IMG/VR virus record: IMGVR_UViG_3300024344_000011 | Span: 1 to 58,236 of that record | Reading direction: 5' to 3' (one strand) | Origin: a virus | Lineage: Duplodnaviria; Caudoviricetes | DNA length: 58,236 nucleotides | Part shown: positions 1 through 58,236 of the stretch, piece by piece | How positions within the stretch are numbered: position 1 is the stretch's first letter | How the letters are laid out: the number at the start of each line of letters is the position of its first letter | The notes under the pieces: generated by a model | The model's input: only the letters and a program-made list of their open reading frames with translations | Told to the model about the DNA's origin: nothing | The model's database searches: none | Position numbers and translations under genes: made by a program

Positions 1-152
1 ACCATATCAAATGGTCTATTTTCTCCACTCATTATATATCTTTCGCTATCACAATTAGGACAAACGCCACTATCACTCCAACCACTCATTTTGCTCTCCT
101 TATGTATTTATGAATTTCGCAATCTAACTCTAACATTTTACTTAAAACTTGT
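1..152. repeat. Terminal direct repeat, left copy (circular assembly overlap)
   Basis: 1-152 matches 58085-58236 except A127 vs G58211. Confidence 0.95.
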
Positions 153-325
153 CGGGCATCTTCACTCACAGAAAAATTATCATGAAAATCTACTAACTCG
201 CCAAGCGTCAAATTTTCTTTAATGACCAGGTTATAAATGTTATTGTCATAAAAATCTTTTATGAATTGTTTGAAGATATTATCCAACTTTTTTTCATAGC
301 TGTTATATGTTGTAAATCTATTCAT
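86..325 (-). CDS. hypothetical early protein
   Basis: 79 aa; coupled by start/stop overlaps to neighbours in the leftward operon. Confidence 0.7.
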   Translation of the reverse strand: MNRFTTYNSYEKKLDNIFKQFIKDFYDNNIYNLVIKENLTLGELVDFHDNFSVSEDARQVLSKMLELDCEIHKYIRRAK

Positions 326-918
326 TTACTCCCCCATTGTTCTATTGCACTATTAAATTCCATTAGCCCGTCATCGCCATATAAACCAAAACACGAATCA
401 ATCCACTCCCAATCTTCTTCTGCGAGGTTATCGGCTACACTCTGATAATAAGGTAAATTACATTTGTTTACTTTTTGTGAAATCTGAATACCCCAAGTAT
501 CTCCCGTTAGAAAGGCATTGTATCTTTCTATATCACAAGATAATCCTAATTCAGCGAGGGCTAAATCTTTCTCTGATAACTCTCCTTTGATACTTTGTTG
601 TTCTCGAATTTGGTCATGTGTTATATAAATAACCCCAACACAACCACTATCCCATTGGCAACCAGGAGAAGTAGTCATGCTTAATCCTCCATGATCATGA
701 AGGTATAAAGGTTTCCATAAAACATTATCCGTGCTGATAAATTCTTTTAATTCTTCCTCCGTAAAATCCTCCTCATGTGGTAAATCATAACGGCTATGAA
801 AACACACCATAGTCGTATCATTCGTCCATTCAATTCTAGGATTCTCGGCATAAGCATCATGTATTAGTTCTATCTTGTAACTATACGAATCGTTTTTTAC
901 AATTTCTTCTCTACTCAT
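322..918 (-). CDS. conserved phage/MGE early protein (NPR-W...HSRY...LYLHDHGG...WDSG family)
   Basis: Motif set recalled from mobile-element leading-region/polyvalent proteins; ATG at 918 preceded by AAGGAAAG. Confidence 0.7.
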   Translation of the reverse strand: MSREEIVKNDSYSYKIELIHDAYAENPRIEWTNDTTMVCFHSRYDLPHEEDFTEEELKEFISTDNVLWKPLYLHDHGGLSMTTSPGCQWDSGCVGVIYITHDQIREQQSIKGELSEKDLALAELGLSCDIERYNAFLTGDTWGIQISQKVNKCNLPYYQSVADNLAEEDWEWIDSCFGLYGDDGLMEFNSAIEQWGSK

Positions 919-1159
919 TATCTTTCCTTTCATTCATTTCATTAACAATATCTGCTCTATCTTCTAATAAGATTTCAACTTCCTCCACCAAGCTATTAAA
1001 AATATCTTGACCTTTTTCGGTAAAAGAAATTACTTCATCTTCTTCTATGGTATATTTTTCATAATCGTCCCCATATCTTTCTTGCATAATCCAATCTGCT
1101 ATATCACAAGTAAGTTCAATATATTGGTCGGAGGATAATAAAATTTTTTCTTTACTCAT
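911..1159 (-). CDS. hypothetical acidic protein
   Basis: 82 aa, RBS-like AAGGGG, overlapping neighbours. Confidence 0.75.
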   Translation of the reverse strand: MSKEKILLSSDQYIELTCDIADWIMQERYGDDYEKYTIEEDEVISFTEKGQDIFNSLVEEVEILLEDRADIVNEMNERKDNE

Positions 1160-1365
1160 TTGTTTTCCCCTTTCAACTCTGTAAGTTCTTTTTCTAAGTT
1201 CTCAATTTTTTCTAGTCTAATCTCTTCGACTAGGAGACCTACTAATTTTTTAGCTATGGAAATATTTTGCCAATCTTTCTCCCACCACATTTCCTCTTCC
1301 CATTTTGATACACCATGAGTAGATTTAATTGCCTTCACTATTAATTCTTTATCTTCTAAGTTCAT
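1156..1365 (-). CDS. hypothetical protein with C-terminal coiled coil
   Basis: 69 aa, GGAGG RBS. Confidence 0.75.
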   Translation of the reverse strand: MNLEDKELIVKAIKSTHGVSKWEEEMWWEKDWQNISIAKKLVGLLVEEIRLEKIENLEKELTELKGENK

Positions 1366-1367
1366 AA

Positions 1368-1511
1368 TTATTCCTCCAACTCCTCTAACTCTCTTTTAAT
1401 TCTTTTCGTTTCTGATTGATGGTATTGCAAATCTTCTTTAAGTTCTTTTTTGTAATTATTCATGGAGCTTTCTTCAGTCCATTCCACAAACTCAATTTTT
1501 TCTTCGGCCAT
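1368..1511 (-). CDS. hypothetical 47-aa protein (not in ORF track)
   Basis: MAEEKIEFVEW...ELEE*; fills the operon gap with TAATG coupling. Confidence 0.65.
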   Translation of the reverse strand: MAEEKIEFVEWTEESSMNNYKKELKEDLQYHQSETKRIKRELEELEE

Positions 1512-2065
1512 TATTCTTGCTCCCTTAACTCTGTATATCTTTCTGCAAATCTTGGTGTCTTATGAGTAATTAACCAAGCAAAAGGTAATGCTTTAACTTT
1601 GTGATTCAAAGTATTCCATTCTTCTATGTCGGCTACATACTCTTTCGTAAAGTTCTCTTGTATATCGTCATAACCAAAAAAACCTAACAAAGCTCCTAAT
1701 AGTTCTGACTGATTATAAGTTAATGCTATGACCTGAGTTAAATCACGCTTTTTTACCGGTTCGTTTTGAGATACCAAACTGTTTATGTGATTTTTTATAG
1801 AATCAATTCTATATTGCAAACTATCGTCAAGTTCGTCCCAAACTTTATCAACATTGGGCATTTTGTTTTTTTCAATTATCTCGGTTTGTTGGGATACTGA
1901 AACAATAGCCGACAATACTTGAAACTGACTGTAAGTAAATGTTGTATAGGCAAGTTTATGTTCGTTGTTTCTATCTTGGTCTTTATAATTTATAAAATCA
2001 GTAATCTTCCTTTGAAGCTTTACATGACCAGGAACTTTCTCATTCTCTGTATATCGACTAGCCAT
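1511..2065 (-). CDS. hypothetical protein with internal duplication
   Basis: Likely start MASRYTE after GAGG; two TY[SN]Q..L.A...W..L units. Confidence 0.7.
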   Translation of the reverse strand: MASRYTENEKVPGHVKLQRKITDFINYKDQDRNNEHKLAYTTFTYSQFQVLSAIVSVSQQTEIIEKNKMPNVDKVWDELDDSLQYRIDSIKNHINSLVSQNEPVKKRDLTQVIALTYNQSELLGALLGFFGYDDIQENFTKEYVADIEEWNTLNHKVKALPFAWLITHKTPRFAERYTELREQE

Positions 2066-2426
2066 TGTTTGCCTCTCTTTCGTTTTTGATTTCTTGTTCT
2101 CTTTTAGTTTGTGGAAAATCACAATACACATAAAGGTTACTTAATATTCTTCCCTCTCTAGTCTTAAGACTACAAGGTGTATCCCCTTTTTCTATTCTTT
2201 GGTAATCTTCAATAGGCATTTCTTTTAATACCCACTCCACAATTTTATTATACTGAATCCATTGTGGCATTTGTTGTATGTCAAAAATTCTGACTGTGGT
2301 TACAAAGTTATCACAAGTATTACAAACCCGTGATCCCTCGTCCGTGAGTAGAGGATACGGATTATTACCTAAACCCTCTATTTCTTCTTCACATAATTTA
2401 CATTTATTTTCTTTTTTAGACTCCAT
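2058..2426 (-). CDS. Zn-finger-like hypothetical protein
   Basis: CKLC...GNNPYPL...CNTC. Confidence 0.75.
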   Translation of the reverse strand: MESKKENKCKLCEEEIEGLGNNPYPLLTDEGSRVCNTCDNFVTTVRIFDIQQMPQWIQYNKIVEWVLKEMPIEDYQRIEKGDTPCSLKTREGRILSNLYVYCDFPQTKREQEIKNEREANNG

Positions 2427-2574
2427 AATCTTTCCACTCCCCCTCTGTGATTAAAGTTTTAAAAACCTCTGTAATTTCTTTTGATTTGTTAGTATCGCCT
2501 GTTACAATTTCTACTGCCTCTCTAACTTGAGATTGTAGTAATTTTAACTCCGATTCTTTATATTTAATTCTCAT
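2416..2574 (-). CDS. hypothetical 52-aa protein, first gene of this leftward block (not in ORF track)
   Basis: MRIKYKESELK...; preceded by AAGGGAGTTA RBS like those of 3799 and 4395. Confidence 0.7.
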   Translation of the reverse strand: MRIKYKESELKLLQSQVREAVEIVTGDTNKSKEITEVFKTLITEGEWKDYGV

Positions 2575-2580
2575 TGTAAA

Positions 2581-2636
2581 ATAACTCCCTTAATAGTTAA
2601 TGTATTATTATTAACACAATAAATAATGGTTTACAA
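2581..2636 (-). promoter_or_regulatory. putative leftward early promoter and leader
   Basis: TTGTAA-17-TAATAA then TTAACTATTAAGGGAGTTA, nearly identical to the leader at 4369-4388. Confidence 0.45.
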
Positions 2637-2665
2637 GTTTTTTTACTTAATAATATATACTATTC

Positions 2666-2870
2666 GTTTATGGTTTACGGGTTTATGCCATAAACAAATA
2701 GCCATATATAAAACTCTTTTGGCTATATTCTGCCATTATAAAGGTTTTTTTGTTTATGGTTTACGGCAAGGGGCATAAACTTCTTTATTCAATGTTTTCA
2801 ATACTTTAAGAGAGGTTTATGGTTTATGTATATATATATATGTATGGTGGGGCATAAAGCCCCCACACCA
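2666..2870. repeat. iteron-like repeat cluster (candidate origin)
   Basis: GTTTATGGTTTAYG at 2666, 2752, 2815, each followed by inverted CATAAA(C/G); (TA)n tract. Confidence 0.6.
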
Positions 2871-2949
2871 TATATAATTTATTTAATTAATAATTGAGTA
2901 AACGCCACCGATAGAGTAAACTAGCCAGGTGAAAGGAAGAGGAACAATC

Positions 2950-3456
2950 ATGGTAGGCAATAAGAGAAAAGCAAATGTCAAGGCAGTAGCAAATGAGCCG
3001 ACAAGTTTGGACGCCAAATTGACAGAAAAGGAAATGAGATTTGTAGAGCATTATGTAAAAGATAATCTCTCTCAAACGGAGTCGGCAAGACGAGCCGGTT
3101 ACGACCATGCAAGACAAGAGGGATATAGACTGATAAGAAGAAAACACGTAGCCGACAAGATAGTAGAAATGCAAGACGATTTAAGACAACGGGCTAGGAT
3201 TACACCTGAAAGGTCTTTAAATGATTTAATGAAAATTAGAGATAAGGCATACCAGGAGGGATCATACAATGCCTCAATCGGAGCAGAAAAATTACGATTA
3301 CAGATAGCCGGATTGTTAGTTGATAAGAAAGAAATTAAGACAGGAAAGATAGACCAAATGACAAGAGAAGAGGTCATGAAAGAATTAGAAAAGTTACACG
3401 CAATTGCTGAAGAGAATACGATAGATATTACAGCTACTTCCACCGAAACTGAATGA
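2950..3456 (+). CDS. terS: terminase small subunit
   Basis: LTEKEMRFVEHY...NLSQTESARRAGY HTH typical of TerS; alternative start GTG 2929. Confidence 0.85.
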   Translation: MVGNKRKANVKAVANEPTSLDAKLTEKEMRFVEHYVKDNLSQTESARRAGYDHARQEGYRLIRRKHVADKIVEMQDDLRQRARITPERSLNDLMKIRDKAYQEGSYNASIGAEKLRLQIAGLLVDKKEIKTGKIDQMTREEVMKELEKLHAIAEENTIDITATSTETE

Positions 3457-3568
3457 GTGTAAACAAGTTTACAAATGTTTACTAAAACTAGGGCCATTAC
3501 ATAAAACTCTAGGAATAAACCAGGGGGGTGGGAGGCTTCCCCTCCCCCGAAAAAAAATTGAGATACAA

Positions 3569-3609
3569 GTCGGGGCATATGTAGTCGGGACACACATTAG
3601 TCGGGACAC
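3569..3609 (+). repeat. GTCGGG tandem motif cluster 1
   Basis: GTCGGG at 3569, 3584, 3600; TAGTCGGGACAC twice. Confidence 0.85.
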
Positions 3610-3717
3610 GTATAAAACCAAAACTAAAACCTATCAGTTCAAGTTTAAGTTCTAAAAGTCCTAGCCAGGGGAAGGCCAAGTCCTAGCTAGACCGGCTTAA
3701 AACCAGGGAATGTTTCT

Positions 3718-3747
3718 GTTTACATTATGTAAACCATTTGGTAGATT
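3718..3747 (+). promoter_or_regulatory. sigma70-like promoter overlapped by a palindrome
   Basis: TTTACA(3719)-17-TAGATT(3742); GTTTACAT-T-ATGTAAAC at 3718-3734. Confidence 0.7.
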
Positions 3748-3798
3748 CATAATCAGAAAGACTACCTTCGTAGTCTAGTTAATGGGAGTTAACATAAC

Positions 3799-4092
3799 AT
3801 GGCTAAATCAGCTACACACAAAATAACTTTATTTCAAACTGACTTAAATAGAATTAACAGAAGTATTAAAGAAATCCAGGAGAGTGAACCGGAAGGAACA
3901 AGCCTCTTTTACATGGAAATACCATACGATGTTGATAAGAAAGAGTTAGGTGATGTGTTTGTGTTTCGCACTACACTTAAAGAAGAAACCGAAGAGTATG
4001 AAACACGCATAAGTAAAACTTGGAAATACGAGGATTACGAAATTACCTTGACTGACCATTACGAAACGAAAGACATAAAACTTTCTGATTAG
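3799..4092 (+). CDS. hypothetical early protein (cassette 1)
   Basis: 97 aa, GGGAG RBS, own promoter and terminator. Confidence 0.85.
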   Translation: MAKSATHKITLFQTDLNRINRSIKEIQESEPEGTSLFYMEIPYDVDKKELGDVFVFRTTLKEETEEYETRISKTWKYEDYEITLTDHYETKDIKLSD

Positions 4093-4112
4093 TAGAAGAA
4101 CTTCTAGAAGAG

Positions 4113-4147
4113 GCCCCGACTCGTCTTGACCTGTCGGGGCTTTTTTT
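4113..4147 (+). terminator. rho-independent terminator
   Basis: GCCCCGAC...GTCGGGGC stem followed by T7. Confidence 0.85.
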
Positions 4148-4329
4148 GTGCCTTTTCTCCAGGAAATCTCCGGGTGTCGGGACATACGTAAAAGAGTCGG
4201 GATTCATGTAAAAGACCAGGTGGTTCTCCGGGTAATATAACAGATCACCAATTATTACATTACCTGGAACCCGGCCAGGCGCCTCGAGGTTACCGGGTAG
4301 AAGGCCTTTGCTCCAGGAAAGAAAGTTGG

Positions 4330-4373
4330 TTTACATTCTCTTGAGGTTGTGTTATGGTTTACATATTGTTAAC
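4330..4373 (+). promoter_or_regulatory. sigma70-like promoter with downstream near-palindrome
   Basis: TTTACA(4330)-17-TATGGT(4353) with TG extension; GTTTACATATTGTTAAC 4357-4373. Confidence 0.7.
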
Positions 4374-4394
4374 TATTAAAGGGAGTTAAAAACA

Positions 4395-4589
4395 ATGACA
4401 AATAACTTAAATAAAATTTACTTTACTTATCTAGACGAACTGAGAGGTTCCGGGGAAACCAATATGTTTGGCGCTCCGTCTTATCTTATTTCTGAATTTG
4501 GAATCGATAAGAGGGAAGCCATGGACATTACGTCAGCATGGATGACCTGGGTATCTAATGGTCGTCAAATTGAAGAGGTGGCATCATGA
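4395..4589 (+). CDS. conserved small phage protein (LDELR.SG.TNMFGA family)
   Basis: Widespread phage early-gene motif; GGGAG RBS. Confidence 0.85.
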   Translation: MTNNLNKIYFTYLDELRGSGETNMFGAPSYLISEFGIDKREAMDITSAWMTWVSNGRQIEEVAS

Positions 4590-5023
4590 CAACATCATTG
4601 AATCCATTTCCAAAGGGTTTTTTAAAGGAAACTTTTCAAGGCCCGAAGAAAAAAACGAATCGCGATCTGAGTTGTGAAGAAAGAGTCGACGAATACTTAG
4701 CCGACAGACTCCAAGATATAAAGGAGTTTGCCCAGGAAGGTTTTTCATCTGATGATTTTTTTGAATATGGCTTATCTGTTGATTATGTTGAGCCGTTCAC
4801 ATTCGGAGATGACCAGGAAGAAGGATACTTACGTTATCAATTATCGTGGGGTGGCCCTAGCGATGAATTTAGGTTTTATCAATTACGAACTGAATACTGG
4901 TTCCTGGATTGGCATGACGGAGCATCAAGGGACGTATCCCAGGAAGATGATATTATAGAATTAAAATCTTTCTTTAATGATTGCGGTTATTTCGATCCAA
5001 GTTTTGAGGGGGCATCATTATGA
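4586..5023 (+). CDS. conserved acidic phage protein (YLRYQLSWGGPSDEFRF family)
   Basis: ATGA coupling; motif recognition. Confidence 0.85.
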   Translation: MTTSLNPFPKGFLKETFQGPKKKTNRDLSCEERVDEYLADRLQDIKEFAQEGFSSDDFFEYGLSVDYVEPFTFGDDQEEGYLRYQLSWGGPSDEFRFYQLRTEYWFLDWHDGASRDVSQEDDIIELKSFFNDCGYFDPSFEGASL

Positions 5024-5298
5024 GTCAACCATCAATAACTTTAGAAGAGGCCAAAAAACATATCGATAAAATGAACAATGAAAGTCTATATAATTTCATT
5101 GACCAACGCCGGGGGGTTGATAGTCTCATGCTAGAATATGCAAATGAGGTAGCCACCAGGCGACTAGCGAAAGAACACGCTATGTTATGGAAAGGCCAAA
5201 AGTTTAAGGACGAACCACTCCAGGACATTATCGATCGCAAGAATAAAGAGTCACAAGATTTTCTTAATGACCATATAGAGATCGTGCATATCAAATAA
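5020..5298 (+). CDS. hypothetical protein
   Basis: ATGA coupling, GAGGGG RBS. Confidence 0.8.
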   Translation: MSQPSITLEEAKKHIDKMNNESLYNFIDQRRGVDSLMLEYANEVATRRLAKEHAMLWKGQKFKDEPLQDIIDRKNKESQDFLNDHIEIVHIK

Positions 5299-5316
5299 AC
5301 AAGGTTAACTCCGGGG

Positions 5317-5348
5317 AAAAGGCGAGGCTAATAACTTCGCCTTTTTTT
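5317..5348 (+). terminator. rho-independent terminator
   Basis: AAAAGGCGAGG...CTTCGCC followed by T7. Confidence 0.8.
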
Positions 5349-5497
5349 GTGTCGGGAATCCAGGTCGGGAGTCGGGATACGCATCATAGACCTGGCCATG
5401 TATTAACCAGGAATAGATAATATATATAATAAACAAAACTTGGGCCATGTGGTTGCTAGTCATGATCTAGGTCATTTAAATTAAGTTAAGTAAATAG

Positions 5498-5527
5498 TTG
5501 CAATTATCATTTTTATTTTGTTATAAT
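5498..5527 (+). promoter_or_regulatory. strong sigma70-like promoter
   Basis: TTGCAA-18-TATAAT with TG extended -10. Confidence 0.8.
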
Positions 5528-5551
5528 AGGTCATTAACAACGGAGATTAAA

Positions 5552-5944
5552 ATGAGATTAAAAGAAAAGATAACCTTAATAACTGAGAACAAAGGTAACG
5601 CAAGAATTTGGATACAAGGCGATACCGATGTTGAAAATCATGGCTTTACTGACGGACAAGTATTCACCGTTAGTTATGGAGACTCACAAATTGTCTTACA
5701 GCTTACAGGATTGAAAAGACAAAAAGGTATGCGAGTCGACAAAGAGTTTAAGCGTAAGCATAACTTACCAAAGAACACTATGAAAGTGAGTAAGACTGAG
5801 AGAGGTTCAACGATTGATATTGGCAACAAGTTTGTTACAATGGTTGCGGTTGACAATAACAAGATTGGCAATTTTATTCCTTACAAGCTTAAGAATAACA
5901 AAGACTCGAATCATAACAGCATGGTATTCATGTTCGATAAGTAA
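5552..5944 (+). CDS. AbrB/SymE-like fold protein resembling the N-terminal domain of ICE/plasmid C5-MTases
   Basis: ATG 5552 after GGAG; ENKGNARIWIQG...GF..G..F.V.Y and KVSKTERGSTIDI patterns. Confidence 0.6.
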   Translation: MRLKEKITLITENKGNARIWIQGDTDVENHGFTDGQVFTVSYGDSQIVLQLTGLKRQKGMRVDKEFKRKHNLPKNTMKVSKTERGSTIDIGNKFVTMVAVDNNKIGNFIPYKLKNNKDSNHNSMVFMFDK

Positions 5945-5965
5945 CCGAATCACATACCGAATCAG

Positions 5966-5993
5966 TGGCGTTCTTCGGGACGCCATTTTTTTT
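5966..5993 (+). terminator. rho-independent terminator with cUUCGg loop
   Basis: TGGCGTTC-TTCG-GGACGCCA followed by T8. Confidence 0.9.
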
Positions 5994-6165
5994 GGGTAGT
6001 ATCTTTTTGAATCGGACTCCGTTTTTATTCGGGAATGTTGGGGAGAGGGGAGGGAAGATATAGCGCCCCCTTCTTTAGAAAACCTCTAGAGAGGTTGATT
6101 TCTGTCAAATAGTTATCAATCAAAATATAATTGGAGTTGCAAGAAAAAAGTGGTATAGATTCGTT

Positions 6166-7413
6166 ATGTACGAAAATATAGACATTTCCGAAACTATCAT
6201 TGATGAAAATGAAAAAGATTTTCAAAAAAGAAAAATGATAGAAAGGCTGAGAGAAAAATTTGATTCAGAAGGAAACATGAGCGATGCTGATGTTTTATTA
6301 AAGTTCAGAGAAACTTTAGAAGAACCTGGTTTTTCCGGATTAAGGCGTGCAGAATCTAAAGAACGGCTTCGTGGTTCACCTAGACCTATGCCTTACCCAC
6401 CTATTTCTCCTTTTGAAGAACCTGATCCTGATGAAGATTATGGTTCTAATTGGTATGACTCATTAACCGATGAAGAAAAAGCAAGAATAGATAAACAAAA
6501 TAAACCTTATAGAGATAGAAACCGAATGCTTAAACCTGAGATGTACGATGGCCCTACCGAGCAACTTGCTCATGGTGGTCAAGTAAGACGAAGAGTTCCT
6601 GATATTTATTTTAATAAATACGAAGAAGGTGGCGAAGTCTATGAACCTCGCATAGCAGAAAGAGCGCCTTACTTTAATTTACCTGATTATGAAACAGGCG
6701 AATATGATGACATAAAGTTAAGTAGGTTGAGAAATTTATTTACCAAACTACTTCCTGATTACAAGGAAGTTCAGTACAAAGGTGGTTCACAAGCAGCAAA
6801 AAACTTTATAAGTAATATAGGAAATTTTGCTGGGGAAGTAGGATTAACTCCTTTTAAATTTGCAGATATGTTTTTAGAGTTTGCTGGAGGAGGTTCTCCA
6901 ATAGATTCTTTCAATCTTTATATGGATAGACCAGAAAGAGTATATCCGGATAGTCCAGCTGTTTCTAAAATAATGCCATGGAATGTGGAAAGAAAAAATT
7001 ATCACGAAGAATTTCCTATCGAGAGATTTAAAGAATATGATACGATGAAATATAGACAACAATACAACATGGGGGGAGCGGTCAACAACCCTTCTACTAT
7101 GGGGATACAATCATTAACACCCTCCCTTACAACGCACAGTGTCCCCGGCTCCCCCCAAACAAATGCTGTTAATACGAATGATCCAAGATTTTCTAACAAC
7201 AGTGTTAATCCCATAACAGCTTTAGCTAGTGGTATTGGTAATTTAAATAAAAGCTCTAATACTACTAATGCTCTTTTAAAAAAGAACAGCGCTAACCCTA
7301 ATGCTAATGCTAATGCTAATTTAAAAATAAATTACACACCTAATCCAACAACAAAAGAAAATAGATTTGCATTCTTTAATGCTTTAAATAGTACACGACC
7401 AAATTTAGGTTAA
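6166..7413 (+). CDS. hypothetical protein with several xxGG motifs (possible internal virion protein)
   Basis: 415 aa; LAHGGQV, YEEGGEV, FAGGG, YNMGGAV. Confidence 0.75.
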   Translation: MYENIDISETIIDENEKDFQKRKMIERLREKFDSEGNMSDADVLLKFRETLEEPGFSGLRRAESKERLRGSPRPMPYPPISPFEEPDPDEDYGSNWYDSLTDEEKARIDKQNKPYRDRNRMLKPEMYDGPTEQLAHGGQVRRRVPDIYFNKYEEGGEVYEPRIAERAPYFNLPDYETGEYDDIKLSRLRNLFTKLLPDYKEVQYKGGSQAAKNFISNIGNFAGEVGLTPFKFADMFLEFAGGGSPIDSFNLYMDRPERVYPDSPAVSKIMPWNVERKNYHEEFPIERFKEYDTMKYRQQYNMGGAVNNPSTMGIQSLTPSLTTHSVPGSPQTNAVNTNDPRFSNNSVNPITALASGIGNLNKSSNTTNALLKKNSANPNANANANLKINYTPNPTTKENRFAFFNALNSTRPNLG

Positions 7414-7433
7414 GAGTTTCCTGTCTAGTAGAG

Positions 7434-7460
7434 AGGGGTAAGAAATTACCCCTTTTTTTT
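7434..7460 (+). terminator. rho-independent terminator
   Basis: GGGGTAA-GAAA-TTACCCC followed by T8. Confidence 0.85.
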
Positions 7461-7643
7461 ATGCAGACGAAAATACATCCAATATAAAAATAAAAGATTA
7501 AAAGGAAGGAACATAGCAAAGTCCACATAACTTCCTTGCATAAAGAAATGTAAACTAGCATACAAAAAAATTGTTCCGAATATATAGGCAGATACCCCTA
7601 TGATTTCGTAAATAATCTTTATGTAAAAATTATAATGTTCCAT
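7446..7643 (-). CDS. small two-TM membrane protein
   Basis: 65 aa hydrophobic ORF in an otherwise empty gap. Confidence 0.5.
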   Translation of the reverse strand: MEHYNFYIKIIYEIIGVSAYIFGTIFLYASLHFFMQGSYVDFAMFLPFNLLFLYWMYFRLHKKKG

Positions 7644-7742
7644 ATTTTCAATCTAATACCTTTATGAGGCATTTTTATGACAGTGTAAATTATCTTGCGA
7701 TTTTAACAAAATGCTAGTACATATTCGGTATAGGAGATTATT

Positions 7743-7883
7743 ATGAAAAAAATTATTTTAATAATACCAATGATGGTTTTTCTCGCTAATTGTTCTGCGT
7801 CTAGCATAACTGTTTCTGCAAATATTCCAGAATCACAAGAGGTTGACATTAGTATAAAAACCACAGATGCTGACAAGCAATAA
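7743..7883 (+). CDS. small lipoprotein (not in ORF track)
   Basis: MKKIILIIPMMVFLANC lipobox; AGGAG RBS; 46 aa. Confidence 0.75.
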   Translation: MKKIILIIPMMVFLANCSASSITVSANIPESQEVDISIKTTDADKQ

Positions 7884-7893
7884 GGAGAAAATC

Positions 7894-8085
7894 ATGGAAT
7901 GGTTAAACAAGATAAAAGACCTGATCGTGACTCTTCCCTCAAGAGTAACCGAACCAAGCACCTGGGCAGGTGTCGGTGTAGTGTTACTGGGACTTGCAAT
8001 TGTGTCGACAGGCAGGGGCTTCCTCGGACTGCTGACAATTGTTGCGGGGGGAATTGCCATATTTCTTAACGAACGATCTGAATAA
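7894..8085 (+). CDS. holin-like two-TM protein
   Basis: EPSTWAG motif plus two TM helices; AAGGAG RBS before ATG 7894. Confidence 0.65.
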   Translation: MEWLNKIKDLIVTLPSRVTEPSTWAGVGVVLLGLAIVSTGRGFLGLLTIVAGGIAIFLNERSE

Positions 8086-8100
8086 AGTAGAGAGGGTAAA

Positions 8101-8562
8101 ATGATCTCAATCCTAGGCAGTTTATTGGGCTTTGGCACTTCATTCTTGCCCTCTGTATTTTCTTTCCTACAGAAGAAAAACGACCAAAAGCAAGAGTTGT
8201 TGCTTTTAGAGGCTCGTGCAAAATATGCTCAAGAACTGAGCAAATATAAACTTGAAGAGTTAGATGCTCAGGCTCAAATAGAAGAGAGCCGCACTATCTA
8301 TAACCATGCAAGTGAGTTAGCAAAAAATAATCAGTCTCCGTTTATTTCGGCTTTACAGGCGTCCGTTCGTCCTGTCATTACTTATTTCTTTTTTCTGCTT
8401 TTTGCATTTATAAAAACTATGGCTGTAGTTGTTTCTATTAGAGAGGGCGTAGATGTATCGGAAGCTATACTAGCTTGCTGGGACGATAACACAGCAGGTG
8501 TCTTTTCCGCTATTCTAGCATTTTGGTTTGGAAACCGGGCTGTCGCTAGATACGTAAAGTAA
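8101..8562 (+). CDS. 3TM holin-like protein
   Basis: ASVRPVITY...FWFGNR motifs, coiled coil plus TM helices. Confidence 0.7.
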   Translation: MISILGSLLGFGTSFLPSVFSFLQKKNDQKQELLLLEARAKYAQELSKYKLEELDAQAQIEESRTIYNHASELAKNNQSPFISALQASVRPVITYFFFLLFAFIKTMAVVVSIREGVDVSEAILACWDDNTAGVFSAILAFWFGNRAVARYVK

Positions 8563-8563
8563 A

Positions 8564-10045
8564 ATGAAAAATGTAAAAAAACTTTTAGACGGCTTAACAG
8601 ACGAACAAGCCCGAGAAGCATTACAACTTCAACAAAGATTAAATACTCTCGATTATCAAAAGACATCACAAAGTACCTTTATTCCTTTTGTTAAACATAT
8701 GTGGCCCGACTTTATTGAGGGACAACATCATAAAATTTTTGCCAAGCAACTAGAAAGAGTTGCGACAGGCGAATCAAAAAGGTTAATTGTAAATATGCCA
8801 CCCCGACACACAAAGTCCGAATTTGCTAGTGTGTTTTTTCCGGCATGGATGATGGGACGCAATCCTAAATTAAAAATCATTCAGGCGACACATACAACAG
8901 AACTTGCCACAGGCTTTGGCCGTAAATGTAAAGCTCTCGTGCATAGTCCACAATTTCGTGAAGTTTTCCCTGAAGTAAAAATATCTCCCGAAAGTCAAGC
9001 TGCTGGTCGTTGGAATACAGTAGAAGGTGGAGAATATTTTGCAGCGGGTGTTGGAGCTGCTATTACAGGACGGGGCGCAGACTTACTTGTTATTGATGAT
9101 CCACATTCTGAGCAAGATGCTTTAAGCGATACTTCTTTTGATGCGTGTTACGAATGGTATACCTCTGGCCCACGACAAAGATTACAACCAGGTGGCTCTA
9201 TTGTTATTGTTATGACACGCTGGTCAACCAAAGATTTGACAGCACAAGTATTAAAAATGCAGTCACGCAAAGGAGCAGACCAATGGGAAGTTATAGAGTT
9301 TCCGGCTATCTTTGAAGATGACAAAGTATTATGGCCCGGATTTTGGTCACGTGATGAATTAGAAGGTGTTAAATCTTCCTTACCTATATCGAAGTGGGCT
9401 GCACAGTGGTTACAAAAACCGACAAGCGCAGAAGCTGCTATTCTCAAAAAAGAATGGTGGCAAGTATGGGAAGGAGAAGAGCCTCCTTATTGTGATTACA
9501 TTATTCAATCTTATGATACAGCATTTTTAAAATCAGAAAGAGCTGATTATAGTGCTATTACGACATGGGGTGTCTTTACTCCGAGTGAAGACGATGCACA
9601 GGCAATATGTCTGTTGAACAGTGAAAAAGGACGGTGGGAGTTTCCGACATTAAAGAAAAAAGCTTATGAACATTATTTGGAATATGATCCTGATATGGTT
9701 CTTATTGAAGCAAAAGCTTCAGGTTTACCTCTAACACAAGAACTAAGAACAATGGGTATTCCTGTTATTAACTTTACCCCTGGTGGTCGAAGAGGAGGAC
9801 AAGATAAAATTGCACGGGCTAATGCGTGCGCTCCGCTTTTTGAATCAGGTAAAGTATGGAGGCCGGAGACAGAATGGGCTGAAGAATTAGTTGAAGAATG
9901 TGGTAATTTTCCAAATGGAGATCACGATGATTTGGTAGATTCGACAACTCAGGCTATACTCCGATTCCGTGAAGGAGGATTTATAACTCATCCTGAAGAT
10001 TATTTAGATGACGAAATCACTCCTAAGCAGTATAAGTATTATTAA
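8564..10045 (+). CDS. terL: terminase large subunit
   Basis: MPPRHTKS Walker A, LLVIDDP Walker B, QSYDTA and HDDLVD RNase H-like nuclease. Confidence 0.95.
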   Translation: MKNVKKLLDGLTDEQAREALQLQQRLNTLDYQKTSQSTFIPFVKHMWPDFIEGQHHKIFAKQLERVATGESKRLIVNMPPRHTKSEFASVFFPAWMMGRNPKLKIIQATHTTELATGFGRKCKALVHSPQFREVFPEVKISPESQAAGRWNTVEGGEYFAAGVGAAITGRGADLLVIDDPHSEQDALSDTSFDACYEWYTSGPRQRLQPGGSIVIVMTRWSTKDLTAQVLKMQSRKGADQWEVIEFPAIFEDDKVLWPGFWSRDELEGVKSSLPISKWAAQWLQKPTSAEAAILKKEWWQVWEGEEPPYCDYIIQSYDTAFLKSERADYSAITTWGVFTPSEDDAQAICLLNSEKGRWEFPTLKKKAYEHYLEYDPDMVLIEAKASGLPLTQELRTMGIPVINFTPGGRRGGQDKIARANACAPLFESGKVWRPETEWAEELVEECGNFPNGDHDDLVDSTTQAILRFREGGFITHPEDYLDDEITPKQYKYY

Positions 10046-10057
10046 AGGAGAAAAAAT

Positions 10058-10441
10058 ATGCCAAGAGTTGGAAAAAAACATTTTTCTTATGACGAAGACG
10101 GATACGCTAAAGCACGTGCCTTATCTGACAAAACTGGTGAACCTATGGTTACTGGTTATGCTCAAGGTGGTTCAGCAGCTGATTTTGTTTCTGATAAAGA
10201 AAGACAAAGACTTGAAGATGATTACTTAGCAAACTCTGCCGCTGTTAATCCTGAATTTGCCTACGACCGTGCAAGTTACGAGTTAGATCAAGGTGAAGGA
10301 ACAAACAGAATGAAAAAAGCTAGAAGAATGGCTGGCGGTGGTGAAGTTGAAGTGGCTATACCTAAGAGTGCTGGAGGCGAAAGCACTATGAGAGGTATGG
10401 GCGCAGCTACTAAAGGTGGTAAGTTTTCTGGAGTATTCTAG
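10058..10441 (+). CDS. small putative virion protein with xxGG motifs
   Basis: MPRVGKKHFSY N-terminus; YAQGG, MAGGGEV; C-terminal RGMGAATKGGKFSGVF. Confidence 0.8.
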   Translation: MPRVGKKHFSYDEDGYAKARALSDKTGEPMVTGYAQGGSAADFVSDKERQRLEDDYLANSAAVNPEFAYDRASYELDQGEGTNRMKKARRMAGGGEVEVAIPKSAGGESTMRGMGAATKGGKFSGVF

Positions 10442-10444
10442 GTT

Positions 10445-10738
10445 GTGTCTAAAAAAATTAAATTTGAACCTGACTTTGAATTACAGGAAGATGACGAAGT
10501 AGTTTTTGAATTTGAAAACGAAGTAAAAGCTTTAGATCCTATTTCTGTAGAAGAAGCAGTGGCAAGGATAATTTGTTTTAACAATCCTGAAAATCCATGT
10601 GATTGCAAAACCTCACTAAAATGTGATAAACATGAAAAGTATAGAGCTTCTGCTTTATCAGCTATTGTAGTTGTTCTAAGTACCGAAGGGTTTTTAAAAC
10701 CTAAAAATTTATTGATAGAAAAAAAGGATATTAATTAA
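10445..10738 (+). CDS. hypothetical Cys-containing protein
   Basis: 97 aa, coupled to portal. Confidence 0.65.
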   Translation: MSKKIKFEPDFELQEDDEVVFEFENEVKALDPISVEEAVARIICFNNPENPCDCKTSLKCDKHEKYRASALSAIVVVLSTEGFLKPKNLLIEKKDIN

Positions 10739-13176
10739 TGGTTGATGATAATTTACCTTTAGGACAAGGAGGGCCAGAAGAAGAAGAGCTGGCTATAGAA
10801 GGAAATCCTTTAGAAGGATTAACAGTCAATCCTGAAGTTTTAGAAATTATACAAAACGGAGAAGGTATAGAGCTTGAAGACGGCTCTATGGAATTTACCT
10901 TAGAAGAAGGTGTCCTTGAAAAACAAAATGTTCCTTTTGATGCGAACCTTGCTGAGTATATGGACGATAGCGCATTGGGAGCATTATCTAGTAATTTACT
11001 TGCTCACATAGAAGAAGATAAAAGCTCTCGTCAAGAATGGGAACAAGCCTATAGACGAGGACTAGAATTATTAGGTGTTAACAATACAGAAAGGTCTGAA
11101 CCTTTTGAAGGAGCTTCAGGTGTAACTCACCCTATGTTAGCAGAAAGTGCAACGAAGTTCCAAGCAATGGCTTATAAAGAATTACTTCCACCCGGAGGGC
11201 CAGTGCGAACAATGATTGTAGGCGCACAAAACGCAGAAACCGAAGCCCAAGCTGATAGAGTAAAAGAGTTTATGAACTATCAGATAACTTGTGAAATGGA
11301 AGAATATGATCCTGAAACAGATCAAATGTTATTTTATCTTCCGCTTAGTGGTTCAGCATTTAAAAAAGTTTATTACGATCCGACAATGGGTAGACCATGC
11401 GCTCGTTTTGTTCATGCAGAAAAATTAATTGTCCCTTACAATACAACCGACCTTATCTCAGCAAGTCGAATAGCTCAACAATTTACAATGGGTGGCAATG
11501 ATTTACGCAAACTTCAGTTATCAGGTTTTTATAAAGATATAGATTTAAAACCAGGGACTGTTGGCGCAAGCGAAGTTACAGAAGAAATAGATAAACTTTC
11601 CGGCCTTGAAGATATTAATTATGAAGACGATGTTTTTGAATTATATGAAATTCATACTTTCCTTGATTTAGATGGTTTTGAAGATGTTGATGAAGAAGGT
11701 GAACAAACAGGAATTAAAATTCCATATATTGTAACTATTGATGCGTATAGCGGAAATGTTTTATCTATTCGTAGAAACTACAATGAAAATGATTCTATGA
11801 GAAATCCTATTCAGTATTTTGTTCATTACAAATTTTTACCGGGATTAGGTTTTTATGGATTTGGTCTTCCACATATTATTGGCGGTATGTCACAATCAGC
11901 AACTTCTATTTTAAGACAGCTTATTGATGCGGGTACATTAGCAAACTTACCAGCTGGTTTTAAAGCTAGAGGTATTCGTATTCGTGATGATGATGTTCCG
12001 TTGCAACCAGGTGAATTTAGAGATGTAGATGCCCCTGGTGGAATTTTAAGCAATTCTTTAATACCTTTACCATTTAAAGAACCTTCACAAACTCTTTATG
12101 GATTATTAAAAACACTAGAAGAAAACGGCAAAGGATTTGCCGCTATTGCAGATTTTCCATACAAGGAAGTAGACAAGAATGCTCCTGTTGGCACAACGAT
12201 TGCCAACCTTGAAAAAGGAACACGAGTTATGTCTGCTATTCATAAAAGGTTACATTATTCTCAAAAAATAGAATTTAAAATACTTGCTAGATTATTTAAT
12301 GAATATCTGCCTCCTGTTTACCCTTATGCCACAGCAAACGGACAACAAGAAATCAAACAAACTGATTTCGACCAAAGAGTAGATATTATTCCAATCAGTG
12401 ATCCTAATATTTTTTCTATGGCACAACGAATAGCTATGGCACAAACACAGTTACAATTAGTGCAATCTAACCCTGCTATTCATGGCCCGAATGGTTTATA
12501 CGAATCATATCGAAGAATGTATTCTGCTTTAGGTATTCAAAACATTGATCAGGTATTACCTAGACCAAAACCACCACAACCAATGGATCCTGGTCAAGAA
12601 AATGCTATAGCTATGAAAGGTGGAACATTAAAGGCTTTTCCACAACAAGACCACGATGCTCATATTAAAACACATTTAGCATTAATGGGAACTCCAGCTC
12701 TAAATGCTGACTTAAATCTTGTGGCTAATATTCAAGCGCACATTTATGAACATATTTCTTTTAAAGCAAAAGATATGGTTCTTGCTAAAATGCAACCTGA
12801 AATTGAGCAGTTAAAAGCTCAGTACGGAGGTCAAATACCTCCTGAGGTTCAAGAACAATTAAAACTGCAAATTGAAGAACAAACGGCTCAAGAAATTGCT
12901 GGTTTATCAGAACTATTTACTCAAACAATTGAACCGCTTGAAGGCCCTGATCCATTAGTGGCTTTACGACAGCAAGAAATTAATCTAAAAGAATCAGATA
13001 TGGAACGCAAATCAGAGGAGTTCCAACAAAGGCTTCAACACGATATTATATCAGATGAAGCAACTGCTCAGGTAGCTTTGGACAGAGTGGATGTTCAAGA
13101 AAAAGCTATAGATGAGCGGACTCAAATCGCACGGGAACGAATCGCTGCTCAACGGGAACGTGATAACAAAAAATAG
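10738..13176 (+). CDS. portal protein (podovirus/P22-like)
   Basis: 812 aa after terL; FKKVYYD, FLPGLGFYGFG motifs; C-terminal coiled coil. Confidence 0.9.
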   Translation: MVDDNLPLGQGGPEEEELAIEGNPLEGLTVNPEVLEIIQNGEGIELEDGSMEFTLEEGVLEKQNVPFDANLAEYMDDSALGALSSNLLAHIEEDKSSRQEWEQAYRRGLELLGVNNTERSEPFEGASGVTHPMLAESATKFQAMAYKELLPPGGPVRTMIVGAQNAETEAQADRVKEFMNYQITCEMEEYDPETDQMLFYLPLSGSAFKKVYYDPTMGRPCARFVHAEKLIVPYNTTDLISASRIAQQFTMGGNDLRKLQLSGFYKDIDLKPGTVGASEVTEEIDKLSGLEDINYEDDVFELYEIHTFLDLDGFEDVDEEGEQTGIKIPYIVTIDAYSGNVLSIRRNYNENDSMRNPIQYFVHYKFLPGLGFYGFGLPHIIGGMSQSATSILRQLIDAGTLANLPAGFKARGIRIRDDDVPLQPGEFRDVDAPGGILSNSLIPLPFKEPSQTLYGLLKTLEENGKGFAAIADFPYKEVDKNAPVGTTIANLEKGTRVMSAIHKRLHYSQKIEFKILARLFNEYLPPVYPYATANGQQEIKQTDFDQRVDIIPISDPNIFSMAQRIAMAQTQLQLVQSNPAIHGPNGLYESYRRMYSALGIQNIDQVLPRPKPPQPMDPGQENAIAMKGGTLKAFPQQDHDAHIKTHLALMGTPALNADLNLVANIQAHIYEHISFKAKDMVLAKMQPEIEQLKAQYGGQIPPEVQEQLKLQIEEQTAQEIAGLSELFTQTIEPLEGPDPLVALRQQEINLKESDMERKSEEFQQRLQHDIISDEATAQVALDRVDVQEKAIDERTQIARERIAAQRERDNKK

Positions 13177-13199
13177 GAGAGAGACTGAGATGTTAATAA

Positions 13200-14156
13200 A
13201 TGAGTTTTCGTAGCTTTTTTAAAGAAATTTCTATAGCATTTGTTTCTATAGCTGTTGTGGCTAGTATTACTTTTGCTGAAGATTCAAACATAACAAATAC
13301 GACTACGACGACTTCTACTGTTACTAGCAATAATACCAACACCAATAATAATACCAATGTAAATCAAAGCACTAGCAATAACACCAATACCAATTTTAAT
13401 ACCAACAACACAACAATTTCTCAGACTAATAATTCTACATCGAACAATACCAATGTGAACACATCAACGGTAACAAGCACAATCAATCAGACACAAAATG
13501 TTAACAACACTTCACTAATAACTAACAACTCTACATCAGAAAATACCAACTTGAATACCAACAATTCAACAAGTTCTAACACAAATACTAACAACAATAA
13601 CAATGTTAGTTCATCAACTTCTGATGTTACAACGAGCAACCAAAATGTGAACACTAACAACAACACTTCACAAAATGTAAACACTAATAATTCTACAAGT
13701 CAAAGCTCACAAAAAGTAACACAAAGAGTTAAATCGCCTCCCCCCTCCGCAGTGGCTCCATCCATCATGTCCTATTCCCAAGACCTATGCACTTCGGGGG
13801 CTTCATCGGCAGTCCAAACTCAGTTCTTTGGTGTATCTACTGGAAGAAGTGTACGAGACGAAAACTGCGAACGCTTGAAACTCAGTAAAGGTCTCTATGA
13901 CATGGGAATGAAAGTCGCAGCCGTTGCTTTACTTTGTGAGGATGCTCGTGTCTGGAGATCGATGATGCAAGCCGGCAGTCCCTGCCCGTATAAAGGTAAG
14001 ATAGGCGAAGAGGCAAAAGTTGCATGGGAACAAAATCCAGAAGACAGACCAGACTGGAACGAAGTAAAAAAAGAACTTACTGGTTATGAAATAAAAGCAT
14101 ATAGAAAAGGTGACTTCTGTAAGAAGTATCCTAAGCACAAGATATGTTCAGGCTAA
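13200..14156 (+). CDS. secreted Asn/Thr-rich stalk protein with Cys-rich C-terminal domain
   Basis: Signal-peptide-like N-terminus, ~145-aa N/T/S tract, PPPSAVAP...DENCERLKLSK...PCP. Confidence 0.8.
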   Translation: MSFRSFFKEISIAFVSIAVVASITFAEDSNITNTTTTTSTVTSNNTNTNNNTNVNQSTSNNTNTNFNTNNTTISQTNNSTSNNTNVNTSTVTSTINQTQNVNNTSLITNNSTSENTNLNTNNSTSSNTNTNNNNNVSSSTSDVTTSNQNVNTNNNTSQNVNTNNSTSQSSQKVTQRVKSPPPSAVAPSIMSYSQDLCTSGASSAVQTQFFGVSTGRSVRDENCERLKLSKGLYDMGMKVAAVALLCEDARVWRSMMQAGSPCPYKGKIGEEAKVAWEQNPEDRPDWNEVKKELTGYEIKAYRKGDFCKKYPKHKICSG

Positions 14157-16081
14157 TCACACTATTATTTTTAACGACATCTGCATGGGCAACTGATCCT
14201 GTATTTAACATTGGTACTGATCCTATCATTGATATAACTGGAACCGGCACTGGATTAAGTCTTGGCGATGATTCGATGTCAGGTCTCAAAAATATCGGTT
14301 TCGATTTTACCTTCTATGATCAGACTTTTGATCAAGTAAATATATCTATGAACGGATTCTTTACTTTCCAAGATAACTTCTCTGTACCTAGAAGTAGGAA
14401 TTACAGATCAGAAACGCTACCAGCTAGTTCATTTAATTACTCTGTTTTTCCTGCATGGTCTGATTTTATTAGAAGATCTAGTGGCAACCAATCTCCCTAC
14501 ATACAGACCTTTGGACAAACAGCAGACACAGATCAATATTTTGTTATTATGTGGGACAATGTTTCTGAATACAGTAATGGGTTAAAGAGTACCTTCCAAG
14601 CTATACTATATGAAACGACTAATGAAATTGCTTTTAGATATGATGAGTTACGCATACAAAATCACGACATAACAATAGGATTACAAGGTAATAATGAAGC
14701 TGTAACATATTTGAGATATGAAGACACTGGAAGTACAACCTTTATTGAAACAGATGATTTTAGTGTAAGCACAGCTATTGATGAGTCTTTTAGCAACCTT
14801 TCTTCTGAATGTTTAATAGATGCAGATTTTAGTGAATTATGTGATGTGTATGATTTAACAAATAGTTTTGAAAGTGATGACTTTCTATACGGAATAGATG
14901 AGGATATAATATTTGGTTATGACGAAGATGAAATGTTTTATGGATACAATATGGGAGAGGATGAATTTACAGACACCTCTACGATTGTTCTTGGAGTTGT
15001 TGGGGATGGGGGTTCTTTTGATTATAATGACGGTGATATTTTTATTACTGATGATATTGACTTTGATTCGTTCATAGATGTAAACTTAGAAGATGATACA
15101 TTATTTATACATCTTGATAGCGAGTACGATATTGAGTTCCTTGATCCATTGCCTGATTTGGAAGAAATCGACTTTTTAGAAATAGTCGAAATTGAAGAAG
15201 AAGAATTTATCCAACATTTTGAAGAAGTACAAGAAAGAATGGAAGAAGACTTTCTTGTCTTTATGGAAGAAGAGATTTCTGAAGAAGAGTTTGTTGAAGT
15301 TGTAGAAGAATTTTTTAATGAAGAAGAAGCAATAGAGGAAGAGGAAGAGGCATTAGACGAAGCTATTAATGAAATAACTCCTGAAGAAGTAGAAGAAGAA
15401 CAAGAAGAAAAAGGAGCTACTAGAAGAAATATAGTTAGCACAAGAAACCTTGTTTCTAATTTAGTCTCTACCGTAGTAAGAGGAAGTTATAGTTCATCAA
15501 ACAATATAACAAATAACAACAATAATAATTCTAATAATTCCGTAAATGTTTCTGGTAATACAGCTACAAATGTAAATTCACCTACCACATCAAATCAGGT
15601 AGCAGCCAACCAAGTTCAAACTAATACAGTTTTACAATCTATTACAATTATGCCTATGCCTGGAGTAGACAATACTCCTTCTGTTGTTATGGCCGAAGTC
15701 CAAGTAACAACTATGGAGAATCAAATAGAAAGTGTTACATCTTCGGTAATGACTGCATCGGAAGCAGACCAAGTAGCAGACCAAATTGTAGCTCAGAATA
15801 TACAATCTCAACAAGAAGAAAACCAAAGAAGTCAAAACGAATCAGGTGAATATAATGCTCAAGGACAAGCTAACCTTTTAGCTTTTATGGGTTATTCAGC
15901 CGGATTTAATGCCTATCAAAATATGAACATACCTGACGGTTCAAATTGGTATGAACCAAGAACTATATATGCAAATGTTGTTTTAGATGATAATATTTCC
16001 GGGTATTATAATTTAGTAGGAACTAATTTAGATCAACAAGCTAATATAATACAAACACAAAACATGGAGTTTTTTAGATGA
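14144..16081 (+). CDS. secreted protein with NIDO-like N-terminal domain and very acidic linker
   Basis: MFRLITLLFLTTSAWA signal; GDD...IGFDFTFY...SMNGF...W.D...W..V...TFQAILY. Confidence 0.75.
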   Translation: MFRLITLLFLTTSAWATDPVFNIGTDPIIDITGTGTGLSLGDDSMSGLKNIGFDFTFYDQTFDQVNISMNGFFTFQDNFSVPRSRNYRSETLPASSFNYSVFPAWSDFIRRSSGNQSPYIQTFGQTADTDQYFVIMWDNVSEYSNGLKSTFQAILYETTNEIAFRYDELRIQNHDITIGLQGNNEAVTYLRYEDTGSTTFIETDDFSVSTAIDESFSNLSSECLIDADFSELCDVYDLTNSFESDDFLYGIDEDIIFGYDEDEMFYGYNMGEDEFTDTSTIVLGVVGDGGSFDYNDGDIFITDDIDFDSFIDVNLEDDTLFIHLDSEYDIEFLDPLPDLEEIDFLEIVEIEEEEFIQHFEEVQERMEEDFLVFMEEEISEEEFVEVVEEFFNEEEAIEEEEEALDEAINEITPEEVEEEQEEKGATRRNIVSTRNLVSNLVSTVVRGSYSSSNNITNNNNNNSNNSVNVSGNTATNVNSPTTSNQVAANQVQTNTVLQSITIMPMPGVDNTPSVVMAEVQVTTMENQIESVTSSVMTASEADQVADQIVAQNIQSQQEENQRSQNESGEYNAQGQANLLAFMGYSAGFNAYQNMNIPDGSNWYEPRTIYANVVLDDNISGYYNLVGTNLDQQANIIQTQNMEFFR

Positions 16082-16257
16082 TAGAAAGAACACACAAAAC
16101 AAATTTAAAAACTTTTCAGTTTCCTTTACTTCATAAAGAAAAAGGTTTGGATAAAAAATATAGAGGTTTTGATTATCCTTTAGTAACAGTTCATGAAGTA
16201 AGTTCTCAACTAGGTAGATACAGAGGTGTAGAACACCCAGTAACTGTAAGGTCTTAA
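16078..16257 (+). CDS. 59-aa protein with two YRG repeats (not in ORF track)
   Basis: ATGA coupling; KYRGFDYPLVTV and RYRGVEHPVTV. Confidence 0.65.
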   Translation: MIERTHKTNLKTFQFPLLHKEKGLDKKYRGFDYPLVTVHEVSSQLGRYRGVEHPVTVRS

Positions 16258-16497
16258 ATGTCTGAAGAAATTAAAGTAGTAGAAGTAGAAAGACGGTCTT
16301 GGTACAACAATCCCGAAGGTTTTGATAAATGGAGAATATTTCCTCGTATATTAATAACCTTGTACGGTGTTATGTTTTACAAAACTTGTGATTGGTTTAT
16401 GACATTACCCGATCCCACTAATTCACAGTCAGCTTTTGTATCTATTATTGTAGGAGCAGGCGCTGCTTGGTTCGGCTTGTATATTGGTAAAAAATAA
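16258..16497 (+). CDS. small two-TM membrane protein
   Basis: DKWRIFPR...W...P...QSAFVS...AWFGLY family. Confidence 0.8.
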   Translation: MSEEIKVVEVERRSWYNNPEGFDKWRIFPRILITLYGVMFYKTCDWFMTLPDPTNSQSAFVSIIVGAGAAWFGLYIGKK

Positions 16498-16512
16498 TGT
16501 CAAGAAATATAT

Positions 16513-16791
16513 ATGGAGAAAACAATGAAAAACATCTTGCCTAAATTACAACAGTACATCACCATAGTAGGAGTCATCACCGCAATAGGTGGAGGTTTTT
16601 ACACGTGGGGCCAATTTAATTTAAGATTGGACAATATTGAAAAAAAGAAAATTAAAACAGTTAATATTGCTCCATTAAAAACAAGTATTGCTGAACTATC
16701 AACAAAAGTCGACAATATAGAACAAAGATTAGATAGAACAGAGGACAGGGTTGATAAAGTCGGTAATAATGACAATCCATTAGCTAGGTAA
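16513..16791 (+). CDS. membrane-anchored coiled-coil protein
   Basis: N-terminal TM plus heptad repeats, ends NPLAR. Confidence 0.8.
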   Translation: MEKTMKNILPKLQQYITIVGVITAIGGGFYTWGQFNLRLDNIEKKKIKTVNIAPLKTSIAELSTKVDNIEQRLDRTEDRVDKVGNNDNPLAR

Positions 16792-17091
16792 ATGGCTAAA
16801 AAAAGAGCCAAACCTATACGCAGAACCACTAAAGGTAAAAGCGCAAATTATCGCCCTACAAAAAAAGGCGCGGGGATGACACGCAAAGGTGTTAAGGCTT
16901 ATCGAAAAGCAAATCCTGGATCTAAATTAAAAACAGCAGTTACAGGAAAAGTTAAAAAAGGCAGTAAGGCAGCTAAAAGAAGAAAGTCTTATTGCGCTAG
17001 ATCATTAGGTCAGTTAAAAAGAAGCAGTGCTAAAACGAAAAACAATCCAAATTCTCGTATTAGACAAGCTCGCAGAAGATGGAAGTGTTAA
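16792..17091 (+). CDS. highly basic protein (RRKSYCARS...RRRWKC family)
   Basis: 99 aa, K/R-rich, conserved phage motif. Confidence 0.85.
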   Translation: MAKKRAKPIRRTTKGKSANYRPTKKGAGMTRKGVKAYRKANPGSKLKTAVTGKVKKGSKAAKRRKSYCARSLGQLKRSSAKTKNNPNSRIRQARRRWKC

Positions 17092-17105
17092 TTTAGGAAA
17101 AAAAA

Positions 17106-17270
17106 ATGAGTTTAGTAGAAAATATTAATAAAAGAAAAAGAGCTGGAAAAAGTAGGTCAAAAAAAAATACAACTATATCTAAAAAGGCTTATGCAGATAT
17201 GAAGTCTGGTTGGAAGAAAAAAAAGAAAAAGAAAAAAACTAAGAAAAAAACAACTAAAAAGAAGAAATAA
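17106..17270 (+). CDS. Lys-rich microprotein (not in ORF track)
   Basis: MSLVENINKRKRAGKSRSKKNTTISKKAYADMKSGW followed by poly-K; 54 aa. Confidence 0.8.
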   Translation: MSLVENINKRKRAGKSRSKKNTTISKKAYADMKSGWKKKKKKKKTKKKTTKKKK

Positions 17271-17425
17271 TGCCCTTAAAAAAAGGAAAAAGCTCTAAAG
17301 TTATAAGTAGTAATATAAGAAAACTGCGTGGAGAAGGGTATAAAAGCAAACAAGCAGTTGCTATTGCTTTAAGTAATGCCAAAAAGAAGAAAAAAAAGAA
17401 GAAAAAGAAGAAGAAAAAACGATAA
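17270..17425 (+). CDS. Lys-rich microprotein (not in ORF track)
   Basis: MPLKKGKSSKVISSNIRKL...QAVAIALSNA followed by K13R; TAATG coupling. Confidence 0.8.
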   Translation: MPLKKGKSSKVISSNIRKLRGEGYKSKQAVAIALSNAKKKKKKKKKKKKKR

Positions 17426-17446
17426 TTTTAGTAAAAAGGAGATAAT

Positions 17447-17560
17447 ATGACTGAAATAACTAAAAAAAAGACAAAAACTAAGAAAAAAACGGAAAAAAAA
17501 GAAAAAGTAGTGGATAAATATGCACGAGCAGGTTTTGTCCAGGCTACTAAATCTAAATAA
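17447..17560 (+). CDS. Lys-rich microprotein (not in ORF track)
   Basis: AAGGAG RBS; MTEITKKKTKTKKKTEKK..., 37 aa. Confidence 0.65.
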   Translation: MTEITKKKTKTKKKTEKKEKVVDKYARAGFVQATKSK

Positions 17561-17781
17561 TTGCTGATAAACAGAATATATATGTAAACACAATTACTAT
17601 TTTTATTCCTGTATCAAAGTATTTTTCAAGCATTTTTTAACTCCTTTAACTACTGTATTTATCCCTTTTTACAGATAAATCAAGTGTTTTTTTGTTAAAA
17701 AAATGCGACATTTTTTCTTATTTTGTTTACATATAAAAATAATATGGTTGACAACTGTAAACAAATCACTGCTTATAGAAC

Positions 17782-17982
17782 ATGATGTATGATTATGAAG
17801 CTCTTCAACACGTTTTAACTTTAGTCCGAGATAGAAAAGAAGACTTATCGGCTCAACTTGAAACTGGTGGAATAGAAAATTGGTCAATGTATCAAAATGT
17901 AGTAGGACAGTTGCAATCCTTGGCATATATAGAATCCGAAGTCCAATCGTGGTTAAAAAGATTGGATGGAGAAGATGAATAA
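17782..17982 (+). CDS. conserved small protein preceding GroES
   Basis: GG..NW..YQ.VVG pattern; typical synteny. Confidence 0.8.
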   Translation: MMYDYEALQHVLTLVRDRKEDLSAQLETGGIENWSMYQNVVGQLQSLAYIESEVQSWLKRLDGEDE

Positions 17983-18448
17983 AAAGAAACTATTTGTACC
18001 TGATAAGTACGCAGATGAAAAAATAGAACCTATAACCGATGATATTGGTTACGAATCAGCTTTTGTAAAAGAAGAAGATAGGTTTTTAGATCCCGAAAAA
18101 TTAAATGCAAGTCTTAAAGAAAGATTACCTAATCCAACAGGCTGGAGACTTATTGTTGTTCCTTATCAAGGAAAAGCAAAAAGTGATGGAGGTATCTTTA
18201 TTCCTGACAAAGTAAGGGAGCAAGAAGCTCTTGCTACAACAGTCTGTTATGTTTTAAGCACTGGCCCTGATTGTTATAAAGATAAAACTAAATTTCCAAA
18301 CGGAAATTATTGTAAAGAAGGTGATTGGGTGCTTATTGCTCGATACGCCGGGACAAGAGTTAAGCTTGAAGATTTTGAAGTTAGAATTTTAAATGATGAT
18401 GAAATTCTCGCAACTGTCTTAGAGCCTAGTGATGTAAAAACTTTTTAG
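17966..18448 (+). CDS. groES: co-chaperonin GroES-like
   Basis: PTGWRLIV, SDGGIFIPD mobile loop, GDWVLIARYAG, ILNDDEILA. Confidence 0.9.
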   Translation: MEKMNKKKLFVPDKYADEKIEPITDDIGYESAFVKEEDRFLDPEKLNASLKERLPNPTGWRLIVVPYQGKAKSDGGIFIPDKVREQEALATTVCYVLSTGPDCYKDKTKFPNGNYCKEGDWVLIARYAGTRVKLEDFEVRILNDDEILATVLEPSDVKTF

Positions 18449-18457
18449 GAGAAAAAA

Positions 18458-19399
18458 ATGGAAGAAGAAAATAATTTAAACGAAGAAACGGAAGTGGCAT
18501 TACCTCCTCAAGAAGAGGAAACAAATGATGTAGAATTACCTGCTCCACCAGAAAACGAATCAGTTGTAGAAGAAACTGCTGAAGCTTCGGAAAATGTAGA
18601 ACAAGAAATTACTGAAGAAGAGTTACAACAAAAGAAAAATAAAACTCAAGACAGAATTAATGCTCTAACAAGAAAAAGAAGAGAAGCAGAAGAAAGAGAA
18701 GCAGCAGCTTTAGAATATGTAGAGGTACTTCATAAAAAAGTTACCGACCTTGAAAGTAAAAACAAAAAAATTGATGTAGGGTTTACTAATGAATTTGAAT
18801 CAAGAGTAGCTTCTGAAGAAGACCAAGCAAGAAAAGCATTAACGGATGCTACTGAATTAAATGATCCTATAAAAATAGCTGAAGCTACTTCAGCATTAGC
18901 TAAGGTAGAAATTAACAAAGAAAGATTACGGGTTATGAAAAATAGGCAAACAGCTAGACCAGCTGAACAGCCTCTTGCTCAAACTCCACAACAAAATGCT
19001 GCCCCGCAACCGCAACCCAAACCTGATCCCAAAGCAGAAAGCTGGGCAGCAACCAATACTTGGTTTGGAAACGACAGAAAATTAACTGCTGTAGCTATGG
19101 ATATTCATACAGAGTTAATTGATGAAGGTTTTGATGGTTCTACAGATGGATATTATGAAGAATTAAATAAAAGAATAAATCCGTGGTTAGGAACAGCAGG
19201 GGTGAAAACACCTGATGTAACAGGAGAAGAAACAGAGATTAAGAGAGGTTCTTCTCCTGTAGCCCCGGTTAATTCAGGAAGATCGGTTGCAAAAAAACCA
19301 AAATCTGTTAGATTAACTAAGTCTCAGGTAGATATTGCTAAAAGACTTGGTATACCGAAAGAAGAATATGCAAAAGAATTAGTAAAACTACGAGGATAA
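18458..19399 (+). CDS. putative capsid scaffolding protein
   Basis: Acidic coiled coil, RINALT, NTWFG, C-terminal IAKRLGI..EEYAK. Confidence 0.75.
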   Translation: MEEENNLNEETEVALPPQEEETNDVELPAPPENESVVEETAEASENVEQEITEEELQQKKNKTQDRINALTRKRREAEEREAAALEYVEVLHKKVTDLESKNKKIDVGFTNEFESRVASEEDQARKALTDATELNDPIKIAEATSALAKVEINKERLRVMKNRQTARPAEQPLAQTPQQNAAPQPQPKPDPKAESWAATNTWFGNDRKLTAVAMDIHTELIDEGFDGSTDGYYEELNKRINPWLGTAGVKTPDVTGEETEIKRGSSPVAPVNSGRSVAKKPKSVRLTKSQVDIAKRLGIPKEEYAKELVKLRG

Positions 19400-19404
19400 T
19401 AATT

Positions 19405-19914
19405 ATGAATAAAAAAACTGAAACAAAAGAATTTACGGATGAGGTCACAGCTACTGAAGCAGCTGATAGATCTTCACGGAATAAAGAAACAAGAGAAGCT
19501 TCAACTCGCCCAGTGCAATGGCGGCCACCTAATAAATTGCACGCCCCGGATGCTCCAGACGGATTTGTTCATCGTTGGATTCGAGCGGAAATGTTAGGAC
19601 AGGAAGATAAGTCTAATGTCCATCGCCGAATGCAAGAAGGTTATGAACTTGTAAGAGCGGATGAGTATCCAGATTCTGATTTACCGGTAGCTGAAGGCAG
19701 ATACGCGGGCATTATCGGAGTTGGAGGATTGCTATTAGCTCGTTTCCCAGAAGAATTAAGGAAACAGCGACAACAATATTATAGCGATAGATCCAACCAG
19801 CAAATGGAAGCTGTTGATAATGACTGGATGAAGGACAACAATCCTTTAATGCCTAAAGACAAACCGGAAAGAAGAACACAAGTATCATTTGGTCAACCCA
19901 GAGTTGATAAATAA
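19405..19914 (+). CDS. conserved head-module protein
   Basis: W.PP..L.AP..P.G..HRWIR...GLLLAR. Confidence 0.8.
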   Translation: MNKKTETKEFTDEVTATEAADRSSRNKETREASTRPVQWRPPNKLHAPDAPDGFVHRWIRAEMLGQEDKSNVHRRMQEGYELVRADEYPDSDLPVAEGRYAGIIGVGGLLLARFPEELRKQRQQYYSDRSNQQMEAVDNDWMKDNNPLMPKDKPERRTQVSFGQPRVDK

Positions 19915-19947
19915 TTAATCAACTCTAAATTAAAAGGAGTTTAACTC

Positions 19948-20535
19948 ATGGCAAATAAAGATGCCCCTTTTGGTTTGCGTCCAATTAGAATGATCGGCGG
20001 CGGTGATTTTACAGGCGGCCAAGACAGATTTGATATAGCTAGCGGCTATACTACAAGTTTATACCAAGGAGATCTCGTAGAGCCTCTCACTAACGGTACA
20101 ATCGGTAGAAAAGCTGCTGGGGAAAACGATCCTGTTCTTGGCGTATTTAACGGCTGTAGATATACAAATCCCACAACCGGTACTCCCACTTGGGCCAATA
20201 CCTACCAACAACCGATCGCAGCAAGTGACATTTATGCATTTGTAGTTTGTGATCCTAGTGTTGTTTACGAAGTACAAGCAGATGACACATTTCCAACAAC
20301 TGATTTATTCGGCAATTTTGATATTGTTGATAATTCACCAGTTGGAGATACATCTTCTGGTATTTCACATTTAGAACTTGACGTCACGACAGGCAATACC
20401 ACTGCTACTCTTCCTTTGAAAGCCATTGGCATTTCAACGGATGCAGATAACAGTGACACAGCGTCTGCTAACACCAACGTGGTCGTTACTATTAACAATT
20501 CAGTGTTTTCTGGTGGCACTGACGGTCTAGCATAG
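19948..20535 (+). CDS. putative capsid decoration/cement protein
   Basis: MANKDAPFGLRP N-terminus; immediately upstream of MCP. Confidence 0.7.
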   Translation: MANKDAPFGLRPIRMIGGGDFTGGQDRFDIASGYTTSLYQGDLVEPLTNGTIGRKAAGENDPVLGVFNGCRYTNPTTGTPTWANTYQQPIAASDIYAFVVCDPSVVYEVQADDTFPTTDLFGNFDIVDNSPVGDTSSGISHLELDVTTGNTTATLPLKAIGISTDADNSDTASANTNVVVTINNSVFSGGTDGLA

Positions 20536-20544
20536 GAGGTTAAC

Positions 20545-21453
20545 ATGGCTATATCACGCGCACAACTCGCAAAAGAACTAGAACCAGGCCTCAACGCTTT
20601 ATTTGGACTTGAATATGCTAAATACGGTGACGAATCTCAAGAGATTTTTGAAACAGAATCTTCTGACAGAGCATTTGAAGAAGAAGTAATGCTCGTTGGA
20701 TTCGGTAATGCTGCAGAAAAAGCAGAAGGCGCAGGCGTACAATACGACTCAGCTTCAGAAGCTTATACTTCTCGTTATACACATGAGACAATTGCTCTTG
20801 CATTTGCTCTAACGGAAGAAGCTGTTGAAGATAATTTGTATGATCGTCTAGCAACTCGCTATACTAAAGCATTAGCTAGGTCAATGAATCACACTAAACA
20901 AGTTAAGGCAGCTAATGTTCTAAACAATGGTTTTAACAATAACTTCACTGGTGGTGACGGGGTTGAGCTTTTCTCAACTGCACATCCACTAGCATATGGA
21001 GGAACATTTGCTAACGAACCTACTACAGATGCCGATTTAAATGAAGCTTCTCTAGAAAATGCACTAATTGATATTAGTAATTTTGTAGACGAAAGAAATT
21101 TAATCGTTGCCCTTAACGGAAGAAAACTTGTTGTTCCGTCACAACTAAGATTTGTTGCTGACAGAATACTTGAATCTACTCTTAGAGTAGGTACTGCTGA
21201 TAACGATATTAACGCTATCAGAAATACAAGTGCTGTTCCTGAAGGATATGTAGTGAATCACTTCTTAACTGATCCTGACGCATGGTTTGTATTAACCGAT
21301 GCTCCTAATGGTCTGAAACACTTTGAAAGAAGCCCATTAAGAACAGCAATGGAAGGTGACTTCAACACAGGAAATATGAGATACAAAGCAAGAGAAAGAT
21401 ACAGCTTTGGATGGTCTGATCCTAGAGGAATTTATGGTTCAAAAGGCGCTTAG
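20545..21453 (+). CDS. major capsid protein
   Basis: MAISRAQLAKELEPGLNALFGLEY...KARERYSFGWSDPRG; strong RBS; terminator follows. Confidence 0.9.
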   Translation: MAISRAQLAKELEPGLNALFGLEYAKYGDESQEIFETESSDRAFEEEVMLVGFGNAAEKAEGAGVQYDSASEAYTSRYTHETIALAFALTEEAVEDNLYDRLATRYTKALARSMNHTKQVKAANVLNNGFNNNFTGGDGVELFSTAHPLAYGGTFANEPTTDADLNEASLENALIDISNFVDERNLIVALNGRKLVVPSQLRFVADRILESTLRVGTADNDINAIRNTSAVPEGYVVNHFLTDPDAWFVLTDAPNGLKHFERSPLRTAMEGDFNTGNMRYKARERYSFGWSDPRGIYGSKGA

Positions 21454-21472
21454 TCTTTTTTAGATTTCTGAG

Positions 21473-21503
21473 AAAAGGGTAGATTCTGTCTACCCTTTTT
21501 TTT
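21473..21503 (+). terminator. rho-independent (possibly bidirectional) terminator
   Basis: AAAAGGGTAGA-TTCTG-TCTACCC followed by T8. Confidence 0.9.
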
Positions 21504-21508
21504 GCCTA

Positions 21509-21537
21509 TTGCATTCTCCGGGAAACTTTTATATTAT
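21509..21537 (+). promoter_or_regulatory. sigma70-like promoter
   Basis: TTGCAT-17-TATTAT directly after the MCP terminator. Confidence 0.6.
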
Positions 21538-21596
21538 GAAGAATCTTTGACGAACATGGTGTTCGACAGGCTACTCAACTGACAAGGAGAAAAACA

Positions 21597-22052
21597 ATGG
21601 GTACAACAACTTTTAGTGGGCCAATTAAAGCAGGCCCAATCTCAAACACTACTGGAACAACAGTTGGCACTGATGTTGCTGATGTAGGCTATGTAACTAT
21701 GGCTCAATCAGCAGTTCCAAATATTACTGGTGCAAGTCAACTTAATCAAAGAATGGCAGTTATACCTGCTAATTCACAGATTATTGATGTTATCTTAAAT
21801 GTAACAACAGCTGGTGATGATACTGGAGCCGCTACTATTTCTGTAGGAACTGCAGCAGATGCAGATGCTTTTTTAAACGGCATAAACACTAAAGCAGTGG
21901 GAACAACACATGGAACTTTAGATACTGAAGCTACTAATGTTGGAACAACTGATTTAGAGGTTCTTGCTGACTTTACTGGAGCAACTGGAGATGGAACAGC
22001 TGGTGTTGCTACTGTTACAGTTCTATACGCTCAGAACAATAATTTATCATAG
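21597..22052 (+). CDS. virion structural protein
   Basis: MGTTTFSGPIKAG; IPANSQI; beta-rich. Confidence 0.8.
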   Translation: MGTTTFSGPIKAGPISNTTGTTVGTDVADVGYVTMAQSAVPNITGASQLNQRMAVIPANSQIIDVILNVTTAGDDTGAATISVGTAADADAFLNGINTKAVGTTHGTLDTEATNVGTTDLEVLADFTGATGDGTAGVATVTVLYAQNNNLS

Positions 22053-22061
22053 GAGGCTTAA

Positions 22062-22388
22062 ATGGCTGGCCCAGTTAGTGTCGCAAATTTAGGAGCTAAT
22101 GCTACTGAAACTATCATTAATCCACAGTCTGCAAACCCTGCTGTAAATTATGCAAGTACAATTGCATATTTTAAAGGGATTGATTTTTCTGCAGGCGCTG
22201 GAGGAGAAGGTACAGTTAATATTCAAACACAAGTAAATGGATCTTGGGCAACACAGACAACATATTCTGTTAGCGCTAATAACAATGATTCTGTTTATAT
22301 TCCAGGTGACATGGGAGTTCGTTTAAAAGACGGACTGCGAGTTACTACTGATGCGAATATTGACAACGCTCAAATATATTACACGTAA
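22062..22388 (+). CDS. virion structural protein
   Basis: beta-rich, IP...GVR.KDG; AGGAGG RBS. Confidence 0.75.
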   Translation: MAGPVSVANLGANATETIINPQSANPAVNYASTIAYFKGIDFSAGAGGEGTVNIQTQVNGSWATQTTYSVSANNNDSVYIPGDMGVRLKDGLRVTTDANIDNAQIYYT

Positions 22389-22400
22389 TAAGGAGTTAAG

Positions 22401-22637
22401 ATGGAAATGGACTTACTATGGAATGTTGGTTTAACCATCTTAATTGCTCCTGGCACTTATGCTATTGCTAATTTATTTGTTCGGATGAATAAAGCACAGC
22501 AAGATATAAATGATTTTAAAGTAGAAGTAGCTAAAGAATATGTTTCTAAAGAAGATTATCAAGATAGCTTAGAGCAAGTTCTAAGAAGGTTTGATAAAAT
22601 AGAATCTAAAATTGATAGGATTATTGAAAGTGGCTAG
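22401..22637 (+). CDS. TM plus coiled-coil small protein
   Basis: EVAKEYVSKED...RFDKIESKID. Confidence 0.8.
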   Translation: MEMDLLWNVGLTILIAPGTYAIANLFVRMNKAQQDINDFKVEVAKEYVSKEDYQDSLEQVLRRFDKIESKIDRIIESG

Positions 22638-22767
22638 TGGTCGTTCTCAGTTTGGTACTTTAACTAAAAGATCTTTTTATAGTAAAGGCGGTAAAGTAAG
22701 AAAAAAAAAGAATAAAGGATGTGGTAAAATTATGTCCTCTAGAAGAAAGGCAACAAGGTATAGTTAA
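22630..22767 (+). CDS. basic 45-aa protein with YSKGG motif (not in ORF track)
   Basis: GTG start; ...FYSKGGKV...GCGKIMSSRRKATRYS*; TAATG coupled. Confidence 0.7.
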   Translation: MASGRSQFGTLTKRSFYSKGGKVRKKKNKGCGKIMSSRRKATRYS

Positions 22768-23447
22768 TGACATTAAGTAACTCTAAAAACTTTGAATTAA
22801 ATGTAACAGATTACATTGAGGAAGCTTATGAAAGATGTGGTTTAGAGTTACGAACAGGCTATGATTTAGAAACAGCTAAAAGATCTATGAATTTACTTTT
22901 GGCTGATTGGGCTAACAGAGGTCTTAATCAATGGACTATTCAACAAACGATTACTACAGTAAGTGAAGGAGTAAATTATATTTCTCCAGGAACTGATACT
23001 ATTGATGTACTAGACGCTGTTTTAAGACGAAATGAAAATGGTACAGATACAGATATGTCTTTAGGAATGGTAAGCCGTGCAGAATTTTTAAACATTCCTG
23101 ATAAGTCTAATAAAGCTAGACCAACTCAATATTTTTTAGACAAACAAATTGATCCTAAAATATATTTATGGCCTACTCCAGATAACAGTACAGATAAAAT
23201 AGTTTATAATAGATTAGTAAGAATGGATGACGCTGATGCGCCAAATAATACTTTACAAATGCCTTTTAGGTTCTATCCATGTTTAGCAAGTGGGTTAGCT
23301 TATATGCTATCTGTTAAAAAAGCTCCTGAAAGAATGGAAATATTAAAAGCTGCATATGAAGATGATATGCGAAGAGCTATTGATCAAGATGAACCTCGGT
23401 CATCCTTTAGAATAGCTCCCGATATGAGGAGTTACAGGGTAAGATAA
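22767..23447 (+). CDS. head-tail adaptor/connector protein
   Basis: IEEAYERCG, WANRGLN.W, RP.QY, LWPTPD, RFYPCL. Confidence 0.8.
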   Translation: MTLSNSKNFELNVTDYIEEAYERCGLELRTGYDLETAKRSMNLLLADWANRGLNQWTIQQTITTVSEGVNYISPGTDTIDVLDAVLRRNENGTDTDMSLGMVSRAEFLNIPDKSNKARPTQYFLDKQIDPKIYLWPTPDNSTDKIVYNRLVRMDDADAPNNTLQMPFRFYPCLASGLAYMLSVKKAPERMEILKAAYEDDMRRAIDQDEPRSSFRIAPDMRSYRVR

Positions 23448-23776
23448 TGAATTACGCTCTTGGAAAATTTGCAATTGCTATATGTGATATTTGTGGTCAA
23501 AGGTACAAATTACACGAGTTAAAAAAACAATGGAATGGTTGGAAAGCCTGTCATGAATGTTATGATCCAAAACAACCACAATTAGAGATACCTACAAATA
23601 CTGTAGATCCCCAAGCATTATATGAACCAAGACCTAGTATTGATGTAGAGGCTGGTGAAGGTGTGGTAAGAACAGAAAATCCTGGATTTGTTAATTCAAA
23701 AGAAGATTTAATTGGTCATGCTTTTAGAACTAATTCTTTGAATGGACAATTAGGTAGTATAACGGTGGTAGTATAA
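23447..23776 (+). CDS. Zn-binding neck-module protein
   Basis: CDICG...CHECYDPKQPQL. Confidence 0.8.
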   Translation: MNYALGKFAIAICDICGQRYKLHELKKQWNGWKACHECYDPKQPQLEIPTNTVDPQALYEPRPSIDVEAGEGVVRTENPGFVNSKEDLIGHAFRTNSLNGQLGSITVVV

Positions 23777-24423
23777 TGGCATACACATACACAACATTAA
23801 AAACAGCTATACAAGATTTTGTAGAAGATTCAGGAACAACCTTTGTTGCTAATTTAGATAATTTTATACAAAATGCTGAACAAAGAATATTTAGCGAATC
23901 AGATTTACCATTAGATAGAAAAAATTCTACGGGTAATACCACAGCTAACAATAAATATCTTTCTAGTCCTGATGATTTTTTATCTACCTATAGTTTAAGT
24001 ATTGTTTCTAGTGGAACACATCATTTTCTTTTAAACAAAGATGTTAATTTTTTACAAACATTTGATCCCGATCCTGACACCACACGAGGAATGCCTAAAT
24101 ATTATTCTTTATGGGATGAAAATACTTTTATACTTTCACCCACCCCGGATCAATCATATGAAGTAGAATTGCATTATTATTACAAGCCTGTTTCCATAAC
24201 TACATCTACAGATGGAACATCTTGGTTTGGTACTAATGCTCAAAACGCATTATTATATGGATCATTAGTTGAGGCTTACACATTTTTAAAAGGTGAGCCG
24301 GATTTAATAAAACTATATAATGATCGCTATATGGAAGCGCTGTCTAGGGTAAAAAATCTTGGAGAGGGGCGTAATCGTACAGATGAATACCGTTCAACAA
24401 TAATAAGACAAAAGGTGACTTAA
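23776..24423 (+). CDS. head-tail adaptor-like protein
   Basis: YTTLKTAIQD, G.PKYY, PTPD, LLYGSLVEA. Confidence 0.8.
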   Translation: MAYTYTTLKTAIQDFVEDSGTTFVANLDNFIQNAEQRIFSESDLPLDRKNSTGNTTANNKYLSSPDDFLSTYSLSIVSSGTHHFLLNKDVNFLQTFDPDPDTTRGMPKYYSLWDENTFILSPTPDQSYEVELHYYYKPVSITTSTDGTSWFGTNAQNALLYGSLVEAYTFLKGEPDLIKLYNDRYMEALSRVKNLGEGRNRTDEYRSTIIRQKVT

Positions 24424-24424
24424 A

Positions 24425-24721
24425 ATGACTATGTTTACAGCAGAAGTAAAAATGAATACTGGAGATGTTAATGTTATAACAACGCAAAATAGAGGAATGA
24501 CTCCAGAAGAAGTAGCTAAATTAGCTATGGATAGAATAATTTATGTTAGTGGCGATGCGCCCGATGGTATTAAAGAACAAATTAATACTTACAAAGAAAA
24601 GCTTTTTCATGTATTAGTTATATATATGACTCAAGCGGTTCAAAGTGATCGCACTAATGTAATAAACCTTCTTGAAAAAGAAGGACATAATTCGTTAGCT
24701 GAATCAATAAGGAGAATGTAA
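24425..24721 (+). CDS. conserved hypothetical protein
   Basis: TTQNRG.TPEE...A.QSDR. Confidence 0.75.
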   Translation: MTMFTAEVKMNTGDVNVITTQNRGMTPEEVAKLAMDRIIYVSGDAPDGIKEQINTYKEKLFHVLVIYMTQAVQSDRTNVINLLEKEGHNSLAESIRRM

Positions 24722-25182
24722 TGGCAATAACGCAAGCAATGTGTAGCAGTTTTAAACAAGAATTGTTGCAAGGTCTTCACAACTTTACTAACGGAAGTGG
24801 TGGTGGAACTACGACTAGCACTGGTACCGGGAACACATATTATGTGGCTCTCTATACTAATAGTGCTTCTCTAGACGCTACTACAACCGCATATGCATCA
24901 GGTAATGAGGCAACTGGAACAGCTTATTCGGCTGGCGGTCAGTCTCTAACTAATGTAACGCCATCACTATCTGGAACAACAGCCCTAACAGACTTTGCAG
25001 ATGTAACTTGGTCTTCTAGCTCTATTACTGCTAGAGGAGCATTAATTTACAACTATAGTCTTGCTGGAAACAATGCTGTATGTGTTTTAGATTTTGGTAG
25101 TGATAAAACAAGTTCTGCTGGAGATTTTACAATTCAATTCCCAGCTGCTGACGCAACAAACGCTATTATTAGAATAGCTTAG
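24721..25182 (+). CDS. tail/virion structural protein
   Basis: SFKQELLQG.H.F...ALY...ITARGALIYN...DFGSDK. Confidence 0.8.
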   Translation: MAITQAMCSSFKQELLQGLHNFTNGSGGGTTTSTGTGNTYYVALYTNSASLDATTTAYASGNEATGTAYSAGGQSLTNVTPSLSGTTALTDFADVTWSSSSITARGALIYNYSLAGNNAVCVLDFGSDKTSSAGDFTIQFPAADATNAIIRIA

Positions 25183-25200
25183 ATTTAAAAAGGTAGGTTT

Positions 25201-26841
25201 ATGGCCCTGAAATTCTATGATAGAACCAAGGAAGAAGCTACCACAACAGGCACGGGAACATTCTCGTTATCTGGAACTGGAGCTGATGGAGGTTTTAGAG
25301 CCTTTTCAGCCGTTCATGCAACGGGTGATGAGGTCTTCTATTGCGCTGTTGATTCTTCCAATAATGCTTTTGAGGTAGGTAAAGGAACTTTAACTACTGG
25401 TACTCCTTGGACTTTATCTAGAACAGAAATTAAATCTTCTTCTAACTCTAACAACAAAGTCAATTTTGCCTCTGCTCCTGAAATATTTTCTACATACCCG
25501 GCTGAAAATGCAGCTTTTTCTGCTACGGATATGCCTAATAATGTTGTGGAAACAGACGCTATATTTACTGACACGTTGACAGCGGATAAAGCTCTTTCTG
25601 GACAATTTAAAGGAACATTACAATTTAACAAAGCCTACTTTACTTCATCTAACTATGAGGTAACAAGTGGCAATACTTTAACTGTTGTAGATAGTGCTGA
25701 TCTTTATGCTGTAGATATTTCTAATTCAACCATTATGGACAGAACAGCTGATTTTACTTCAGATACAACCATTACAGCTGATACTATGTTTTCACCAGTA
25801 ATAAATGCTTATGCTACGGTTACTATAAATAACGGAATAAAAGCAACTGTTTCTCCTGTTGGCACAACATTTGTAAATAATGGCGATGGTATATCAACAG
25901 GAGGGCCAATATCATGGAAACTTCCAACATCCGATGGCACCCCTAATACCGAAATTGTAACAGACGGAGTTGGAGGATTAAAACTTAAAGGCGCATCAAG
26001 TGGAGGAGCAGCAGCAACTCCCACACCTACAGAAGAAAGATTGGTTAAGGTTTGGGATTACAATAATTATACACCGTCTACTCCACTACATGGTTTTGAA
26101 TGTATGATTCCCACATCACTAGCAGCAAGTCCTAACGAAATAGAAAGTTTTCATTGGAAATTGAAATTTGTTAATTTTGGTAGCACTAATAATACTACTA
26201 ATAATTATAATAATATGTTGTGTTATATAGCCCCGCTTTCCACAGCCGGTGGAAGTCCTATATTAGAAAGCACGAGCGCTAATTATTATGGATATATGTA
26301 TTATAGAAACAGTAACAACACAACATGGATTCAAAGTTATAGTCGACCAAGCGCAAAAGATGTAACTCATAGTTATTCAAATGGTAGTTATGCGTGTAAT
26401 GATTATGGTTTAAATGTTTGGGGGTATAATAATAATCCGCAAATAAGTTCTTGGGGTAATACTAGTTATTATGGCCCTAGTATTGAAAATAATCCATTTA
26501 GCTCAACAAACTATACTAATCAGAGAACAAATTTAAATGGCAGTATTAGAATACAAAACACCATAATGAGTCCTGATTGTGATTGGCAATTAACTTGGTC
26601 AAGTTATCAAAGCGCTTACTCTCACCAAGCTGGACAAGCATGGGGAGCTATGATGAATCAGCCCAATAATAGTAATACTCTGAATAAAGTTACAACTAAT
26701 CATGCTCAAGGTATTAAATTGTGGTTTTTACCGAATGATGTAAATGACTTAAGTGGCACTAATATAACTGGTGTAGTAAGTGGTAGAATAGAATGTTGGA
26801 TAACATTAAAACAAGGAGCAGCTGAATTAGCAGTAGCTTAA
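25201..26841 (+). CDS. tail fibre/spike protein
   Basis: DRTKE..TTTGTG...FEVG.G...LSR anchor domain; N/Y/S-rich C-terminus. Confidence 0.75.
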   Translation: MALKFYDRTKEEATTTGTGTFSLSGTGADGGFRAFSAVHATGDEVFYCAVDSSNNAFEVGKGTLTTGTPWTLSRTEIKSSSNSNNKVNFASAPEIFSTYPAENAAFSATDMPNNVVETDAIFTDTLTADKALSGQFKGTLQFNKAYFTSSNYEVTSGNTLTVVDSADLYAVDISNSTIMDRTADFTSDTTITADTMFSPVINAYATVTINNGIKATVSPVGTTFVNNGDGISTGGPISWKLPTSDGTPNTEIVTDGVGGLKLKGASSGGAAATPTPTEERLVKVWDYNNYTPSTPLHGFECMIPTSLAASPNEIESFHWKLKFVNFGSTNNTTNNYNNMLCYIAPLSTAGGSPILESTSANYYGYMYYRNSNNTTWIQSYSRPSAKDVTHSYSNGSYACNDYGLNVWGYNNNPQISSWGNTSYYGPSIENNPFSSTNYTNQRTNLNGSIRIQNTIMSPDCDWQLTWSSYQSAYSHQAGQAWGAMMNQPNNSNTLNKVTTNHAQGIKLWFLPNDVNDLSGTNITGVVSGRIECWITLKQGAAELAVA

Positions 26842-26888
26842 TGAGAAGAATTGCAAACAAATTAAATATATAGTAAAAAGGTAATATT

Positions 26889-27761
26889 ATGGCATCGTTA
26901 ATAAAAACAAATAAGATAAGTACACCAGGTGGAGAAGATTTTACTCTTCCGACTACCTATCCCGCTTCCAAATCTACACTGCAATCTACTAGCAGTGGGG
27001 TTTGGCAATACAAAACAGGCGGTGTTTCTACTGATAAAATGGGTTCAGGCAGTACACCAGCTGTTATTGGTGAAAGATTTTGCGATAAGGTAAGGGTAAA
27101 TAATACTGTCTCTACACCTTCAACCGTTAACCTAAGTTTGACACCTGATAATACGAGTGATGTTGATAATATTGCTTGGTCAAAATTAGAATTTGCGGGA
27201 GTGTGTTTTGATAATAATTCAGGTAATGATTATTCTCATCCTACTATTAAATTAAAAGATTCTAGTGGCACTGCTATTCTTGATAGTAATTTTAAACAAT
27301 CCTATAAAAAACGAGACTCTTATAATGGAGGTAATGGATCTTATGTAAATAACAATGCCAATGCGAGTTCTAACGGCTTTAAGTTGAATTATAGTTATAG
27401 CATAGCCTCTGGAAGTTTAAGCAGCGATGAAGGATTTACAAAAACTGCTGGGTGGACAGGAGCTGGATTGCTTAGTGGTATAGTTTATATTTATTGCTTA
27501 ACTCCTGCTCAAAACAGTGCAGGTGGAGATATAACTAGAAAAGGTATGATGAGAATGATTTCTCAAATATCATACAGAAATGATCGAACCTTTAGTAATT
27601 ATAGTTGTTATTTTACTCAGAATTTTAGTGATTTTTATATGAACAGTAATGGACAAACATGGAATCAGGCTACTCAACTTGATTTTTATGATACGAATGG
27701 TAATAACATTAATGAGGGTTTGTTTTGGACATACTCTTTCCTTAATCCAACTAAAACATAG
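26889..27761 (+). CDS. putative receptor-binding/tail tip paralog 1
   Basis: KTNKI...TLP N-terminal motif; N/S/G/Y-rich. Confidence 0.65.
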   Translation: MASLIKTNKISTPGGEDFTLPTTYPASKSTLQSTSSGVWQYKTGGVSTDKMGSGSTPAVIGERFCDKVRVNNTVSTPSTVNLSLTPDNTSDVDNIAWSKLEFAGVCFDNNSGNDYSHPTIKLKDSSGTAILDSNFKQSYKKRDSYNGGNGSYVNNNANASSNGFKLNYSYSIASGSLSSDEGFTKTAGWTGAGLLSGIVYIYCLTPAQNSAGGDITRKGMMRMISQISYRNDRTFSNYSCYFTQNFSDFYMNSNGQTWNQATQLDFYDTNGNNINEGLFWTYSFLNPTKT

Positions 27762-27769
27762 GATATAAT

Positions 27770-28606
27770 ATGACGGTAAGAACAGAAAAAATACAAAGTT
27801 TAACAGGATCAGCTCCTTTAAAACTTCCTACATCTTTGCCCTCTACAAGTACAGAAGTTCAGGTAGACACGGATGGAACGATGTCTGCGGATTCTGGAGT
27901 ATCTGCAACATTTAATACTTTGACAAATGGCTCTGGTGAAACAGGGTGGGTATGTTTAAATGTTGTAGAGCAAGATTCTTTAGCGACAACGATTGATATT
28001 CAACTATCTTCCGGATCGTCTGTATCCGCTTCTGATGTATATATGTATAAGTTAATATTTGATCTTCATGGTTCTTATAGCACTTCAACTACGGGACAGC
28101 AGCTCTATATAGCTCCCTTAAACGGAAGCACTAATATCTCTAATGGTAATTTATATAGTGCAGGTTGGTCAGCTACCGATAGCAGTAGTAGAAGTTATGG
28201 CACTTATGGAGGCACAGGAAACGCTAATACCTCTGAATTTGAAATGAGTGGTATTATAGGAACGGGCAATGCTGGTGATACATATAGCGCGCAATTTGAT
28301 ATGACTACAACTCAATCAAGTACCTATCCTTGGAAAGCAGGTATTTACGGTGAAATGAGGTATTACAATGGAGCCGGGTTAAGACACTTTTGTGAACCGG
28401 ATATGGCTATGAATTGGAGTCACGCTAATGGTAATGGTAACTGGTATCAATACAATTATGGTTATCAAATGTATTCTAATTATTACATTCAAAAACCTTA
28501 CAGCACTCGAACCAATACTCAATTTGCTGATGGATTTAAATTTTCTACTAATAGCAGTTATAAATGGCAGGGAAATATTCAACTTTGGGGTATCACTAAA
28601 ACATAA
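27770..28606 (+). CDS. putative receptor-binding/tail tip paralog 2
   Basis: RTEKI...KLP N-terminal motif; DGFKF...G.IQLWGI C-terminus. Confidence 0.65.
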   Translation: MTVRTEKIQSLTGSAPLKLPTSLPSTSTEVQVDTDGTMSADSGVSATFNTLTNGSGETGWVCLNVVEQDSLATTIDIQLSSGSSVSASDVYMYKLIFDLHGSYSTSTTGQQLYIAPLNGSTNISNGNLYSAGWSATDSSSRSYGTYGGTGNANTSEFEMSGIIGTGNAGDTYSAQFDMTTTQSSTYPWKAGIYGEMRYYNGAGLRHFCEPDMAMNWSHANGNGNWYQYNYGYQMYSNYYIQKPYSTRTNTQFADGFKFSTNSSYKWQGNIQLWGITKT

Positions 28607-28615
28607 GGAGAAAAA

Positions 28616-29554
28616 ATGTCGACACTTGCTACAAATAAATTAGGAACGCTTTCAGGTAATGCTGATATGACACTCCCTTCAACACGCCCTAGCGCTACCG
28701 CAGAGGGTTATCTTGATAATAATGGAAATTTAACTTTTAGTTCTGCCGGAACAACGGCTTGTGAGTTTTATGTAACTGATGCTGGCACTCCTATGGTAAC
28801 AACAGTTTATGTTGATTCTACCTACAATGATGCCACTCCTGCTGTAGCAGATGCTAATTTTACTAACAGTTCTAATGAGTATTTTGGATGGAATTTAGGA
28901 ATTTGGAATTTACCTGCTGCTATACAATCAAATTATTTAGCTCAAGCAAATATGAGGTGGTTGGATTTAGATTTTACTTTTTATAATAATGACGATCAGG
29001 GCGGCGGGCTAATAGGTTATTTTATGGTTTTAAACAGAGCTGGCACAGCTCATGGTTGTACTAATGGCAATACAAGTGGAATTGGTGATAGTTATGACAA
29101 CCAAGGGGCAACAAATAATAGTTGGGAAGGCAATGGCGATTGGGCTAGAAATACAGCCTCTGGTAGCTCTAGTTCTAATTCATGGTCTGGACAATACAAT
29201 CAATGGTCATCTGGCCCTTATCTATATACAACAAATAGTAATCTCCAAGTAGGACAAGCTAGTGGAAGACTGCACGTAAAATGTGCGCCTGGAGCCTATC
29301 AAAGAGTATGGCATGATGGATATTATACTTATAGTAACAGCTTTAATTATGGCCCAAACTGGTATTGTGGCGCTAAAATGCCAAATAGAAATAACACAAC
29401 ATGGTCTACCTCTAATCAATACACATGGGGTGGAGAATTTGGCGGATTTAGATTAAATGGACAAGGAAACAGCTCAACTGACGCCAACAGACAAGTGTGG
29501 CTGACTGCTGTTTTAAAATGCAGAATTAAACCAACGGCTGTTGTATCAAGTTAA
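28616..29554 (+). CDS. putative receptor-binding/tail tip paralog 3
   Basis: ATNKL...TLP N-terminal motif. Confidence 0.65.
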   Translation: MSTLATNKLGTLSGNADMTLPSTRPSATAEGYLDNNGNLTFSSAGTTACEFYVTDAGTPMVTTVYVDSTYNDATPAVADANFTNSSNEYFGWNLGIWNLPAAIQSNYLAQANMRWLDLDFTFYNNDDQGGGLIGYFMVLNRAGTAHGCTNGNTSGIGDSYDNQGATNNSWEGNGDWARNTASGSSSSNSWSGQYNQWSSGPYLYTTNSNLQVGQASGRLHVKCAPGAYQRVWHDGYYTYSNSFNYGPNWYCGAKMPNRNNTTWSTSNQYTWGGEFGGFRLNGQGNSSTDANRQVWLTAVLKCRIKPTAVVSS

Positions 29555-29563
29555 GGAGAGAAA

Positions 29564-30016
29564 ATGGCATATCCAACTAAAAAGACATTAACCAAAGGTA
29601 AAATCAATGATAGAAACCCAACAACATTTGAAAGAGAGTGGAGGGATGAAACCGATGCTGAGTTAGCCATGAGACAATCTGCTCATGACGCTTCTGTTGA
29701 TAATTACCATGTTTCAAGAATTAATGATTACATAGATTTATTACAGGCTACAAAGTCTCAATTAGATTGGACACAATTGGTTGATGCTCCACTAAAAAAT
29801 CAAGACGCATTTACAACATATCGAGCAAGTTTAGACGTATTAATTGCAAACAAAGGTGAATATGTGGATGAAAGTGGTAATCCCGTAGATAAAACAGATA
29901 CTTTTTGGGATGAAGGAAGTGTTTTATATGATTTTGTTCCTACAGCTCCCACTCCAGAATATAAAGATGATTACGATCCTGAAAATCCCGAAGGTCACGA
30001 ACCCCCATCAGAATAG
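29564..30016 (+). CDS. tail fibre assembly chaperone-like protein
   Basis: DWTQLVDAPL...YRASL. Confidence 0.7.
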   Translation: MAYPTKKTLTKGKINDRNPTTFEREWRDETDAELAMRQSAHDASVDNYHVSRINDYIDLLQATKSQLDWTQLVDAPLKNQDAFTTYRASLDVLIANKGEYVDESGNPVDKTDTFWDEGSVLYDFVPTAPTPEYKDDYDPENPEGHEPPSE

Positions 30017-30068
30017 GAGATGAAAACCAGATACTCGTATTCTTTTTTAAAATAGGATAAAATAAAAT

Positions 30069-31082
30069 ATGGCATTTGGTTTTGACTCATACGCACAAGA
30101 CGCTTTCTCCACTTCAGGAGGAGGGCCAGTCAATGTAACTGTATCCGCTACAGGCGTAGCCGGAACAACTGGCCTTGGAGTTGTTACAACCAAATTTGAC
30201 ATGGTGTTTGAGGTTACGGGTGTTGAGGCAACTGGATCCATTGGAACTGTTAATGCGGGAGCTGGCGTCATAGTCTTCCCAACGGGTGTATCGGCAAATG
30301 CTGAATTAGGTAACGAAACGGTCTTTGTAGGTATTCTTGTTCCCGTTAATAACACTAACCTTCTAATGACAGCAGAGTTAGGGACAGTAGAGGCGGTCTT
30401 ACCGATTACTGCTGAAGTAACTGGAGTTTCTGCAACAGCTCATTTAGGGCAAGAAACGATTGTTGCGGGTAATGTTATAGCTAAACCAAGAGGCGATGAA
30501 ACATTTAATGTGACAGTTGCTAACGGTGGTAGTGGTAATGTTTATTACTTAAATTACTTTATGCAGACTACACTTGATAGTCTTCATCCTCCATTTACCT
30601 ATCGCTTTGATTTATCAGACTCTTCTGTTGGAACTCATCCTTTACGATTCTCTACTACAGCAGATGGAACGCATGGAGGAGGAACGGAATATACAACAGG
30701 CGTAACAGTTAATGGAGTTGCTGGTAATCCGGGAGCTTATGTAGAAATTACTCTTACTGATTCTACACCACAACTGTATGTCTATTGTGCAAGTCACCCA
30801 GGCATGGGCTTCATGCTTGAGATGGATTATAATGCTGAAATAATTGGAAATACCGCACTAAATAGTGTAACAATTAAAGCATCTATACTTATTCCAGTAA
30901 ATAACTCTGGAATGAATGTTTTTGGTATAGTTGGAGATGTAAATGTAACAGGCACAGCTCTTATTACTCCAACCGGAGTGAGTGCCACAGGATTTATTTC
31001 TTCTGGTCAAGTACCTGCTGTTAATGTGTGGCAAGTGATTGACGATTCGCAAACCCCAGGTTGGACGGAGATAGCAGCGTAA
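30069..31082 (+). CDS. virion protein with TGVSAT repeats and cupredoxin-like insert
   Basis: TYRFDLSDSS..THPLRFS...LYVYCASHPGMG. Confidence 0.75.
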   Translation: MAFGFDSYAQDAFSTSGGGPVNVTVSATGVAGTTGLGVVTTKFDMVFEVTGVEATGSIGTVNAGAGVIVFPTGVSANAELGNETVFVGILVPVNNTNLLMTAELGTVEAVLPITAEVTGVSATAHLGQETIVAGNVIAKPRGDETFNVTVANGGSGNVYYLNYFMQTTLDSLHPPFTYRFDLSDSSVGTHPLRFSTTADGTHGGGTEYTTGVTVNGVAGNPGAYVEITLTDSTPQLYVYCASHPGMGFMLEMDYNAEIIGNTALNSVTIKASILIPVNNSGMNVFGIVGDVNVTGTALITPTGVSATGFISSGQVPAVNVWQVIDDSQTPGWTEIAA

Positions 31083-32536
31083 TGGCAAGTACATATTCAA
31101 ATTCTTTACGATTAGAACTTATTGCTACCGGGGAACAAGCTGGTACATGGGGTTCTACTACCAATCGAAACATGGGAACTTTATTAGAGCAAGCAATATC
31201 TGGTTATGAAGTTATAACTATTTCTGGAGATACCACTCTTACAACAAATAATGGTCAAACAGATCAATCAAGAAATATGGTTCTTGATGTTCAAGGAACT
31301 ATTGGCACGACAGCAAATATTTATATTCCAGCCCAAGAAAAATTATATGTTGTAAAAAATGGAACAACGGGTGGACAAAGTATAGCAGTAAGAACAACTG
31401 GGCCTACAGGAACAAGTGTCACTATTCCAAATGGTAAAACAACAATTTTGTATGGCACGGGTTCTAATGTTTATACAGCTCTTACATTTACTGATGATTT
31501 AGATATAGACAACATTAATTTTACAGGAAACACAATTTCCTCCACAGATACAAACGGCAATATTGTGCTAACTCCAAACGGAACTGGAAGCGTGGTTCTT
31601 TCTAAAGATGTAACAGCAAGTCAAGCTTTAACAGTAACTACAAATTTAGCCGTGAATGGAAATACCACTTTAGGCGATGCCTCTGGAGATACAACAACAA
31701 TTAATGGTAATGCTGTTTCTATTCCTAATGGATTAAACTTTGATACAAATACTTTAGTATTAGATCAAACAAATAATAGAGTGGGTATTGGACAAGCTAA
31801 TCCGTCTTCTGCTCTTCATGTTGCTAATAGAACAATTACCGATGATTTTACTATAGGTGGCACGGGTGGTTATCAATTCCCTAGCTCTTCTGGAACTTCC
31901 GAACAAATTTTACAAATGAACAGTTCTGGAAATTTACAGTTTGTTGATATTGGAACAATTGGAGCATGGTCAACTGTAGGTAATGCTATAAGTGGTGGAG
32001 CAAATTCCATGACTATTTTTGGATCTGTTGCTTATGATGTATGGTGGGCTACTTATCGGTTACTTTTTGATGCTACAACTTTAACAACATTTAGAGTTGG
32101 TTTAGTCGATTCGGCTGGTAGCCAAGTATCTGCGAGTAACATATTTAACAGCACATTTATCTACCAAGATGTTTCAGGAGCTAGTGGAGGCGCTGTAACA
32201 TCAAATGCAAATAAATCTTCTAATGCAGCCACAGGAGTTATTGCTGTTGGAAGTGTTCCTTCTTCATCATCAACGGAAGTAGTTGTTGAGGGAACAATGT
32301 ATTTATTTAGAAATGCTCAATACTCTTCAGGAAATAATTTTGCTGGTAATGCTCAATCTACGTGTACAAAAGATGGTGGAGCAACTGGTGATATAGGTAC
32401 TACAAGTCAATGTTATATAAAGGAAGCGTCAGCAAATGCGACTGCTGTATATGGCTTAGTGTTTAGTGAATTAGGTGGCAACACCTTAAAATCAGGATCT
32501 CGTATAGATTTATATGGCGCATCATTCCCAACTTAA
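31082..32536 (+). CDS. tail fibre-like protein
   Basis: MASTYS..LRLELIATGEQAGTWG.TTN; NRVGIG..NP; TAATG coupling. Confidence 0.8.
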   Translation: MASTYSNSLRLELIATGEQAGTWGSTTNRNMGTLLEQAISGYEVITISGDTTLTTNNGQTDQSRNMVLDVQGTIGTTANIYIPAQEKLYVVKNGTTGGQSIAVRTTGPTGTSVTIPNGKTTILYGTGSNVYTALTFTDDLDIDNINFTGNTISSTDTNGNIVLTPNGTGSVVLSKDVTASQALTVTTNLAVNGNTTLGDASGDTTTINGNAVSIPNGLNFDTNTLVLDQTNNRVGIGQANPSSALHVANRTITDDFTIGGTGGYQFPSSSGTSEQILQMNSSGNLQFVDIGTIGAWSTVGNAISGGANSMTIFGSVAYDVWWATYRLLFDATTLTTFRVGLVDSAGSQVSASNIFNSTFIYQDVSGASGGAVTSNANKSSNAATGVIAVGSVPSSSSTEVVVEGTMYLFRNAQYSSGNNFAGNAQSTCTKDGGATGDIGTTSQCYIKEASANATAVYGLVFSELGGNTLKSGSRIDLYGASFPT

Positions 32537-32544
32537 GGTAAACA

Positions 32545-34623
32545 ATGCTAGAGAATGTTCAATTCAAACCTGGAGTTATAAAAGAAGGAACACGCTATTC
32601 AAATGAGGGTGGATGGTATGATTCTGACAAAGTAAGATTTCGTTCAGGTTTTCCAGAAAAAATAGGTGGTTGGGAGAAAAGAGGAAGTAATACTTTTCAA
32701 GGAACTTGTCGTAGCTTAAATCAATGGGCTGCTATTGACGGAAGTCAATATATAGGTGTTGGAACTAATCTTAAATTTTATGTATCTGAAGGTGAAGCTT
32801 ATAATGATATTACACCAACGAGAAAAACTTCTTCACTAACAAATCCATTTACAACTGTTAACGGATCTACTTTAGTTACCGTAACTGATGCGGGCCATAA
32901 TGCTGGTCAAAATGATTTTGTAACTTTTTCGGGAAGTGGCGCTGTTGGTGGAGTTCCAGCAGTAGATTTTAATAAAGAACATCAAATAGTTACAATTATT
33001 GATAATGATAACTACACAATAAATGTATCCACCTCTGCGAGTTCAGCAGTAAATGGAGGTGGTTCAGTTAATGCTGTTTATCAGATTAACACGGGTTCAG
33101 TGGACTATACAGCTGGTGTAGGTTTTGGAGCTGGTTTTTTTGGTGGAACACAAACAGGAGTGCAATCAACAACTACAACAGGCACTAACAGTGCTGGAGC
33201 AGCTACTATTAATGTAGTATCCACTGCTGGTTTTACAGTAACAGGAACAATATTAATTAATGAAGAATTAATAACTTATGGAGCATTAACAGCCACATCT
33301 TTTACTAGCTGTACGAGAGGTCAATCAGGAACACAAGACGCAACACATACAGCTGGAGCTATTGTTCAACAAGCCGATACTTTTATCGGATGGGGTAATG
33401 CAGCCACATCATTAACAGACGGCCAACAATTACGATTATGGGGTAAAGATAATTTTGGTGAAGATTTAGTATTTAATGTTAATAATGGTGGTGTGTATTA
33501 TTGGGATAAATCAGGTGGCGTTTCTGCTGCTAGTGTTGCTTTGTCTGCGAAGGCTGGGGCTGATGGATTTGCGCCAACGGTAGCAACACAAGCTCTTGTT
33601 AGTGAACTAGGTAAACACGTTGTGTGTTTAGGAGCTAATGAACACGGATCTAGCACACAAGATCCTATGCTTATTCGATGGTCTGATACAGAAAATCCTA
33701 ATGTATGGCAAGTTTTAAATGAAAATAGTGCAGGTGATTACAGGCTATCTTCAGGTAGTAAAATTATTGGTGGTATAAAAACACGACAAGAAATACTTAT
33801 TTGGACTGATACTTCTTTATATTCTATGAATTATACGGGTTCAGCTTTTGTTTTCAGTTTTAGTTTAATGGATGAAGGTACTTCTATCTTATCTCCAAAT
33901 GCAGCAATAAATGCCAACAATAATATTTTCTTTGCTGATAGCGAGAACTTTTATGTATATGCGGGTTCTGTTCAAACTTTACCATGTAGTGTAAGAAATT
34001 ATGTTTTTGATGATATTAATTTATCTCAAAGATATAAAGTTTTTGCTGCTGGAAATGAAAACTTTAATGAAGTGTCTTGGTTTTATCCAAGCGCTGATTC
34101 TACCGAAGTAAATAGATATGTTACTTATAATTACTTAGACCAAACCTGGACTGTTGGCACAATGGATAGAACAGCTTGGGATGATGTAGGAACTTCTGTT
34201 ACTAACCCTATAGCTGCTGGAACAAATAATTACATTTACAATCAAGAAACAGGGGACGATGATGACGGTTCAGCTATGACAGCTTATATCGAATCAAGTG
34301 ACATAGATATTGGTTCTGGTAATCAAATGATGTTTATTAGAAGAATTTTACCTGACATATATTTTTATGGAACAGCATCTTCACAAGACATGAATATAAT
34401 TGTCAAGGTTAGAGATTATTCATCTAGTTTGAATCCTCCCATAACAGATCAAACATTTACTTTTCAAACAGGAGCAGCTAATAGCGGAACAACAGGATCA
34501 CAACAATTATATTCTCGTATAAGAAGTAGGCAAGCAGCATTTCGTTTTGAAACCAATACTGTAGGTCAGCAGTGGAGAATAGGGGGAGTAAGACTAGATA
34601 TGAAAGCGGATGGTAGAAGATGA
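32545..34623 (+). CDS. tail nozzle/DNA stabilisation-like protein
   Basis: KVRFRSGFPEKIGGW, DNFGEDL, IRWSD.E, ends DGRR. Confidence 0.8.
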   Translation: MLENVQFKPGVIKEGTRYSNEGGWYDSDKVRFRSGFPEKIGGWEKRGSNTFQGTCRSLNQWAAIDGSQYIGVGTNLKFYVSEGEAYNDITPTRKTSSLTNPFTTVNGSTLVTVTDAGHNAGQNDFVTFSGSGAVGGVPAVDFNKEHQIVTIIDNDNYTINVSTSASSAVNGGGSVNAVYQINTGSVDYTAGVGFGAGFFGGTQTGVQSTTTTGTNSAGAATINVVSTAGFTVTGTILINEELITYGALTATSFTSCTRGQSGTQDATHTAGAIVQQADTFIGWGNAATSLTDGQQLRLWGKDNFGEDLVFNVNNGGVYYWDKSGGVSAASVALSAKAGADGFAPTVATQALVSELGKHVVCLGANEHGSSTQDPMLIRWSDTENPNVWQVLNENSAGDYRLSSGSKIIGGIKTRQEILIWTDTSLYSMNYTGSAFVFSFSLMDEGTSILSPNAAINANNNIFFADSENFYVYAGSVQTLPCSVRNYVFDDINLSQRYKVFAAGNENFNEVSWFYPSADSTEVNRYVTYNYLDQTWTVGTMDRTAWDDVGTSVTNPIAAGTNNYIYNQETGDDDDGSAMTAYIESSDIDIGSGNQMMFIRRILPDIYFYGTASSQDMNIIVKVRDYSSSLNPPITDQTFTFQTGAANSGTTGSQQLYSRIRSRQAAFRFETNTVGQQWRIGGVRLDMKADGRR

Positions 34624-34796
34624 CAAAAGTACCTGAACAAGCTCTTACCAAAACTACTTTACCTTTACCCGAAAGAAACTACACAGAATCGTATTTTCGT
34701 AGATTAGTAGGGGATATTCAAAGAATATTTTCAAGTATACAAACAGCAGAGGAGACAAGAGAAGAGTCTGAGACTTACTCTTGGTTTATAAGTTAA
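34620..34796 (+). CDS. 58-aa conserved small protein (not in ORF track)
   Basis: ATGA and TAATG coupling; LP.P...Y...YF motif. Confidence 0.7.
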   Translation: MTKVPEQALTKTTLPLPERNYTESYFRRLVGDIQRIFSSIQTAEETREESETYSWFIS

Positions 34797-35125
34797 TGGC
34801 AAGAGCCTATTTAAATATTGTTAAAAATGGGTTATCTTCAGGTGATAATACAATTTATACTTGTCCTAGCGGTGGACAAGCTATAATTAAAGTTGTAAAT
34901 ATATATAATGCTTCCGCAGGAGCTATCACAGTTTCTACAAAAGTATTAGATAGTTCCGCTAGTGTCACAGGAGTGTGGGACGAAGCATCCGTGTCTGCAA
35001 ACACACAAGAAAGAGTCCTCCAAAACGGAGAAATTATAGTTTTGGAAGCAAATGATATATTAAAAATTAATGCCGGAAGTGGTTCGGTAATTGATGCTAT
35101 AATATCATTGCTTCAGATAACATGA
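34796..35125 (+). CDS. small virion protein
   Basis: IYTCP...IVLEANDILK; start ATG 34796. Confidence 0.75.
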   Translation: MARAYLNIVKNGLSSGDNTIYTCPSGGQAIIKVVNIYNASAGAITVSTKVLDSSASVTGVWDEASVSANTQERVLQNGEIIVLEANDILKINAGSGSVIDAIISLLQIT

Positions 35126-35132
35126 GGTCAAT

Positions 35133-36236
35133 ATGGGATTCTGGTCAGATTTAGGTTCAAATATAGCAAGTTCAGCAGGAAATGTATTTAATTACGGTAA
35201 AAATGCTGCCCTTGATTATTTTAGCCCTGAAAATTTAATTGAAAGTGGTTTATATACTTTATTAGCTGGAGGAAACAAAGGTGATTATTTTAAAAATGCT
35301 GGAATAAATACCTTGTTAAGAAACTCAGGTCAAATATTAGATCCTCGTCTAAGAAGAGAATCACAAAAAGTAGAAGAAAGAAACATTAATACAAACCAAA
35401 AAAGAAGTGGCCCTCCTGTAGCTGGTTCCGCTAGAACAGTTCTAACTAATAATCCAGGTGGTGGCATTGAGGACTTAAGAATGAACCTTTCATTTGAAGA
35501 AGGAAATCCTCTTGAACCCATTCCTTTAAGTCAAAATGTAAATTTTAATGATAATAATAAACCTGGTCTTTTAAGTTTAGGGGGTGGTCAAGGCACTAGA
35601 GGTGGATTTGATATGGGTAGTATTGAAACTAGAGATGAACCTATAATAAATCAAAGCACGGGAGAAGTCACAGGCATTATGAGGTATTATAGCACGGGCG
35701 CAGTTGAACAATTAGATAGAGACGGAAATATTATAGGAGAGGCTGGTAGATTTCTTCGTCAACCTAATCAAAGACCTGCTTACTTTGGAAGAGGGACAGG
35801 AGGATTTTTAAGTGATATTGCTGAACATGGTATGGGAACAGAAATCAATAAACTTCTTCTTAAAAAATTATTTCCTGATCAATTTAGAACAAGAAGAGAA
35901 GCTACAGAGTTAGCAAATTTAGAATATCAAAGACAAACAGAAGAAGCTAATAAAAGATTTGGAGGAGATCAATTATTCTCTAACATGATGAGCAGAAGAA
36001 GAGGAATGGCTAAAGGTGGTATTGCAAATTTAGCTGGAGGTGGATTTCCTAGAAAAACAGGAGGTATAAATGGGCCTGGTACAGGAACATCTGATGATAT
36101 TCCTGCTATGTTATCTGATGGGGAATTTGTTATGACAGCAGAAGCAGTCAGAAATGCGGGTGGAGGCTCTAGAGAAAAAGGAACACAAAAAATGTATGCT
36201 CTAATGGATAGTTTAGAAAATGCGAGAGGTGTGTAA
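35133..36236 (+). CDS. internal virion/ejection protein
   Basis: MAKGGIANL...GPGTGTSDDIPAMLSDGEFVMTAEAV. Confidence 0.7.
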   Translation: MGFWSDLGSNIASSAGNVFNYGKNAALDYFSPENLIESGLYTLLAGGNKGDYFKNAGINTLLRNSGQILDPRLRRESQKVEERNINTNQKRSGPPVAGSARTVLTNNPGGGIEDLRMNLSFEEGNPLEPIPLSQNVNFNDNNKPGLLSLGGGQGTRGGFDMGSIETRDEPIINQSTGEVTGIMRYYSTGAVEQLDRDGNIIGEAGRFLRQPNQRPAYFGRGTGGFLSDIAEHGMGTEINKLLLKKLFPDQFRTRREATELANLEYQRQTEEANKRFGGDQLFSNMMSRRRGMAKGGIANLAGGGFPRKTGGINGPGTGTSDDIPAMLSDGEFVMTAEAVRNAGGGSREKGTQKMYALMDSLENARGV

Positions 36237-37264
36237 TGGCTACAGAATATAGTTCAGTAAGTGCTGTTGAGAACCGATTAGATCCAAGTCAAAAAGCCGT
36301 TTATGATTCTGTTTTAAGATCAGCAATGGGACTTGTTACAGGCGCTTCTCCTATATATGATACAGAGGGAAATTTTACAGGATTTGGGCCAGCTCCTGAA
36401 GGATATAGTGCATTTAGTCCTGATGCTTATATGCGTAATATTGCTCCTCTAACAGGATTAGAAACAGCAGGATATGAAGCAGCAGCTAGAGGTATTGGTC
36501 AATTTATGCCTTACCTACAAGATGCTAGAAACCTTTACGGAGAACAAGCAGGTCTCACTAGGTCAGTTCTTCCTTATGTAAAAGAAGGAATATTATCTAG
36601 TCGTTATGGACAAGATTTACTTCAAGATAGTTTAGATCCAAATGCTTTTACCGAACAAGTTGCTGATAATCTTACTGCAAGATTAGAAGATAGAGAAGCA
36701 CGACAATTGGCTGCTTTAGATAGACAGGCAGCTGGAGCTGGGGCATTAGGTGGTTCTCGCTTTGGTTTAGAAAGAGCTAACATTCAAGATGATACAAGTA
36801 GAGCATTAACTGAAGGTTTAGGTAATTTATATTATAGTGAGTTTGATAACTTTAGAAATAGGCAAGGTAATGTAGGACAACAATATGCTAATATAGGAAC
36901 AGGGATTGCTAACCTTGGCTCTACTTATGGAAACTTAGGAACATTGTTAGGTACAACTGCTAGTAACATGGCTACTCTTGGAGCAAATGCTCAAGATTTA
37001 TACGGACAAGATGTAGGAACAGCTATTGGATATGGAGAAAATTTAAGAGGTTATAATCAAAACTTATTAGATACTGCTCAACAAAATATATATGCAGAGC
37101 AATCACGACCTTTCTCAGAATTAGGTTTTATTCAAGAATTAGGAGGTATGGTAACACCTGGTTTATATGGAATGCCAACACCATTCCCGGTAGGAACTTC
37201 TTCCGCAGCTAAAGCTGCTACAGGAATTGCCGGATTTAATCCATTTGGAGGTGGTAGTGTATAG
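36236..37264 (+). CDS. ejection/DNA-transfer protein
   Basis: AGALGGSR motif; G/A/Q-rich helical repeats. Confidence 0.7.
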   Translation: MATEYSSVSAVENRLDPSQKAVYDSVLRSAMGLVTGASPIYDTEGNFTGFGPAPEGYSAFSPDAYMRNIAPLTGLETAGYEAAARGIGQFMPYLQDARNLYGEQAGLTRSVLPYVKEGILSSRYGQDLLQDSLDPNAFTEQVADNLTARLEDREARQLAALDRQAAGAGALGGSRFGLERANIQDDTSRALTEGLGNLYYSEFDNFRNRQGNVGQQYANIGTGIANLGSTYGNLGTLLGTTASNMATLGANAQDLYGQDVGTAIGYGENLRGYNQNLLDTAQQNIYAEQSRPFSELGFIQELGGMVTPGLYGMPTPFPVGTSSAAKAATGIAGFNPFGGGSV

Positions 37265-39023
37265 AACTACGGGAATAGCTAAACTTAGAAGAGGAGGCCC
37301 TCCTCCTAGACCTTTTGATTATTTTGATGCTGATGATATAGATAAAAAAGCAAAAAATACTAGAAAGAAACCACCAGTTAAAAACAATATATTTAATAGA
37401 GGAAAAGGAATAGTAAGTAATCTTTATAATAGAGCATCACCGTATGTTAAAAAAGCACTTCCTTATGCAAAAAATATAAACAAACTTAAACCTTTTATGA
37501 AACCTGCTGGTGCTGTAGCTGGAATAGCTGCGCTTCCTGTTATCGGTCAAAATCCAGAACTAAATCCTTTTTCAGATAGACAACCATTTCAAATTAAACC
37601 TAAAGCTTTAGGCTCTCCTTTATTAGGAAGAGAAAATGAGGAAGAAACTTTAAGAAGATATGTTGAAGGAAGAGATGGATATGATCCTCGCATTGTTGCA
37701 GGTAGTTTAAGAAGAGGTCTAGCAAATGTAATTCCTTTTAAAAATCCATTATTAGAAGGAACATATCAAAATCCAAATATATTAAGAGGAGGATTAGACT
37801 CAAGAGAAGCTTTTGAAGAAACTATTGATAATGCTAAAGACCAATTAGGATTAGGTCTTGCTGGAAGATTTGCTAATTTATTTAAAGCTACACGAGCAGG
37901 AGAAATAACAACAGCTCAAAAAGTTGGTAGATGGTTAGATAGTAACAAAGATAAATTATATGCAATGTCTACTAAAGATACTGATTCTGCAAAAATGTTT
38001 ATTGAAACCTTACAATCCCCTGAAGGAATAAAAAACTTAATGTTAGCAGAAGATCCTGATACTTATTATGAAATATTTGCTGACGAAGAAAGACCTCCTA
38101 AAGCCCCTGAAGATGAATCGTTACCTGAACCAGGTTTAACTGATGAACAGAAAAAAGCTTTAGAAGATGCTCAAGCTCTTCGAGATGCTGATAAAGAAAT
38201 ACTTAGAAGCCAAGCTATTAGAGGAAACCCTATATCACCAGAAATAGAAGATAAAGCTTTAACAGCTGGTATGTATGGTGGTAGCCCTGAAGACACAGCA
38301 TTTGCATTCTTAGAAGATGCTGAAGTTACAAGATTGGTAGAAGAAGATAAGAAAAGGAAATTTGATTTAGAAAAAGCAAAAATTGACGGAACAGGGTATA
38401 ACAAAACTCCAAGAACAGTTGATTTTGGTATGGACACTAAACTTGCTATTTATGATCCTACTCCAGGTGGATTAGCAAAAGGAGCAAAACCATATATTAC
38501 TGATGAACAATATCTTGATGCATCAAGTGCTATAACAACATCTATTGAAAATTATAATGAAATAGTACAAAGATTTGATGAATTAGAAAATTTCTTAATT
38601 AGTGATGACTTAACAAGTTTGGGAGCTTACTTAAAAACTCTTGGAACAAGAACAGCTACAGCCTTAAGTGGTATTGATGATTTGGCATCCTCTCAAGATA
38701 AGTACAACTCTATTGCAAAAGCAGTTCAGGCTTATTTTACTAAAGATTTTTTACAAGAAAGTGGAAGAACAATTTCTAATATAGATAGAGAGTTAATAAA
38801 TCAAATAATGCCTCAAATAGGTCTTAATAGTGTAGGTATATCTCAAGATTTATTATTAGAAAAATTAAGAAATGCTAAAGAACAAATAACTCAGAAGTTA
38901 GATGAAAAAGGTTCAAGACTAAATGCTTTAGGAATATATAATCCTAAAATGGCCCAACAATTTATATTAAGCCAACAAGAAGAAATTGAATTAGATAAAT
39001 TAAGAAAACAACAAGACTTTTAA
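37227..39023 (+). CDS. putative internal virion/ejection protein
   Basis: 598 aa helical; true start likely a GTG near 37251-37257. Confidence 0.65.
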   Translation: MPDLIHLEVVVYRTTGIAKLRRGGPPPRPFDYFDADDIDKKAKNTRKKPPVKNNIFNRGKGIVSNLYNRASPYVKKALPYAKNINKLKPFMKPAGAVAGIAALPVIGQNPELNPFSDRQPFQIKPKALGSPLLGRENEEETLRRYVEGRDGYDPRIVAGSLRRGLANVIPFKNPLLEGTYQNPNILRGGLDSREAFEETIDNAKDQLGLGLAGRFANLFKATRAGEITTAQKVGRWLDSNKDKLYAMSTKDTDSAKMFIETLQSPEGIKNLMLAEDPDTYYEIFADEERPPKAPEDESLPEPGLTDEQKKALEDAQALRDADKEILRSQAIRGNPISPEIEDKALTAGMYGGSPEDTAFAFLEDAEVTRLVEEDKKRKFDLEKAKIDGTGYNKTPRTVDFGMDTKLAIYDPTPGGLAKGAKPYITDEQYLDASSAITTSIENYNEIVQRFDELENFLISDDLTSLGAYLKTLGTRTATALSGIDDLASSQDKYNSIAKAVQAYFTKDFLQESGRTISNIDRELINQIMPQIGLNSVGISQDLLLEKLRNAKEQITQKLDEKGSRLNALGIYNPKMAQQFILSQQEEIELDKLRKQQDF

Positions 39024-39037
39024 AGGAAAATAGTTAA

Positions 39038-42000
39038 ATGGCTTTAAGTCCTAAAGATGAGTTAGTTATAAGAAAAGGTATTCAAGACGGTAAGTTTGAT
39101 GAACAAACTACTGAAATAATGATAAATGCCTTAAAAGGTGATGAGGGGGCATTAAGTCAAATTTCTCCTTCTACTCCTTATTCTGCTCTTAAAAACAGAT
39201 TATCTTCTAACAGAAAAAATAAAATTACTACTTCAGGAAAAGATTATTTTGATAAAGATGTAGATTACAAAACAGGAGTGCAAAACTTAGGCTTTAGGTC
39301 TAAGTGGGCGAGAAGAGATAACGATGAAGAAAGAGATTTATTTCTTAATAAATCTGTTGGAGAAAAAGGTATTGATTGGGATAGAGATACCCAAGGTCGT
39401 TATGTTCTTACGCCAAGAGGACAACAAAAAATTGGTCTTAATGCTACAGAAAAAAAGTTAGCTATTGATGAAACGGGTATGTCATTTGATGATGTTATAG
39501 AATTTTTTTCAGCTTATGGCGCTCCAATAGCTCTTGGTACGGCAGGCGCAATAGCCGCTCCTTTAACAGGCGGAGCATCATTAGGAGTTTTACCATATTT
39601 AGGATTAACTTCATTAGGGGCTGGAGCCGGAACTTTTGCTGGGGTATTAGCTGACGAAGGTATTGAGGCTATTGAAGGGTATCAAGCAGAAAAAGCAACA
39701 GATGTATTTCAAAGAGCAGCTTTAGAAGCTTTGTTTGCCGCTGCCGCTGAAGGTGTGGTAGGTGGAGCTATTTTAGGTGGGTTAAGAGTTGCTAAAGGCC
39801 CAGGGGCAAGTTTAACTCCAGGTTTAGGAGGAGCAAGAGGAGAAGCTACTCAAAGTAATTTTGCAGAAGCTATTCTTAAAAAAGATAAAAGTTTATTACC
39901 TCCTGAAATAGCTAAAGGAAAAGGAAGTTTGTTTGAAACTATTCTTGATCCGGCTAATGCTAACAAAGTTGTAGAAATTGAGGGCCAACAAGTAACACTA
40001 GGGCAACTTGGACAAGATGTTGCCAACATGATGCCTAATGTTAAAAACCTTTCAGACAAAGAAATATTAGCTACCGCTCAAAAAGTTGCAGAAGTTATTT
40101 TTCCTAACAAAAAAGCACAAGCAAGAAATGCTCAAGCTTTTGCATCTGCTATAAGAGCTATGAAAGGTATGTTAAATAAAAAGAAAACACTTAATCCTAG
40201 TGATATTCAAAAAGCTCTTAATGATGCTTTTCCTGACGATAAAGTTTTAAAAGAAAACATTGATGTAACAAGCAATAAATTAACTCAATTATTGCAAGAA
40301 GCTTTTGGTAAAAAAGGTGTGAAAAGTATTAAAGGAAGAAAAGGTAGTCCTAAACTTTTAGACGAAAATGAAATTGCACAAAGAATTGAAGTAGGAAAAA
40401 GAATTTTTCAAAATCAAACTAATGCTGGGTACTTAGCAGTTGAAAATTTACTAAATAATGTAAGTAAAGATTTTTTACCCAAACTAAACAGTGATGGATT
40501 ATTGTTTTCAAAAATTGCAGATGAACTTGATGAAATTTCTAAAACTGTTTTTAATGGTAAAGAATTAAAAAAGTTTTCTGATTTTTTAAGAACTAAAACA
40601 AAACCTTCATCTTCTTTAAGTGAGTTAAATCATATTAGATCTGTTTTAAGAGGTGTTGCATTTGACGGAACTATTGATGATGCAGCTAAGAAAGCCGCTA
40701 GAGAAGGTGTTAAAACTTTAGATAAAAAAATTAATTTTTTTAAAGAACAACTAGGAACATTAGCTAGGTCAAAATCAGGAAGAGGAATAAAAAAAGGTGT
40801 TAAAAGAGATGTAGAAAAAGCTTTTAAAGTATTAGATGATACAGAGCAATTTTATAAAGACGGCATAGGTAAGTTTAGATCAAAAGAAATAGAAGAAATT
40901 TTAATTAAAGCTCAAGCAGATGGTTTAAGGTTTGATGATATTGTTAATTTAGTAGGAGATAAAAAAGGTTTAAACTTGTTATTAAATGTAATGAACCCTA
41001 CAAGGTTAAAAACCTTTCAACCTTTTAAAGATAGAAGATTAACTCAAGCTATAAAATTTTCTGAAACAGAATCGCCGTTAGTTACTAACTATATTAATAA
41101 AAATTTAAGAGCTAATGCTTCTGAACAAACAATAAACAATGATCCTTTTGTTCAGTATATGAGAGCAGCTCAAAAAGAAAACATGGAAATTAATAAATTA
41201 ATTAATGAAACTTTAGGTAAGGGAAGTACAAGAACAGATCAATTATTAAAAAAATCTTTAGCAGCAGCTCATTGGACAAGAATGTTTGGAGATGAAGCTT
41301 TAACAAATAGCAAGGGTTTTGGCCTTCAGCCAAAAGGGGGCGTGTCTGAGATAGGGGTGGAAAGCCAAATGGTTATCAATCCTAAAAATCTTTGGAAAGA
41401 ATTTACTGAAAACAAATATGCTTTAGAGGAAATTTACGGAAAAACAGAATATAAAGAATTAGTAGATATTTTAAAAACAATGAAAGACGATGCTGTTGAT
41501 GCTTTACCCTTAAGTAATTTTACAGACATTGCTGGGAAAAGAGCAGGCACTTTAATTAATAGGTTAAAAGAACAAAAACAAGCTTTAGACTTTCAACAAA
41601 CTAGAGGTGATACTGTAAGAGCTATTCTAGCAGCTAGAAATAATCCTGATGCTTTATCTCAATTAGGAAAAAGATTTATTAAGGCAGATGTTAGCCCAAC
41701 TGAAGTTACAGAATTAAAAAGTGTTTTAATTACTAATGGAGGTTTAAGCAAACAACAAGCCGATGATTTATTTACAGATATGGCTCTTGAAAAGATACTT
41801 CCTACAGCAGATCAATTAGCAGGTGATGATTTAATGAATGGAATAATTACTAACCAATTAGATAATTTTGTAGGAGATGGGGCAAAATATAATAGAGAGC
41901 TTTTAGAAGAATTGTTTGGTGGAGGTCAGCAAGGAAAAATTGTTTATGATAATTTAAAAGATTTATGGAGATATTCTAAATTAATTTCAGAAAGCAGTAC

Positions 42001-42505
42001 ACGAGGTTTATCAGCATTGAAAGGCGCTAGTGAAAGAACAGCTCTTGCGGGTTTTGCATTGTTATTTGCTCCTGGAGCAACATTAACAACTGCTATAGGT
42101 TCTTATGGTTTAAGAGCTTTATTAAGATCGCCTCAAGCAATGAAATTTTTAGCTACTCGACCAAGAGGTGTTAAAACTGAAGATGAAATATTAGCTAAAT
42201 CTAACTTTATTAAAAGACTTACAACTCGTGGCATTACTCAACCTATTGCAGGAGAAACTTCAAGAGGACAACAAAGAGCGCAAGACTTTATAGAAGAGCA
42301 AGCTAAAGAAGTATTTAAAGAAGCAACCCCCGAAGGAACAGAGCAAGTAACAGAAACACAAACAGAAACAGTAAGACCAAAAAAAGTATCTATGCCAATG
42401 CCTCCTCCTCAATCTAATCCTCCAGGGATAGAAAGAAAGATTGCATTAGGAGCAGCTGGAAATAGTCCACTTAATCAAGCATTATTAAGAAGTAGGAGTG
42501 TGTAA
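39038..42505 (+). CDS. large ejection protein with TM-like hairpins
   Basis: 1155 aa; G/A-rich hydrophobic helices near both ends. Confidence 0.7.
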   Translation: MALSPKDELVIRKGIQDGKFDEQTTEIMINALKGDEGALSQISPSTPYSALKNRLSSNRKNKITTSGKDYFDKDVDYKTGVQNLGFRSKWARRDNDEERDLFLNKSVGEKGIDWDRDTQGRYVLTPRGQQKIGLNATEKKLAIDETGMSFDDVIEFFSAYGAPIALGTAGAIAAPLTGGASLGVLPYLGLTSLGAGAGTFAGVLADEGIEAIEGYQAEKATDVFQRAALEALFAAAAEGVVGGAILGGLRVAKGPGASLTPGLGGARGEATQSNFAEAILKKDKSLLPPEIAKGKGSLFETILDPANANKVVEIEGQQVTLGQLGQDVANMMPNVKNLSDKEILATAQKVAEVIFPNKKAQARNAQAFASAIRAMKGMLNKKKTLNPSDIQKALNDAFPDDKVLKENIDVTSNKLTQLLQEAFGKKGVKSIKGRKGSPKLLDENEIAQRIEVGKRIFQNQTNAGYLAVENLLNNVSKDFLPKLNSDGLLFSKIADELDEISKTVFNGKELKKFSDFLRTKTKPSSSLSELNHIRSVLRGVAFDGTIDDAAKKAAREGVKTLDKKINFFKEQLGTLARSKSGRGIKKGVKRDVEKAFKVLDDTEQFYKDGIGKFRSKEIEEILIKAQADGLRFDDIVNLVGDKKGLNLLLNVMNPTRLKTFQPFKDRRLTQAIKFSETESPLVTNYINKNLRANASEQTINNDPFVQYMRAAQKENMEINKLINETLGKGSTRTDQLLKKSLAAAHWTRMFGDEALTNSKGFGLQPKGGVSEIGVESQMVINPKNLWKEFTENKYALEEIYGKTEYKELVDILKTMKDDAVDALPLSNFTDIAGKRAGTLINRLKEQKQALDFQQTRGDTVRAILAARNNPDALSQLGKRFIKADVSPTEVTELKSVLITNGGLSKQQADDLFTDMALEKILPTADQLAGDDLMNGIITNQLDNFVGDGAKYNRELLEELFGGGQQGKIVYDNLKDLWRYSKLISESSTRGLSALKGASERTALAGFALLFAPGATLTTAIGSYGLRALLRSPQAMKFLATRPRGVKTEDEILAKSNFIKRLTTRGITQPIAGETSRGQQRAQDFIEEQAKEVFKEATPEGTEQVTETQTETVRPKKVSMPMPPPQSNPPGIERKIALGAAGNSPLNQALLRSRSV

Positions 42506-45500
42506 TGGCTGATGATTCAATGGATGCTTGGTATGAATTATTTGGACAGGACGGGCAAGTAACAGATGTCGGACAAGATGTATTAGTTTCTACAGGGCCA
42601 ACTGGTCGATCTACTTCTGCTATCGATGTTGAAGACTTTACTATGGGTTATAGGGGAGTCGAGCAATTCCAAGGTAAAGAGGCAGCTGATGCTTGGGCTT
42701 TAGAAAATGCCAATACCTACAATATAGATCCTGATAGTATTAATATATTTCTTGAAACAGAAACTTATGATCCAACCGCTGTAATCAATAATGAAGTTGA
42801 TTTTACTGTTGGCGGATATGATACAGATTTAGAAAAACAAGGTTTTCAAGCTAGTGATGCTGGACAAATGATTGTCACAGGAGATGAAGATACTCAAGCA
42901 ACAATCAGTTATCCTGATGATGAGATATATGGCCCTAGTGCCGGATTGACAGTTGACGCTGCTTCAATATATGGAACTCCTGATTTAGTTGTAGGTGAGC
43001 CTGTTTCTGGAGAGGGTGGTGTAACTATTCTTAATCCAAAAGGTTTAGCTTTTGGAGGTGATTCCCCATTACTTTCTTCTTACAATACTCTTGCTCGTGC
43101 TAGTAAAACTATTCCTTTTGCGGGACAAGCCGGAGCTAATTTAGGTGATGGAATGGATGGCGAAACATGGATAGCTATTTATGAAGATGTATTGCCTGAA
43201 GATTTAGTCTCAATGGTTGCTTCTTCTTTTGGTATTGCGTGGTCTCCAAAAACAAAAACAAAAAAAACAACAAAAACAGATGGAAGCTCTACCACAACAG
43301 GAGGTTCAACAGATGGTGGAACAACAACGATAGATATAGGGGGATCAGGAGACGGTGATTACACTAGCACAATTTATGGGACAACTGCTACAGGGCCAGG
43401 TTCAACTGTTCCTAATTTAGGTTATTTTACGGACGAAGGTTTTGGGCCTTTCTTTACTCCCGATACTTCTTATTCTTCTTACGACACTTTTGTAAGTCCT
43501 TATACAGGCAACCCTTTAGCAACATTATTTGATGTTGGCTTAAGTTCAGACCAATTCTTCGGTGGCCCAGGAACAATGACCACCAACCAACCCTTATCAG
43601 CGTATGGATACACCGAAGACACATTCGCTCCTCCTGAAGGTGGTATCTTTAATCTTGATAGTTTTAGAGGTCTAAACTTAACACAAGGGTTATCTTTTGG
43701 AGACTACAAGCCAGCAGGTACATCAGTAATTACAGGAGGAGGGAATGTTGGAACAGGGCCAGGTGGAGGAATTAGTAGTGTATTTACAGGAGGACAGGGA
43801 ACAACAGGCACAGGAACAACAGGCTTAATAAATAATACAGGCTTAACGGGTGATTATGTAGCTCCTGGTGAAGATATTATTACCGAAAGTGGAGGCTCTT
43901 CCACAAGTAGCGGTGGTTTTGATATAACAGGAAGTCCGTTTTTAGATGCAGTTTTAGTAGGGGTAGCAGGAGATAGTCTTTACAATTTCTTATTTGGCGA
44001 AGGCGAAACCCAAGGATATGCGGGTAAAATAGGACAGGGTATAAAAGATTTCTTTACAGGAACAGATACTAAAATCATATCTCCAGGCGATGCTAGTGTT
44101 TATGAATGGGGGCCAGATACTTTTGGTGAAAGTACCGCAACAATGAAGGGGTTAGGGCCAGCAAGAATATCTTTTGAATTTGGATACAATAATATAGATG
44201 CTTACAATAAAATGGTAGCTGATGGTAAATTTACCGGAACATTTGATGAATACAATAAAGCAATGTTGGACAGTTACGAAAAATTTGTAACAGAAGAATG
44301 GGGTAGTGAAACATGGGCTGGAGAAAGTTCAGTTATTGAACAGAAGACATTTGAAGGTGATTATGATGAACCATTTAAAATGTCCGAAGAGGAAATAGAT
44401 GAAAGTTTAAGTGCGGAAGAGGAAACTAATTTTGAAAATGCAACAGAAGATAGTGTTAATAGTTTCTTAGAAAGTATAAACTTTAATGGAAATGCTAGCT
44501 CTTTCTTAACTGGGTTACAAAATGCTGGATTTTCGTACCAACCTGGCGAGTTAACATGGACTACTGGTGTAGATGGATCAACATTAAGTCAAGCAGTTGG
44601 AGGTTATAAGACAATAACATTGTCAGCAGCAGATGTTGCTTCAGGCGGTAAATATGCCAACTCTGGAAAAGTAGCTGGAGATGTTGTGACAGTAGGAGAA
44701 GGTGGAGAAATTTTAACAGGAATGGATGCTCTTAATGCTGAAGTACTTACATTTTTTTCTGATATAACTCCTGATTTTATTGAAGATTCTCTTGATGTTG
44801 TAGGAAATTCAATACCACCAGGAGTAAAAAAAGGTTTAACTATCTTAGCGCAAATAGGTGGTGGTATCGAAGGTATTACCGAAGCCCTTAAATTTATAGA
44901 TGATCCCGAACCTGAAACAGCATTACGAGCAGCTTCAGGAGTGTTAGCAGCTACAGGACAATTTGGAATGGCTCTAGCTGTTAAAGCAGTAGCTGAACTT
45001 GTCGATGCTATTTTTGGTGGTTATGATCAGCCCTCACATAGATCAGTTTATGCAAATTTAGATTTTGATGACTTTGATCCACTTGGTTACTCTCAAGGTG
45101 ATTATGATTCGGGTAAAGCAGCCGGAGAAGGTATGAATGAACTTATGGTGAATATTATGAGTGATGTTATGCTTGATGATTTAAAAGCATTGGAAGATGA
45201 ATATGGCATAGATATTAAGGGCGATTTACAAATTCATTATTCTGCTCTGGACGGCTTCTTCTATACTATTGGCAACGAAGATGTAACAGGATTTCTAGAA
45301 AGATTAGATGCAAGAGACGGTGGAAAAGATATTGAACCTTATGAAATGTATAGAAGAAATTTAGGAACTTTAGACTTTGATAATAATGAAAGATTATTAG
45401 AGCAGTTAGGTGAATTTAAAGAAACTATTATTAGTGATATGAGAAGAGTATTAGATGCTGGTTATACCGACTTTAGTGATTTCCAAATGAAGCTATCTGA

Positions 45501-45696
45501 AGCTGGTTTAGAAGAAGCTTATAATAGTTTAGTAGATTCCGGCATGACAGAAAATGAAATTCAAATGTATCTTTTAGGCACTATCAATGTAGCTGGTGGA
45601 CAGGGGGGAAATAGTCCTCTACTTAGTTGGGCTTTAAGAAACGGAAAATTTGGTGACGGTGGATTAGCTAATCTTGCAACGAGGTATGCCGCTTAA
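42505..45696 (+). CDS. large acidic G/T-rich putative virion protein
   Basis: 1063 aa, last late gene; ends FGDGGLANLATRYAA; stop shares TTAA with the convergent primase gene. Confidence 0.65.
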   Translation: MADDSMDAWYELFGQDGQVTDVGQDVLVSTGPTGRSTSAIDVEDFTMGYRGVEQFQGKEAADAWALENANTYNIDPDSINIFLETETYDPTAVINNEVDFTVGGYDTDLEKQGFQASDAGQMIVTGDEDTQATISYPDDEIYGPSAGLTVDAASIYGTPDLVVGEPVSGEGGVTILNPKGLAFGGDSPLLSSYNTLARASKTIPFAGQAGANLGDGMDGETWIAIYEDVLPEDLVSMVASSFGIAWSPKTKTKKTTKTDGSSTTTGGSTDGGTTTIDIGGSGDGDYTSTIYGTTATGPGSTVPNLGYFTDEGFGPFFTPDTSYSSYDTFVSPYTGNPLATLFDVGLSSDQFFGGPGTMTTNQPLSAYGYTEDTFAPPEGGIFNLDSFRGLNLTQGLSFGDYKPAGTSVITGGGNVGTGPGGGISSVFTGGQGTTGTGTTGLINNTGLTGDYVAPGEDIITESGGSSTSSGGFDITGSPFLDAVLVGVAGDSLYNFLFGEGETQGYAGKIGQGIKDFFTGTDTKIISPGDASVYEWGPDTFGESTATMKGLGPARISFEFGYNNIDAYNKMVADGKFTGTFDEYNKAMLDSYEKFVTEEWGSETWAGESSVIEQKTFEGDYDEPFKMSEEEIDESLSAEEETNFENATEDSVNSFLESINFNGNASSFLTGLQNAGFSYQPGELTWTTGVDGSTLSQAVGGYKTITLSAADVASGGKYANSGKVAGDVVTVGEGGEILTGMDALNAEVLTFFSDITPDFIEDSLDVVGNSIPPGVKKGLTILAQIGGGIEGITEALKFIDDPEPETALRAASGVLAATGQFGMALAVKAVAELVDAIFGGYDQPSHRSVYANLDFDDFDPLGYSQGDYDSGKAAGEGMNELMVNIMSDVMLDDLKALEDEYGIDIKGDLQIHYSALDGFFYTIGNEDVTGFLERLDARDGGKDIEPYEMYRRNLGTLDFDNNERLLEQLGEFKETIISDMRRVLDAGYTDFSDFQMKLSEAGLEEAYNSLVDSGMTENEIQMYLLGTINVAGGQGGNSPLLSWALRNGKFGDGGLANLATRYAA

Positions 45697-47738
45697 GCTC
45701 CTGTTGTAAATTCTCCATCTCCTTCTGCAAATGGGCCATCGGGAACATCTAACCACTTCTTACTTTTTGATCCTAAAGCCATAGCTTTAACAATTCTATT
45801 TGTATCAATTAAAGTTTGAACCATGTCTTGAAGATTGTTTATACCTCTATCATGAAAACGAGGTGTCAATCTTTCTTTATGATAAGCAATACCGTTTGCT
45901 CTTCCTGTTTGTGTAAAGGGTTTACCTTCGTAAGCAGCTTGTTTAATACACATAACTAATTCTTGTAGATCTATTTCTGTTCCGTGACGAGCCATACCGA
46001 GTTCCTCACTGCAACCTTCTAACAAACCATTTTTTGTGTTTCTTAAAAAAGTTCTTATCTCTCTGTTAGCAGGGCCATTTGATTTAACAACAGCTCCATG
46101 AGCAACTCTATTTCTTCTAAAGTCCACCCCTAAAGTTTTGCATATATATTTCATTTCACTTTCAGGAGGAGTCCACATAGCCATAGCAAATCTTAGACCA
46201 TCTACGATAGCAGAAGTTCCCCGAATAAGATTTCTTGCGTGTTCAGGTGTTGTGACGGGGTGTTTCATATCTACCTTAGCCATGTGATGTATTATTAACC
46301 AGGTTGCATTGGTTTCGGTTGATAGACTAGCAAAATATCCTGTTACAAAACTACCCATAGCCGGATCAGCATTTATATCGGCATAAACAAAAGAACTTAG
46401 TGGATCAATAACAACAAGAACTACATCTTCAATTTTTTTTATTTGGTCGCATATATTTCTCCATTCAGGAGTAATTTGTGGTCTGCCTTTTTCAACAGTA
46501 ACAATTGGAACTGTTCCTCCGTAATTAGGAAAAGGAATAATTTTTAAATCATGTCCTGTCTCTCTAAACCGATAACCTTCGTCATCTAACGAATCAATTC
46601 TTCTATGTATCTCGTCTGCCTCATCCTCAGCAGTCATTATAACAACTGAACCATTTTTAGTAATAGGGCTATCAAATACTCTATCTCTTCCCGGAGTTCC
46701 ATAAGCAAGTTTTAAACCCATATCTAAAGTTAACAGACCTTTACCCGTATCGCCCTGAGCCGCTAAAACTCCTGCAACACCTTGTGGTAAAGTTTCTTCT
46801 ATCAAATATTTATAAGGAGGGGCAGTGCCTCTAGTGTACTTAGAAGCTGATAAAGTTTTATCAAGAAGGTTAATAACTTTTCTATCGCCTTCTTCTAATG
46901 ATAAGAAATTATATATATTAAAGTTTTCTGTTACAGCATCAGCGGCATCCCAACCCTTGGGTTTTCCTTTATGTGGTTGTAATACTCTGACTGATTTACA
47001 AAAACCTATAAGATAGGTAGCAACTGATTCAGCATATTTTAAACCAGGTTCATCGTTATCAGGCCATATGATAATGTCTTTGTTTTCCAAAGGAGACCAA
47101 TCGGTTTTATCAAGAGGAGCAGATGATCCGGCCATAGCAGAAGTAGCTACATAGTCTTTTAAAGTAAGCGCATCTACACACTTTTCTCCTTCAACTATTA
47201 TAATATTATCTGAATTAGCTACTTTAGAAAGATTATAAAGTGGACGAACAGACGGCATTTTATAATCGCCATTAGCTAATTGAGGTAAAAAAGTTTTATT
47301 GCCATCATTAAACTCTTTTCTAATAACCGTGCAAACCAGGTTGCCATGAATATCTGTATAAGGATACTCAGCAACAACCCTTCCTTTTTCTTTTGTTGGT
47401 TGTTTTGGAGGAGGGGTATATTCAATAGGATTATTTACTCCTAAAAATTTTCCTATATCTTCAATGGCTTCGACAAAGTTAACATTCTTTTTATACTTCC
47501 AAACCTCAATGAAGTCTGAAAACATTCTGTCTTTATCTGAGGTATTAAACTCTCCTCCTACACCATTTTTAGAAGGATCAAGACTAAAAGAAACAGATTG
47601 GCCCCTACTACCATCTAAATCTCCAATAACAAATTCTGTCCCAATAACTTTACCAGCCGGGAAAAGATGAAAATATATATCGGCTAGTCTGCTAGAGCAT
47701 TGTCTTTTGAATTGATCTATCTCCCTATTCTGCTCCAT
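45693..47738 (-). CDS. primase-helicase (TOPRIM plus RepA/AAA_25-like helicase)
   Basis: VEGEKCVD, WPDND, GWDAAD; AQGDTGKG, AEDE, VIDPL, IIHH, RGTSA. Confidence 0.9.
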   Translation of the reverse strand: MEQNREIDQFKRQCSSRLADIYFHLFPAGKVIGTEFVIGDLDGSRGQSVSFSLDPSKNGVGGEFNTSDKDRMFSDFIEVWKYKKNVNFVEAIEDIGKFLGVNNPIEYTPPPKQPTKEKGRVVAEYPYTDIHGNLVCTVIRKEFNDGNKTFLPQLANGDYKMPSVRPLYNLSKVANSDNIIIVEGEKCVDALTLKDYVATSAMAGSSAPLDKTDWSPLENKDIIIWPDNDEPGLKYAESVATYLIGFCKSVRVLQPHKGKPKGWDAADAVTENFNIYNFLSLEEGDRKVINLLDKTLSASKYTRGTAPPYKYLIEETLPQGVAGVLAAQGDTGKGLLTLDMGLKLAYGTPGRDRVFDSPITKNGSVVIMTAEDEADEIHRRIDSLDDEGYRFRETGHDLKIIPFPNYGGTVPIVTVEKGRPQITPEWRNICDQIKKIEDVVLVVIDPLSSFVYADINADPAMGSFVTGYFASLSTETNATWLIIHHMAKVDMKHPVTTPEHARNLIRGTSAIVDGLRFAMAMWTPPESEMKYICKTLGVDFRRNRVAHGAVVKSNGPANREIRTFLRNTKNGLLEGCSEELGMARHGTEIDLQELVMCIKQAAYEGKPFTQTGRANGIAYHKERLTPRFHDRGINNLQDMVQTLIDTNRIVKAMALGSKSKKWLDVPDGPFAEGDGEFTTGA

Positions 47739-48486
47739 CTACATCCCAACATCTTTTACTAAATTCACAAAACCTACAATTAAAATGGTCTCTGTCAAAA
47801 GCTACTCGTGGCATTAACTCTTGAGCATCAGTAGCCTTAAGTATTAAAGCCGCCTTATCAGAGCATTCTTGAGCAAACTGTGAATCAAATAAAACCCTTT
47901 CATGGTATATCTCTTGTGTATTTTTATTAACAACTGTAAAGAGAGCCGGATTTTCTGTTAATCCCATGTAATATTGATAAACAACTATCTGAGCAAAATA
48001 AACCTTGTTAGTTTTTGCTACTCCATTTTTTTTAAATTTTTTCCAATTGCTATCGTTAGCTGATTTGCATTCCCAAAGATACGGATAGTCTTCCTCAAAA
48101 GGACTAGCCATAATGATCCCGTCAACATGGCCCTTTATTCTGTCATTGTAATGAGAAAAACCAAACTGTTTACCCGTTTTATCTTTTTCTCTAACACTAA
48201 AACCTGCTTTGGTAAGCCACCCTATAGCCATATCTTCAAAAGCATTCCCTGTTCCAAATATTCTGAGTGTTCTTCCCTCAAAATGTTTATCAGGTTCAAG
48301 TCCTAACAACCGATATTGTAATTTTCTTTTACAATCATCACCTATACTAGAACCACCAATATATTCTCGTCTTGGCTGTTGTTGATTATCTTTCTCTAAT
48401 TTATCATCTATAATTTCGTTAATCTCGTCAGAAATATCCCCAACAAGTTTATTTAATTTTATCTTTTTTTCTTCTGATTTTAACAT
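47725..48486 (-). CDS. Cas4-like PD-(D/E)XK exonuclease
   Basis: GSSIGDDC, GHVDG, WECKS, Q...Y, C-terminal CRFC...RC Fe-S cysteines. Confidence 0.85.
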   Translation of the reverse strand: MLKSEEKKIKLNKLVGDISDEINEIIDDKLEKDNQQQPRREYIGGSSIGDDCKRKLQYRLLGLEPDKHFEGRTLRIFGTGNAFEDMAIGWLTKAGFSVREKDKTGKQFGFSHYNDRIKGHVDGIIMASPFEEDYPYLWECKSANDSNWKKFKKNGVAKTNKVYFAQIVVYQYYMGLTENPALFTVVNKNTQEIYHERVLFDSQFAQECSDKAALILKATDAQELMPRVAFDRDHFNCRFCEFSKRCWDVDGAE

Positions 48487-48512
48487 TAAGGATCTTCCTC
48501 TTTCCTTTTGCT

Positions 48513-49025
48513 CTAGAACGGGATTTCATCATCGTAAGGTTCGTAGTATTTTTTATTCTTACCTTTTCCCGTAACTTTTACTTTTCTTCCCTCGATAACT
48601 TCATGCCCTTTTTCTGGAACCTCTAGGCCATTTACATTCATAAACTCTTCCACACCTTCAGGGTTATCATCACTGATTCGTATATGTAAGTTATCTCTAT
48701 AACCATTAATTATTTTTACAACAAAATCAATAACTTCCTGTTTTTCTAAATCGTTAAAAGATTTATCAAAACCTATCTCCTCAAACATTGGCAGTAATGT
48801 ATTTTTAACAGTATCAATTACAGCTTCATACTCTGTATCTGTTCCTTTATAATCCATATTGTATCCTATATTTTTAGAAAAAAAATTTTGTCCGTCTCTG
48901 CATCCAAACCAAGCTATCGGAATAGATCGAGAAAAATCATGATAACCATAATTATGATAACCCAGGCTATGACATAATCCACAGACACGTTTTCCTCTTT
49001 TTTCTTTTACACAACTTTTAAACAT
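48513..49025 (-). CDS. replication-module protein with SSB-like C-terminal tip
   Basis: CGLC N-terminus; ends YDDEIPF. Confidence 0.7.
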   Translation of the reverse strand: MFKSCVKEKRGKRVCGLCHSLGYHNYGYHDFSRSIPIAWFGCRDGQNFFSKNIGYNMDYKGTDTEYEAVIDTVKNTLLPMFEEIGFDKSFNDLEKQEVIDFVVKIINGYRDNLHIRISDDNPEGVEEFMNVNGLEVPEKGHEVIEGRKVKVTGKGKNKKYYEPYDDEIPF

Positions 49026-49091
49026 TTGAAAACACCCGAGTAAACCCTGTCAACAAACCAGAGATTTATGGATTTACCCAGGTGCCACTTA

Positions 49092-49391
49092 CTACAACCC
49101 AAATTCAGATTTCTTCTGAGAGGCATAAGAGGTAGCGCAACCCATGGCTTTTGCTACTTCTGTTACCGTTTTACCCTCCGAGAAAAGCGTGCGAAACCTT
49201 TCTAGTTTTTCCTCGTTAGGCTTACGCCCACGAGTTTCTATATTGGGTATTTCTCCTGAATCTATCTTTCCCTGCAATGAGCCAATAGTATGTTCAAGTT
49301 TTTCTGTAACTTTACCAATATCCTGATAAGCTTTTTGCAAACTTTGAATATCTTTTTTAACCTGAGAGGCCGTTAGTTTATCGCCTCCCAT
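49092..49391 (-). CDS. coiled-coil plus HTH DNA-binding protein
   Basis: RGRKP...EGKTVTEVAKAMGCATSYAS. Confidence 0.75.
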   Translation of the reverse strand: MGGDKLTASQVKKDIQSLQKAYQDIGKVTEKLEHTIGSLQGKIDSGEIPNIETRGRKPNEEKLERFRTLFSEGKTVTEVAKAMGCATSYASQKKSEFGL

Positions 49392-49393
49392 AA

Positions 49394-50050
49394 CTATATA
49401 CCAAAGTCGGCTGCTTTCGAGGCTGCTGTAGCTGTATTCCCGGTTGGTTTCACAACCTCAGCCTTTTTCTCAAAAGTTTTAGTTGAAGTGTCTACAACCT
49501 TGTTAGTAAAGTATTGAGCAAAGTCTGCATAACGAGGATCATCAGCAGTAATTACACCTTGCCAAGGATTAAAAGTATTTTTATCTCCATACTCAGCATT
49601 CGGCTCTATCTCCACATCAACAACAGCATTCATACCTTCAAGTTCAGCATAAGAACATTTTCTTAAATTCTTAGCTTTTTCAGATACATCGTCATGCTCA
49701 AGGCCGTAATGTGATTCTATCAATCTTCTGACTATTAAATTAGAAAAAGTAACACTCTTTTGTTGCCCCTCACTTAATGGAGCGCCATAGACATTCATGT
49801 TTTTCCAAAATTTTCTTGTAGAAAAATCAGGGCTTATAACCGTAAAACATAATGCAAAATAATGTAGTGGGCTTGCTCCTGACTTCCTGTAGAAATTTGG
49901 AATAAACTCCCCATTAAACACATCCATGTTTTCAGGATGTTCTACTGTATTGTTTCGATCAATACTTATTTCCACAGCATAAAGTCCAGGTGGTAATGGG
50001 GTATTGTCACTTGTTTTGGTTTCTGTTTGAAATTCATTAAAATCAGGCAT
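49394..50050 (-). CDS. putative ssDNA-binding protein
   Basis: PLPPGLY...F.V...RKFW...YGDKN; adjacent to Sak4-like gene. Confidence 0.7.
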   Translation of the reverse strand: MPDFNEFQTETKTSDNTPLPPGLYAVEISIDRNNTVEHPENMDVFNGEFIPNFYRKSGASPLHYFALCFTVISPDFSTRKFWKNMNVYGAPLSEGQQKSVTFSNLIVRRLIESHYGLEHDDVSEKAKNLRKCSYAELEGMNAVVDVEIEPNAEYGDKNTFNPWQGVITADDPRYADFAQYFTNKVVDTSTKTFEKKAEVVKPTGNTATAASKAADFGI

Positions 50051-50867
50051 TCTTTTTCTCCTTAGTTTGCGTTGGTAATAATTTTGTTAATAATTGTTTT
50101 AAGTTAGGCTCTTCATAAGTCTGAAGTTTACCTGAACGGTCTTTTGCCGGATAACCGAAATCATTATCTGTAGTACAAATAAATTTTCTTGATCGTGATT
50201 TATGGCCATCTTTGTCGACTTCATCAACAAAGGCATAAGTAATAACTTGATCGACAATACCGGGAAGTTCCCTAGATATTTTTTGGCCTTCAAGCTGTAA
50301 GGCATAAACGGGTTGTCCTAAATCATCTTGATACTCATCAAGAACAGAACAGAATATGACATTCTTATTACGGGTATGCTGTAATTGAATAAGCCATTCC
50401 ATTAACTCTCTACCTATTTGTCCATAACAACCTCGAGTATCAAGTGCGCCTGTCTTCGTAAAATTTTGTGGATTTTGTTGAGCCGCTAGTAAAGCTAATC
50501 GAGCCGCAACAGTTATCGAATCAACAAATAAAGTCTTTGATTTCTCAATAGCTTCTTTTACATCAGCCATTTGTTCACTACAGACATCATAATGCGCTTG
50601 GCTATACTTTGCCTTTGGATTTTGAATAGCCGGATTAAATCCACCAGCTAAACAAGCGATAGCTTGACACTGCGCCCAAGTTCGAGGTTGCAATGTATTT
50701 CCTTTAAAATCTCCGACAGCTAAATCTCCGGCTTCTAGGTCTATAAATAATGTGTGACGAGGATCTAAATGAGTAAGTAATGTTGTTTTACCAATACCAG
50801 GCTTGCCTGTAATTACGGCCTTTACTCCTGTAAATTGTTTGTTTCTTTCTTCTGCATTAACTAACAT
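50043..50867 (-). CDS. Sak4-like AAA ATPase (ssDNA annealing)
   Basis: GKPGIGKT, DLEAG, FVDSIT, AKDRSG; start ATG 50867 after AAGGAGG. Confidence 0.85.
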   Translation of the reverse strand: MLVNAEERNKQFTGVKAVITGKPGIGKTTLLTHLDPRHTLFIDLEAGDLAVGDFKGNTLQPRTWAQCQAIACLAGGFNPAIQNPKAKYSQAHYDVCSEQMADVKEAIEKSKTLFVDSITVAARLALLAAQQNPQNFTKTGALDTRGCYGQIGRELMEWLIQLQHTRNKNVIFCSVLDEYQDDLGQPVYALQLEGQKISRELPGIVDQVITYAFVDEVDKDGHKSRSRKFICTTDNDFGYPAKDRSGKLQTYEEPNLKQLLTKLLPTQTKEKKNA

Positions 50868-51150
50868 TATTGCCCTCCTTATATTGTTCGTAAGATAAAT
50901 CTGCATAGTATGCCTCAGCATTTTCTGCTTCTTCAATTGGATCTAAAACCAATTCTCTAAATAAATCTTTAAAATCCGAATCAGACAAAGCGTCTAACTC
51001 TTCTTTATTTTTGTTTGTTAATTTTTCGTGATTAGCATTGTGTAAAGATTTAAAATCTCCAAGCAACCATTCTGTTGCAGATTTTCTATCTGATACCATA
51101 TCATTAAAATCTTCTTCAATTTGCATAATCCAATTTTTTGTTCCGCTCAT
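50857..51150 (-). CDS. hypothetical protein
   Basis: MSGTKNWIM; AAGGAG RBS. Confidence 0.75.
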   Translation of the reverse strand: MSGTKNWIMQIEEDFNDMVSDRKSATEWLLGDFKSLHNANHEKLTNKNKEELDALSDSDFKDLFRELVLDPIEEAENAEAYYADLSYEQYKEGNNVS

Positions 51151-51151
51151 G

Positions 51152-51637
51152 TTAAGCTCCTTTATAAGTGTAAGTAATTTTTTCAGAAATTTTCTTTGTT
51201 CTTGATTTTTTTAATACTTCTTGAGCTGTAGGTTCGAGGGCATTAAATTGGGAGGCCGGAACAGATAGTTTAAATATTTTTCTCATCTGTTTCGGGGGAT
51301 AGCTTTTACATAAACAATCGTAAGCTTTCCAAATCTGCTCATCATCATATGAGATAGATGAACCAAGTTTAGCAGTAAGCTTAGAGCCGTCTTCTATAGT
51401 AAAAGTATGAGAACCATCATCCTTCTCTTTTATAGCCAACTCAGATTGCAACCTTTGTCCGTATGTCCTGTCTAGACACCGATCAATATTCTCACTAGCC
51501 ACTTTAGCCATTCGGCTTATCCTCCCTAACTGCTCTTTTTTAGTAAGCAGTTCGTCAGTAGAACAATTAGTTAAATTAGTATCTTCCTGAAATATCAATT
51601 TAGCTATTTCAGCATTATTAAAATCATTTGAAGTCAT
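51152..51637 (-). CDS. hypothetical replication-module protein
   Basis: 161 aa, first gene of the operon. Confidence 0.75.
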   Translation of the reverse strand: MTSNDFNNAEIAKLIFQEDTNLTNCSTDELLTKKEQLGRISRMAKVASENIDRCLDRTYGQRLQSELAIKEKDDGSHTFTIEDGSKLTAKLGSSISYDDEQIWKAYDCLCKSYPPKQMRKIFKLSVPASQFNALEPTAQEVLKKSRTKKISEKITYTYKGA

Positions 51638-51776
51638 AGTAAAATCCTAAAAAAAGTTAAAAATTAATTAAAATATAATTGCTAATATAATTATTAAGTA
51701 AATAAAGTCAAGCGTAGAAATTTTTTTTATCTGTTTTTTACTTAACAGATTCCACTCCCGACCAATGTTTTGTTCA

Positions 51777-51977
51777 CTATTCTATAGGGGAATAAATGGG
51801 CTGACGCTTTATAATCAGGTAGTTTTCAGGTTCACTGACGTGTTCCGCAACTACTCCGTGAGCTGCCAAAGGATAATCTCTTTTATAATAATCAATATCT
51901 CTTTTTGAAGGGATATATGATTGAGCTATTATCCTTCCCGTATAGTCATGCCATATAACAGGCACTTGAGCATTCAT
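51777..51977 (-). CDS. hypothetical protein
   Basis: 66 aa, AAGGAG RBS. Confidence 0.65.
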   Translation of the reverse strand: MNAQVPVIWHDYTGRIIAQSYIPSKRDIDYYKRDYPLAAHGVVAEHVSEPENYLIIKRQPIYSPIE

Positions 51978-52007
51978 AACTTTCTCCTTGTAAAAAAATC
52001 AAATTAT

Positions 52008-52026
52008 GTTTACATATTATGTAAAC
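52008..52026. promoter_or_regulatory. palindromic operator between divergent genes
   Basis: GTTTACATA-T-TATGTAAAC. Confidence 0.7.
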
Positions 52027-52047
52027 CTTACATGAGAGGAAATAAAA

Positions 52048-52287
52048 ATGCAAGATGTAAACAGTTATTCAACTGCCAGGATATATACTAAATCATTAGC
52101 AAAAGCTCGTCTGCTTGCTAAAGATCAAAAGAAAAGTCAAATAAGAATAATAGAAGAAGCTATCAATCTTTTATGGAGCGATAAAATGAACCAAGAAGAA
52201 CCGATAGATATTATGGAACATTTACCTGAAGAAAAATCCACTGGGAGAGGGATTGAGAATGCGTTCAGCAACAGCAGAAAAGATTAA
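52048..52287 (+). CDS. small ribbon-helix-helix-like regulator
   Basis: YSTARIY strand, then two helices (LAKARLLAK, QIRIIEEAINLL). Confidence 0.55.
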   Translation: MQDVNSYSTARIYTKSLAKARLLAKDQKKSQIRIIEEAINLLWSDKMNQEEPIDIMEHLPEEKSTGRGIENAFSNSRKD

Positions 52288-52816
52288 ACCAAATAAAAAG
52301 TTACGAGGCTTAGAGTTATTTGCCGGGATTGGTGGTATGACTTTAGGTTTTGAAATGGCTTATGGAGAAGACTATGAATGCGTGGCATTTGTAGAGAGAG
52401 ATAAATATTGTGGAAAGGTTTTAAACAAACATTGGAGCGATGTTCCAATATATACAGATATAAGGGAATTTGATTATGACAAAGAAAAAGACAGACTCGG
52501 AAGAATTGACATTGTTCTCGGAGGTTTCCCATGCCAACCCTGGTCAGGGGCAGGAAAGCAACGAGGGGCGCAAGATGACCGAGACCTCTGGCCTGAAATG
52601 TTACGAGTTATTAAAAGCATCACGCCCCGACCTAGATGGATCATTGGCGAAAATGTGCAAGGCTTTGTTAACATGGAGATGGGACTCTCCCGCACGGTCT
52701 CTGATTTGGAAAATGAAAACTACCAAGTCCAACCATTCGTATATGGCGCTGTCGCCGTCCAGGCAAGGCATCAAAGGCAACGGTGTTTCGTTGTGGCCCA
52801 CTCCAAGAGCGACTAG
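52253..52816 (+). CDS. C5-cytosine DNA methyltransferase, catalytic part (motifs I-VIII)
   Basis: LFAGIGG, DI, GGFPCQPWS, ENV, HQRQRCF; stops just after motif VIII. Confidence 0.9.
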   Translation: MRMRSATAEKIKPNKKLRGLELFAGIGGMTLGFEMAYGEDYECVAFVERDKYCGKVLNKHWSDVPIYTDIREFDYDKEKDRLGRIDIVLGGFPCQPWSGAGKQRGAQDDRDLWPEMLRVIKSITPRPRWIIGENVQGFVNMEMGLSRTVSDLENENYQVQPFVYGAVAVQARHQRQRCFVVAHSKSD

Positions 52817-53723
52817 CCGTATGGCATATAGGGAGAAACCTTCCCCTTCTATGATCAATGGAACACATGGTTGGAGTCTTAATGCAGCTGTTACAGATAG
52901 CATGAGTGATACACCACATAGAATGTGGAATACTCCTACAGCTTTTGATTCGGGTAATCCTAATACACAAGAAAAAATAGATAAAGAAGCCAAAACAAAT
53001 AGAAAAGGCAGAGACAAACCAGGTCACTTAAAAGAAGAGGTTATGGTTGAAGAGGGTTTAAGAATGTGGCCTACAGACAATTTAATTCCTACTCCTGTTG
53101 CGACTGATCACCAAGATAATCCGGCTGAACAATTAGAAAATTGGAAGAAGAGAGCTAAAAAGAAAAAAGAAGAAGGAATAAACTTACAGTTTGCTCTTCG
53201 TCATTATGTGCAAATGTATCCCACTCCTACTGCAAGAGATTACAAAGGAGCAAGAAAGCCTGAAACATTAAAAAAGAAAGGCCGAACCGAAACAAACTCT
53301 TTACCTGATAAAGTGAGAGCATTAGAAGACCATAGAATGTGGCCCACTGCGAGAGCCGCTCTAGGTATGAATATGAAAACAACTGAAGGCATGGCAAAAC
53401 TCAGACATAAAGGATATTTAGAAACAGAAGTAGCCCATGTTCATATACACGAAGAAAAAAAAGAGCCTGTGGGAGCATTAAATCCTCCATGGGTTGAATG
53501 GTTAATGGGGTTTCCGATTGGTCATACCTCCATCAATGAAGATATTACATACAATATGGAGGTAGATTATTGGGGGGAAGAACCTCCTATATCAAGAGTA
53601 GCTGTAGGGGTAAAAAATAGAAAAGATAGATTGCGTTGTTTGGGGAATGCTGTTGTTCCTCAATGTTTAGCTGTGATAGCTGAATGTATTAAAGAGGTAG
53701 AAGATGAAGAAAACAATAATTAG
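52476..53723 (+). CDS. C5-cytosine DNA methyltransferase, second part (tandem TRD-like modules, motifs IX-X)
   Basis: AAGGGA RBS at 52462; five PT[PA].A modules; LNPPWVEWLMGFP and RLRCLGNAVVPQ. Confidence 0.85.
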   Translation: MTKKKTDSEELTLFSEVSHANPGQGQESNEGRKMTETSGLKCYELLKASRPDLDGSLAKMCKALLTWRWDSPARSLIWKMKTTKSNHSYMALSPSRQGIKGNGVSLWPTPRATSRMAYREKPSPSMINGTHGWSLNAAVTDSMSDTPHRMWNTPTAFDSGNPNTQEKIDKEAKTNRKGRDKPGHLKEEVMVEEGLRMWPTDNLIPTPVATDHQDNPAEQLENWKKRAKKKKEEGINLQFALRHYVQMYPTPTARDYKGARKPETLKKKGRTETNSLPDKVRALEDHRMWPTARAALGMNMKTTEGMAKLRHKGYLETEVAHVHIHEEKKEPVGALNPPWVEWLMGFPIGHTSINEDITYNMEVDYWGEEPPISRVAVGVKNRKDRLRCLGNAVVPQCLAVIAECIKEVEDEENNN

Positions 53724-53880
53724 CTTAGTGATTCTTTTAGGAGGGTGTAATGCAACGGGAGTATCTAATTGCGATGTGCCTATTCATATAGGAACTGCAT
53801 ATAACAGCGAGGGACAAATGGTTATTTTAGAAGTTGAAGAACCAGGGTGTCCACGCATTGATACTTTTAAGGATTTCTAA
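53704..53880 (+). CDS. small lipoprotein (not in ORF track)
   Basis: MKKTIISLVILLGGC lipobox; GAGGT RBS; 58 aa. Confidence 0.7.
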   Translation: MKKTIISLVILLGGCNATGVSNCDVPIHIGTAYNSEGQMVILEVEEPGCPRIDTFKDF

Positions 53881-53881
53881 A

Positions 53882-54454
53882 ATGATTCCTTTTCCAAAAA
53901 AGAAATACAATGTTATCTATGCTGATCCACCATGGCACTATCAAACATGGGGAGAGGGAAGTAATCGGAATGTAACCTCTAAATACGATACTATGTCTCC
54001 AGAAGAAATCTTTAAACTTCCTGTTAGTGATTTAGCAGATGAAGATTGTGTTTTGTTTATATGGGTAACTTTTCCCAAATTACTAGAGGGAATAAAAACT
54101 ATAGAAGAATGGGGATTTACCTACAAAACCCTTGCGTTTAACTGGGTAAAAACAAATAAAAAACTTAAAACGAATCAGACCTCTTTCTTACCTATGGATA
54201 GCTTTGATACCTTTTGGGGCTTAGGATATTGGACGAGAGCCAACAGTGAATTGTGTCTATTAGCTACAAGAGGAAAACCTAAGCGTGAATCCTGTAAAGT
54301 CCATCAGCTTGTCTATGAGCCTGTTCGGGAACATTCAAGAAAGCCGGATTGTGTCCGGGATAGAATTGTAGAACTCATAGGCGATGTTCCTCGTATCGAA
54401 TTGTTTGCTCGTCAAAAAGCTAACGGTTGGGATAATTGGGGTAACGAACTTTAA
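53882..54454 (+). CDS. MT-A70 family adenine methyltransferase
   Basis: YADPPW, LFIWVT, WGFTY, GLGYWTR, EHSRKP, IELFAR. Confidence 0.92.
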   Translation: MIPFPKKKYNVIYADPPWHYQTWGEGSNRNVTSKYDTMSPEEIFKLPVSDLADEDCVLFIWVTFPKLLEGIKTIEEWGFTYKTLAFNWVKTNKKLKTNQTSFLPMDSFDTFWGLGYWTRANSELCLLATRGKPKRESCKVHQLVYEPVREHSRKPDCVRDRIVELIGDVPRIELFARQKANGWDNWGNEL

Positions 54455-54457
54455 AAA

Positions 54458-54502
54458 ACTCAATATGTTGACGAAACCGGGTTAATACACTACATCTAGT
54501 GT
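54458..54502 (+). promoter_or_regulatory. promoter overlapped by two NrdR-box-like sites
   Basis: ACTCAATATGTTGACG (54458) and ACACTACATCTAGTGT (54487); TTGACG-17-TACATC. Confidence 0.55.
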
Positions 54503-54504
54503 AT

Positions 54505-54651
54505 GTGGACGGTAGGACTCTACTTTTGATATATGTCTTCCTCTCTATCATATGTCATCCACGGATTGCAGCCACTTGTAATGCCTGGTCTGTATGGACT
54601 GGGCATTACTTTTTACAGGGGAATATATGGCCCACGATAACCAAGCCATGA
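54505..54651 (+). CDS. possible 48-aa membrane peptide (not in ORF track)
   Basis: GTG start just after the promoter, hydrophobic N-terminus, ATGA-coupled to the next gene. Confidence 0.4.
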   Translation: MDGRTLLLIYVFLSIICHPRIAATCNAWSVWTGHYFLQGNIWPTITKP

Positions 54652-54989
54652 AGAGTAATATCACGAGAGGGGTAAGGGCAGAATTATTAGCGGCTGAGTG
54701 GTTGATAGAACAAGGCATATGGTCTTTTATTCCCATGTCGGCTCAAGGCCCGATTGATTTAGTCGGAGTAGACAAAGACGGAATAGTTTATTTATTTGAT
54801 ATAAAAGTTCAATCCCGAAGAAAAAACGGAACAAAAATATCTAGGTCTTTAAAACCCAACCAAAAAAAATTAGGCGTCCAACTGTTGTATGTTGATCTTA
54901 AAGCTAAAGAAATATTCATTGGAGGATCACAGAAGAAAGGCACGGACGGACAATTCTTAAGCCAAAAGAAATTCCTAAAAAAGAAATGA
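54648..54989 (+). CDS. PD-(D/E)XK nuclease, Holliday junction resolvase-like
   Basis: RG..AE.....WL...G...GPIDLV...FDIK; start uncertain (54594-54648). Confidence 0.75.
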   Translation: MKSNITRGVRAELLAAEWLIEQGIWSFIPMSAQGPIDLVGVDKDGIVYLFDIKVQSRRKNGTKISRSLKPNQKKLGVQLLYVDLKAKEIFIGGSQKKGTDGQFLSQKKFLKKK

Positions 54990-55195
54990 GTCTTCTTGTT
55001 CAAGCAAATCTTTGTCTTCTTTGCCTGTTGCTCTTCTCTTTCTAGTTCCGCACGTGAGAGGGTATTCATAAGAACCATCTTCACTTGATGAGTTAGCCAG
55101 GAAGGTTAAAAACACTAAAAATATACTGACCAATAAGTGTTTTTCCCAGCGGAGTTCTACAACTCGCATGGTATCACATGGTTAGTTACCTAAAT

Positions 55196-55456
55196 TTAAG
55201 CTGACTGTATTTCCATAATCTCAGCGCAGAAAGCATTGTTTAACAATACTTCAGAAGCTTTTAATGCGCTGTCGAACCCGTTAAAAGACAATATAGCGGA
55301 ATTAACTATAAGCTCTGTCGGGGTAGTATATCTTGGAGATTTTTCTTTCTCATCTATGGTGAGAATAATATTTATCCCTCTTCGTTTAGCTACCCATTGG
55401 TTACTCTTTTGTTTACTAAAACCGATGTTTACGGCTTGTCCTTCTAATGAAATCAT
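55196..55456 (-). CDS. hypothetical protein
   Basis: 86 aa, AAGGAG RBS, coupled. Confidence 0.7.
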   Translation of the reverse strand: MISLEGQAVNIGFSKQKSNQWVAKRRGINIILTIDEKEKSPRYTTPTELIVNSAILSFNGFDSALKASEVLLNNAFCAEIMEIQSA

Positions 55457-55692
55457 TTATCACTCCTTTTTTTAAAGGGTATAACATTACCAAGAAAAAC
55501 TTCATCTTCTTGTTCTTCTAACTGCGTTTCAAAGAAATTTATAACGATACGGCCTAAATCTATTGGCTCTACTTTTTCTAAGAAAAGCCGGATCATAGCT
55601 GGATCTTCGTTAAGTGTCCCGTCTTCGTTACACAGAGAAATGCGCAACCCTAATTTTGGTTTTCCTGTTTTCATGTCTATTTTTTCCCTCAA
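55453..55692 (-). CDS. hypothetical protein
   Basis: ends NVIPFKKR, a common phage motif. Confidence 0.65.
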   Translation of the reverse strand: MREKIDMKTGKPKLGLRISLCNEDGTLNEDPAMIRLFLEKVEPIDLGRIVINFFETQLEEQEDEVFLGNVIPFKKRSDK

Positions 55693-55741
55693 ATAAAACG
55701 ACTTTAATATCTTGTAATTACATTTTTTTTGTGTCAGGCGA

Positions 55742-55933
55742 TCACTTTACATCATCATGGAACTCATGCGGAACTTCTCGGCCTTTACCATAGAATTGTA
55801 TCCTATATGTTTCCATTCTTTTCGCTAATTCCGGCACAGTTAAAGGGTTTCGTCTTGCTCCAGGTTGAGCAAACTCGTCCCAAGTATTAAATATTTTTTG
55901 TAATAATTCGCTATCAGTCATCGCTTTCTCCAC
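55742..55933 (-). CDS. hypothetical protein
   Basis: 63 aa in the leftward operon. Confidence 0.6.
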   Translation of the reverse strand: MEKAMTDSELLQKIFNTWDEFAQPGARRNPLTVPELAKRMETYRIQFYGKGREVPHEFHDDVK

Positions 55934-56098
55934 TTAAATCTAAAGCATAATAGGTGTCTTATGTAGTATATCAATCTCATTTTTTTCCTCTCTGTTTCGG
56001 TATGGGGGCTTGGATTTTAAAGAAAGGGAGTTAAAATGAACCCCCACACCACGCTGAGCTTTAATCAGCACGTCATTATACGAAATGTAAACCTAAAG

Positions 56099-56659
56099 TC
56101 AAATCCCTCTCATCGCCTTAACACTTTGAAGTATTATATGTGTCAGATCAACTTCCTCAGACATGGGTATTCTAAAGTATTTCCCTTTTATCCCTATCAT
56201 TATGTAATCTCTATTAATCTCTATATGAAAATCCCTCTTCTCAATCCACTCACATACCTCTGATTCTAAATTTTCTACCCTCAACATAGAATAAATAGAA
56301 CTAGGATTTTCTTTTTGAAGGTGTTCATATTCGTTTTTCGTATTATCAAAAGTGTCGGGGTTGCCTAATTGCCTCCAATGGTCAGGGCCATTCTTTTCCA
56401 TAATAACAAAATCTTTATATTCATTATTCCTCTCAAGTTCCAATTTTATTCTATCCTCTACAAAATCTAAAACTCCCCTCTCATCATTACAAACTTTAGT
56501 AACAATATCCTTAACGGATTTAAGAGAGGTCTTACCAAACATATCTTCTACGGCATTTTTCTTTTCATGCTCTTGTTCTTTTACCAAGGTTTTAAATCTT
56601 TCTATCTTTACAAATAAAGGATCATTTTCCTTAAAACTCATATCACCTAATACACCCAT
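56099..56659 (-). CDS. hypothetical protein
   Basis: 186 aa, AGGAG RBS. Confidence 0.75.
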   Translation of the reverse strand: MGVLGDMSFKENDPLFVKIERFKTLVKEQEHEKKNAVEDMFGKTSLKSVKDIVTKVCNDERGVLDFVEDRIKLELERNNEYKDFVIMEKNGPDHWRQLGNPDTFDNTKNEYEHLQKENPSSIYSMLRVENLESEVCEWIEKRDFHIEINRDYIMIGIKGKYFRIPMSEEVDLTHIILQSVKAMRGI

Positions 56660-56668
56660 TTTTTTCTC

Positions 56669-57211
56669 CTATAATATATTAAACAAAAATTCTTCTGTAG
56701 TTAAGTCGGGTATCTCATTACCCCATGCGTCCCAATTTGGTCGGGTATCTCTAGCAAACAGTTCTATTCTTGGCTCATGCGACATATGTTCTATGACTTG
56801 AATGGTTTCTCCGGGTTTAGCCGAATGCTTACCTCTCTTTGCATAAACCAGGCTAGGTATATTTCTATGTTTAGGTTTTAAGTTACCTTTAACTCCAAAC
56901 AAACAAATCTCATGTTGCCCTCTAAAATAATATCCAATGCCAAATCTATCTTTAGCCCACACCATGTTGGTTACATATCTAAATCCCCACTCCTCCATAA
57001 CCTCAAGGCCGTCCTTTAAAAAGTTATTTGTAACCCATAAATACAACCAACAATTATCATCAGCTAGGTCGGGGACATTTAATTTCTTGATTTCTTCCGT
57101 TTTCATAAGAGGATAATGTCTATCTGCGCCACGCTTTATCTTCCCCCCACCTTGTTCTTGCCAGGGGGGATCAGCTAATATGGTTTTATATTTTTTATCC
57201 GGAAAGAGCAT
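56669..57211 (-). CDS. MT-A70 family adenine methyltransferase (second copy)
   Basis: LADPPW, LYLWVTN, WGFRY, GIGYYFR, KHSAKP, IELFAR. Confidence 0.92.
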   Translation of the reverse strand: MLFPDKKYKTILADPPWQEQGGGKIKRGADRHYPLMKTEEIKKLNVPDLADDNCWLYLWVTNNFLKDGLEVMEEWGFRYVTNMVWAKDRFGIGYYFRGQHEICLFGVKGNLKPKHRNIPSLVYAKRGKHSAKPGETIQVIEHMSHEPRIELFARDTRPNWDAWGNEIPDLTTEEFLFNIL

Positions 57212-57404
57212 TCATTTTCTCTCTAGTTCTTAACTTCTTGGCTCTTCTTTTTTTCTTATTCTCTTCTTCACGGGCCTCTAAACATTTAATTAAATGCTCG
57301 TATCTCGTTCCTTTTAAAACATTTAAATCAACTTTTGGTCTTCTGTGTGATAAAATTTTTCCTTTGTCTTTGTTAGTTTTTCCAGGGATTAATCTTTTAG
57401 CCAT
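57195..57404 (-). CDS. basic hypothetical protein
   Basis: 69 aa, AAGGAG RBS. Confidence 0.7.
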   Translation of the reverse strand: MAKRLIPGKTNKDKGKILSHRRPKVDLNVLKGTRYEHLIKCLEAREEENKKKRRAKKLRTREKMNALSG

Positions 57405-57541
57405 TTTCTCTCCTTTCTAAAAATTGAATACACTCTCTTGTTTTTTCTTCTTTCTCCCGTTGGGCCTTTACATCTCCCATGATAATTATGAATGCTATAA
57501 TAACCAGGGCAACGAAATACATACTTAATTTTTCATACCAA

Positions 57542-57718
57542 TTAAACATCTTCTCTTACCTCAAAATCTATGTGTTTGATTCCTCTCATTCCTTTTCGGG
57601 CCTCTTGATAGACCTCTAGTTCCTTATCGTCCTCTAAGACTAAAGTAAGGGGCATTGTCCCTCTTGTAAACCTTTTTGCCTCTTTAAGATATTGTATTGC
57701 CTCTTTAATAGTAGTCAT
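57542..57718 (-). CDS. hypothetical 58-aa protein (not in ORF track)
   Basis: TAATG coupling; MTTIKEAIQYLKEAK. Confidence 0.6.
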   Translation of the reverse strand: MTTIKEAIQYLKEAKRFTRGTMPLTLVLEDDKELEVYQEARKGMRGIKHIDFEVREDV

Positions 57719-58173
57719 TACTCGTCCCCAGGAATAGTATAAAGCCTTAACTTAGTCGCAAGTTTATTTATAACACTACGCAAACCACTCTGTTTGTTGT
57801 TAAAATCAATTACAAAATTATCTAAAGTATACTTGTCTACTTGATAATCTTCTTCTTTGTCGTTAAAATACTCCACCAAAATGGCCGGATCAGTCTTTTC
57901 TTTAGATAGATAACTTTCCATATGTTCCGTAGCCCATTCCGTAGGTTTTCTTTTTGTCTTTAGGGGTTTTAATTTTTCGTCCCCCCAATGTTCAAAATCT
58001 TCCCGTTGAAGATTTACCTCTTCTAAATCTGCAATCCCACTATGAGTATATGTATAGAAACCACAGTCTAAACAATTACTTGATACCATATCAAATGGTC
58101 TATTTTCTCCACTCATTATATATCTTTCGCTATCACAATTAGGACAAACGCCACTATCACTCCAACCACTCAT
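57718..58173 (-). CDS. Zn-ribbon hypothetical protein
   Basis: CPNC...CLDCGF; its 5' end also appears at 1-89 via the terminal overlap. Confidence 0.75.
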   Translation of the reverse strand: MSGWSDSGVCPNCDSERYIMSGENRPFDMVSSNCLDCGFYTYTHSGIADLEEVNLQREDFEHWGDEKLKPLKTKRKPTEWATEHMESYLSKEKTDPAILVEYFNDKEEDYQVDKYTLDNFVIDFNNKQSGLRSVINKLATKLRLYTIPGDE

Positions 58174-58236
58174 TTTGCTCTCCTTATGTATTTATGAATT
58201 TCGCAATCTAGCTCTAACATTTTACTTAAAACTTGT
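58085..58236. repeat. Terminal direct repeat, right copy
   Basis: Matches 1-152 with one mismatch. Confidence 0.95.

Follow-up and report, generated by a model that had tools for sequence, protein, structure and literature searches.

Direct-repeat CCAGG boxes beside terS and a strand-polar early arm in a marine podophage genome

Short restriction-type palindromes are usually purged from phage genomes, whereas beside the terminase small subunit gene (terS) of the phage studied here such a word is enriched tenfold, in rare codons and on one strand across genes of both directions. Such a pattern clearly points to a DNA signal that acts in cis and is sensitive to direction, and it raises the question of what reads this signal. 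The stretch of DNA analysed (58,236 bp, 36.1% GC, hereafter the window) is the whole genome of a marine podophage, circularly assembled, whose nearest cultured relatives are the pelagiphages HTVC027P and HTVC023P. Its first 152 nt are the same as its last 152 nt with 1 mismatch, this overlap lying inside genes, and there is no other terminal repeat. The stretch is present in runs from 12 studies, as contigs in all 20 listed runs. All terL matches in a scan of a genome collection were distant, one of 58% identity being to a contig from a Pelagibacter MAG bin and a second, of 55%, to a contig from a Verrucomicrobia MAG bin. A nucleotide search of positions 2800-5700 against 50,697 phage records gave no match, and an Rfam scan of 2300-8600 on both strands, up to E 0.1, returned nothing.

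All the sites listed in the initial annotation of the island were recovered at their exact positions, namely 15 CCAGG (3520, 3665, 3703, 3876, 4159, 4216, 4275, 4313, 4732, 4813, 4939, 5156, 5220, 5360, 5407), 4 CCTGG (4263, 4546, 4903, 5391) and 7 CCSGG (4170, 4228, 4270, 4293, 4450, 5109, 5311), which is about ten times the expectation; the whole window contains 83 CCWGG (59 CCAGG and 24 CCTGG) and 32 CCSGG. Between 3457 and 5553 (2,097 bp, 39.1% GC), CCAGG is the top enriched 5-mer, with 15 copies compared with 1.64 predicted from the rest of the window (Poisson P 2.8e-10) and 1.0 predicted from base composition. When the 83 sites were placed uniformly, 19 sites in a 1,892-bp window were reached in 0 of 20,000 trials, the maximum being 14. 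The enrichment holds both in this random-placement test and in the codon-preserving shuffles described below. A second enriched word, overlooked earlier, is GTCGGG (9 observed against 0.22 expected). In the sequences flanking 74 early-region and 50 island CCAGG sites, no further information stands out clearly that would point to a longer motif. In L071, L075 and L080, with a GC content of 42-45% and a terL 60-61% identical, at least 10 CCWGG occur in some 2-kb window.

The proposal that the sites are written into the codons of the genes, through codons otherwise uncommon in this phage, is borne out: in late genes GCC is used at 9%, GAC at 22%, TCC at 5%, CTC at 2% and CAG at 15%. The four island ORFs contain 8 CCWGG, to be compared with 1.90 (SD 1.2) under within-gene synonymous shuffling (P = 2e-4, 5,000 shuffles) and with 0.51 when the genes are resampled with the codon usage of the phage. 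The signal comes mainly from ORF 4586-5023 (4 vs 0.78) and ORF 5020-5298 (2 vs 0.15), ORFs 3799-4092 and 4395-4589 having 1 CCWGG each, singly not significant; the three intergenic stretches of the island hold the 11 other sites, where about 0.9 are expected. Shuffling leads to the same result in relatives whose cargo gene, GP88, is unrelated to the cassette ORFs of the window, with 11 CCWGG in L008 (3.5 expected) and 9 in G001 (1.55 expected), whereas 31 distant GP88 homologues have 19 CCWGG for 37.7 expected, 22 of them being without any. At cassette genes, selection acts on the DNA and not on the proteins. In the GP88 gene the CCAGG:CCTGG orientations are mixed (6:5 in L008, 6:3 in G001).

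The plus-strand bias of CCAGG noted before is real, at 15:4 over CCTGG within the island, and reaches into the flanks. That the polarity extends along a whole arm of the genome had been missed. The island forms the dense extremity of this non-structural arm of 17.9 kb (45697->5551), in which CCAGG:CCTGG is 38:6 on the plus strand independently of gene direction, the small leftward genes at the start of the window continuing the arm because the contig is circular, and CCAGG density climbs toward one end of it. On the plus strand the ratio is 17:0 in leftward (minus-strand) genes, 21:6 in the rightward early blocks and 21:18 in late genes, the late two thirds of the genome being without polarity. 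The symmetric use of CCAGG and CCTGG expected of a Dcm/EcoRII-type target is thus not found in either the arm or the island. Under codon-preserving shuffles, plus-strand CCAGG exceeds and its inverse falls short of the expectation in four lineages: 16 vs 7.2 and 0 vs 3.8, respectively, in G000, 14 vs 8.1 and 0 vs 4.1 in G001, 10 vs 3.7 and 2 vs 4.5 in L097, and 6 vs 2.8 and 0 vs 3.2 in L098. Individual sites are gained and lost between G000 and G001, with number and orientation maintained.

The island follows terS directly, as first annotated, and is a cassette region of three predicted sigma-70-like transcription units, each unit comprising a sigma-70-like promoter, from one to three very small ORFs and a predicted intrinsic terminator (Table 1). 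In all three modules, the terminator-to-promoter gap is filled by direct-repeat boxes CC(A/G)GG and GTCGGGA. The last CCAGG box stands 11 nt (promoter at 3719) or 12 nt (promoter at 4330) before the -35 hexamer TTTACA; these promoters are consensus matches only, and the 22 promoter-like matches found in 2300-8600 are no excess over the 20.2 in shuffles. Module B contains a 27-nt repeat (GAGTCGGGATTCATGTAAAAGACCAGG) three times, and 5 CCWGG against 0.40 under shuffling. The CCNGG boxes of the window are irregularly phased, a 22-bp array being found in the relatives only. Among the three overlapping cassette ORFs, the sole family match is PHROG 36747 (unknown function), for 4586-5023. The ORF at the right border of the island has orthologues in L008 and G001 at 34% identity, and profile searches of the Pfam/PHROG type gave no family for it; its fold model, from a 3-sequence alignment, has a mean pLDDT of 35 and is therefore unusable, and the likeness of its N-terminus to AbrB is an impression and a guess. 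Unitig breaks near 2820, 3500, 5600 and 5800, in four runs compared, mark the region as a mosaic module and nothing more.

Table 1. Coordinates of the island, its surroundings and the split methyltransferase in the window.
Feature	Position	Strand	Remarks
Small leftward early genes	1..2426	-	3 CCAGG vs 0 CCTGG
terS (terminase small subunit)	2929..3456	+	Directly upstream of island; Pfam Terminase_2 E 5.3e-12; PHROG 51 E 3e-18
Module A	3457..3798	+	G/C hairpin then A8 (3520-3558); GTCGGG at 3569, 3584, 3600
Module A CCAGG boxes	3520, 3665, 3703	+	Promoter-like site 3719-3747, TTTACA-17-TAGATT with TG
Cassette ORF, 97 aa	3799..4092	+	No known family; one CCAGG at 3876
Module B	4093..4394	+	Terminator (stem 4123-4140 and T-run); promoter-like site 4330-4358
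Module B boxes	4159-4317	+	9 CCNGG in 160 bp; GTCGGGA at 4176, 4196
Three overlapping cassette ORFs	4395-4589, 4586-5023, 5020-5298	+	7 CCWGG in rare codons
Module C	5299..5551	+	Terminator hairpin ~5322-5350 (by eye); GTCGGGA at 5351, 5364, 5371
Module C CCWGG	5360, 5391, 5407	+	Promoter-like sites 5403-5430, 5498-5527
Conserved 130-aa ORF at island right border	5552..5944	+	Then terminator at 5964-5987
Left part of polar arm (replication, methylase, small early genes)	45697..58236	+	CCAGG almost only on + strand
Split C5 cytosine methyltransferase, N-terminal half	52253-52816	+	Motifs I-VIII; PF00145 E 3e-39
Split C5 cytosine methyltransferase, C-terminal half	~52818-53723, other frame	+	Target-recognition part and motif X; PHROG 1008 E 5.8e-31

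Analogous islands are present in relatives, L008, G001 and L097 carrying the same arrays in the form of 6-7 CCAGG(T) boxes that share one orientation and are spaced by 20-26 bp, in most cases by 22 bp. The last box is, by eye, 11 nt before the -35 hexamer (GTTTAC), and AT-rich DNA follows the arrays. The cargo gene of these relatives differs from that of the window and is likewise saturated with CCWGG, the arrangement being conserved in four lineages with different cargo. The hairpin of module A and the element 'agttcaagttta..tcctagCCAGG' are kept in L008 and G001, where module C has its homologue in the module after the GP88 gene. CCAGG and CCGGG swap at homologous boxes between lineages, and CCAGG of the window corresponds to CCTGG of L008 at one homologous promoter position. 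The arrays begin directly after terS in all 4 array-bearing lineages; they are found in 3 of 3 contigs whose terS is at least 80% identical and in 0 of 23 contigs whose terS is at most 43% identical, terS identity being 80-83% in array-bearing relatives and 41% in those that lack CCAGG arrays. The repeated word is lineage-specific, and the array word changes where terS diverges. The homologous repeats of the G002/L016 lineage are found some 4.7 kb upstream of terL and some 6 kb from terS, the arrays of the L016 lineage being within a divergent intergenic region. Richness in G/T on the same strand is seen also in the array words of other lineages. In the cultured HTVC027P, a more distant relative, arrays of the hexamer CAAGCY abut TTGACA-N17-TATAGG before gp33 and TTGACA-N17-TAGGAT before gp34; a transcriptome study assigns gp33 and gp34 to a separate temporal class (PMC12753301). 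In the early genes of G002 and G003, the array word TCGGG recurs in the same orientation, as does GGTTC in G002. A testable rule for the group is that the terminase-proximal array word of a lineage reappears, in the same orientation, in its early genes.

The explanation that we tentatively favor, as possible rather than probable, is that a DNA-binding protein specific to the clade occupies the boxes as arrays of head-to-tail sites, controls the cassette promoters and acts directionally. Extra copies of the box are forced into the codons of the cassette genes. The predicted protein would sit on one helix face beside RNA polymerase and determine when, or how strongly, the cassette is expressed, and the protein, or a machine loaded by it, would act on the arm in a direction-dependent manner. 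This last step is proposed because the same word is selected in the same orientation, at lower density, through the 18-kb arm; promoter control alone accounts neither for the in-ORF sites nor for the polarity of leftward early genes over 12 kb. We infer protein binding and promoter control, and likewise who the reader might be. The cassette ORFs match no family of known function in profile searches; TerS and the product of ORF 49092-49391, with a weak HTH_7 match, are candidate binders, and the product of ORF 52048-52287 is suspected, by eye only, to be a ribbon-helix-helix protein. A symmetric reader would fit better the swap of CCAGG and CCTGG in L008 and the mixed orientations in GP88.

A known system of comparable design is the pho box, in which promoter-upstream direct repeats are bound head-to-tail by proteins of the PhoB/OmpR type. 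Activator arrays such as the pho box and the CAAGCY arrays of HTVC027P resemble those described here: the direct repeats are short and point the same way, their spacing corresponds to whole helical turns, and they run up to the -35 hexamer. The CAAGCY arrays also share the use of a lineage-specific word, and the genes downstream of them have their own timing according to the transcriptome study. The window phage differs in combining two words, which occur also in coding sequence and along a one-orientation arm of 18 kb, and in that its binding protein is putative.

Alternatively, the boxes could be packaging (pac) recognition arrays, on which TerS would assemble and set the direction of headful packaging and where cytosine methylation might license cutting, a hypothesis that we find doubtful. 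The pac site of P1 is a cluster of Dam-site hexamers inside the terS-like gene pacA, cut only when methylated. The island resembles it as a cluster of methylase-type words beside terS in a phage encoding a C5 cytosine methyltransferase (C5-MTase), and the box density of module B is like that of the P1 site. The start of the arrays directly after terS in every array-bearing lineage and the shift of the word with terS divergence are in agreement with this hypothesis; uniform box orientation would provide the direction, and a circular assembly with no terminal repeat beyond the in-gene overlap fits permuted headful DNA. However, co-variation of terS and arrays is trivial because they are adjacent, the repeat region of the G002/L016 lineage is distant from terS, and three separate arrays with in-ORF sites are spread over 2 kb where one compact site would be expected (about 160 bp in P1). 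The word of the window phage is moreover of the cytosine type, that of P1 being of the adenine type, and it extends along a strand-polar arm. Cutting and methylation in the window phage are hypothetical.

The polarity of the arm leads to two further proposals. By analogy, CCAGG together with GTCGGGA might be a phage-borne polar genome word, each lineage having its own short word, arrayed near terS and terL and scattered in one orientation along the early arm, by which a tracking nuclease, terminase or loader would protect or steer the arm; our confidence in this idea is low. Chi sites are read by RecBCD/AddAB (that of B. subtilis has 5 nt), and KOPS orient FtsK. In a similar way, a tracking enzyme, for example a host helicase-nuclease of the RecBCD/AddAB type, could read CCAGG on one strand, which we regard as unlikely; equally unlikely is its detailed form, in which the enzyme would enter from a DNA end right of the island and the dense arrays would be a barrier protecting the arm or the concatemer. 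Like Chi and KOPS, the word is short, G-rich and over-represented, with a uniform orientation independent of transcription and with site turnover that retains number and direction. Its enrichment together with depletion of the inverse in four lineages, its rising density toward one end of the arm, the lack of a flanking consensus past the 5-mer and the G/T-rich words used on the same strand by other lineages also suit such a reading. Against it, CCAGG and GTCGGGA are combined into composite units of fixed make-up, copies are densest in the phased arrays beside promoters, where the 22-bp spacing close to -35 hexamers resembles protein-binding architecture, the GP88 orientations are mixed, and only one third of the genome is polar.

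The initial annotation had seen in the island a methylation-gated switch of packaging or early expression, read via the C5-MTase of the phage itself, or a decoy for CCNGG-recognising defences. As an explanation of the island, methylation of CCWGG/CCNGG by the phage C5-MTase, acting as an epigenetic timer of expression or packaging or as a decoy, appears quite improbable to us. A split C5-MTase is indeed encoded in the same genome, and the codon-level selection, the adjacency to terS and the islands of relatives also stand. A signal read purely by methylation fits poorly because a symmetric CCWGG methylase should be indifferent to a polarity of 38:6, because CCAGG and CCGGG interchange at homologous boxes, and because the boxes form three modules with an 18-kb spread and not one compact site; for the decoy, nothing was found in support. 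M.AquI is a naturally split C5-MTase with two overlapping reading frames. The window enzyme is similar, with motifs I-VIII in one ORF, the recognition part and motif X in a second, overlapping frame and a split kept in relatives (the same in G001, and stand-alone C-terminal halves of 300 and 336 aa), and differs by a long recognition part with repeated 'WPTP' segments.

The co-occurrence of island and enzyme gives a mixed picture. In the 3 of 3 genomes or contigs showing both (G000, G001, L097), the N-terminal halves are orthologous (72-78%), but the recognition halves are only 41-50% identical among island bearers. Both related genomes without the island (2/2) have a different C5-MTase (29-31% identity), and relatives with such an enzyme contain about 3 times the expected CCSGG; genome-wide CCWGG is at 2 times the expectation in G000 and G001 and at expectation in G002 and G003. 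The enrichment of GP88 in both orientations is also in line with methylation. However, among 9 contigs with a homologue of the recognition half, CCAGG bias is seen in 4 (L095-L098, two of them near-identical to the window) and is absent from 5 (CCAGG:CCTGG 5:12 in L099, 2:4 in L100, 0:0 in L101, 4:3 in L102 and 0:0 in 1.2 kb in L103). The type of terS co-varies with the island as well as that of the MTase does, which confounds the comparison. A solved-structure search with the MTase gave spurious repeat-protein matches only, and none of its 120 listed homologues bears a name revealing specificity. The link between the MTase and the island is equivocal.

Iteron origins of plasmids and phages are direct repeats with a period of about 22 bp. 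An origin of this type, where the 22-bp repeats would bind an initiator such as the primase-helicase (Toprim and AAA_25) encoded at 45693-47738, seems very unlikely here. In this view the repeats would border AT-rich DNA where divergent transcription begins. In agreement with it are the repeat spacing and the AT-rich DNA of G001, L008 and L097, the presence of the primase-helicase and the divergent intergenic location in the L016 lineage. On the other side, the repeated core has 5-6 nt and not 17-22 bp, the three arrays are each tied to a promoter, no initiator gene adjoins them, and GC skew follows gene orientation with no independent origin signal.

That the excess has no function and results from a foreign origin of the cassette, local GC or repair of the very-short-patch type is highly improbable, since it survives composition and codon controls, saturates unrelated cargo genes here while their homologues elsewhere are depleted, and recurs with its polarity in four lineages, even if the island is slightly GC-richer (39% vs 36%), forms a separate assembly unit in two runs and has variable cargo genes between relatives. 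As for very-short-patch-type repair, CTAGG, CCTAG, CTTGG and CCAAG show no depletion compared with G002 and G003, and it was rejected as a cause.

The phage belongs to a group of abundant, widespread and uncultured marine phages. The identity of the reader would yield a new module of transcription control in phage cassettes, the packaging signal of the group, or the first phage-specific polar word. A polar genome word, if true, would add to phage genomes a directional layer of grammar not described before.

The cluster of CCWGG and CCSGG sites that directly follows terS is genuine, and it is more extensive than the initial annotation described. The 15 CCAGG, four CCTGG and seven CCSGG reported there all occur at the positions assigned to them, between 3520 and 5411, in a window with a GC content of 36.1% and a total of 83 CCWGG. 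In 20,000 random placements of 83 sites, the densest 1,892-bp window contained 14 sites, and 19 was never reached. Between 3457 and 5553, CCAGG is the most enriched 5-mer, with 15 copies against 1.64 predicted from the rest of the window (P 2.8e-10) and 1.0 predicted from base composition. The three intergenic stretches of the island contain 11 sites for about 0.9 expected. The four cassette ORFs contain 8 CCWGG, against 1.9 by synonymous shuffling (P 2e-4) and 0.5 by resampling with the codon usage of the phage; this ORF-borne signal comes mostly from two of them, the remaining two, with one site each, being non-significant singly. The codons singled out in the initial annotation are indeed rare here (GCC 9%, TCC 5%, CTC 2%, CAG 15%), and the selection at the DNA level that had been proposed stands.

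The window corresponds to an entire virus record and has a gene content of the podophage type. Judged by terL, its closest relatives in culture are phage DSL-LC04 (62% identity) and the Pelagibacter phages HTVC027P (61%) and HTVC023P (54%). The record is labelled linear, but its ends repeat each other, so the assembly is circular, with a length of about 58,084 bp; the related genome G001 has a self-overlap of about 75 nt, located inside its island. Family searches with the small ORFs between terS and terL returned no known family. These ORFs fall into three units, every one of which has a match to a sigma-70-like promoter and a hairpin/T-run terminator; the promoters are consensus matches only, and promoter-like matches in the region are not in excess (22 versus 20.2 in shuffles).

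Positions of the features discussed in the text
Feature	Position (nt)	Remark
End repeat	1-152; 58085-58236	152 nt, one mismatch, across a gene junction
Divergent region	2427-2928	ATGGTTTAC boxes, 3-4 repeats, at 2626-2835
terS	2929-3456	
Module A	3457-3798	non-coding array stretch
Hairpin	3520-3558	directly 3' of terS
Palindrome GTTTACA-N3-5-TGTAAAC	3718-3734	overlaps -35 of first cassette promoter
TTTACA -35 hexamer	3719	final CCAGG of module A 11 nt ahead
Module B	4093-4394	non-coding array stretch
TTTACA -35 hexamer	4330	final CCAGG of module B 12 nt ahead
Module C	5299-5551	non-coding array stretch
terL	8564-10045	
ACAGG cluster	42501-44000	15 copies in 1.5 kb
Polar arm	45697 to 5551	17.9 kb, over the circular junction
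Palindrome GTTTACA-N3-5-TGTAAAC	52008-52026	ahead of ORF 52048
C5-MTase	52253-53723	split in two overlapping frames
SU10-type portal and adaptors		present
Primase-helicase		present
MT-A70 methylases		two

A second word, GTCGGG, overlooked in the initial annotation, is enriched beyond CCAGG (9 observed for 0.22 expected), and seven of the eight copies of GTCGGGA in the window lie in three clusters directly 3' of terminators. Both words are combined in composite repeats, such as the 27-nt unit GAGTCGGGATTCATGTAAAAGACCAGG, present in 3 copies. The G/C-rich hairpin after terS starts with CCAGG and is followed by A8 (not T8), which makes it non-canonical as a terminator on both strands; it is kept in G001 and in the related loci L008 and L097. 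The GTTTACA palindromes and the ATGGTTTAC boxes are probably operator sites. In a viral-fraction run, terS and the island (2820-5805) formed a separate unitig, with a depth of 17.2 versus 11.7-12.6 in the flanks, and in another run 3499-5600 was a contig of its own; the terS/island module seems to be common to more than one strain.

Among 80 terL-related loci from viral contigs, six have at least 10 CCWGG in some 2-kb window. Three of them (L002, L006, L008) are closely related to the window and have GTCGGG clusters in the same position, and the other three (L071, L075, L080) have a higher GC content. Island-bearing lineages are four in number: the window type, with the near-identical contigs L002, L095 and L096, then G001, L008 and L097. 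In the last three, the spacer after terS carries 8 GTCGGG followed by 6-7 CCAGG(T) boxes at intervals of 20-26 bp, mostly 22, all on a single strand and with the last one 11 nt ahead of GTTTAC; in homologous boxes of the relatives CCAGG and CCGGG interchange. As cargo, these relatives carry a GP88-family gene, unrelated to the cassette ORFs of the window; compared with synonymous shuffling, its CCWGG number 11 for 3.5 expected in L008 and 9 for 1.55 expected in G001. In contrast, 31 distant GP88 homologues contain 19 CCWGG for 37.7 expected, with none in 22 of them. The gene being saturated at this locus and depleted elsewhere, the enrichment is a property of the locus and not of the protein.

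The island belongs to a polar, non-structural arm, of which it is the dense end; the arm contains 38 CCAGG and 6 CCTGG. The leftward genes lie in three blocks, whose + strand carries 17 CCAGG and no CCTGG, versus 21 and 18 in the rightward late genes. Synonymous shuffling of the leftward genes in the window (G000) and the related genomes G001, G002 and G003 gave, for CCAGG and CCTGG on the + strand, 16 for 7.2 expected (P below 0.001) and 0 for 3.8 (P 0.008) in the window, and 14 for 8.1 (P 0.002) and 0 for 4.1 (P 0.008) in G001. The values were 2 for 2.2 and 4 for 2.8 in G002, and 2 for 1.3 and 2 for 1.6 in G003. The result for the window was reproduced in a separate codon-preserving run, and the same pattern was observed in L097 (CCAGG 10 versus 3.7, CCTGG 2 versus 4.5) and L098 (6 versus 2.8 and 0 versus 3.2). 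At the leftward-gene sites, Pro-Gly pairs are written CCT GGN in 8 of 8 cases, and the rare Leu codon CTG (2% of Leu codons) is used at six. CCAGG ranks first among the 5-mers in excess on the + strand in both the leftward and the rightward early blocks, and a search for a flanking consensus extending it found none. Between the window and G001 individual sites turn over, their number and direction being preserved. The word ACAGG occurs 81 times in the window and 91 times in G001, versus 42 (about half) in G002 and 19 in the shorter G003.

Other lineages carry other words. G002 and G003, whose terS is 41% identical and whose C5-MTase is different, are without CCAGG arrays and show no orientation bias of CCAGG; the words of their own arrays are enriched in the same orientation, TCGGG with 13 versus 4.6 in G002 and 11 versus 5.8 in G003, and GGTTC with 15 versus 9.8 in G002. 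TCGGG is likewise enriched in that orientation in the window and G001, and since this orientation is in part visible in late genes too, it is partly a coding-strand effect. The corresponding place in the locus L016 has GGTTCGGG runs and TTAGGG runs, the latter being the vertebrate telomere unit. This stretch (1260-1600) is non-coding; TTAGGG occurs in it as two runs of three, GC-rich palindromes are present as well, and some of its runs match a G-quadruplex pattern. CGTGG-type words are found at this place in DSL-LC04. There HTVC027P (locus L082) has 23 GCTTG in 1.5 kb (region 4930-6180 of that locus) versus 4 in the other 17.9 kb, with tandem hexamers inside gp32, and its hexamer arrays adjoin the promoters TTGACA-N17-TATAGG (gp33) and TTGACA-N17-TAGGAT (gp34). 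According to a transcriptome study (PMC12753301), gp33 and gp34 form a separate temporal class.

The arrays are made of direct repeats in a single orientation, with helical phasing in the relatives, and end beside a -35 hexamer ahead of each cassette. HTVC027P has the same design with a different word. As the best explanation we tentatively favour head-to-tail binding to the boxes by a lineage-specific DNA-binding protein, which would control the cassette promoters. Control of promoters alone leaves unexplained the sites inside ORFs and the polarity over both gene directions; a reader of the word must therefore distinguish strands or orientations regardless of transcription, and other readings were retained for this reason. 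The arrays track the terS type, being present in 3 of 3 contigs with a terS of at least 80% identity and absent from 23 of 23 with at most 43%. Recognition of a pac site by TerS, possibly methylation-gated as in P1, is a doubtful alternative. A Chi-like or KOPS-like polar word is unlikely.

That the island is primarily a methylation target, as a switch or as a decoy for defences, is distinctly improbable. For a link between the island and the split C5-MTase the evidence points both ways. The split is genuine and kept in relatives (identical in G001, while in others the C-terminal half occurs on its own, with 300 and 336 aa), the enzyme accompanies the island in all 3 cases that show both regions, and the two island-free genomes both carry another C5-MTase. 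The N-terminal half, at 52253-52816, contains motifs I-VIII; the C-terminal half, at about 52818-53723, contains motif X and a long recognition part in which WPTP-like segments are repeated. However, this recognition half is just 41-50% identical between island bearers, and the CCAGG bias is absent in 5 of 9 contigs with homologues of it. Homologue and structure searches gave no clue to the specificity of the enzyme. One contig with a 40% identical recognition half (L101, 12.9 kb) has no CCWGG, the opposite extreme to the window. CGCG (5 for 62 expected) and ACGT (24 for 192) are very rare in the window, and GGWCC is completely absent for 39 expected, versus 44 copies in G001, which looks like the avoidance of a GGWCC-type restriction system in this strain only.

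An iteron origin is very improbable, and it is hardly credible that the arrays have no function. What is new here is a lineage-specific, strand-polar word whose arrays adjoin the terminase genes.

Follow-up and report, generated by a model that had tools for sequence, protein, structure and literature searches.

The DNA analysed here (the window, a stretch of 58,236 bp with a GC content of 0.36) carries a locus in which the conserved motifs of a DNA (cytosine-5) methyltransferase are divided between two reading frames that share part of their nucleotides. The question raised by this locus is whether a single methyltransferase gene has been broken, joined by a frameshift, or replaced by two genes encoding the two halves of one enzyme. 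In our study the two frames, their relatives in viral and prokaryotic genomes and the split methyltransferases described earlier were compared. The first-pass annotation had offered two readings, a +1 frameshift near 52790 or a heterodimeric enzyme whose N-terminal arm is overprinted. We consider it likely that the locus encodes a heterodimeric DNA (cytosine-5) methyltransferase of two separately translated chains, named here alpha (ORF A) and beta (ORF B). The features are collected in Table 1.

Table 1. Coordinates of the features of the methyltransferase locus and its surroundings in the window.
Feature	Position	Strand	Remarks
79-aa ORF	52048-52287	+	directly upstream of alpha, overlapping the alpha start
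Alpha gene (ORF A), motifs I-VIII	52259-52816	+	185 aa from ATG 52259
Motif FAGIGG (I) in alpha	52319-52336	+	sequence reading
Shine-Dalgarno-like AAGGGA for beta	52462-52467	+	inside alpha D-I-R-E codons, 8 nt before ATG 52476
Beta gene (ORF B), frame A+1	52476-53723	+	415 aa from ATG 52476
Dual-coding stretch, 341 nt	52476-52816	+	alpha motifs IV-VIII in frame 0; beta arm and start of module 1 in frame +1
Beta arm, 105 aa	52476-52790	+	alignment A3, AF2 model, homologue searches
Motif PCQ (IV) in alpha	52529-52537	+	sequence reading
Motif ENV (VI) in alpha	52649-52657	+	sequence reading
Motif HQRQR (VIII) in alpha	52769-52783	+	sequence reading
Five (L/M)W(P/N)TP-type modules, about 35-45 aa each	52791-53477	+	presumed target-recognition region
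Motif IX LNPPWVEWLMGFPIGHT on beta	53478-53528	+	sequence reading
Pre-X segment and motif X EEPPISRVAVGVKNRKDRLRCLGNAVVPQ on beta	53577-53663	+	sequence reading; phrog_363 match
58-aa ORF	53704-53880	+	overlaps the beta stop
MT-A70 family gene	53834-54454	+	PF05063, E 6.8e-28; just downstream of beta
14-pair hairpin, then T run	54578-54609	+	after the MT-A70 gene
phrog_359 'DNA methyltransferase' gene	56672-57211	-	E 1.5e-64

The two reading frames of the locus

ORF A is open from TTG 52253 (187 aa), and ATG 52259, with GGGAGAGGGA upstream of it, is its likely start. The protein was found to match PF00145 (E 3.1e-39) with residues 18-186 over profile positions 2-164 of 324, which is the front half only, and phrog_363 (E 2.1e-55) over positions 41-216 of 327. 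The motifs I, IV, VI and VIII lie in order on this one chain and are invariant in the alpha alignment (A2), so that the series FxGxGG, PCQ, ENV and QxRxR of a C5 DNA methyltransferase is present. The frame is closed by TAG at 52814-52816, only 31 nt past motif VIII; this stop is formed within the Thr-Ser codons of the first beta module, and 29 additional stops are present in the alpha frame beyond it. The exact 185-aa ORF was seen on 16 contigs and a sister member of 185 aa on 59.

ORF B extends over 417 aa from TTG 52470, and ATG 52476, at which the 415-aa protein P0001 begins, is the likely start. Along this chain the arm is followed by five PTP modules, motif IX, a pre-X segment and motif X. 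Pfam gave no match to ORF B at E<=0.01; phrog_1008 was matched with an E of 5.8e-31 over profile positions 31-308 of 329, and the overprinted arm, the PTP modules and motif IX of this beta family are all recognized in ORF B (alignments A1 and A3). The stretches LMGFP..T and LGNAVVPQ are taken by us to be motifs IX and X, an assignment resting on sequence reading and PHROG matches: residues 366-415 match the C-terminal part of phrog_363 (E 6.1e-6, positions 266-320 of 327) and also phrog_32758 (E 3e-7), both families being named DNA methyltransferase. The motif X stretch reads ...RLRCLGNAVVPQ, and a spacer of 16 residues separates motif IX from the pre-X segment. The first-pass annotation had placed motifs I-VIII on ORF A with its stop at 52816, and had assigned motifs IX-X to a +1 frame open from 52470/52476 behind its own AAGGGA; both assignments hold, the second on the reading of IX and X given above, as does its estimate of about 340 nt of dual coding.

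The five modules begin at 52791, 52923, 53064/53085, 53214 and 53337, and they are presumed to be the DNA-recognition part. Their number differs among relatives. An extra PTP module of 36 aa is present in the population variants P0004 and P0005 (gene calls of 336 aa vs 300 aa), and about 100 extra letters near 53329 in the contig of run X13 (record 6) match this variant; modules are therefore gained or lost within one phage population. The multispecific C5-methyltransferases of the Bacillus phages SPR, phi3T and rho11s are single chains with tandem recognition modules. The window resembles them in its tandem short modules of varying number between motifs VIII and IX; unlike them it is two-chain, and its modules are putative recognition units only. 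The predicted fold of the whole beta chain has a mean pLDDT of 60, and Foldseek against the PDB gave nothing at E<=0.001. When the PDB was searched with the sequence of ORF B, the only hits were designed Kelch-repeat proteins, picked up by a short stretch resembling a repeat; these hits were taken as spurious.

The arm was analysed separately. Searched on its own, it matches phrog_1008 (E 6.6e-8), and from a library of 1.84 billion it retrieves 542 cluster representatives (E<=1e-3). It was found in 83 of the 120 homologues listed (of 882), within the first 30 residues in 74 of them and further in for 9. Among 53 aligned arms, residues G39, W69, S71, W78 and L92 do not vary. The AF2 model predicts two helices and a beta-hairpin with pLDDT of 77-90 over residues 40-95, and the first 33-35 or so residues are modelled as disordered. 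For this fold Foldseek gave no match at E<=0.001, and the best Z of VIA-align against 48,161 chains was 3.2, which is not informative. In the ESM Atlas the best scores (0.88-0.89, below the 0.9 line and a lead only) went to clusters of viral hypothetical proteins. Judged from its conservation, the arm is an N-terminal domain of the beta family and not a by-product of the overlap.

The openness of the second frame is hard to attribute to chance. In the beta frame seven stops occur in 52254-52461 (208 nt) and then none until 53721 (1257 nt), and the third frame has ten stops within the overlap. When the codons of ORF A were shuffled synonymously with its protein kept, the 117 overlap codons acquired 4.6 stops on average in the +1 frame, and zero stops were obtained in 0.07% of 20000 shuffles; with the codon usage of the phage itself the mean was 7.5 and zero was reached in 0.01%. 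The probability of a stop-free +1 frame is thus about 1e-4 to 7e-4 by synonymous shuffling. In the shuffles that belong to the 75-locus frame survey described below, the bounds of the open stretch were set by the observed stops, which limits their weight. The stop-free frame of about 110 codons pointed out earlier is confirmed by these values. Its description as lying in AT-rich DNA overstates the case, since the overlap has a local GC of 0.43-0.52 against 0.36 for the contig; this composition is already accounted for in the synonymous shuffles.

Layouts and selection in the relatives

The relatives were collected with the pattern LN[PSA]x[WF]VE[WF]L, and 570 of its 597 viral matches encoded relatives. 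We took 84 viral loci, keeping the best 80 of the 570 pattern-derived relatives, and the A chain, the arm, the middle of B, motif IX and motif X were each scored against all stop-to-stop segments. Ten rows were dropped, namely L002 for frame errors, L004, L005, L044 and L077 as duplicates, and L016, L017, L018, L060 and L069 with a locus beginning inside the gene. In all 75 distinct viral rows the +1 frame is open over motifs IV-VIII, a region in which 2-13 stops occur in the third frame. As a negative control, a homologue whose overlapping frame is interrupted by stops was sought, and none was found among the viral and genome loci; even the single-frame relative L111 has the +1 frame open over motifs IV-VIII. 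The conservation of both frames, which had been named as a check on the proposal, is thereby observed in the homologues.

The commonest viral layout is nested (65 of 75 rows, with one more, L054, nested and cut by the locus end), and seven rows are serial as in the window (the window itself, L001, L003, L011, L025, L039 and L052); these counts favour arm-bearing loci, as the loci were picked through motif IX and ranked by likeness to B. One further row is three-piece (L019) and one is odd (L028). Prokaryotic genomes were sampled independently with 80 loci out of 544 relatives among 600 matches, and of the 62 that could be classified 58 are nested, two serial (L085, L100), one has motif X on its own segment (L093) and one is single-frame (L111). 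In the nested layout alpha (frame 0) extends over the whole gene, and a low-complexity linker separates its motifs I-VIII from its pre-X segment and motif X; beta (frame +1) carries the arm, the modules and motif IX and ends there inside alpha. The two frames are open together for as much as 1.6 kb (L006), and beta's motif IX shares its nucleotides with alpha's pre-X segment. Lactobacillus phage Lc-Nu (NC_007501, L165 1458-2006) has a nested beta of 182 aa within its ORF40 'DNA methyltransferase', and only alpha is annotated in its RefSeq record.

The alpha chain (phrog_363-like), the beta chain (phrog_1008-like) with its arm and modules, and motifs IX and X of this nested phage and prophage family are all homologous to those of the window, and beta starts at the same place with a Shine-Dalgarno sequence. 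The window differs in that its alpha ends after motif VIII without the long low-complexity linker, and in that its motif IX and pre-X segment are consecutive on beta instead of sharing nucleotides. The window hence shows a minority serial layout, probably a derivative of the much commoner nested layout of the same family. Locus L003, at about 60% identity, keeps the same split, with the same A stop (after ..NSKSD) and the same B layout; in the overlap part of alpha 74 of 110 residues are identical between the two. In a tree of alpha motifs I-VIII (69 rows) the serial layout needs five changes, of which well-supported branches force at least four, and the window groups with L001 and L003 (100/99) within a larger clade whose members are mostly nested. 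This tree was rooted at the midpoint only, so the direction of layout change is not given by it. The DNA of the window's motif IX and pre-X segments has a local likeness score of 9 against a shuffle mean of 7.9, a score reached by 24% of shuffles; no residual likeness pointing to a duplication was found in these two segments, and the comparison neither supports nor excludes a duplication origin of the serial layout.

Some other arrangements were also encountered. Motif X lies on its own ORF in the three-piece layouts L019 and L093, the alpha N-terminus is fused to the arm frame in P0046, and motifs I-VIII are fused to the modules and motif IX in P0036, P0061 and P0079. Some of these odd layouts (L019, L028, L093, L111, P0046, P0036, P0061 and P0079) may be assembly errors.

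Start signals for the second frame are conserved. At a distance of 30-80 nt upstream of PCQ the +1 frame offers a start codon in 66 of 69 loci, and this codon often comes directly behind the last stop. Among these 66 loci the beta-equivalent start is preceded by a Shine-Dalgarno-like 4-mer in 47 (background 0.22) and by a 5-mer in 35 (background 0.05), the background being drawn from 8752 other positions in the same genes. The beta signal is made from conserved D-(I/V)-(R/K)-(E/S) codons of alpha.

Selection on the second frame was also evident. At invariant residues of alpha the codon used fits beta: Leu152 is encoded as YTG in 60 of 68 rows, which gives Trp in beta, and Ala166 as GCT in 62 of 68, which gives Leu. 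For the glycines of motif I, which lie outside the overlap, all four codons are in use. The codon choice of alpha is thus bent to retain the Trp and Leu of beta. In 24 locus pairs (not all independent, L030 being used twice and L008 and L009 being near-identical) synonymous differences amount to 460 of 1952 (0.24) in the overlap vs 385 of 1068 (0.36) upstream, the overlap value being lower in 19 pairs and higher in 5, and amino-acid divergence in the same pairs is equal (0.18 vs 0.17). The reduced synonymous variation expected of an overprinted region is hence present. Between the window and L001, three substitutions fall in the 341 nt of the overlap vs 31 in the 1124 nt outside. These substitution patterns indicate purifying selection on both frames.

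Assembly of the enzyme and competing explanations

Two natural C5-methyltransferases are described as working with an alpha and a beta chain in PMC3404938 and PMC2836561, and the precedents named in the first-pass annotation (M.AquI as two polypeptides, M.EcoHK31I with a subunit in an alternative frame) agree with these descriptions. In M.AquI of Agmenellum quadruplicatum (CYCGRG), motifs I-VIII are found on the larger chain, and the smaller one supplies motifs IX-X and what remains of the variable region (PMC3404938). The window divides the motifs likewise, with I-VIII on the first chain and the stretches read as IX-X on the second in separate ORFs, a likeness drawn from the description of the motif division. 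However, the second chain of the window begins within the first gene in another frame, overlapping it by 341 nt and thereby gaining the conserved 105-aa arm, and it is the longer one (415 vs 185 aa), with five repeated modules.

In M.EcoHK31I of E. coli HK31 (YGGCCR), according to PMC2836561, beta is read wholly within another frame of alpha, alpha has motifs I-VIII together with X, beta has motif IX, the N-terminal part of beta is needed for association and the TRD is said to be on alpha. Compared with this description, the beta of the window is also read in another frame of alpha DNA; the nested relatives come closer, with motifs I-VIII and X on alpha and IX on beta. The beta of the window is not nested, as it runs 907 nt beyond the alpha stop, motifs IX and X both lie in the beta frame, motif X being on beta instead of alpha, and the conserved modules are also on beta.

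In the proposed mechanism alpha and beta would be translated separately from one transcript, beta initiating at its own Shine-Dalgarno sequence and ATG inside alpha, one base out of step. Alpha would provide the front of the catalytic domain, that is SAM binding (motif I), the catalytic Cys (motif IV), ENV and QxRxR, and beta would contribute the five recognition modules and motifs IX and X. The arm may dock beta on alpha, on the analogy of M.EcoHK31I beta, whose N-terminus is needed for association, and the two chains would assemble into one active C5-methyltransferase. The two frames, the selection on them, the start signals and the layouts of the relatives are observed; that beta is translated from 52476, that the chains assemble into an active enzyme and that arm and modules act as described is proposed here on the model of the two described split enzymes. 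The heterodimer with an overprinted arm suggested at the outset is supported by the conservation of the arm, the conserved start signals and the synonymous-site footprint, its assembly being inferred.

A frameshifted pseudogene, or an assembly error that broke one ordinary methyltransferase gene, is hardly credible here. Such an origin is brought to mind by L002, which over 52200-53800 has zero substitutions relative to the window and four single-base insertions (52261, 52680, 52788 and 53189), one of them close to the junction. However, these insertions occur in no other assembly and none of them would join the A and B frames, that at 52788 included, and they are taken as errors of assembly in the same phage. 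At the level of assembled contigs, at which indels were checked, those of runs X7, X11 and X13 from three studies span the junction with substitutions only, and L001 aligns to the window gap-free over 1601 nt. No homologue of at least 85% identity exceeds 415 aa among the 120 of 882 matches listed. With the same split kept at about 60% identity and in six lineages, and with the signs of purifying selection in both frames, the split is real sequence and not an indel, as had been argued in the first-pass annotation.

A programmed +1 frameshift near 52785-52816, joining alpha to the distal part of beta, would give one chain with motifs I-X in canonical order, and relatives in a single frame do exist (L111, and P0036, P0061 and P0079 with motifs I-VIII fused to modules and IX). 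Yet the alpha stop lies at varying distances past motif VIII in the six serial lineages (the window with L001, L003, L011, L025, L039 and L052), so there is no conserved shift site, and no known +1 slippery pattern is apparent by reading of the sequence at the junction, which differs among these lineages. A shift at this point would also leave unexplained the open and conserved arm with its own Shine-Dalgarno sequence and ATG, as the +1 frame upstream need not be open, and the nested majority would require two shifts per gene. The frameshift near 52790 that had been offered as the alternative is disfavoured on these grounds and we regard it as very unlikely. It also appears unlikely that beta starts at ATG 52821-52823 by termination-reinitiation, which would make the locus an M.AquI-like split and the arm frame an untranslated relic of a nested ancestor. 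This ATG is only 4 nt past the alpha stop, a shorter and translationally coupled beta is conceivable, and it is the start in most gene calls (the 300-aa MAYREK... form has 36 members in the gene-call clusters vs 4 for the 415-aa form). The 300-aa form, however, loses the arm and cuts module 1, splitting the conserved module LWPTPRATSRMAY.EKPSPSM, a unit left whole in P0009, P0014 and P0061. Sister lineage L003 lacks this ATG and retains the arm ATG and the Shine-Dalgarno 5-mer, and between the window and L003 the arm (49 of 101 identical) is about as conserved as the alpha N-terminus (30 of 59). A relic should moreover have gained the 4.6-7.5 stops expected from the shuffles, and the footprint in codon choice argues for selection on the arm. 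Two separately translated chains, with beta starting at ATG 52476, are accordingly preferred.

Building on the two-chain enzyme, a broader picture can be put forward as a tentative possibility. The arm may be a domain that arose when the best-conserved part of the methyltransferase gene was overprinted, clamping beta to alpha, and the family may switch repeatedly between nested and serial layouts, the window being a living intermediate that still has 341 nt of double coding. The PTP modules would then be exchangeable recognition units, and one alpha could serve a re-programmable, possibly multispecific anti-restriction methylase.

Phage setting and significance

The contig is that of a tailed phage, with genes for small and large terminase, portal, major head protein and tail fibre as well as a primase/helicase, a Cas4-like exonuclease and a Sak4-like annealing protein. 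The stretch is present in 20 public runs from 12 studies (marine metagenomes), and the phage is thus widespread across marine metagenomes; blastn against phage DNA gave six short matches of 60-80% identity and no close relative. Three methyltransferase genes are carried by the phage genome (the split C5-methyltransferase, the MT-A70 gene and the phrog_359 gene), and therefore the split enzyme is probably part of the phage's defence against host restriction.

The two natural split C5-methyltransferases described above each have a different gene layout. In the present locus and its relatives both of these layouts occur, and alternate repeatedly, in a single very large family of phages and prophages; they offer a natural series for how overlapping genes arise and resolve and how a split enzyme keeps its halves together. 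Split C5-methyltransferases, including a nested one, were already known; what is new here is a serial layout that retains the overprinted arm, together with repeated switching of layout, and among the papers listed in literature searches none was found to describe the two-frame phage family. The study also bears on annotation, as beta is mostly called as the armless 300-aa protein and the nested beta is omitted in the cultured phage Lc-Nu. Since gene callers shorten or omit beta, the presumed recognition chain is missed by methyltransferase catalogues and specificity predictions. Most likely the locus belongs to a large phage gene family whose members are truncated by routine annotation, and is a rare variant of the serial kind within it.

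The hairpin with T run is the sole strong terminator-like site near the locus, and its position hints that about 52048-54454 is transcribed as one unit; promoter-like sites near the locus were no more numerous than in shuffles. The 79-aa ORF has no Pfam match, and its product may be a small protein regulating the methyltransferase genes. The 58-aa ORF begins with MKKTIISLVILLGGC..., which has the appearance of a lipoprotein signal with a lipobox, and it may encode a small phage lipoprotein.

Follow-up and report, generated by a model that had tools for sequence, protein, structure and literature searches.

In ordinary target-recognising domains, a conserved Thr-Leu element adjoins the flipped cytosine. 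The multispecific methyltransferases of Bacillus phages (SPR, phi3T, rho11s and MtbP of SPbeta) devote each of their units to one target, and "pseudo" domains also exist among them. M.AquI (CYCGRG) is described as an enzyme split over two chains, one with motifs I-VIII and the other with the distal variable region and motifs IX-X (PMC3404938). As reported for M.EcoHK31I (YGGCCR), beta is encoded in a different frame of alpha, both chains are required, beta carries motif IX and the beta N-terminus is required for association (PMC2836561).

We analysed the whole 58,236-nt stretch of a Caudoviricetes virus (IMGVR_UViG_3300024344_000011, positions 1-58,236), hereafter the window. Its source is a marine phage. 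One locus very probably encodes a two-chain (alpha/beta) C5 cytosine methyltransferase, made from overlapping same-strand genes in different frames (Table 1). Compared by published layout and not by sequence, the window alpha and beta share out the motifs exactly as the chains of M.AquI do. Unlike that of M.AquI, however, the window beta begins far upstream, in a 341-nt overlap with motifs IV-VIII of alpha, has an N-terminal domain of its own, and presents as variable region an array of five cassettes. The likeness to M.EcoHK31I, again by published layout, lies in chains made from overlapping frames, and 77 relatives of the window are nested in the same way and carry motif X on alpha. In the window, by contrast, motif X is on beta, alpha ends past motif VIII and the two genes overlap only in part. 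The window falls outside the nested class of the M.EcoHK31I type, in which beta lies fully within alpha and motif X is on alpha, since its alpha ORF ends at 52816 whereas beta, with motif X, continues to 53723. It is a partly un-nested form, a derived relative of the nested layout rather than an example of it, and may be viewed as an evolutionary intermediate, since nesting can come apart once motif X has been transferred to beta. The papers on M.EcoHK31I assign its recognition domain to alpha, whereas in the window family the beta frame is the conserved one there and the part of alpha that runs from motif VIII to motif X is a low-complexity passenger.

In the Bacillus-phage enzymes, motifs VIII and IX are separated by several adjoining units of about 40-50 residues, and five such units occupy this position in the window (52794-53486). 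A Pro-Thr-x-Thr-like element recurs in every unit (SPTLTT and AFTVNT in SPbeta MtbP, WPTPTA in the window). However, the Bacillus-phage enzymes are single chains read in one frame whereas the window has two chains, and the window family draws on a much wider and more freely rearranged cassette repertoire, with 83 types among 82 proteins. Kinship with these enzymes, as put forward in the original prediction, was not borne out when beta was compared with SPbeta MtbP, the only one of them used (best BLASTP E 3.2). On sequence grounds, the relation is one of analogy and not of membership.

The catalytic chain and the cassette-bearing chain

Alpha carries motifs I, IV (PCQ, with the catalytic Cys), VI and VIII of DNA (cytosine-5) methyltransferases in this order. 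It matched Pfam PF00145 (E 3.1e-39, residues 18-186, covering only model positions 2-164 of 324) and TIGR00675 (E 2.7e-32, 112.7 bits for a cut-off of 100.65). Motifs IX and X, which serve fold closure, are both present on beta (WVEWLMGFPIGHT and LGNAVVPQ), where they were recognised by eye and by family conservation; beta matched no family in Pfam or NCBIfam. A cassette-bearing chain separate from the catalytic one had been predicted, in agreement with the two ORFs, with the presence of PF00145 on alpha only and with the modelled binding described below. The 29 stops found in the alpha frame between 52817 and 53723 indicate that alpha is not read through. Both ORFs begin with an ATG preceded at 8 nt by a purine-rich stretch (GGAGAGGG for alpha, AAGGGA for beta). 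TTG at 52253 is an alternative start for alpha, and the beta frame is open from 52464, the nearest upstream stop being at 52461.

Table 1. Features of the alpha/beta locus, in window coordinates.
Feature	Position	Strand	Remarks
Alpha ORF, catalytic chain	52259..52816	+	185 aa + stop TAG 52814-52816; motifs I-VIII
Alpha motif I, FAGIGG	52319-52336	+	read in alpha ORF
Beta ORF	52476..53723	+	415 aa + stop TAG 53721-53723; +1 frame relative to alpha
Beta N-terminal domain	52476..52793	+	residues 1-106, ..LTLFSE..MTETSGLKCYELL..SLAKM..W.W.S..SLIWKMKTT..
Dual-coding overlap alpha/beta	52476..52816	+	341 nt; alpha motifs IV-VIII, beta N-terminal domain in +1
Alpha motif IV, GGFPCQPWS	52520-52546	+	read in alpha ORF
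Alpha motif VI, ENV	52649-52657	+	read in alpha ORF
Alpha motif VIII, HQRQRCF	52769-52789	+	alpha frame
Cassette 1, WPTPRATSRMAY..GTHGWSLNAAVTD.. (WPTPRATS)	52794..52925	+	44 aa, type 1
CATAGAATGTGG, cassette border	52917..52928	+	His-Arg-Met-Trp codons; second copy 53331-53342
Cassette 2, WNTPTAFDS..	52926..53084	+	47 aa plus 6-residue stub WPTDNL (53067-53084), type 40
AGAATGTGG	53061-53069	+	AGA-ATG-TGG = Arg-Met-Trp codons
Cassette 3, IPTPVATDH..	53085..53216	+	44 aa, type 20
Cassette 4, YPTPTARDYKGARKPETLKKKGR.. (YPTPTARDY)	53217..53339	+	41 aa, type 12
Natural cassette insertion point	53324..53329	+	108 extra bases (36 codons) in run X12 contig
Cassette 5, WPTARAALGMNMK.. (WPTARAAL)	53340..53486	+	about 49 aa, type 14
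Motif IX equivalent, WVEWLMGFPIGHT	53490..53528	+	beta frame; contains WVEWLMGFP
Motif X, GNAVVPQ	53643..53663	+	on beta in window; on alpha in nested relatives

Beta is composed of a conserved N-terminal domain, five WPTP cassettes, motif IX and motif X, in this order. A recorded product of the same length (P0001, 415 aa) is 97% identical to it. Whereas the original prediction had identified the five units, the overlap of two frames, the start of beta 341 nt upstream inside alpha and the beta N-terminal domain had gone unnoticed. In BLASTP searches this domain matched the N-terminus of P0015 (E 9e-09) and P0006 (E 7e-30), and it is also kept in short betas. In the motif IX region, residues W339-M344, G345 and T351 of beta are invariant or nearly so in the family alignment. 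A tblastn search of the phage collection with beta returned only 3 matching records, all below 60% identity, and a profile built from short betas matched 22,303 representative clusters at E <= 1e-10. Our literature search, which covered sources other than subscription journals, returned no paper on the split-methylase beta family or on WPTP cassettes.

Conservation of the overlap and of both reading frames

To our knowledge, phages and bacteria seldom have same-strand overlaps of hundreds of codons with two functional products; a single enzyme would rely on such an overlap here, in a layout conserved across many loci. In the window, the +1 frame contains no stop over the 110 codons of the overlap and the +2 frame contains 10; under permutation of synonymous codons, the probability that the +1 frame stays open is 0.001. 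The same layout was found in L003/L004, which represent a different phage (60% identity). Among 34 rows with a motif IV ORF, 21 were fully nested (alpha with motifs I-VIII plus X, beta with motif IX and wholly inside alpha), 10 were window-like and 3 unclear. A further 80 loci, related to P0048, comprised 56 nested ones, 17 cut at contig ends, 3 with another layout, 3 without a beta frame and one without motif IV, and none had a single-frame layout. The nested layout was thus seen at 77 related phage loci in total. The largest alpha/beta overlap, in L066, reaches 1,869 nt.

The openness test was run on 21 of the 34 motif IV rows. All 21 were free of stops over 110 codons in the +1 frame, versus 2-11 stops in +2, with P(open) ranging from 0.000 to 0.41. 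Conversely, for 15 of the 21 nested loci the alpha frame was followed across the cassettes; it was open throughout in all 15, the third frame containing 7-29 stops. Both frames are kept open beyond chance. In the cassette region of the 77 nested loci, substitutions at beta codon positions 1, 2 and 3 numbered 3728, 2197 and 10843 (65% at the third position); the corresponding alpha codon counts in the alpha-only region were 2257, 839 and 9947. The share of substitutions at alpha third positions fell from 76% outside to 50% inside the overlap. In the window lineage, counts at the three beta positions were 7:2:18 against L001 and 13:10:41 against L003. Selection acts on the beta frame in the cassette region, and the cassettes are under purifying selection. 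Even within the overlap, variation peaks at the second position of beta codons (the third of alpha), suggesting that the beta N-terminal domain is weakly constrained. A scan of synonymous differences in alpha, performed on 317 of 351 divergent pairs, displayed local dips only (0.31-0.39 versus about 0.5-0.65), and the stop-codon permutation and codon-position tests took its place. An RNA-library contig spans 52247-52535; as RNA runs contributed small shares only, this neither proves transcription nor speaks against expression.

The cassette array and its natural variation

The five tandem units of about 45 aa that had been predicted are all present in one open frame, that of beta, and lie where they had been placed, between motif VIII (on alpha) and motif IX (on beta). 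The first 8 codons of cassette 1 overlap the end of the alpha ORF in the other frame. Pairwise identity of the five units is 17-23%, with T3 and A6 as the sole invariant residues, so that the repeat is recognised by its motif and family context rather than by overall similarity. Units with a [WYF]PTP head were found in 2-8 copies in nearly all of the best 120 homologues listed. The 82 complete beta ORFs contain 1-8 units each (median unit length 44 aa). In the window cassettes, the middles are Lys/Arg-rich. Type 1, to which cassette 1 belongs, has 22 members in 22 proteins and is followed by 1 to 4 more cassettes. Type 20 occurs in 4 proteins with differing neighbours, and type 40 is common to the window and L003 only within the 82-protein set. 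Type 12 is last before motif IX in 5 of its 6 carriers, being internal only in the window, and type 14 is last in 5 of 5. Some of the five cassettes could be inactive.

The junctions had been proposed to share DNA microhomology. The shared words are indeed there, AGAATGTGG being present in 5 copies in the window versus 0.40 expected, a number reached in none of 100 shuffles. As a recombination device, however, they are accounted for by conserved Arg-Met-Trp codons: as neither Met nor Trp has a synonymous codon, what looks like "microhomology" is a conserved protein sequence at the cassette borders. The WPTDNL stub, proposed as a recombination scar, is present in all five close relatives (P0001-P0005), and none of the relatives examined has the same junction without it, a pattern that lends the scar reading no support.

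Centroid clustering grouped 276 cassettes into 83 types, arranged in 71 architectures in 82 betas; it superseded a single-linkage clustering that put 306 of 503 cassettes in one class. Some arrays differ by one cassette (for example 1-8-2, 1-8-4 and 1-8-12). Cassette number and order therefore vary among relatives, as predicted, and do so also between near-identical phages; the invariant arrangement that had been named as contrary evidence was looked for, and the arrangement is not invariant. The contig from run X12 aligns to the window over 52200-53329 (record 4535-5664) and over 53324-53800 (record 5767-6243), with 6 nt fitting both sides of the insertion, directly before the CATAGAATGTGG copy at 53331. 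P0004 and P0005 (336 aa) have an extra cassette (YPTPSAHEN..) at this same place, and the extra X12 codons match P0004. In run X13, the assembly breaks into variants. The cassettes are shuffled in nature, and one near-identical variant has exactly one cassette more; two near-identical phages one cassette apart offer a ready natural experiment.

Predicted complex and possible roles of the cassettes

Modelling of the alpha-beta complex gave an ipSAE of 0.91 in 3 of 3 runs, while the best of 3 controls gave 0.00; the mark applied is attained by 58 of 80 solved complexes and by 2 of 110 mismatched pairs. Partner pLDDT was at least 55 and contact agreement at least 86%. The predicted beta interface with alpha consists of residues 46-92 in the N-terminal domain, 287-292 (RMWPTA, the head of cassette 5 and the only cassette part in contact with alpha), 343-355 in the motif IX region, and 381-409 (motif X), which pack on residues 23-39 of alpha in the motif I region. 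Cassettes 1-4 made no confident contact with alpha in this model. The modelling supports binding of alpha and beta to each other, although the predictor may owe this success to single-chain methyltransferases that it has memorised. Predicted alone, the window beta reached a mean pLDDT of 42.8 (alignment A1, 42 rows) and a one-cassette beta, L101, reached 64.9 (alignment A4, 46 rows), the confident parts being residues 59-90 and the motif IX helix. The L101 fold had no match in the PDB with Foldseek at E <= 0.001 (best E 0.37) and none in a wide VIA-align search at Z >= 5 (best Z 3.4), and the A1 profile had no match to PDB sequences at E <= 1.

These data suggest an enzyme in which alpha would be the AdoMet-binding, catalytic core, while beta would be translated from its own ATG within the motif III-IV region of alpha, clamp alpha by its N-terminal domain, and supply the recognition region, motif IX and a motif X helix packing back onto motif I. 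From its position, its likeness to the MtbP motifs and the model, the WPT head may be the counterpart of the Thr-Leu element. As there is one Thr-Leu site per enzyme, a single cassette would be docked at any time, and the cassettes may be alternative readers docking in turn, each with one target. Recombination would gain, lose or swap cassettes and so retune the host restriction sites protected against. We consider it quite likely that the cassettes form an exchangeable recognition region. The explanation as a whole, a two-chain methylase with cassettes as alternative recognition units, appears on balance probable, and the cassettes probably decide which sequences are shielded against host restriction enzymes. 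That they confer several distinct specificities is possible, with the chances somewhat against it. If the cassettes are alternative readers, they would represent a natural modular programming of cytosine methylation, make phage-host restriction arms races legible from sequence and provide parts for designer methyltransferases. We propose more tentatively still that the overprinted beta of this very large phage and prophage family is a combinatorial specificity library, in which each cassette would be a self-contained one-target reader docking in turn at a single core, trading between phages and gain or loss in populations (53324-53329) would follow host restriction, and type would predict target. 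Were this true, the correspondence between cassette type and methylation target would be a legible code for thousands of unannotated enzymes.

The same two-chain enzyme could instead use its cassettes jointly, as an extended DNA-binding arm gripping backbone or flanks, with a single or relaxed specificity and with cassette number tuning affinity or processivity. The Lys/Arg-rich middles and the docking of the last cassette only would fit such an arm, as would the nearly constant last position of types 2, 5, 12 and 14, which points to a single privileged recognition unit. GGCC, CCGG, GCGC and CCWGG, which are at or above expectation in the genome, are compatible with broad protection; CCNGG, which the original prediction had offered as a possible target, is not depleted either (115 observed versus 98.8 expected), a count of little weight either way. 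We nevertheless find the arm unlikely: single whole cassettes are gained or lost between near-identical genes, which a cooperative domain would tolerate poorly, each cassette repeats the head that takes the unique site beside the catalytic pocket in the model, and types are kept across differing arrays (type 1 in 22 proteins), as for autonomous units.

The sole contact of cassette 5 in the model could also mean that only the cassette adjoining motif IX is active, those upstream being recombination relics comparable to the pseudo-domains of Bacillus-phage enzymes. The WPTDNL stub indicates that partial units persist, and even cassette 5 no longer has the second Pro (WPTA). This reading is very improbable given the excess of third-position changes in the cassettes (65% in the 77 nested loci, 18 of 27 and 41 of 64 in the window lineage) and the conservation of internal types 1, 3, 7, 8 and 10 across many arrays.

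A single gene broken by a frameshift, whether through sequencing error, decay to a pseudogene or programmed +1 frameshifting into a fused chain, might be suspected from the alpha stop 24 nt past the start of cassette 1 in the other frame and from the recorded single-chain "fused" proteins P0035, P0048, P0057 and P0119, but is extremely unlikely because the same stop and frame relation recur in L001 (97% identical) and in the other phage (L003/L004, 60%), contigs from independent runs have no indel listed, the beta frame is open and homologous over 106 residues upstream of the junction, and none of the 80 P0048-related loci is single-frame. The programmed variant was rejected on the conserved frame relation, the upstream beta homology and the lack of any slippery heptamer at 52780-52816. 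When mapped as 10-mers, the four "fused" proteins follow frame 0 over their first 140-195 residues and +1 from residue 160-210; they look like frame-hopping gene calls, although this cause is deduced from the mapping. Annotation pipelines overlook beta or appear to call frame-hopping chimeras, leaving many phage "dcm" genes half-described. In RefSeq, alpha alone is annotated in B. thuringiensis p05 and in P. polymyxa pAP1.

The alpha/beta locus and its relatives

The window is a complete virus record of 58,236 bp with 36% G+C, in which terminase, portal and head genes of a tailed phage were found. The catalytic-chain ORF, alpha, matched model positions 2-164 of 324 in PF00145 (E 3.1e-39) as well as TIGR00675 (E 2.7e-32), and resembles C5 cytosine methyltransferases over the first half of the family model. 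Beyond its own stop, the alpha frame contains 29 further stops up to 53723. The second ORF, beta, lies in the +1 frame and carries five cassettes of about 40-50 residues, followed by a motif IX equivalent, WVEWLMGFPIGHT, and by motif X, LGNAVVPQ. The original prediction had located five units here and placed them on a chain separate from the catalytic core; the first point was confirmed and the second supported, as alpha holds motifs I to VIII and the five units are found in the beta frame.

Coordinates of the methyltransferase features in the window and of two nested relatives
Feature	Position	Strand	Details
alpha ORF	52259-52816	+	185 codons; TAG stop at 52814-52816; motifs I FAGIGG, IV GGFPCQPWS, VI ENV, VIII HQRQRCF
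beta ORF	52476-53723	+	+1 frame; ATG 52476, TAG 53721-53723; 415 codons
Unit starts in beta	52794, 52926, 53085, 53217, 53340		
MT-A70-type adenine methyltransferase genes	53834-54454; 56672-57211	+; -	PF05063 E 6.8e-28
Nested beta, L044 (NC_018502.1)	1408-1896		163 codons, 1 cassette
Nested beta, L043 (NZ_CP040830.1)	1402-2250		283 codons, 4 cassettes

The beta frame is already open from 52464, with AAGGGA 8 nt 5' of the ATG, and beta residues 1-106 share their DNA with alpha motifs IV-VIII. This N-terminal stretch appears to be no chance open frame, since it matches protein N-termini in other phages (P0015, E 9e-09; P0006, E 7e-30; BLASTP) and since loci L003/L004, from a different phage at 60% identity, have the two ORFs, the frame relation and the junction all as in the window. 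A metatranscriptome contig of 289 nt (run X16) spans 52247-52535, the starts of alpha and beta, with 1 difference; it may stem from DNA carry-over. A 58-codon ORF on the same strand (53704-53880) begins within the final codons of beta. Its product starts MKKTIISLVILLGGCNATG, a lipoprotein-like signal with a Cys lipobox, and matched no Pfam family.

We surveyed all related loci fetched by three queries. In the first set, 34 rows had a motif IV ORF, and 21 of them were nested: alpha's frame runs on without a stop through all the cassettes, where it reads as low-complexity sequence, and closes with motif X, and a +1-frame beta holds the cassettes together with the N-terminal domain and motif IX. 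Ten rows had the window's layout and three were unclear (one full of indels, one cut, one ambiguous). The second set of 80 loci comprised 56 nested loci, 17 cut by contig ends, 3 classed as other, 3 without a beta frame and 1 without motif IV. L066, with 728 codons in alpha and 623 in beta, had the greatest overlap, 1,869 nt. Nesting also occurs in Bacillus thuringiensis HD-771 plasmid p05 and Paenibacillus polymyxa pAP1; the RefSeq records L044 and L043 annotate alpha only ('dcm' / DNA cytosine methyltransferase), leaving beta unannotated. A profile built from 14 short betas matched 40,667 representative clusters at E <= 0.001, of which the weakest may be ordinary methyltransferases picked up via motif IX, 22,303 at <= 1e-10 and 2,318 at <= 1e-30.

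Four recorded proteins (P0035, P0048, P0057 and P0119) unite motif IV and cassettes in one chain. In the closest loci, 10-mers from the first 140-195 residues of these proteins map to frame 0, and those from residue 160-210 onward to frame +1. Because the switch point differs in each of the four, motif X is absent from all, and none of the 80 loci of the second set has all parts in a single frame, we infer that these are frame-hopping gene calls. That the locus is a broken or frameshifted gene, as such chains could suggest, is unlikely.

Comparable arrangements are known. Parts are reported to be distributed over two chains in M.AquI as in the window (PMC3404938), and M.EcoHK31I shows the nesting usual in the window's family (PMC2836561). 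The multispecific enzymes of Bacillus phages, which the original prediction had cited for comparison, also have tandem units, but they are single chains whereas the window enzyme has two, and BLASTP of beta against the SPbeta enzyme gave no similarity (best E 3.2); kinship with them is not supported, and the likeness is one of analogy. No description of the family or of the WPTP cassettes was found in the literature outside subscription journals.

Selection on the two frames

Stops were counted over 110 codons, from just upstream of motif IV through motif VIII, in 21 of the 34 rows (near-duplicates, a cut locus and a broken locus removed). The +1 frame was free of stops in 21/21 loci and the +2 frame held 2-11. 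When synonymous codons were permuted within alpha, the probability of an open +1 frame ranged from 0.000 to 0.41 across loci, and was 0.001 for the window. Across the cassettes, 15 of the 21 nested loci were used: alpha's frame was open in 15/15, with 7-29 stops in the third frame (P(open) 0.000-0.15). In three loci a single stop was counted in alpha's frame; judged by the ORF coordinates, it is alpha's own terminator.

Substitutions were then sorted by codon position in 77 nested loci, on ungapped in-register pairs of at least 90 nt and 75-97% identity. They numbered 2257:839:9947 at alpha positions 1:2:3 in the alpha-only region, 3728:2197:10843 at beta positions 1:2:3 in the cassettes, and 5360:16953:11417 at the same beta positions in the overlap. 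As changes in the cassettes fall mainly at beta position 3, purifying selection there acts on the beta frame, with alpha's linker simply staying open. In the overlap alpha's constraint is still dominant, and alpha's third position, which is beta's second, takes 50% of the changes against 76% in the alpha-only region, a drop of the kind that an added constraint would cause. A scan of synonymous differences in 317 divergent pairs gave local dips only, a weaker result than those of the stop and codon-position tests. In the window's lineage, the beta-only region showed 7:2:18 against L001 and 13:10:41 against L003 (beta positions 1:2:3).

Variation of the cassette arrays

The five units of the window share only 17-23% pairwise identity; common to them are a W/Y/I-P/N-T-P/A head, an alanine as sixth residue and a tail of Arg/Gln-Met. 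The DNA words reported at their junctions are present, but their reading as recombination microhomology is not supported: the words are the codons of His-Arg-Met-Trp at unit borders and, Met and Trp being single-codon, protein conservation suffices to explain them.

Among 82 distinct complete betas from the window and related loci (identical copies, incomplete ORFs and loci of annotated records set aside), we counted 276 cassettes, 1-8 per protein, with a median of 44 aa. They formed 83 types (55% identity over 80% of length), 43 of them singletons, arranged in 71 different architectures. Types turn up with varying neighbours and in varying order; 22 proteins have type 1, the first cassette of the window, with 1-4 others after it. 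Differences of one unit are common, as in 1-8-2, 1-8-4 and 1-8-12, or in 4-3-7-2, 37-4-3-7-2, 6-4-3-7-2 and 6-4-3-7-78-2. Some types almost always come last in the array, such as type 12 (5/6 carriers) and type 14 (5/5), which the window has in tandem, with type 12 ahead of type 14.

Variation was also seen in reads. A 9,637-nt contig from run X12 has 108 extra bases at 53324-53329, encoding a 36-residue cassette known from P0004/P0005, with 6 and 12 differences from the window in the flanks. The assembly of run X13 splits into short variant contigs from 53176 to 53443, and a contig of run X7 covers the entire stretch free of indels, differing at 2 positions. The variation in module number and order expected by the original prediction is thus found in relatives and reads, and extends to the population level.

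In L041, the beta (2167-3645; 1,479 nt read in two frames) has 8 cassettes, with a two-cassette unit tandemly duplicated almost exactly (types 15-24-15-24). Cassette type 10 (L005 2989-4401; P0007, P0016), present in 8 arrays, has an insert of ~150 residues with a helix-turn-helix-like stretch, ..TDIKKTTIEHWFRKDKSGFSHPSIEDWE.., so that a cassette is able to accommodate an extra domain.

Possible working of the enzyme and its genomic setting

In ordinary C5 methyltransferases, the small domain consists of the recognition domain and motif IX, and in M.HhaI-type structures a conserved Thr-Leu element stands beside the flipped base. In the window's family the small domain would be supplied as a separate chain, beta, with the WPT head as the putative counterpart of the Thr-Leu element. 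The position of the head supports this equivalence on three counts. PTP precedes LMGFP by ~47 residues in the one-cassette L103 beta, a spacing to motif IX comparable to that of ordinary enzymes; the head resembles the elements SPTLTT and AFTVNT of SPbeta's multispecific enzyme, MtbP; and modelled docking places the last cassette's head (RMWPTA, beta 287-292) in contact with alpha.

Beta on its own gave a poor fold prediction, and no match among solved structures was found with its profile against PDB sequences or by a fold search with a one-cassette relative. The predicted complex of alpha and beta scored 0.91 in 3/3 runs (best of three controls 0.00), above a mark reached by 58/80 solved complexes and 2/110 mismatched pairs, although this may reflect likeness to solved single-chain methyltransferases, which the two chains together resemble. 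Partner pLDDT was at least 55, and at least 86% of contacts were common to the runs. Elsewhere in the model, motif X and the final helix of beta (381-409) contact the motif I region of alpha (23-39), and alpha is also touched by motif IX (beta 343-355) and by beta 46-92 in the N-terminal domain. The last of these contacts, as modelled, agrees with a report that the N-terminus of M.EcoHK31I beta is required for association (PMC2836561). Cassettes 1-4 made no confident contacts in this model.

Five heads could not share one site, so cassettes would dock alternately, each with its own putative specificity; alternative docking, hence several putative specificities, is the simplest reading. That the cassettes instead form a composite DNA-binding arm is conceivable but rather doubtful, and that they are relics is improbable.

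Two MT-A70-type genes (phrog_359, E 4.9e-84 and 1.5e-64) lie near alpha and beta, making three methyltransferase systems within 5 kb. Against a Markov model of the whole window, GGWCC is absent (0 observed, 30 expected) and CGCG (5 vs 23), ACGT (24 vs 77) and GTAC (66 vs 141) are depleted, whereas counts of GGCC, CCGG, GCGC and CCWGG equal or exceed expectation. This suggests that the phage avoids some host restriction sites and tolerates others, perhaps owing to their methylation; such counts are only suggestive. The CCNGG 'island' of the original prediction corresponds to a cluster at 4001-6000, with 22 sites in one 2-kb bin vs 0-7 in all others.
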